Below are positions 1-22,295 of a DNA stretch of 22,295 nucleotides, one piece after another (positions within the stretch are counted from its first letter, which is position 1; each line of letters opens with the position of its first letter). The stretch lies in NCBI GenBank assembly GCA_040905425.1, contig JBBDRO010000015.1, forward strand, positions 1-22,295, read 5' to 3'. The DNA is from Gemmatimonadota bacterium. Lineage in GTDB: Bacteria; Gemmatimonadota; Gemmatimonadetes; Longimicrobiales; RSA9. The notes beneath the pieces were generated by a model. It was not told the origin of the DNA. It saw only the letters and a program-made list of their open reading frames with translations, and did no database searches. Both the position numbers and the translations under genes were made by a program.

Positions 1-463
1 CGGGGCTATCGTTGACTCCGTCCCCTACCATGAGAACGAGGGCGCCATGCTCCTGGAATTCGCGAATGGCGGCCACCTTGTCCTTGGGCAGGAGACCGGC
101 CCGGATCTCATCAACCCCGGGCTGACCGAGTTCGCGAGCCACCGATCGAGCCGTTGCTTCGTTGTCGCCGGTGAGCATCACGACACGCTCGATGCCTGCC
201 TCGTGCAGTGCGCGGAACGCCCCGGCCGCCTGTGAGCGGGTGCGGTCTGCAAGGGCGAGCACACCACGAACCTCAGGATGGTCTTCGGCCCCTTCAGCAA
301 CGCCGACCAGCATGACGGTGCGTCCGACGAGATGGAATCAGTCGAGAACGGATAGCGCCTCGTCATCCAGTGCGCCCAACTCGCGGAACATGCGCTCACT
401 GCCAACGTGGACGCGCTGACCGCCGACAGTCGCCACGACCCCGCGGCCGACCTTGGCCGACAT
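1..463 (-). pseudogene. Remnant of a heavy-metal P1B-type ATPase (N/P-domain part only), 5'-truncated, with an in-frame stop; runs off the left edge
   Basis: Not in the ORF track. Manual translation from 463 gives MSAKVGRGVVATVGGQRVHVGSERMF...VLD*(TGA at 340-338)...GVLALADRTR...GIERVVMLTGDNEATARSVARELG...IRAGLLPKDKVAAIREFQ...VLMVGDGVNDSP. GxGV, TGDN, LLPxxK and MVGDGVND are P1B-ATPase motifs. There is no room for the membrane domain or DKTGT before the czcA stop at 500. Confidence 0.88.
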
Positions 464-499
464 TGATTCCATCCGTTGGTGTTGATGCCCATAACGGGT

Positions 500-3400
500 T
501 CACCCCACCTGAACTGACGTGGTCCTGCTCGCGTCGCTCCTGACCCGGCCCTTCCGGTCGCGCCGCCGCTCCATCCACGCGTACAGCGTCGGGAGCACGA
601 GGAGTGTGAGCAGAGTGGACGTGACCAGGCCGCCGATCACGACGGTGGCGAGCGGGCGCTGAACCTCGGCGCCGACGCCCTGCGAAACGGCGACAGGGAT
701 GAAGCCGATCGATGCCACGAGCGCGGTCATGAGCACCGGGCGGAGCCGTTCCCGGGCGCCTGCCAGCGCGGCCTCGTCAGCGCCGGCTCCCTCCTGCCGG
801 AGCCGTTGCACGGTGGTGAGGAGCACGAGCCCGTTCAGCACCGCGACGCCGAACAGCGCGATGAAGCCAATGGATGCCGAGACACTCAGGTGCAGATCCC
901 GTAGCCAGAGCGCGACGACGCCGCCGACCGCCGCGAACGGCAGGTTCGTGAGCACCAGTAGCGCGAGCGGCCACGACTGCAGGGATCCGTAGAGCAGGAG
1001 CGCGATCAGCAGGATCGAGAGTGGCACGACGATGCGCAGGCGCCGCATCGCACGCTCCTGGTTCTCGAACTGGCCGCCGTAGCCCAGGAAGACTCCCGCC
1101 GGAAGCTCGACGCCCGTCTCGATTGCGTCCTGCACGTCGGCCACGTAGCCGCCGAGGTCGCGGCCCTCCACGTCAGCCTGCACGATGACGAGCCGCTGGG
1201 CCTGCTCTCTGCTCACCTGAACGGGCCCCGTCTCCATGCGGATGTCGGCGAGTTCGTTCAGGGCGATCAGCGCGCCGGTAGCGCTCGGCACCGTAATGCC
1301 ACGAATCGCCTCGGCAGAGGAGCGGACATGCTTCGGATATAGAACCGCAATCGGGATCGTGTATGCGCCATCGACGGCCTCGGCAACGGTGCCCCCGCCC
1401 AGCGCCACTTCCAGCGCTTCCTGCACCTCCGCTACGGGAATGCCATAGCGCGCGAGTGCCGAACGGTCCATTCGCACAGTCAGGTACCCCTGCCCTGTTG
1501 TCTGCTCGACCTGCACTTCAGCCGTGCCCTGAACGTCCCGGATCGCGCCAGCGACTTCCTGCGCCACTCGGAGATTCTGCTCCGGATCGTCACCGAACAC
1601 CTTCACGGCCAGGTCGCTCCGGACACCGCTGATCAATTCGTCGAGCCGCATCTTCATCGGCTGGGTGAATGCGAAAGCGACGCCGGGCACTTCCGCCTCC
1701 AGCCGCTCGCGGAGCTCGGCTTCGAGGTCGGTCTTCGTAAGACCATCCCGCCACTCGTCCCCGTCATTCAGCATGACGAAGACGTCGGACTGGTTGATGC
1801 CCATCGGGTCGCTCCCGACGTCGGGCCGCCCGACACGACTGACGACGGTGCTCACCTCCGGCGTCCGCTTCACCACCTCCTCAACGCGGGCCGCCACCTC
1901 CATCGAATGCGTGAGCGAAATGTTCGGGTCCCGGGTAGGCTGGATCAGAATCGATCCTTCGTCCAGCTCCGGCAGGAACTCGGTCCCGAGCCGCGGGACC
2001 AGAAGGGCCGCGCCCGCGAAGACGAGGAGCGCAACAGCGATCGTTCGCGCCGGATGCGCCATCGTCGCGCGGAGCGCTGGCGCGTACCGGCTATCCAGCC
2101 ACTCCGCCAGGCGAACGGCGTAGGCGGATTCGCGGGCGCCGCTTCGGAACAGGAAGGTGGCGGCCGCGGGGATGAACAGGAGCGCGAGCAGGAGACTCCC
2201 GAACAGCGCCATTCCGACGGTGAGTGCCATCGGCCGGAAGAGCCGCCCCTCGAGCCCCTGGAGCGTAAGGATCGGCACGTAGACCAGCATGATGATGAGC
2301 ACACCGAAGCCGATCGGTCTGCCGACTTCGCGACCCACGGCAGACAAGCGGGCGAACAGCGCGGAGCGTGAGTTCGGAAAGCGGGAAGCCTCCTCGTCTT
2401 CGTGCAGTCGCTTGACGTAGTTCTCGGCCATGACTACAGAGCCGTCCACAATCATGCCGAAGTCGATGGCGCCGAGGCTCATCAGGTTGGCCGAAAGCCC
2501 CAGCCAACGCATGCCGATCATCGCAAACAGGAGCGAGAGCGGAATCGTGGCGGCAACGATCAGTGCCGCACGCAGGTTGCCAAGGAACAGGAGCAGGATG
2601 GCGATTACGAGAAAGCCGCCGAGGAGCAGGTTCTCTCGGATCGTGTGCAGTGTCCCCTCGACCAGGTCCGTCTGGTCGTAATACGGCGAGAGGCTCACCC
2701 CCTCCGGCAGAGAGCGATTGATCTGCTCCACCTTCTCTCGCACCCGTCGCACGACTTCCCGGCTGTTCTCACCGCGGAGCATCATCACGATGCCGCTCAT
2801 GACCTCGCCCTGCGCATCGCGGCTAACGGCACCCTGCCGCACCTCAGGGCCGTAGCGCACCTCTGCCACGTCGCCGAGCACGACCGGAACCCCGCGCGCG
2901 CTCGACCTGATCACCGTCCGGCGGAGATCGTCAGGGTCACCCGCCTGGCCGATGCCGCGCAGGATGAGTTGCTGGTCACCCGTCTCCAGGTAGGCACCCG
3001 CCGGCGTGCGGCTGTTCGCCTCGACGGCTTCGATCACGTCGTGAAGCGTCAGGCCGTACCCTGTCAGGCGCTCGGGTGAAACGATCACCTGCATCTGCCG
3101 CACCTGACCGCCGAAGGCGTTGATCTCTGTCACGCCTCGCACAGCGCGAAGCTGGGGCTTGATGATCCGATCATGGAGCGTGCGAAGCTCCATGAGGTCC
3201 AGGCCGCCGCCTTCCACGGTGTAGAGGTAGATCTCGCTGGTGGCACCTGCGAGCGGCCCGAGCTCCGCCTCAGTTCCCGGTGGCAGCTCTTCACGGACCC
3301 CCTGGAGTCGTTCCGAAACGAGCGTGCGGGCGAAGTACAGATCGGTTCCATCCTCGAACACCACCGTGGCAATGGCAAAGCCGTACTTGCTCGTCGATCG

Positions 3401-3646
3401 GATCTCCGCGACCCCCGGCAGTCCGTTCATGGCGACTTCGATCGGGAACGCCACCAGCCGCTCGACCTCGACCGGGGAGAGCCCCGGTGCCTCCGCGAGC
3501 ACCTGCACCTGCACATTCGTGAGATCGGGGAACGCGTCGATGCGGAGCGTACGCATCGCCCAGAGGCCGCCGGCGACCAGTACTCCGACCAGGAACAGCA
3601 CAGTCCAGCGGTTGGCTACCGCCCATTGGATCATTCGATCGATCAT
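500..3646 (-). CDS. czcA: CusA/CzcA-family heavy-metal efflux RND permease
   Basis: 1048 aa; N-terminal IDAFPDLTNVQVQV, TM4 motif AIDFGMIVDGSVVMAEN, GTEFLPELDEG, C-terminal RLRPVLMTALVASIGFIP...GAEVQRPLATVVIGG. Confidence 0.96.
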   Translation of the reverse strand: MIDRMIQWAVANRWTVLFLVGVLVAGGLWAMRTLRIDAFPDLTNVQVQVLAEAPGLSPVEVERLVAFPIEVAMNGLPGVAEIRSTSKYGFAIATVVFEDGTDLYFARTLVSERLQGVREELPPGTEAELGPLAGATSEIYLYTVEGGGLDLMELRTLHDRIIKPQLRAVRGVTEINAFGGQVRQMQVIVSPERLTGYGLTLHDVIEAVEANSRTPAGAYLETGDQQLILRGIGQAGDPDDLRRTVIRSSARGVPVVLGDVAEVRYGPEVRQGAVSRDAQGEVMSGIVMMLRGENSREVVRRVREKVEQINRSLPEGVSLSPYYDQTDLVEGTLHTIRENLLLGGFLVIAILLLFLGNLRAALIVAATIPLSLLFAMIGMRWLGLSANLMSLGAIDFGMIVDGSVVMAENYVKRLHEDEEASRFPNSRSALFARLSAVGREVGRPIGFGVLIIMLVYVPILTLQGLEGRLFRPMALTVGMALFGSLLLALLFIPAAATFLFRSGARESAYAVRLAEWLDSRYAPALRATMAHPARTIAVALLVFAGAALLVPRLGTEFLPELDEGSILIQPTRDPNISLTHSMEVAARVEEVVKRTPEVSTVVSRVGRPDVGSDPMGINQSDVFVMLNDGDEWRDGLTKTDLEAELRERLEAEVPGVAFAFTQPMKMRLDELISGVRSDLAVKVFGDDPEQNLRVAQEVAGAIRDVQGTAEVQVEQTTGQGYLTVRMDRSALARYGIPVAEVQEALEVALGGGTVAEAVDGAYTIPIAVLYPKHVRSSAEAIRGITVPSATGALIALNELADIRMETGPVQVSREQAQRLVIVQADVEGRDLGGYVADVQDAIETGVELPAGVFLGYGGQFENQERAMRRLRIVVPLSILLIALLLYGSLQSWPLALLVLTNLPFAAVGGVVALWLRDLHLSVSASIGFIALFGVAVLNGLVLLTTVQRLRQEGAGADEAALAGARERLRPVLMTALVASIGFIPVAVSQGVGAEVQRPLATVVIGGLVTSTLLTLLVLPTLYAWMERRRDRKGRVRSDASRTTSVQVG

Positions 3647-3654
3647 TCGGCGCC

Positions 3655-4845
3655 TCAGTGAGCGTGGCCGCCGAACTCGGCCTTGCCGAGCTCCGACTGC
3701 AGAGTGAATGCTCCGCGGATTACGATGCGCTCGCCGGCCGCGATTCCGGACCGGATCAGGAGCTCGCCACCACCGAGCGGCGCCACATCCACCGTGCGCC
3801 GCTCGAACGTGCGGGGGGCCACCTCCACGAAGACGTAGCGTTCCGCCCCGTCCGTCACGACAGCGCTCTCCGGGATCACCGGCCGCATCTCACGCGGCGC
3901 CGCGGCACCAGCCGAGAGCGCTACTGATGCGAACATCCCCGGGCGCAGAAGACGACGCGGGTTAGGCACCCGTATGACCGCGCGAGCCGTGCGGGTGGAC
4001 GGGTCCAGCTCCTCGCGAATACGGTCCACGGTCCCCTGGACACGCTCGTCCGGGTACGCAGAGAGCCGCACGTCTGCCGTCTGTCCGCGGCGGAGGGTCG
4101 AGAGCGCGCGCTCCGGCACTTCGGCCACCACATTCACTACCGAGAGGTCCGCCACCGTATAGATCGGGGACCCGGCCTCAACGGCGGCGCCGGTGATGGA
4201 ATGCGCCTCGACAATGCTCCCGCCGATCGGCGATCCAATCGGGAGCAGATCCAGCGGATCGCCGCCACCCGCGAGGCGCTCGACGAGCGCGTCGGTGGCA
4301 CCGAGAAGTCTGAGCCGGCGCCGCGCGGCTTCGGCCAATGCGCGCGCCCCTTCCTCGTCGCCGGTCCCCGCTAGCACCTGAGCCCGTCGCACGGACTGCA
4401 GGAAATCATTCTGCGCCGTGAGGAAGGCTGAGCTGAGCACGTACGCGAGCGGCTGACCGGCACGGACCTGGTCGCCCTCAACCGCGGTCAGGCGTTCAAT
4501 CCGCCCTCCGGTCCGGGGAGAGACGAGCACGACTCTGGAGGGATCGAACTCCACCTGCCCCGGAACGGCCGCTCCCGAGGGTTCGCCGGAGACCTCGCGA
4601 GCCGCGACTTCCGCCACTTCGATGCCGGCGTTGCGTATGGCGGCCTCGGTGAGTTCGACGCGGCCGTCCGCGCCGTCCTCATCCGCGTGCTCATCACCAT
4701 GTTCGTCGTGCTGTTCCTCGCCCGCGGCGAGCGACGGAGCCTCGTCGTCCGAGCACGCGCCCATCGAGAACGCCAGCAGTGCCAACGCGATGTGGCCGAG
4801 GCGCCGCCGAGATGTAATCAGAATGTTCTGTGTCATTGTAATCAC
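3655..4845 (-). CDS. czcB: RND periplasmic adaptor (membrane fusion protein), CzcB/CusB-like, probable lipoprotein
   Basis: 396 aa; hydrophobic N-terminus with lipobox-like MGAC, His/acidic tract EEQHDEHGDEHADED, GRIERLTAVEGDQVRAGQPL, LDPSTRTARA...LRPGMF. GTG start overlaps the upstream TGA; an ATG at 4836 is an alternative start. Confidence 0.93.
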   Translation of the reverse strand: MITMTQNILITSRRRLGHIALALLAFSMGACSDDEAPSLAAGEEQHDEHGDEHADEDGADGRVELTEAAIRNAGIEVAEVAAREVSGEPSGAAVPGQVEFDPSRVVLVSPRTGGRIERLTAVEGDQVRAGQPLAYVLSSAFLTAQNDFLQSVRRAQVLAGTGDEEGARALAEAARRRLRLLGATDALVERLAGGGDPLDLLPIGSPIGGSIVEAHSITGAAVEAGSPIYTVADLSVVNVVAEVPERALSTLRRGQTADVRLSAYPDERVQGTVDRIREELDPSTRTARAVIRVPNPRRLLRPGMFASVALSAGAAAPREMRPVIPESAVVTDGAERYVFVEVAPRTFERRTVDVAPLGGGELLIRSGIAAGERIVIRGAFTLQSELGKAEFGGHAH

Positions 4846-6158
4846 CGGCCGCCTGACGAGGCGGCGATCAGGTTAGCGAAAGCCTCCGCCGCCTGGGCGC
4901 GGGCACGCAGACGTTCGATTTCGGCGCGTGCAAGTGCACGCTCGAAATCGAGCAATTCAATCAGGGAAAGGTTGCCGGTGCGATAGGCGGCAAGCGCGCT
5001 CTCCCGCTCTTCTCGCGCGCCACGGAGGAGGGTGGCATCGAACTCAGCCAGACGTTCACGCGCCGCCTCGTAGCGGACCAGCGATCCGGCGAGACTTGCA
5101 CGGACCGTGGCGACGACCGCCGCGCGCGCCGCACGGGCGGCTTCCAGCTGCCGCTCCGCCGCGAGCTCAGCGGATTCGTTTGCATGGCGGCGGGTAAACG
5201 GTAGTGAGACGGACGCGCCGAGAACCGGGCCGAATCGGCTGTTGCCGCTTTCACCTACGGTGCGCTGGGCTCCCACAGAGGCCGCAAGCCGCGGCCGTTG
5301 CTCGGCCCGAACGACATCCAGCGTGGCGCGCGCGCGTTGAACGGTGGCTTCGGCCATTCGCACGTCGCCCGAGAGCGCCAGCAGAGAATCAAGCGAGGGG
5401 ACGGGCGGGAGCGGCTCCTCCCAGCGAGCCGATGTCGCCGTTAGCGAATCCAGTGTGCTTGCGATCAGGGGCGCGACATCGGGACCGCCAAGACCCAGAA
5501 GCGCCTCGCGAGCGACGCGCGCATCGGCGACGGCGTCGGCTCGATCGGTCTGAATGCGAAGCCGTTCTGTTCGGAGCCGGAGCACGTCCACGTACCGAGC
5601 CTCCCCAACACTGAAACGCGCACGGAGGGACCCTTCCGCAGAGAACAGGAGCGAGTCCTCACCTGCGAGCCGTCGTGCCGTACCTTTGGCCGTCCACAAT
5701 CGCGTGAGTTCCTGTACGACGCGCGCTTCGAGCCGCCGGCCCGCCGCCTGTAGACTCGCCTCTGCCGCGGCAACGTCCGCCGCCGCAAGTGCACGCGCGG
5801 CAGTACTCCGGCCGCCAGTGAGGAACTCGCGTCCGAGCTCGACGCGTATGGCAGCGCCACCGATGTCGTAGCCATTCGGCACATCCTCGATCTCGCCGGA
5901 AAGCACGACCGGACCTGCATAACCAGCGGCGGCAGCGCGGGCGCGAGCGCTCTCCAGTTCCGCACGCAGTGCCTGAAGCTCCGGGCTCGAGCGGGTAATG
6001 GTCCCGCTCAGGACGTCGTGCCCCAGCGCGGCCGCCGCCCCGCTCTCCTGTGCGGCCGCACGTGTTGCGAACGTGCTGGAACAGATCACGACGATGCAGG
6101 CGGCCGCACGAGCGGCGCACGTCGCGTAACGTCTTGTTGGTTCGTACGTGTCTCTCAT
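4842..6158 (-). CDS. czcC: TolC-family outer membrane efflux protein, CzcC-like
   Basis: Ala/Arg-rich helical repeats with RARFSVGEARYVDVL and AAYRTGNLSLIELLDFER; first gene of a C-B-A array. Start uncertain: ATG at 6158 gives a signal peptide ending in AAAQ, while the ORF extends to a GTG at 6266. Confidence 0.88.
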   Translation of the reverse strand: MRDTYEPTRRYATCAARAAACIVVICSSTFATRAAAQESGAAAALGHDVLSGTITRSSPELQALRAELESARARAAAAGYAGPVVLSGEIEDVPNGYDIGGAAIRVELGREFLTGGRSTAARALAAADVAAAEASLQAAGRRLEARVVQELTRLWTAKGTARRLAGEDSLLFSAEGSLRARFSVGEARYVDVLRLRTERLRIQTDRADAVADARVAREALLGLGGPDVAPLIASTLDSLTATSARWEEPLPPVPSLDSLLALSGDVRMAEATVQRARATLDVVRAEQRPRLAASVGAQRTVGESGNSRFGPVLGASVSLPFTRRHANESAELAAERQLEAARAARAAVVATVRASLAGSLVRYEAARERLAEFDATLLRGAREERESALAAYRTGNLSLIELLDFERALARAEIERLRARAQAAEAFANLIAASSGGR

Positions 6159-6262
6159 GATCCCAATGGGTACGTGCACCCTCGCCTGCCACGAGGACAC
6201 GTGGCGGCCGGGTCGCTGATCGGATGTAGCAGGCGGCGCGGACGAAATGCCCCCGCGTGAGG

Positions 6263-6595
6263 TCACGCCAGAGGTGGTCGCAGGGCGGGTGCGGGGGCAG
6301 GCGAAGGAATGAGGCGTTCCCGCAGAAGCGATGCGTCGCCCTCCGCGGTGGCGGCGAAGGACGCCAGGGAGAACGAAGGTGGCTCAGCCGGTTGAGCGCC
6401 GGCGCAGGCGCACGCACAGAGACACGCGCAGTCCTCGCTCTCGGCGTCCGTGTCCTCGTCAGCTGCGTCCGGGGTAGCGGTTACGTCAACAAGGAGGTGC
6501 GCGTCGGGCGCTACGTCGGGATGCTCGCCCCACAATACTTCCGTAGAGGAGATCGACAGCGTGAGCACGAGGAGCAGAGACAGGAGCCGCCGCAC
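6263..6595 (-). CDS. Small exported Cys-rich protein with C-terminal Pro-rich/RPP end (CzcI/DUF2946-like)
   Basis: From GTG 6595 (AAGGTGG upstream, 2 nt after the regulator stop): MRRLLSLLLVLTLSISSTE (signal-like), acidic tract, CACLCACAC, ending PSPAPAPALRPPLA. Confidence 0.72.
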   Translation of the reverse strand: MRRLLSLLLVLTLSISSTEVLWGEHPDVAPDAHLLVDVTATPDAADEDTDAESEDCACLCACACAGAQPAEPPSFSLASFAATAEGDASLLRERLIPSPAPAPALRPPLA

Positions 6596-6597
6596 GA

Positions 6598-6963
6598 TCA
6601 GGCCACCTTTCGACCGCCGCAGTGCGGACATGTAGCTGTCGCATCGGCGAGTCCGCCGAGCAGATCGTCGGCCGCGCCGAGTAGCTTCTCAACGCGTGTC
6701 CCGCCGAGGCGATAGAAAACGTGGCGACCGCGTTGCTCCCGTTCCACCAGTCCGCATCCGAGCAGGCACGCCAGGTGATTCGAGACATTGGATTGCGCCA
6801 AACCCGTTGCTCGCACCAGTTCACCCACGCTCTGCTCGCCACTCCGGAGTGTTTCGAGGATGGCGAGGCGGGATGCGTCCGCTAGCCCGCGGAGCAGTCG
6901 CGTCTTGGCGTCGATGCCGCTCTGCAGGCCGGCGTTGTCCTGGTGAGCGCAAGCCGTGTTCAT
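6598..6963 (-). CDS. ArsR/SmtB-family metal-sensing repressor, CmtR-like
   Basis: LADASRLAILETLRSGEQSVGELVRATGLAQSNVSNHLACLLGCGLVEREQRGRHVFYRL plus C-terminal CPHC. ATG at 6963 is preferred over the longer ORF start at 7116. Confidence 0.92.
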   Translation of the reverse strand: MNTACAHQDNAGLQSGIDAKTRLLRGLADASRLAILETLRSGEQSVGELVRATGLAQSNVSNHLACLLGCGLVEREQRGRHVFYRLGGTRVEKLLGAADDLLGGLADATATCPHCGGRKVA

Positions 6964-6980
6964 ATCAGCGGAAGATGATA
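6963..6980. promoter_or_regulatory. Inverted repeat TATCA-N8-TGATA, likely autoregulatory ArsR operator overlapping a -10-like TATCAT (minus strand) and the start codon
   Basis: tatca gcggaaga tgata at 6963-6980, directly at the regulator's ATG. Confidence 0.6.
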
Positions 6981-7166
6981 CGATCCCGAGTGGTGCGCAA
7001 GACAGGCTGGACGGCCGGTGTTCCGGTCTGCCGGCGTGCTCACCCGTGACCGGCAAGGCCCACGAGCTCGCAGGATCTGGCTGGTCGCTCCGGGATTGTG
7101 TCACACGAGCCGTCACAGATGCGAAGCGATGTGCAGGCAGAGCAACAACTTACACCCTGAAGCCCA

Positions 7167-7194
7167 GAGGGTTCGAGTCCCTCCACCTCCGCTA
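7167..7194 (+). mobile_element. 3' fragment of a tRNA (Ser-like): probable att-site remnant of an integrative element
   Basis: GAGGG-TTCGAGT-CCCTC (perfect T arm) + CACCTCC + G + CTA in place of CCA. No matching 5' acceptor strand, D arm or anticodon arm upstream. Confidence 0.7.
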
Positions 7195-7214
7195 GGCTGG
7201 TTGAAGGACGGTTA

Positions 7215-7244
7215 GCGCCCGCCATCAATCGTGCGGGCGTTCTG
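7215..7244 (+). terminator. GC-rich hairpin downstream of the tRNA fragment, possible weak intrinsic terminator
   Basis: gcgcccgc-catcaatcgt-gcgggcgt followed by only a short T-containing tail (tct). Confidence 0.4.
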
Positions 7245-7249
7245 CATCC

Positions 7250-7269
7250 GGTGGAGGGTCTCGACCCCT
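7250..7269 (-). repeat. Inverted imperfect copy of the tRNA 3' fragment
   Basis: ggtggagggtctcgacccct matches the reverse complement of 7168-7187 (ggtggagggactcgaaccct) at 18 of 20 positions. Confidence 0.8.
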
Positions 7270-7385
7270 TGCGTCTTCGCTACGCGAGCGGCGCGCGCCG
7301 GGCCGGCCTCCGGCGCCAACGCCGCAACACCTTGCGACGATCTGGAACGCTCTGAGTTTTCCGCGCGTCGTCGCGCGGTTGAGCC

Positions 7386-7413
7386 ATTATATTGTATACT
7401 GTATTCAGTATAC
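7386..7413. promoter_or_regulatory. Perfect palindrome GTATACTG-tatt-CAGTATAC (operator-like) next to a minus-strand TATAAT
   Basis: Palindrome at 7394-7413; attata at 7386-7391 reads TATAAT on the minus strand; AT-rich patch in a very GC-rich background. Confidence 0.55.
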
Positions 7414-7590
7414 CGGCGGGCATTTTCGGAACTTCTGTATCGGATGCTGCGCCGAAATACGTTCAGCCCCAAAGGAAAGCGGCTGTATAGCAGTATGAAA
7501 CAGATGTTCTAACACCAGGCGGGGAGTCTCGTTCTTCGAGCACGCCGGCGGATGGTGGTTGCCCCGGACGGGGGCGGGTCGGCCGCGCGC

Positions 7591-8061
7591 CTACTTCAGA
7601 CTCTTCAGCGTGCCGAACATCATGTTGTAGTGCCCCGGATAGAGGCAGACGAAGAAGTAGTCGCCGGCGGGGGGCATCACGAAGGTGATCTCCACGGTGG
7701 CGCCCGGCACGGCCAGGTCACTGTAGGCAATCATGCGGTCGGCGTGCTCGAGGGGGACGTAGCCGGTGTCCTTGGCCTGGAAGGCGGCGGGGCCGAGCAC
7801 GTCGATGTCCGCCTCCTCCTTCACCAGCACGAAGTTGTGCGGCAGCGTGCCGTCGTTGATGTAGCGCACGGTCACACGGGTGCCCTGCCGGGCCGAGATG
7901 TGGTCCGGCTCGAAGGTCATGTTGCTGCCGGTGGTGCGCAGCGTGATGACCGTATCCGGCGCCTCCTGGGCGCTGGCGGCCCCGGCGCCGGCGCCGATGC
8001 CTGGCCCAGGTGCGGCCAGCAGCAGTGCCGCGGTGAACAGGGTGCGGCCGGTGATGCTCAT
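7591..8061 (-). CDS. Periplasmic type-1 blue copper protein (azurin/auracyanin/plastocyanin family)
   Basis: 156 aa from ATG 8061 with GAAGGA RBS; signal peptide; copper ligands in LPHNFVL and CLYPGHYNMM. Confidence 0.92.
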   Translation of the reverse strand: MSITGRTLFTAALLLAAPGPGIGAGAGAASAQEAPDTVITLRTTGSNMTFEPDHISARQGTRVTVRYINDGTLPHNFVLVKEEADIDVLGPAAFQAKDTGYVPLEHADRMIAYSDLAVPGATVEITFVMPPAGDYFFVCLYPGHYNMMFGTLKSLK

Positions 8062-8083
8062 GCGAATACTTCCTTCATCCGGT

Positions 8084-11000
8084 TCATCTGAACAGGTCGG
8101 GCATCCCCCAGCGTGCCGCCACACGCGCGAAGCCGTCCGCCATCGCCGCCGGTGCCGAGCGCGCGGCCGCCGCCAGGGCGGCACGTTGCTCGGCCGAAAG
8201 CGTGGGCGGCTGCTCCTCGGGCCAGCCACCGCGGGTGTCGATGCCGCGGCGTCCGCGCCGCTCCTCACCGTCGTCGGCGATCCCCGCGATGCCCACGAAG
8301 ACCGCCTCGGCCAGCGCCGGGTTGGCCTCGGGCACGGCCTGCAGGAGCGCCACCACGGCGGCCGCGTTCTCCGCTGCGGCGAAGTGGATGGTCATACGCC
8401 GGAGCGTGGCCTGGATTCCCGCCATGGCCGCGCTGTCGCGCTCCGGCAGGCGCTCCCGGCCGAGCAGCGCGAGCGCGGCGTCAGGGCCCTGCTGGATCCC
8501 CGCCATGGCGGCGGCGTCCGGCAACCAGCGGTCGCGCGCGTTGCCGGGCACGGTGATCAGCTCCACGACGGCGTCCACCGCCCGTTGCGAGGGCGGCAGC
8601 TCCGCCACGGCGAGCAGGGCGTCCAGCCGTACGTGCGGATCGGCGTCCTGAAGCACGGTGTTGCCCACTGTATACTCGACATCGTGCGGCGAGGTCCGGT
8701 CGGGGAGCATGCCGGCGGCGAAGATGCCGTCCAGCAACCGTTCGTCCCGCGGCAGCGCCGCGAGCGCGGCCCTGCGCAGGGCGGAAGCTGGATGATGGAG
8801 CGCTAGCCGCGCGGCGTCGCTTGCATCCGTATCCGCCTCGAGGGCGCCGAGACCATGCAGCGTCCAGAGCGCGTGCAGGGCGCCCGGGTTCAGCCCCAGG
8901 GCGTCCACCGTGTGGTCGCGCAGCAGTTCGGTGAGCGCCGGCACCACGTCCGTCCGCCCGCGCTCCACGAGCAGGCGCTGGGCCGTCAGGCGCCAGAACA
9001 GGTTGTCATCCGTGAGCGCCGCCACGAGCCGCGCCGGGGTGGCGCCGGCCAGGCTGGTGGTGGCCTGCGGCGGGGCGTCCTCGTACACCACGCGGTAGAT
9101 GCGGCCGTGGATCTTGTCCCGGTTGGGCGTCTCGTAGGCGTTGCCGGGGCCCAGTTCCGTGCCCTCGGGGGTGGGGTTGTGCTGCGCCACGAGCGAGTAG
9201 AAATCGGAGATCCAGACGGCGCCGTCGGGACCGACCTTGACCTGCACCGGCGCCTGCCACGCGTCGCGGCTGGCCACCAGGTTCCAGCGGTTCAGGGCGC
9301 GGAAACCGGTGCCCTCCGGCTCCAGCTCGAACATGCCGACCAGGTGGGCGGTGGGCTCCGCCACGAACGCCGCGCGGTTCCAGTACTCTGACGGGAAGGC
9401 GCGCGCCGTGTAGATCTCGTGCGCGGAGCCGGCGGTGTACATGCCGAACTGATCCACCTGGTAGATGTTGCGCAGCGGGTAGACGTCCTCGCGGTCGGCG
9501 ATGCGGGGCAGCGTGGGCGTCTCGCCGAGCAGGCGGCGATAGTGGCGGCCCGGGATGTGGACGAAGTTGCTGGCGTTCCGGTTGGCGGTGGAGCCGAACA
9601 CGTGCCCGTCCTCGGTGAAGCCCAGGCCCCAGGTGTTGTTGCTCGTGCGCGCCACGTAGTCCAGGAAGGAGCCGTCCGGCGCGAAGCGGAAGTAGCCGGC
9701 GCCCATGGAGACGGCGTCCACCCCCCGGCCGAAGGTCACGCCGCCCACCGTGCCGCGGAAGCCGTTGTAGCCCACCGAGCCCCAGAGCTGGTTGTCGAAG
9801 CCGTAGCGCAGGTTGCTGATGGTGCCGTGCGTGTCTCCGCGCGGCCAGCCGGTGAAGAGCACCTGGCGCTCGTCCGCCACGTCGTCCCCGTCCGTGTCCC
9901 GGAAGAACAGCATGTGCGGCGCCTGGCCCACGACCAGCCCGCCGTTGGCGAAGGCCAGGCTGGTGGCCAGGTTCATGCCGTCGGCGAACACCGTGGTCTC
10001 GTCCGGCCGGCCGTCCCCGTCCGTGTCCTTCAGGATCAGGATGCGGTCGTTGCCGGGCTCGCCCTCCGGCAGGACCGTGTTGGGATAATCCACCGTCTCC
10101 ACGGCCCACATGCGGCCGCGCTCGTCCCAGGTGAAGTCGATGATGTTGCGGATGGTGGGCTCCGCCGCGTAGGGCTCGATGCGGAAGCCGGGGCGTGCGG
10201 TCATGAGGGCATAGGACTCGTCCGGCGGGAGCGCCACCTGCGCGGTGTCCACCATTTCCCTGAGCGTGTTCCACGGCGCGGGCGGCGGCTCGTAGACGGG
10301 CAGCCCGACCTCGAGGCGCTGCACCGGCGGCTGCGGCTCATCCAGCCGCTGCGCCAACGCCCAGTCCCCCGCGCTCCACTTGAGCGCCTGCGTGAGCAGC
10401 TGCTGGAAGCCCTCGTTGCCCCAGGTGCGCTGATCGTGGCCCCAGGCCGTGTAGAAGACCCGCCCCTCCCCGTAGGAGCGCACCCAGCTCCACGGCTCGT
10501 CGTGGCCGTCCAGGCTGCGCACCTCCAGCACCGTGCGATCCGGGTTGTGCTTGGTGTGGATGTAGGTTTCGTCCCAGCTCTCGAAGGTGGGCACGCCGCG
10601 CACGACGGGATGGTTGGGCGCCGTGCGTGTGGCGCGGAAGGTGCCCGTGCCGTGGCTCTTGAAGGCGGCGCCCACCAGCCGGATGAACGCCTCCGAGTTC
10701 TGGAAGGAGGCGGAGGCGCTGTGCAGCACCACCAGGCCGCCGCCGCTCTCCAGGAAGTCACCGAGCGCCGCGAACTGGTCATCCGAGATGGCGGGCTGGT
10801 TGTTGTAGAAGATGAGCGTGTGGTAGCGGTCCAGGACCTCCGGATCCAGATCGGCCGGATCCTCCGTGAAGACCATGTCGATGCCGTTGTGGGCCAGCAC
10901 CGGCAGGATCTCCTTGGCGCGCACGTGGGGCCGGTGGTGGCCCTGGTCCCCCAGGAAGAGCGCCTGGACGCGGCCGCCGTCCGGCGCCTGGGCCAACAGC

Positions 11001-12628
11001 GGCGCGGGCGCCGCGAGCGCGCCCAGCAGCAGCGCCGCCGGCACCAGCAGCGCCGTGTGGACCCCGGCGTGGGGCGGCATTCCCTCCGGCGTCCGTTCCA
11101 GCCGCACGGCACGGTAACCGCCGCGGCGGCGGTCGCTCAGGTACATGCTGCCGAAGACCAGGATGAGAATGAGCGCGGCGGGCGCGATGTAGCGGAAGGA
11201 CTTCTGGCCGCCCATGGCTTCGGCCGGCTGCAGGATGGCGTTGGCCTCCCCCACGAGCGGCTCGTCGGGGATGGCGGTGGCCACCACGGCGCGCAGGGCG
11301 TTGGCCGTGGCGTCGTGCTGCACGCTGCCCGTTGCTGCCAGCTCTGCCAGCGCCGTCCGGGTGGCCTCGAGCGCGTCGCGCACCTCGGCCTCGCGGTAAC
11401 CCAGCTCCGCGAGGTCGGTGGTGGCCTGCGCCCGCTCGATGTAGGCGGGGAAGGTGGCGTCCACCTCCTGCAGGAGCGCGGTGGTCTCCGCCGGCGGCAG
11501 CTCCTCGGCCAGATAGCCGTCCGCCAGCTTGCCCATGAGCGGCACGCCCACCGCGCCGGCCGCGGCCAGCCCCACGCCCGCCGTGAGCACGATGCCGAGC
11601 GAGCCGGTCCTGGGTAGACGCTCACTCACGGTGCCCACCATGGTGGGGAAGAAGAAGGCCACGCCCCAGGCGAACACGGTGGCTGCCGCCAGCGCGCTCC
11701 AGAGCCCCGTCACGAAGCTCATGAGGAAGAGGCCAGTGCCGGTCAGGACGGACGCGCCGAGCAGCATGCCGGGAGGCGAGAACCGCTCCACGAAGCCGCT
11801 GGCCAGCAGCCGCAGCACCACCATCCAGCCGCTGATCCACACGAGCACCAGGATGCCGTGCATGCCCACCGCCTGGAGCACCGCCGGGATCCAGCGCATG
11901 GGCCCGAGCTCCAGCGACGTGGTGATGGCCATCATGGCCAGCATGAGCAGGAAGAGCGGGTTGGTCAGCGTGTAGCGGAACATTTCCCCCACCGGGACGC
12001 CCGCCTCCGCGTTCTCCGTCTTCGGAAACGGCTGCAGCAGGATCATGTAGCCGTAGATGAGCACGGGGACGTAGACCACCGCCAGCTGATAGGGCCAGTA
12101 TCCGAATGCCCCTCCCCAGTTGTCCAGGACGAAGCCGGCCAGCCCGCCCAGGATAATGCCGATGGGGAAGAAGGCGTGGAAGTAATTCAGCCGCGTGGTC
12201 TTGCTCTCCGGATAGAGCGCGGCGGCGAGGGGGTTGCCCGTCACCTCGATCATGCCGTTGCCCATGGCCAGGATGGCGGCACCGCTCATGAGGATCCAGA
12301 AGGCGGACGGATCGCCCACCCGCAGCACGGCCGAGATGAGCAGCGTGAGCCCCACGAGGTGGCCGGCAAAGGCCAGCCGCGCGCCGTTCTTGAGCCCGAA
12401 GCCTTCCAGCAGCGGGCCCAGCACCAGCAGCGAGATGGCCATGCCCCACAGCGCCGCGCCGGCAATGAGCCCCACCTGGTAGTTGGTCAGGATGAACTCC
12501 TGCTTCAACTGGACGAGCACGTTGCTCACCAGGCCGAAGGAGGCGCCCGTGGGGATGAGGGCCAGGCAGATTCCCGTGAAGAGGCGGCGCCGGTCCACGC
12601 GGGCCGGCTGAGCGCTGAGTTCGGCCAT
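8084..12628 (-). CDS. Fusion protein: MFS transporter + ThuA-like domain + PVC-type membrane-bound-dehydrogenase beta-propeller + helical (HEAT-like) repeats
   Basis: Uninterrupted 1514-aa ORF. About 12 hydrophobic helices in the first ~500 aa. ThuA-like GGGLVVLHSAS...WDETYIH...WVRSYGEGRVFYTAWGHD. Propeller FTWDERGRMWAVETVDYPN, DTDGDGRPD, DTDGDDVAD, NNTWGLGF, GPDGAVWISDFY, GRIYRV. Helical LTDDNLFWRLTAQRLLVE, LHALWTLHGLG. Confidence 0.88.
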   Translation of the reverse strand: MAELSAQPARVDRRRLFTGICLALIPTGASFGLVSNVLVQLKQEFILTNYQVGLIAGAALWGMAISLLVLGPLLEGFGLKNGARLAFAGHLVGLTLLISAVLRVGDPSAFWILMSGAAILAMGNGMIEVTGNPLAAALYPESKTTRLNYFHAFFPIGIILGGLAGFVLDNWGGAFGYWPYQLAVVYVPVLIYGYMILLQPFPKTENAEAGVPVGEMFRYTLTNPLFLLMLAMMAITTSLELGPMRWIPAVLQAVGMHGILVLVWISGWMVVLRLLASGFVERFSPPGMLLGASVLTGTGLFLMSFVTGLWSALAAATVFAWGVAFFFPTMVGTVSERLPRTGSLGIVLTAGVGLAAAGAVGVPLMGKLADGYLAEELPPAETTALLQEVDATFPAYIERAQATTDLAELGYREAEVRDALEATRTALAELAATGSVQHDATANALRAVVATAIPDEPLVGEANAILQPAEAMGGQKSFRYIAPAALILILVFGSMYLSDRRRGGYRAVRLERTPEGMPPHAGVHTALLVPAALLLGALAAPAPLLAQAPDGGRVQALFLGDQGHHRPHVRAKEILPVLAHNGIDMVFTEDPADLDPEVLDRYHTLIFYNNQPAISDDQFAALGDFLESGGGLVVLHSASASFQNSEAFIRLVGAAFKSHGTGTFRATRTAPNHPVVRGVPTFESWDETYIHTKHNPDRTVLEVRSLDGHDEPWSWVRSYGEGRVFYTAWGHDQRTWGNEGFQQLLTQALKWSAGDWALAQRLDEPQPPVQRLEVGLPVYEPPPAPWNTLREMVDTAQVALPPDESYALMTARPGFRIEPYAAEPTIRNIIDFTWDERGRMWAVETVDYPNTVLPEGEPGNDRILILKDTDGDGRPDETTVFADGMNLATSLAFANGGLVVGQAPHMLFFRDTDGDDVADERQVLFTGWPRGDTHGTISNLRYGFDNQLWGSVGYNGFRGTVGGVTFGRGVDAVSMGAGYFRFAPDGSFLDYVARTSNNTWGLGFTEDGHVFGSTANRNASNFVHIPGRHYRRLLGETPTLPRIADREDVYPLRNIYQVDQFGMYTAGSAHEIYTARAFPSEYWNRAAFVAEPTAHLVGMFELEPEGTGFRALNRWNLVASRDAWQAPVQVKVGPDGAVWISDFYSLVAQHNPTPEGTELGPGNAYETPNRDKIHGRIYRVVYEDAPPQATTSLAGATPARLVAALTDDNLFWRLTAQRLLVERGRTDVVPALTELLRDHTVDALGLNPGALHALWTLHGLGALEADTDASDAARLALHHPASALRRAALAALPRDERLLDGIFAAGMLPDRTSPHDVEYTVGNTVLQDADPHVRLDALLAVAELPPSQRAVDAVVELITVPGNARDRWLPDAAAMAGIQQGPDAALALLGRERLPERDSAAMAGIQATLRRMTIHFAAAENAAAVVALLQAVPEANPALAEAVFVGIAGIADDGEERRGRRGIDTRGGWPEEQPPTLSAEQRAALAAAARSAPAAMADGFARVAARWGMPDLFR

Positions 12629-12661
12629 GGTTCGCCCTGGTCAGTGTGTTGGCTTGGCTGG

Positions 12662-12689
12662 TTGGCGCCCGAGGGGGGCACGCTATAAT
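12662..12689 (+). promoter_or_regulatory. Sigma70-like promoter for the cupin operon
   Basis: TTGGCG (12662-12667), 16 nt spacer, TATAAT (12684-12689) in the 128-nt divergent intergenic region; AGGAG RBS at 12744-12748. Confidence 0.6.
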
Positions 12690-12756
12690 GTAGGGTGAGA
12701 CGCCCCACCGCCAGTTTGGCACACACGGCCTTGCCCCCATTCCAGGAGTCGCGCCC

Positions 12757-13194
12757 ATGAGCCCGGATGGTCCGCAGCGCTTCGTCACCGCCCATGAGAT
12801 GGAGGTGGAGGAACTGCCGTGGGGACCGCACGAATGGCTCTCGCGTCCCGGCCTCACGGCGGCCGAGGAGCTGTTGCTCGTGCGGGTGCGCATGCCGCCG
12901 GGCACCGGTCACGCCTTCCACCGCCATCCCGCCATGGAGGAGATCATCTACGTGATTTCCGGGACGGCGGAGCAGTGGGTGGAGCGCGAGTCACGCACGC
13001 TGCGGGCGGGCGAGAGTGCCCACATCCCGCGCGACGTTGTGCACGGCACCTACAACGCCGGCGCCGACACGCTCGTCTTCCTGGCCATCCTCTCCCCGGC
13101 GCAGTTCGACGGGCCCGCGCTCGTGGACGTGGCGGACGAGGAGCCGTGGCGCTCGCTGCGGCCGGTGGACGGCGACCGGCGGCCGGCCGGCTGA
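12757..13194 (+). CDS. Cupin domain protein (metal-binding)
   Basis: 145 aa; motif 1 HAFHRHPAMEEIIYVISG and motif 2 LRAGESAHIPRDVVHGTYN; clear RBS. Confidence 0.9.
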   Translation: MSPDGPQRFVTAHEMEVEELPWGPHEWLSRPGLTAAEELLLVRVRMPPGTGHAFHRHPAMEEIIYVISGTAEQWVERESRTLRAGESAHIPRDVVHGTYNAGADTLVFLAILSPAQFDGPALVDVADEEPWRSLRPVDGDRRPAG

Positions 13195-13205
13195 GGGAGG
13201 CGAAC

Positions 13206-14423
13206 GTGGCGAACACGATCCTGCTGCCGGGGACGCTCGACACCAAGGGGCGGGAATACGCCTACGTGCGCGACCTCATCACGGCGCGCGGCCACGACGT
13301 GCTGGTGATGGACCTGGGGATCCAGGGGGAGCCGGCCTTCGCGCCCGACGTGGCGGCGGACGAGGTGGCGCGGCGCGGTGGCACGGCGCTGGAGGAGCTG
13401 CGCGCCCGCGGTGACCGGGGCTCCGCCGTGGAGGTGATGCTGGCCGGCGCGCGGACGCTCGCCGCGGAGCTGTACGAGCAGGGTCGCTTCGATGCCGTGC
13501 TGGGCATGGGCGGCGGCGGCGGCACCACCATGATCACGGCCGCCATGCGTGCCCTGCCCGTGGGGGTGCCCAAGGTGATGGTCTCCACCATGGCCTCCGG
13601 CAACACGGCGCCGTATGTGGACGTCAAGGACATCACCATGATGTTCTCCGTGGTGGACGTGGCCGGGCTGAACCCGCTCTCCCGGCGCATCCTGGCCAAC
13701 GCCGCGGGCGCTGTCTGCGGCATGGTGGAGCAGGAGGTGCCGAGCGCGGCGGATCGACCGCTGCTGGCGGCCACCATGTTCGGCGTCACCACCCCCTGCG
13801 TGGACGCGGCGCGGGCGCGCCTGGAAGCGGCCGGCTACGACGTGCTCGTCTTCCATGCCACGGGGTCGGGCGGGCGCGCCATGGAGGGCCTCATCCGGGA
13901 CGGCTACTTCGCGGGGGTGCTGGACGCCACCACCACGGAATGGTGCGACGAGGTGGTGGGGGGTGTGCTCGCGGCCGGGCCCGACCGGCTCACGGCGGCC
14001 GGGCAGGCGGGCGTTCCGCAGGTGGTCTCGGTAGGCGCGCTGGACATGGTCAACTTCGGCGCGCTGGACACGGTGCCCGAACGGTTCCGCGCGCGCACGC
14101 TGTACCGGCACAATCCCACCGTCACGCTCATGCGCACGAGCCCGGAGGAGTGTCGCGAGATCGGCCGGCGCATTGCCGAGCAGCTCAACCATGCCACCGG
14201 CCCCGTGGTCCTGGTGCTGCCCCTGCGCGGCGTCAGCATGCTGGACGCCGAGGGACAGCCGTTCGATGACCCGGAGGCCGACCGTGCGCTCTTCGAGGCC
14301 CTCGAGCTGCACACGGGCCAGGCGGTGCGCATCCTGGAAATGGACGCCCACATCAACGATCCCGTCTTTGCCGAGACCCTCGCGGACGAGCTGCTGCGTC
14401 TGGTCTCCCCACCCGAGGAGTAG
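13206..14423 (+). CDS. Tm-1-like ATP-binding domain protein (UPF0261)
   Basis: GTG at 13206 after GGGAGG; GTLDTKGRE, GMGGGGGT, LPVGVPKVMVSTMASG, MFGVTTPCV, FHATGSGGRAME, GALDMVNFG, HNPTVTLMRT, HINDPVFA. Confidence 0.92.
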   Translation: MANTILLPGTLDTKGREYAYVRDLITARGHDVLVMDLGIQGEPAFAPDVAADEVARRGGTALEELRARGDRGSAVEVMLAGARTLAAELYEQGRFDAVLGMGGGGGTTMITAAMRALPVGVPKVMVSTMASGNTAPYVDVKDITMMFSVVDVAGLNPLSRRILANAAGAVCGMVEQEVPSAADRPLLAATMFGVTTPCVDAARARLEAAGYDVLVFHATGSGGRAMEGLIRDGYFAGVLDATTTEWCDEVVGGVLAAGPDRLTAAGQAGVPQVVSVGALDMVNFGALDTVPERFRARTLYRHNPTVTLMRTSPEECREIGRRIAEQLNHATGPVVLVLPLRGVSMLDAEGQPFDDPEADRALFEALELHTGQAVRILEMDAHINDPVFAETLADELLRLVSPPEE

Positions 14424-14431
14424 AACCGCAC

Positions 14432-15271
14432 ATGCCTTTCATCGGCTATCAGGAGTGCCTGCGGCGGCTGCGCGCCCAGGTGGAGGCGGGCAGTCCGATC
14501 ATTGGCGCGGGCGCCGGCACGGGCATCTCGGCCAAGTTCGCCGAGCGCGGCGGCGTGGACCTCATCATCATCTACAACTCGGGCCGCTTCCGCATGGCGG
14601 GGCGCGGCAGCGCGTCCGGCATGATGCCCTACGGAGACGCCAACGAGATCGTGGTGGACATGGCCCGCGAGGTGCTGCCCGTGGTGCGGGACACGCCGGT
14701 GCTGGCGGGCGTGTGCGGCACCGATCCCTTCCGCCTCATGCGCGTCTTCCTGCCGGAGCTCAAGGCCATGGGCTTCGACGGCGTGCAGAACTTCCCCACC
14801 GTGGGGCTCATCGACGGGCAGTTCCGGCAGATCCTGGAGGAGACGGGCATGAGCATCCAGCTGGAGGTGGACATGATCCGCCAGGCGCACGAGCTGGAGA
14901 TGCTCACCTGCCCCTACGCCTTCGATGAGGACACGGCCCGGCGCTTCGCGGAGGCGGGCGCGGACGTGGTGGTGGCGCACGTGAACACCACGGTGGCCGG
15001 CTCCATCGGCGTGCAGACCGCCGCCATGAGCCTGGACGAGGCCGTGGAGCGCGTGCAGGCCATCCACGACGCCGCTCGGGCGGTCAATCCGGAGGTCATG
15101 GTGCTCTGTCACGGCGGTCCGATCGCGCAGCCCGAGGACGCCCAGTACGTGCTGGAACGCACCAGCGGCGTGGCGGGCTTCTTCGGTGCTTCCAGCATCG
15201 AGCGGCTGGCCACGGAGCCCGCCATCGAGGCGCAGACCCGCCGCTTCAAGGAACTGAGGGTGAACGCGTGA
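14432..15271 (+). CDS. Phosphoenolpyruvate hydrolase-like TIM-barrel protein (homolog of the Tm-1 C-terminal domain)
   Basis: 279 aa; GAGAGTGISAKFAERGGVDLIIIYNSGRFRMAGRGS, GVQNFPTVGLIDG, LCHGGPI, GFFGASSIERL. Confidence 0.92.
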   Translation: MPFIGYQECLRRLRAQVEAGSPIIGAGAGTGISAKFAERGGVDLIIIYNSGRFRMAGRGSASGMMPYGDANEIVVDMAREVLPVVRDTPVLAGVCGTDPFRLMRVFLPELKAMGFDGVQNFPTVGLIDGQFRQILEETGMSIQLEVDMIRQAHELEMLTCPYAFDEDTARRFAEAGADVVVAHVNTTVAGSIGVQTAAMSLDEAVERVQAIHDAARAVNPEVMVLCHGGPIAQPEDAQYVLERTSGVAGFFGASSIERLATEPAIEAQTRRFKELRVNA

Positions 15272-17355
15272 ACCGCTTCTGCGCCGCCCTGCTCCTGGCG
15301 CTCGGAACGCCGCTGGCGGGGCAGCAGCCGCCGCCGCCAGAGCGGGTCGTGACCATCGATTCGCTCGTCGTCATCGCGGAGCGTGAAGCGACGACGCTCT
15401 CCTCCTCGACCGCGGCCGTCTCCGTGCTCACGGCCGATCAGCTCGCCCGCATTCCGCAGGTCACGCTGGCGGACGCCCTGCGGCAGGTACCCGGCTTCGC
15501 GGTGGTGGGCTTCGACGGCCTGGGCTACGACCCGCAGCTCATGGTGCGCGGCTTCTACGGCGGCGGCGAGGCGGAGTACGTGGTGGTGCTGGTGGACGGC
15601 CAACCGTTGAACGACCTGCCCGGCGGGCGCGTGCCGTGGGACGCCATACCGCTGGAACGCGTGGCGCGCGTGGAGATCGTGCGTGGGAGCGCCTCCCCGC
15701 TGTGGGGGGACGCGGCGCTCGGCGGCGTCATCAACGTGATCACGCGGCGGCCAGGAGCGGGGGCGCTCGGCTGGAGCCTCGCGGCCGGCTCGCACGGCAC
15801 GTGGCGCGGCAGCGGGGACGCGCACACGCGCGTGGCGGGTCGTGATCTGACGGTGTACGGCGGCCTCGACCGCACCGACGGCTATCGCACGCACGCCGCG
15901 CGTACGGCCGGCCGCGCCGGGGCCACCCTGGCACTGGCCAGCGGACCCGCAGGCTCCCTGGAGCTCCGGGCGCGCACGCACTGGCGCCGCTTCGACGAGC
16001 CCGGACCGTTGCTCGGCAGCGCCGCGGAGCTGGATCCCGCGGCCTCGGACGTCTTCTTCCGCTTCGACGAGACGGACGAGCGCGGCTACCGTCTTGGCCT
16101 GGACGGCAGCCGGATGCTCGGCGCGCGGGCGCGGCTGTCGGGCTCCGTGCTCGGGGAGCTGCGGGACGTGGCGGCCGTCCGCACGCTGGCACTGGCCCCC
16201 GACTTCGCCGACACGCAGGCGCGCGATCTGGGTACGAGGCGGGCGCTGGCCACCACGCAGCTGGCCATCGAGAACACCGGCCTGCCTGTCGCGGACCGGC
16301 TGATCGTGGGTGTGGATGCCTCCTTCGGCACGCTGGATTCGGAGTACCACGTGATCCTGCGCGGTGACCGGAGCGCCTACGAGGGTGCTCCCGGTGGGCC
16401 CGGCGAGCTGGACGCTGCCGGCAGCGGCGAGCGGAGCGCCGCCGCGGCGTTCGTCCAGTATGCGCTGCTGCCCGCGGAAGCGGTGCGGGTCTCCCTGGGC
16501 GTGCGCGCGGATTGGCTGCGCGACGCCTACGAGGCGCGGGCGCCCGAGCCGGGCGAGCGGATCGATGCCACGCACACGGCCGTCAGTCCGCGCCTGGGCG
16601 TCAACGTGGCCTACGTGGACACGGATGCCCACGATGGGCACGTGTATGCGTCGGCGGGCCGCTCCTTCAAGGCCCCCACCCTGGACCAGCTCTTCGACCA
16701 GCGCCGGCTGCCGGTGCCCTTCCCCCCGTTCGCCGTGACCACGTCCAACGAGCTGCTGGAGCCGCAGCGCGGCACCAGCCTCGAGGTGGGCCTCTACCAC
16801 GGGGTGTCCCGACCGGGCGGCCTGCACGCCGCGCTCTCCGTGGCCGCCTACCAGATGGACATGGAGGACGAGCTGGACTTCAGCATCCAGGAGCTGCGCT
16901 ACGTGAACATCGGGCGCAGCCGCCATCGTGGCGTGGAAGCCGGGCTCGCGCTTACGAGCTCCGATGCCGCCACGCTCTCCCTCAACTACACGCGCCAGGC
17001 CGTGACGGCGCGCGCGGGCGAGCACGCCGGCCGCGTGCTCAAGGCCATCCCCGGCCACTTCCTGAGCGGCGGGCTGGGTACGATGTTCGGCGAGCTCGAG
17101 GTGGGCCTCCTGGTCAGCCACGCCCGGGACATCTGGCTGGATGACGCCAACACGCTGCGGCTGCCCGCCTTCACGCGCGTGGACGCACGGGCCTCGCATC
17201 CGCTGGCCGGCATGCGCCTCTTCCTGGACGTGCGCAACGTGCTGGACGCGGCGTACAGCACCACGGGCTTCCCCGACCCGAGCGGCTCGGGCGCCATGTA
17301 CTACCATCCCGCCGCGGGTCGCACGCTCGACCTGGGCGTGCGCGGCGGCTCCTGA
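15268..17355 (+). CDS. TonB-dependent outer membrane receptor
   Basis: 695 aa; signal peptide; plug domain [10 protein letters not shown]...VRGF...[10 protein letters not shown]...[26 protein letters not shown]; barrel motifs [36 protein letters not shown] overlap with the upstream gene. Confidence 0.92.
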
Positions 17356-17423
17356 CACACCCCGCGCCGGCCCGGAGCACGGCGGAGCGGCCGCGGCCCG
17401 ACGGCGCCGAGGGCGCGCGCTTC

Positions 17424-18794
17424 ATGGGGGAGCTGCGCGCCATCTATCCGCCGGAGCGGCTCTACGTGGACCCCGCCCGGCTGGCAGCCTTCGAATCGGA
17501 CGGCCTCACCGCCTTCGCGGTCACGCCGCGCGCGGTGGTCGTGGCGGAATCCACCGGGGAGGTCATCCGGACGGTGCGTCTGTGCCACGCGCACGGCGTC
17601 CCGTTCGTGGCCCGCGGGAGCGGCACCAGCCTCTCGGGCGGCTCGCTGCCGGTGGCGGAGGGGATCGTGATTGCCCTGAACCGCCTGAACCGCATCCTGG
17701 TGCTGGATCCGGAGCGCCGGGTGGCCGTGGTGGAGCCCGGCGTGCTCAACCTGCAGGTCACCCGGGCCGCCGCGCCGCACGGGCTCCACTACGCTCCCGA
17801 CCCCTCCAGCCAGCAGATCTGCACCATCGGCGGCAACGTGGCCTTCAACTCCGGCGGCGCCCACTGCCTGAAGTACGGCATGACGGCCAATCATGTGCTG
17901 GGGCTGAAGGCGGTGCTGGCCGACGGTCAGGTGGTGGAGCTGGGCGGTGCCAGCCTGGAGGGCATCGGCCCCGACTGGACAGGCCTCTTCGTGGGCTCGG
18001 AGGGCCTCTTCGGTGTGGCGCTCGAGATCACGCTCAGGCTGCTCCCACCGGCCGAGGAGTTCCACACGCTGCTGGCCGGCTACGCCACCATCGAGGCGGC
18101 GGGGGACGCGGTGGCGCGCATCGTGGCGAGCGGCCTGCTGCCGGGGGCCATGGAGATCATGGACGCCCTGGCCATCGAGGCGGCCGTGGCGGCCGTCCAG
18201 AGCACTTATCCGCCGGGCGCCGAGGCCGTCCTCATCGTGGAGCTGGAGGGCGCGCACGATCTCATCGCGGCCGAGCGCGGGCAGCTCGAGGCGCTGATCC
18301 GGGACTCGGGTGCCATTGACGTGCACGTGGCGGCGTCGGCCGCCGAGCGGGCCATGATCTGGCAGGGGCGCAAGAGCGCCTTCTCCGCCGTGGGTCGGCT
18401 GAGCCCGGACTTCATCGTACAGGACGGCGTGGTGCCGCGCGGCAGTCTGGGCCGCGCGCTGCGGCGCATCGGCGAGCTGGCGGCGGAGCACGGGCTGCGG
18501 GTGGCCAACGTGTTCCACGCCGGGGACGGCAACCTCCACCCGTTGATTCTCTATGACGGGCAGCGGGAGGGGGAGCTGGAGCGGGCCGAGGCGCTGGCCG
18601 GCCACATCCTGCGCATGTGCATCGAGCTGGGCGGCTCCATCACCGGTGAGCACGGCGTGGGCATGGAGAAGCGGGACTTCCTGCCGCTCATGTTCAGCGC
18701 CGACTCCCTGGACGCCTGCCGCCGCATCCACGCGGCGCTGGACCCGCGACAGGTGGCCAACCGGGGCAAGATGTTCCCGCCGGTGACCCCGTGA
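17424..18794 (+). CDS. glcD: Glycolate oxidase subunit GlcD-like FAD-linked oxidase
   Basis: 456 aa; [69 protein letters not shown]. Confidence 0.92.
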
Positions 18795-19879
18795 CCACGC
18801 TCCGGCCGACCAGCGTGGAGGATGTGGTCGAGGCGGTGCGGGCGAACGAAAGCGTGGTGCCGCACGGTCAGCGCACCAAGGCCCCGCTCGTGGCGGTGCA
18901 CGGCGCCGCCGTGGGGCTGGACATGCGCGGCCTGAGCGGGGTGAGCCAGTACGACGCCGGGGAATTCACCTTCACGGCGCTGGCCGGCACGCCGCTAGCC
19001 GAGCTCGAGACGCTGCTCGCCGCGCACGGGCAGTACATGCCGTTCGATCCGCCGCTCGCTGACGCAGGCGCCACCCTGGGCGGCTCGGTGGCGGCCGGCC
19101 TGAACGGCTCGGGCAGGCTGCGCTACGGCGGTGTGCGGGACTTCATCATCGGCGTGGCCTTCGTGGACGGTACCGGGCGCCTGGTGCACGGCGGCGGGCG
19201 CGTGGTCAAGAACGCGGCCGGCTTCGACCTCCCCAAGCTCATGGTGGGCAGCATGGGCAGACTGGGGGTGCTGACGGAGCTCAGCTTCAAGGTGTTCCCC
19301 GCCCCGCCGGCGTGGTGCACGCTGCGCGTGGCGTGCACGGATCTGGAGGACGCGCTGGACCGGATCGGCGCGCTCGGCCGCATGCCCCTCGACCTGGAGG
19401 CCCTGGACCTGGAGCCGCCCGCCCGGCTGGTGATCCGCGTGTCCGGCCGGGAGGACGCCCTGGCAACCCACGCGCGCCGTGTGGGTGAGGCCACCGGGCG
19501 CCCGTACGACATCCTCACCGGTGCGGAGGACGCCAGCTACTGGCGCACCCAGCGGGCGTTCGCCTGGGTCGAGCCCGGGGCGTGGCTGATCAAGGTGCCG
19601 CTCACGCCACGCCAGGTGCCCGAACTGGAAACCGAACTGGCTCGGCAGGATGTCCCGCGGCGCTATGGCGTGGCCGCGAACGTGGCATGGCTCTCGTGGC
19701 CCGCGGAGCGCCCCCTGACCGAGCTGTCGCTGAACGGTCTGGCCGGCCTGGTGGTGCGTGGCCCGGAGCTGCGGGGCGCCTCCCCGTGGGTTGGCCTGCC
19801 CGCGGCCGCCGCCGCGCCGTTCGCGCGCGCCGTCAAGGGCGCCCTCGATCCCCGGCAGCGCCTGCCGGCGCTGGTCTGA
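18791..19879 (+). CDS. glcE: Glycolate oxidase subunit GlcE-like FAD-binding protein
   Basis: 362 aa; [62 protein letters not shown] overlap with glcD. Confidence 0.9.
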
Positions 19880-19893
19880 CTACGGGCAACACC

Positions 19894-21213
19894 ATGCAGC
19901 ACCATATCCCCATCCAGGATCTCGGACCGAACGGCTCCGGCATGGCCGCGGCCGTCACGGCGTGCGTCCACTGCGGCTTCTGCCTGCCGTCCTGTCCCAC
20001 GTACCAGGAACTGGGGCAGGAGATGGACTCGCCCCGCGGCCGCATCGTCCTCATGAAGGGGGTGCTCGAGGGCAGCCTGGACGCGGCCGACGCCAGCTTG
20101 CACATCGATCGCTGCCTGGGGTGCATGGCGTGCGAGACCGCCTGCCCGTCGGGGGTGGCTTATCACGAGCTCCTGCTGCCCTACCGCGCGGCGCGGGCCG
20201 CTGACGCCCGGCGACCGATTGTCGAGCGCCTGCGGCGCTGGCTGACGCTGCGCACCCTGCCCCATCCGGGTCGCTTCCGCCTGGCGGTGCGCGTTGGCGG
20301 CCTGCTGCGCCGGCTCCGGCCGCTCACGCCCGCACCACTCCGCCCCATGCTGGACCTCCTCCCGGACGCCCTGCCGGCGCCGGACAGGCTGCCGCCGGTG
20401 AGCGCCGCCGTGGGTGCGCGCCGCGCGCGGGTGGCGCTCCTCACCGGGTGCGTGCAGCAGGCCCTGGAGCCGGTCATCAACCGCGCCACGGTGGACGTCC
20501 TGACGCGCAACGGGGTGGAGGTGGTGGTGCCGGAGCGGCAGGGCTGCTGCGGTGGCCTGGCCTGGCACATCGGGGAGGCCGACGCGGCGCGCGGCTCCGC
20601 GGCGGGACTCCTCGCGGCCTTTCCCGAGGATGTGGACGCCGTCGTGGTCAACGCGGCCGGCTGCGGCTCGGCCATGCGCGAGTATCCGCTCATGTTCGCC
20701 GGGCGGCCGGAGGAAGAGGCGGCGCACGCCCTGGCCGGGCGCACCCTGGACGTGTCCGTCTTTCTGGACCGCCTGGGGATCCAGCCACCTCCCCCGCTCG
20801 CCGCACCGCTGAGCGTGGCCTACCACGACGCCTGTCACCTCTGCCACGCGCAACAGGTGCGCGCCGAGCCCCGCCGGCTGCTGACCGCCATCGAGGGTCT
20901 GGAGCTGCTCGAGCTGGAGGACGGTGAGCTGTGCTGCGGCTCGGCCGGCACCTACAACATCGACCAGCCCGCCATCGCCGCCAACCTCGGGCGCAGGAAG
21001 GCGGCCGCCGTGCGGCGCACCGGCTGTGACCTGGTGGCCACCGGCAACATCGGCTGCATGGTCCAGGTGCGCAGCCATCTGAGCGCCCCCGGCCAGCCGG
21101 CCGCGCCCCCCGTGGTGCACACCATGCAGCTGCTGGCGGCGGCCTACGCCGGTGACCTGCGGGTGGACCGGGACCATCCCGGGCCACCGGCATCACACGC
21201 CGGGGAATCATGA
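19894..21213 (+). CDS. glcF: Glycolate oxidase iron-sulfur subunit GlcF-like
   Basis: ATG at 19894; two 4Fe-4S motifs (CVHCGFCLPSCP, CLGCMACETACP), DSPRGRI, two CCG domains, YHDACHL. Confidence 0.92.
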   Translation: MQHHIPIQDLGPNGSGMAAAVTACVHCGFCLPSCPTYQELGQEMDSPRGRIVLMKGVLEGSLDAADASLHIDRCLGCMACETACPSGVAYHELLLPYRAARAADARRPIVERLRRWLTLRTLPHPGRFRLAVRVGGLLRRLRPLTPAPLRPMLDLLPDALPAPDRLPPVSAAVGARRARVALLTGCVQQALEPVINRATVDVLTRNGVEVVVPERQGCCGGLAWHIGEADAARGSAAGLLAAFPEDVDAVVVNAAGCGSAMREYPLMFAGRPEEEAAHALAGRTLDVSVFLDRLGIQPPPPLAAPLSVAYHDACHLCHAQQVRAEPRRLLTAIEGLELLELEDGELCCGSAGTYNIDQPAIAANLGRRKAAAVRRTGCDLVATGNIGCMVQVRSHLSAPGQPAAPPVVHTMQLLAAAYAGDLRVDRDHPGPPASHAGES

Positions 21214-22091
21214 GCCAGGCCTTTCGACTTCATCCGGGCGCCCATCCCGGCCGCGTGCGGCTCCAGGTGGCGGAGCTCGAGCGCTCCGTGGCGTTCTACC
21301 AGGGGGTGCTCGGCCTCGCGGTGCTCACGCGTGAGGAACAGCACGCCTCCATAGGCGCGGCGGGCGCCGCCACGCCGCTCGTGGAACTGCGCGAGCGCCC
21401 GGGGGCCGCCCCCGTGGCGCCGCAGGGGCGCCTGGGCCTCTACCACTTCGCGCTCCTGCTCCCCGACCGGGGCGCACTCGGTGCGTTCATCACGCATCTG
21501 AGCGCCCGGGGCGTGCGCGCCGGCGCGGCGGATCATCGGGTGAGCGAGGCGCTCTATCTGCAGGACCCGGACGGACTCGGCATCGAGGTCTACGCCGACC
21601 GCCCGCGCACGGAGTGGCGCTATGAGAACGGACAACTCCTCATGGCCACGAATCCGCTCGACGTGGCGGACATCGTGGCCGCCGCCGGGGGCCGGCGCTG
21701 GGACGGCATGCCGGCGGGCACCACCATGGGCCACATCCACCTGCACGTGGGTTATCTGGAGGAGGCCGCGGCCTTCTACCGCGATGGCCTCGGGCTGGAG
21801 GCCACGGTGTGGAGCTACCCGGGCGCGCTCTTCCTCTCGGCGGGCGGCTACCATCACCATCTCGGGCTGAACACCTGGGCCACAGGCGCCCCACCCCCCG
21901 GAGAGGAAGACGCCCGCCTGCTCGACTGGGAGATGCTGATTCCCGACAGCGAAGGCGTGGCGGCGGCCGCAGCCAACCTGCGGGCGGGCGGCCATGCCGT
22001 GGAGCCCGCGGAGGACGGCGTACTGGCGCGCGACCCGTGGGGCACGACGCTCCGTCTCCGCGCGGAGGCTACGGAGGCGCCGGGGGCATGA
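21210..22091 (+). CDS. Two-domain VOC family protein, CatE (catechol 2,3-dioxygenase)-like
   Basis: 293 aa; LYHFALLLP, DHRVSEALYLQDPDGLGIEVYAD, GHIHLHV, GGYHHHLGLNTW. ATGA overlap with glcF. Confidence 0.88.
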   Translation: MSQAFRLHPGAHPGRVRLQVAELERSVAFYQGVLGLAVLTREEQHASIGAAGAATPLVELRERPGAAPVAPQGRLGLYHFALLLPDRGALGAFITHLSARGVRAGAADHRVSEALYLQDPDGLGIEVYADRPRTEWRYENGQLLMATNPLDVADIVAAAGGRRWDGMPAGTTMGHIHLHVGYLEEAAAFYRDGLGLEATVWSYPGALFLSAGGYHHHLGLNTWATGAPPPGEEDARLLDWEMLIPDSEGVAAAAANLRAGGHAVEPAEDGVLARDPWGTTLRLRAEATEAPGA

Positions 22092-22240
22092 GCACCTGCA
22101 GGACCTCGAAGCGGCGGTCCCCGCGGGGGTGCGCGTCGCGCAGCATGAGCGCGGCGATCCGGCCGAGGAGTCGCGTGCGCTGCCAGCCGCCCGCGCCTTG
22201 ACGCACACCGGCAGCCGCGCCCGCCCGGCCACGTAGGCGG

Positions 22241-22295
22241 CTACGCCAGCTCCCCGGCCCGCGCCATCCGGCCCATGTGCTCGGCGGCGCGGAAC
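22241..22295 (-). CDS. C-terminal end of a convergent gene, possibly a GMC-family oxidoreductase (partial)
   Basis: FRAAEHMGRMARAGELA* (TAG at 22243-22241) resembles the terminal helix of GMC flavoproteins; only 17 codons are visible. Confidence 0.35.
   Translation of the reverse strand, partial: FRAAEHMGRMARAGELA

Follow-up and report, generated by a model that had tools for sequence, protein, structure and literature searches.

A FucP-like transporter joined in frame to a ThuA and DUF7133 propeller enzyme in a Gemmatimonadota bacterium

The closest described relatives of the protein reported here are the PVC-type proteins, in which ThuA, TIGR02604, HEAT and cytochrome c parts form one exported chain (e.g. 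Lac161_ORF7, AGW45552). The enzyme encoded in our window, as we call the whole 22,295-nucleotide stretch of DNA that was analysed, is likewise predicted to be exported, has the same domain order and is 41-50% identical to them over ~820 residues. It differs, however, in that it has no cytochrome c, is accompanied by a separate cupredoxin gene and carries an MFS transporter fused in front. PVC-type ThuA/TIGR02604 proteins were found in Planctomycetota, Verrucomicrobiota and Bacteroidota. A second reference group is the glucose/sorbosone dehydrogenase family (GSDH, PF07995), of which we take E. coli YliI/Asd and A. calcoaceticus sGDH to be soluble, PQQ-dependent members. Profile comparison indicates that its six-bladed propeller is homologous to that of the window enzyme over 274 columns, with the HxG histidine aligned to a DTHG motif; the differences are that the Pfam GSDH model stays silent, the arginine of the HRN motif is not kept, and DxDxD loops, ThuA and HEAT repeats are added.

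Two further systems resemble the locus in logic only. In the periplasmic glucose oxidation of Pseudomonas, Gcd is followed by the MFS transporter KguT and then by a kinase. The order of periplasmic oxidation, MFS import and phosphorylation inside is the one we propose here, but the proteins are unrelated or distantly related and none is fused. FbcH of Bradyrhizobium japonicum, which we take to be a cytochrome b-c1 precursor with an internal, cleaved signal peptide, likewise joins a polytopic membrane protein through an internal signal peptide to a periplasmic redox protein in one frame; it belongs to other protein families, and the cut shown in FbcH is predicted in the window protein. Finally, as PMC8121099 summarises it, ThuA together with a dehydrogenase forms 3-keto-disaccharides in Sinorhizobium and Agrobacterium, again a ThuA domain associated with a dehydrogenase acting on disaccharides. 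The partner there is ThuB, whereas the window combines ThuA with an sGDH-like, putatively periplasmic propeller and contains no ThuB-like gene in a Pfam scan of its main ORFs. ThuB is presumably a member of the Gfo/Idh/MocA family.

The fusion gene lies at 8084..12628 on the reverse strand, where an ATG-initiated frame of 1514 aa runs with no internal stop through an MFS transporter, a signal-peptide-like link, ThuA, DUF7133 and HEAT repeats. Pfam recognised MFS_1 (PF07690) at aa 21-356 (8.6e-18; 64.8 bits against a cut-off of 33.4), ThuA (PF06283) at aa 562-751 (10376..10945; 8.2e-40; 137.7 bits against a gathering score of 33.4) and DUF7133 (PF23500) at aa 802-1184 (9077..10225; 6.2e-105; 352 bits against 27), while NCBIfam placed TIGR02604 at aa 814-1183 (227.3 bits against a cut-off of 122.2). 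The family profile of the ThuA part matches the ThuA-like chains 1t0b, 4e5v and 4jqs. The C-terminal region, aa 1185-1514 (8087..9076), consists of HEAT repeats, as its family profile matches designed HEAT (alphaRep) proteins at 7.8e-23. Hence the single frame of MFS, ThuA, propeller and helical repeats that the earlier note had described was confirmed by ORF translation, Pfam and NCBIfam, its helical repeats being HEAT repeats, and its two DxDxD[G/D] loops were located as DTDGDG at aa 868-873 (10010-10027) and DTDGDD at aa 911-916 (9881-9898). The length of the frame is in itself little proof, because the DNA is ~70% GC and an unrelated 732-aa frame on the opposite strand overlaps it; it is the domain E-values and the conservation that show the gene to be real. 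DUF7133 and ThuA each occur as a single copy in the host genome, both inside the fusion gene, which is also the sole copy of either half. The host is a sediment bacterium. Searches of the whole window for tRNA and Rfam families found none.

The N-terminal half is a FucP-like MFS core (TM1-TM12, aa 16-498, 11135..12583) according to hydropathy, MFS_1 and the nearest solved chain. Hydropathy put TM1-TM11 at aa 16-362 and TM12 at aa 480-498, and the twelve segments end before the junction at nt 11135, exactly where a complete 12-helix transporter had been said to end. FucP was the closest solved chain (3o7p/3o7q, 8e-6), and the FucP/FHS family also gave the best curated match. The TM4 glutamate and the NP motif are kept, FucP E135 corresponding to E128 of GMIEVTGNP, whereas D46 is aligned to S35; D46 and E135 are what we take to be the proton-coupling pair of FucP. 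The window protein further differs from FucP in scoring 27.4 bits against the cut-off of 427 of the equivalog NF007524, in a 111-aa insert between TM11 and TM12 (aa 369-479, 11192..11524), and in a 13th segment followed by a 970-aa extension predicted to be periplasmic. The insert is acidic (19 D/E versus 7 K/R), is predicted from the N-in rule to face the periplasm, matches no Pfam family above its cut-off, and is also found in split and more distant MFS orthologues. Standalone orthologues are 84-88% identical and bear the JGI name "fucose permease", and in a sister family MFS orthologues occur without the enzyme. NCBIfam offered no more precise name for the MFS, nor for the cupredoxin and the receptor described below.

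TM12 is followed by an Arg-rich loop, DRRRGGYRAVRLE... (aa 499-526, 11051..11134), predicted to be cytoplasmic, whose motif is kept in all 111 fused proteins collected from databases. The loop holds the relic start of the enzyme gene, M517 (ATG 11078-11080), with GGAGGG at 11082-11087 ahead of it. From there a candidate retained signal peptide or 13th hydrophobic segment, M517...LLVPAALLLGALAAPAPLL-A546/Q547-A-P (10985..11080), was recognised by hydropathy and by comparison with unfused orthologues; its hydrophobic segment, aa 527-545, has 19 strongly hydrophobic residues and ends ~10 residues before the ThuA domain. Sec signal peptides have a positive n-region, an h-region of 7-15 residues, small residues at -3 and -1 and no Pro at +1. 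In keeping with these rules, the segment has the positive RRRGGYRAVRLER loop, the h-region at aa 527-545 and the ending L-L-A546/Q547. As a Pro follows AQA, the cut must fall one residue before the obvious site, and the -3/-1 rule would thus place it between A546 and Q547. Since a FucP-like MFS with 12 helices and both termini inside leads through an Arg-rich loop into an intact signal peptide, the enzyme part is predicted to be periplasmic.

The uncharged stretch at the junction has a median length of 17 aa in the 111 fused proteins (at most 18 in 95 of them) and begins 0-3 aa past the RLE motif in 101. In 34 unfused orthologues its median is also 17 aa, and it ends x-x-A/QAP after a similar h-region. 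Because the link thus appears to be the enzyme's own signal peptide, equal in length to that of the unfused orthologues, the two halves may be cut apart. This result leaves unsupported the inference of the earlier note that one polypeptide couples oxidation to uptake, as the halves may separate after insertion. The junction is probably the enzyme's retained signal peptide, likely still cut, and we lean slightly towards regarding the whole chain as a precursor that is cut after membrane insertion. Signal peptidase I would cut after A546, and the lipoprotein pathway would act on the 15 of 111 variants with a lipobox-like motif at the junction. As a precursor, the fusion would enforce 1:1 synthesis and co-insertion at one translocon, with no lasting tether.

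Alternatively, the hydrophobic segment could be an uncut 13th TM anchor, so that the enzyme passes its product straight to the permease. We consider such a permanent tether unlikely, though it is the most serious competitor of the precursor. The frame has been maintained over 111 diverged proteins, the window segment is strongly hydrophobic over 19 residues and lies close to ThuA, and 7 of the 111 have neither small-x-small nor a lipobox near the end of the stretch, all of which would suit an anchor. The signal-peptide length and the x-x-A/Q ending have nevertheless been kept, lipobox-like cysteines appear in 15 of 111 members of a family that is otherwise almost Cys-free, and the main-clade core of ~10-12 residues followed by Pro is, in our judgement, short for a stable helix.

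Turning to the enzyme, its predicted dehydrogenase-type fold is borne out by homology to PF07995 with the catalytic His aligned and by the electron-carrier domain fused in 29 of 36 relatives. When the propeller family was compared by hhalign with 22 PF07995 domains, the match reached Prob 96.2% and E 2.5e-9 over 274 columns, while a single GSDH sequence gave a weak 18.8%. In the alignment, the invariant HxG His of GSDH falls on H934, part of a DTHG motif that is nearly invariant over 78 sequences, and the HRN Arg, which we take to be a PQQ ligand, falls on Asn. The Pfam GSDH model did not match the propeller even at E 10, and a PDB sequence search with the propeller gave no match. Its ESM Atlas neighbours were L-sorbosone dehydrogenase, TrAA12 and GSDH, with scores of 0.80-0.85, which are below the trusted level of the tool. 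Profile comparison, the sole basis of the fold assignment, makes the propeller a homologue of PQQ-type glucose/sorbosone dehydrogenases. In the 96.7%-complete genome, a PqqC search gave no match, a weak result as its control was also silent, and a PqqE search gave generic radical-SAM matches with none above the cut-off. The host genome carries four ordinary GSDH genes.

The fusion protein contains a single Cys in its 1514 aa, no CxxCH and no Cytochrom_C match, and CxxCH is absent from all 111 fused proteins and from 45 unfused close relatives. The NCBI name "PVC-type heme-binding CxxCH protein" is therefore a misnomer here. A cupredoxin gene of 156 aa with its own signal peptide (PF00127, 1.6e-9; 38.5 bits against a cut-off of 21.2) lies at 7591..8061 on the same strand, 22 nt downstream of the fusion gene. 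Its ligand pattern, LPHN...C-x3-H-x3-M, is shared by related loci, and it misses the NCBIfam azurin equivalog cut-off (38 against 105 bits). Nine related loci have a cupredoxin homologue downstream, and in the G084 locus a homologue is fused to the enzyme; of 80 loci from other phyla, 37 have one immediately downstream or as a fusion. The C-terminal ends of 36 representatives carry cytochrome c in 19 cases, cupredoxin in 10 and neither in 7. We infer that the cupredoxin replaces the cytochrome c domain of the relatives as the proposed electron acceptor.

A divergent operon begins on the other side of the fusion gene. Its sigma-70-like promoter candidate, TTGGCG-16-TATAAT at 12662..12689 on the forward strand, agrees with the consensus at 10/12 positions and is a consensus match only. 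All its genes are on the forward strand, and the first encodes a 145-aa cupin (12757..13194; PF07883 at 7e-18). In 8 related loci, copies that are 67-85% identical adjoin genes for the MFS or the enzyme, and one protein, P0319, has this cupin joined to the C-terminal end of an MFS. Next come a gene of the UPF0261 (Tm-1/MarK) family (13206..14423; PF06792 and PF23189; NF002674 601 bits against 335) and a PEP-hydrolase-like TIM-barrel gene (14432..15271; PF09370, 3.3e-126), the latter paired with UPF0261 in related loci. The TonB-dependent outer-membrane receptor that follows (15268..17355, plug and barrel domains) is present in two related loci too (G042 and G145:C70); in NCBIfam, all subtype matches were far under their cut-offs. 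The window also has GlcDEF-like oxidase genes and a two-domain gene of the glyoxalase/dioxygenase superfamily. The earlier note had described the fusion but missed the downstream cupredoxin, the lack of a heme motif and the divergent cupin/UPF0261 operon.

Relatives of the enzyme lie in carbohydrate loci, with SusC/SusD, GH31, GH78, GH2 and sulfatase neighbours. The Arcicella locus, with SusC/D, MFS, enzyme-cupredoxin, ThuA, Gfo/Idh/MocA, a xylose-isomerase-like TIM barrel, GH78 and GH2, reads as a polysaccharide-utilisation locus; the count of Gfo/TIM co-location was made without a control set. GH31 occurs in two related loci, CBM_4_9 domains in 5 of the 36 representatives, and sulfatases in a Rhodothermales locus, while in the G084 locus SusC/SusD stand together with a 3-keto-disaccharide hydrolase. 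The activity of purified Lac161_ORF7, a TIGR02604 protein, on lactose likewise points to carbohydrates. The 3-keto-disaccharide hydrolase adjoins the enzyme in this one locus, is a regular neighbour in 0 of the 80 wider loci, and in the host genome lies on another contig. Among the 80 wider loci, an adjacent MFS of the FucP-like kind was seen in only 5.

Taken together, we think it probable that the genuine fusion is a component of a conserved catabolic module for periplasmic carbohydrate oxidation and MFS uptake; substrate, cofactor and cleavage of the fusion protein are here what we infer. A sugar or glycoside would enter through the TonB-dependent receptor and be oxidised by the propeller, a putative redox enzyme most likely of PQQ type. 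Electrons would pass to the cupredoxin in place of the cytochrome c domain of the PVC-type relatives, and the MFS would import the oxidation product or a released sugar. In the cytoplasm, the cupin, the UPF0261 kinase-family protein and the PF09370 TIM barrel may then process the imported compound.

A substrate other than a simple carbohydrate, such as a phenolic, an aromatic compound or a glycoside of either, handled by the cupin and the UPF0261 kinase, appears fairly improbable. MarK, the single characterised UPF0261 member, phosphorylates acetovanillone and related aromatics and not sugars, and the cupin, GlcDEF-like oxidase and glyoxalase/dioxygenase-superfamily genes would fit such chemistry. 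Yet the MFS is FucP-like, CBM, SusC/D, GH and sulfatase genes surround the relatives, and ThuA is linked to disaccharide oxidation in rhizobia.

A carbohydrate substrate could also be hydrolysed instead of oxidised, the periplasmic part being a glycoside hydrolase of a new family and the MFS importing the released sugar. A purified family member, Lac161_ORF7 (TIGR02604, HEAT and cytochrome c), acted as a hydrolase of lactose, the Km being 1.8 mM, and this beta-galactosidase activity, which is not that of a dehydrogenase, is the sole biochemistry found for the family. A taxonomic paper likewise puts TIGR02604 among putative beta-propeller glycoside hydrolases. We still regard hydrolysis as improbable, since a plain hydrolase has no need of the one-electron carrier domain seen in 29 of 36 relatives and since the propeller shares homology, including the catalytic His, with PQQ dehydrogenases. 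Moreover, oxidation followed by elimination and hydration can mimic hydrolysis, according to a preprint. Oxidation of a sugar or glycoside therefore stays our preferred reading of the enzyme.

The MFS-enzyme architecture is not rare in metagenomes. When the MFS part was used as the query, 111 of the 113 database matches, proteins of 832-2650 aa, had the three families PF07690, PF06283 and PF23500 fused; they come from JGI, ENA, NCBI and Logan assemblies and are 61-96% identical to the query. At 90% identity, 110 other fused clusters occur in metagenomes, and the named record DAIUET010000006.1 has the fused architecture. Within the order, an uninterrupted match across the junction was found in 4 of 401 genomes, namely the window's own (G000) and 3 of the 400 others sampled, and split pairs were found as well. 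A second sample yielded a 1154-nt contig that spans 10716-11600 and differs by 2 substitutions, with no indel. The protein P0002, found in other assemblies, shares the junction and has identities of 96% in the MFS part and 92% in the enzyme part. Hence the fusion is a genuine gene and not an assembly error: the close relatives do have their halves as two genes (MFS 84-88%), as the earlier note had considered, but the contigs confirm the frame of the window. That note had not recognised the architecture as characterised, and our literature search on ThuA/PF06283, DUF7133/TIGR02604 and MFS fusions found no paper describing MFS+ThuA+DUF7133. As that note had stated, ThuA+DUF7133 proteins normally stand alone and are exported.

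Six genomes (G148, G193, G065, G064, G113, G022) carry the two halves as separate neighbouring genes, an arrangement also seen in Acidobacteriota, Arcicella gelida and a Flavobacteriales MAG; cultured carriers of the split pair are Arcicella gelida DC2W and Parapedobacter deserti KCTC 52416. G148, a candidate for a fourth fused genome because of a 1552-aa open frame, proved to be split, as its translation has a stop in frame as well as a separate start. Each half has its nearest relatives among unfused proteins (enzyme 67-78% identity, MFS 84-88%). In the enzyme tree, the window and P0002 fall within a starred clade of 16 rows of which 13 are unfused, although some "unfused" rows are contigs of <4.1 kb and probably fragments of fused genes; the MFS tree agrees with this placement. 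Grouping the fused proteins in one clade was rejected by an AU test (delta lnL 298, p 3e-53), the group having been chosen after a first tree had been inspected. Given this rejection and the unfused closest relatives, the lineage of the window probably represents an independent fusion event. In DNA alignment with split G148 (unpublished), ~120 nt are absent from the window, which comprise the end of the MFS with its stop codon and the spacer behind it, and deletion endpoints vary between the junctions of fused proteins. Fusion has probably come about at least twice, through deletions that removed the spacer together with the stop codon of the MFS gene. That the fusion is only apparent, a sequencing error having removed a stop or the enzyme being translated separately from the ATG at 11078-11080, is very improbable despite the split nearest relatives and the persisting relic ATG with GGAGGG, because the second-sample contig and the diverged P0002 share the frame, the GGAGGG sits 1 nt from the ATG, a spacing too short for a good ribosome site, start codon and n-region are wholly lost at most main-clade junctions, and the fused gene is the only genomic copy of either half.

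As a wider and more tentative proposal, on which we put less than even confidence, the protein would be a transporter-enzyme polyprotein, in which a 12-helix permease takes the part of the "n-region" of a signal peptide or lipobox. A periplasmic oxidoreductase of 100 kDa would thereby be exported by way of the permease's own translocon, after which signal peptidase I or II would split the chain. Such polyproteins would have evolved repeatedly from adjacent genes, and permease, ThuA-DUF7133 enzyme and cupredoxin would together form an oxidative sugar-uptake unit. If the junction is cut, the protein would be a rare bacterial precursor joining a polytopic transporter and an exported enzyme.

ThuA+DUF7133 is a very large family without an assigned physiological role, with 15,304 matches at E<=1e-3 among 1.84 billion representatives. 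Three independent fusion links agree here, namely MFS-enzyme, enzyme-cupredoxin/cytochrome c and MFS-cupin, and they name the likely partners of the family: a FucP-like permease, a one-electron acceptor and a cytoplasmic cupin/UPF0261/TIM-barrel set. These links make the family testable in cultured carriers, e.g. Arcicella gelida.

The fusion gene (8084..12628, minus strand) is a single open reading frame encoding 1514 aa. Three domains exceeded the curated cut-offs in Pfam/NCBIfam searches, namely MFS_1 (aa 21-356), ThuA (aa 562-751) and DUF7133/TIGR02604 (aa 802-1184). Hydropathy placed eleven helices of the MFS half at aa 16-362, followed by an acidic loop of 111 residues (aa 369-479). TM12 spans aa 480-498 and is separated by an Arg-rich loop (aa 499-526) from a 13th hydrophobic segment at aa 527-545. 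The coordinates given in the earlier note were correct to a few codons; its two DxDxD loops are present at aa 868-873 and aa 911-916, and its helical repeats proved to be HEAT repeats in the C-terminal third. The gene is the sole DUF7133 copy and the sole ThuA copy in the window's genome (96.7% complete), in which the whole protein matched nothing else.

The in-frame join of MFS, ThuA and DUF7133 proposed in the earlier note is genuine. When the MFS part alone was searched against proteins of 832-2650 aa, 111 of the 113 matches contained MFS_1, ThuA and DUF7133 within one protein. These fused proteins were 61-96% identical, nearly all 1412-1611 aa long (one of 1239 aa is truncated), and were derived from JGI, ENA, NCBI and Logan assemblies. 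In four of 401 genomes of the order (the window's own, G042, G375 and G300), the match ran uninterrupted over the junction, and the public record DAIUET010000006.1 is fused too. Sequence coverage had also been proposed as a check of the junction: Logan contigs from a second sample of the same study span it (10716-11600) with two substitutions and no indels, and those from the likely source sample cover 10997-11600 with no differences. Publicly deposited proteins with this architecture carry automatically assigned names ('putative membrane-bound dehydrogenase-like protein' or 'PVC-type heme-binding CxxCH protein [Gemmatimonadaceae/Gemmatimonadales]'), and our literature searches found no paper describing the architecture.

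The MFS and the enzyme (the periplasmic ThuA-to-HEAT part) were found as separate head-to-tail genes in G148, G193, G065, G064 and G113 of the same order, with 64-86% identity to the window for the MFS and 57-74% for the enzyme. In G022, a more distant MFS occupies the same place beside the enzyme gene. The split MFS ends about 10 residues past a conserved ...GGYRAVRLE motif, and the split enzyme has its own Met and a signal peptide with an x-x-A↓QAP end, or a lipobox. Judged by the split junction and DNA alignment of G148, an unpublished genome, about 120 nt comprising the MFS tail, stop codon and spacer are gone from the window, which keeps in frame the old enzyme start codon (M517, ATG 11078-11080) and the entire signal peptide. 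G042 shows a larger junction deletion, and in the main fused clade the join is compact, RLE[RK] leading straight into the hydrophobic core. P0147, a further database protein of 1049 aa from a 17 kb contig, appears to be a fused gene from which TM2-TM11 have been lost: ahead of its signal peptide and ThuA domain it keeps a start resembling TM1, then TM12, GYRAVRL motif included.

When the periplasmic part was searched, the closest relatives of the window's enzyme after the fused protein P0002 (92%) were unfused proteins of about 1000 aa with 67-78% identity; the large fused clade reached only 61-66%. A FastTree tree of 164 rows (P0019, P0136, P0152 and P0159 were dropped as too short or without the motif) placed the window and P0002 within a starred 26-row clade, the rest of which was 23 unfused rows and the related protein P0003. 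For a 45-row subset picked by hand, an IQ-TREE mixture-model tree grouped both with 13 unfused rows in a starred clade of 16. The AU test rejected the best tree with all 21 fused rows as one group (delta lnL 298, p-AU 3e-53), a group named after the first tree had been seen. The MFS half gave a concordant picture: its nearest relatives were standalone permeases (84-88%), several of which share contigs with the unfused enzymes, and a 231-row MFS tree put the window in a starred set of 14 rows, 11 of them unfused. As the nearest relatives of both halves are unfused, we read this result, together with the trees and the AU test, as at least two, possibly three, independent fusions; within the fused clade, some of the rows counted as unfused come from contigs shorter than 4.1 kb and are probably fragments.

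The hydropathy-based topology is consistent throughout: the MFS end is intracellular, a strong positive charge marks the loop DRRRGGYRAVRLER, and the next segment crosses outward as a signal peptide would. In the 111 fused proteins (the window and 110 others), the longest uncharged stretch past the motif had a median of 17 residues (18 or fewer in 95), started 0-3 residues past the motif in 101, and ended with a small-x-small pair in 98 and in Gln in 49. A lipobox-like [..][..][GAS]C was present in 15 of them; cysteines are otherwise nearly absent from the family, with one in the window's 1514 residues. The signal peptides of 34 unfused orthologues (11 of 45 were skipped for want of an N-terminal Met or the motif) had a median of 17 residues as well (range 13-21), with a lipobox in five. 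Because the fused stretches match these in length and end pattern, the segment has kept its signal-peptide character and has not grown into a membrane anchor. We lean slightly towards the segment still being cleaved; by the usual signal-peptidase rules, the cut in the window would fall after A546, since a Pro comes after AQA.

The propeller gave no match in a sequence search of the PDB, and its Atlas neighbours were L-sorbosone/glucose dehydrogenases with scores too low to trust. When the family alignment was compared by hhalign with 22 PF07995 domains (GSDH, the PQQ-type glucose/sorbosone dehydrogenase family) from published relatives, the match extended over 274 columns and the full domain span (Prob 96.2%, E 2.5e-9). 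The invariant GSDH His was aligned to the nearly invariant DTHG His934, and the HRN Arg of GSDH to Asn. Homology of the propeller to GSDH is thus supported by the match and the His934 alignment. Four ordinary GSDH genes are present in the window's genome; as no PQQ synthesis genes were found there, it is conceivable that the TonB-dependent receptor encoded nearby is a cofactor importer.

The fusion gene is followed after 22 nt by a cupredoxin gene (7591..8061, minus strand) that the earlier note overlooked. It encodes 156 residues with their own signal peptide, scores 38.5 bits for PF00127 against a cut-off of 21.2, and has visible His, Cys, His and Met ligands. Directly after the enzyme gene, a homologue is also present in G042, G375, G300, G148 (unpublished), G193, G065, G145, G101 and G255, but was not found in G064 and G113, and the G022 contig ends there; in G084, the cupredoxin is fused onto the enzyme C-terminus. 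A search of 1.84 billion proteins for the enzyme family gave 15,304 matches at E<=1e-3. From the best 150 representatives of these, 36 proteins of at least 1008 aa were scanned for domains: all 36 contained ThuA and DUF7133, and their C-terminal ends carried cytochrome c in 19, cupredoxin in 10 and neither in 7. Across 80 genomic loci (Planctomycetota, Verrucomicrobiota, Bacteroidota, Acidobacteriota and others), a cupredoxin homologue was directly downstream or fused in 37. That the carrier alternates between two one-electron types argues for the ThuA-DUF7133 enzyme being a redox enzyme. No CxxCH occurs in the window's protein or its 155 close relatives, so the NCBI name 'PVC-type heme-binding CxxCH protein' is wrong for the window's branch. 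In a Vicinamibacteraceae MAG, both carrier kinds occur at one locus, L079: 4 kb downstream of the ThuA-DUF7133 and cupredoxin pair, a second DUF7133 protein is encoded (14757-17837), which lacks ThuA but has HEAT and cytochrome c parts. Locus L004 of the unpublished genome G016 has the order enzyme, cupredoxin and a 34%-identical MFS, a third arrangement of the three genes.

Divergent from the fusion gene, on the plus strand, are genes for a cupin (12757-13194), UPF0261 (13206-14423), a PF09370 TIM barrel (14432-15271) and the TonB-dependent receptor (15268-17355), then GlcD/GlcE/GlcF-like FAD/Fe-S oxidases and a two-domain glyoxalase/dioxygenase-superfamily protein (17424-22091). The receptor is small (695 aa) and of the BtuB/siderophore/PqqU type, not the SusC type, with all subtype scores far under the cut-offs. 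The G148 and G145 loci have GlcD-like genes at their flanks as well. UPF0261 adjoins MFS or enzyme genes at nine related loci, seven of which were confirmed to have the PF09370 gene; the cupin was found at eight loci in all. The cupin/UPF0261/PF09370 triad also stands beside the enzyme in 3/80 loci, from Acidobacteriota, Rhodothermales and Planctomycetota. UPF0261 and its TIM-barrel partner co-evolve (PMC5028733), and the sole UPF0261 activity known is that of an ATP-dependent kinase on aromatics (PMC12624787). P0319 (668 aa, ENA), a 79%-identical orthologue of the window's MFS, has this neighbouring cupin fused at its cytoplasmic C-terminus, a second, different fusion of the same permease.

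G084 carries in a row SusC/SusD, enzyme-cupredoxin, MFS, a small ThuA, the triad and a 3-keto-disaccharide hydrolase; GH31 genes flank two other loci, and sulfatases adjoin the Rhodothermales enzyme gene. The order in Arcicella gelida DC2W is FecR, SusC, SusD, DUF3823, MFS, enzyme-cupredoxin, ThuA, Gfo/Idh/MocA, a xylose-isomerase-like TIM barrel, GH78, a GH130-like gene and GH2. Homologues of this Gfo/Idh/MocA and TIM barrel are both present in 25/80 loci, a count without control; together with DUF1080, these two families perform glycoside oxidation, elimination and hydration in gut Bacteroides (10.1101/2024.03.25.586180; PMC8121099). Against a fixed link count the 3-keto-disaccharide hydrolase, found in 0/80 wider loci and on a different contig in the window's genome, an MFS of the window's kind, adjacent to the enzyme in just 5/80, and a sister family in which the MFS is present without the enzyme.

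Elsewhere in the window, an RND efflux operon (500-7116, minus strand) encodes an AcrB-type pump (500-3646), a membrane-fusion protein (3655-4845) and an outer-membrane factor (4842-6266), with an ArsR-family regulator gene at 6598-7116 (minus strand); in G042, too, this RND set comes after the fusion gene. The ArsR and cupredoxin genes are separated by about 470 nt (7117-7590) that are somewhat lower in GC (0.648 for 7001-8000) and gave no Pfam family in the ORFs scanned, no tRNA and no Rfam family.

What the data show is the parts list, the homologies and the gene linkages, and the account best supported by these is an oxidative uptake module; its substrate, its cofactor, the way electrons run through it and the cleavage of the chain are inferred. 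The receptor would let a glycan or glycoside in, the ThuA-propeller enzyme would oxidise it in the periplasm, and electrons would pass via the cupredoxin to the respiratory chain; the product would be imported by the FucP-like permease and handed on to metabolism by the cupin, the kinase-family UPF0261 protein and the PF09370 TIM barrel. The sole biochemical report for the family is the beta-galactosidase activity of Lac161_ORF7 (PMC5342196), which fits either a hydrolase or an oxidation-elimination route. To this family, the window adds evidence of an independent, recent fusion, the GSDH homology of the propeller, a conserved cytoplasmic triad and an MFS-cupin fusion, and a polysaccharide-utilisation-locus context in cultured Bacteroidota.
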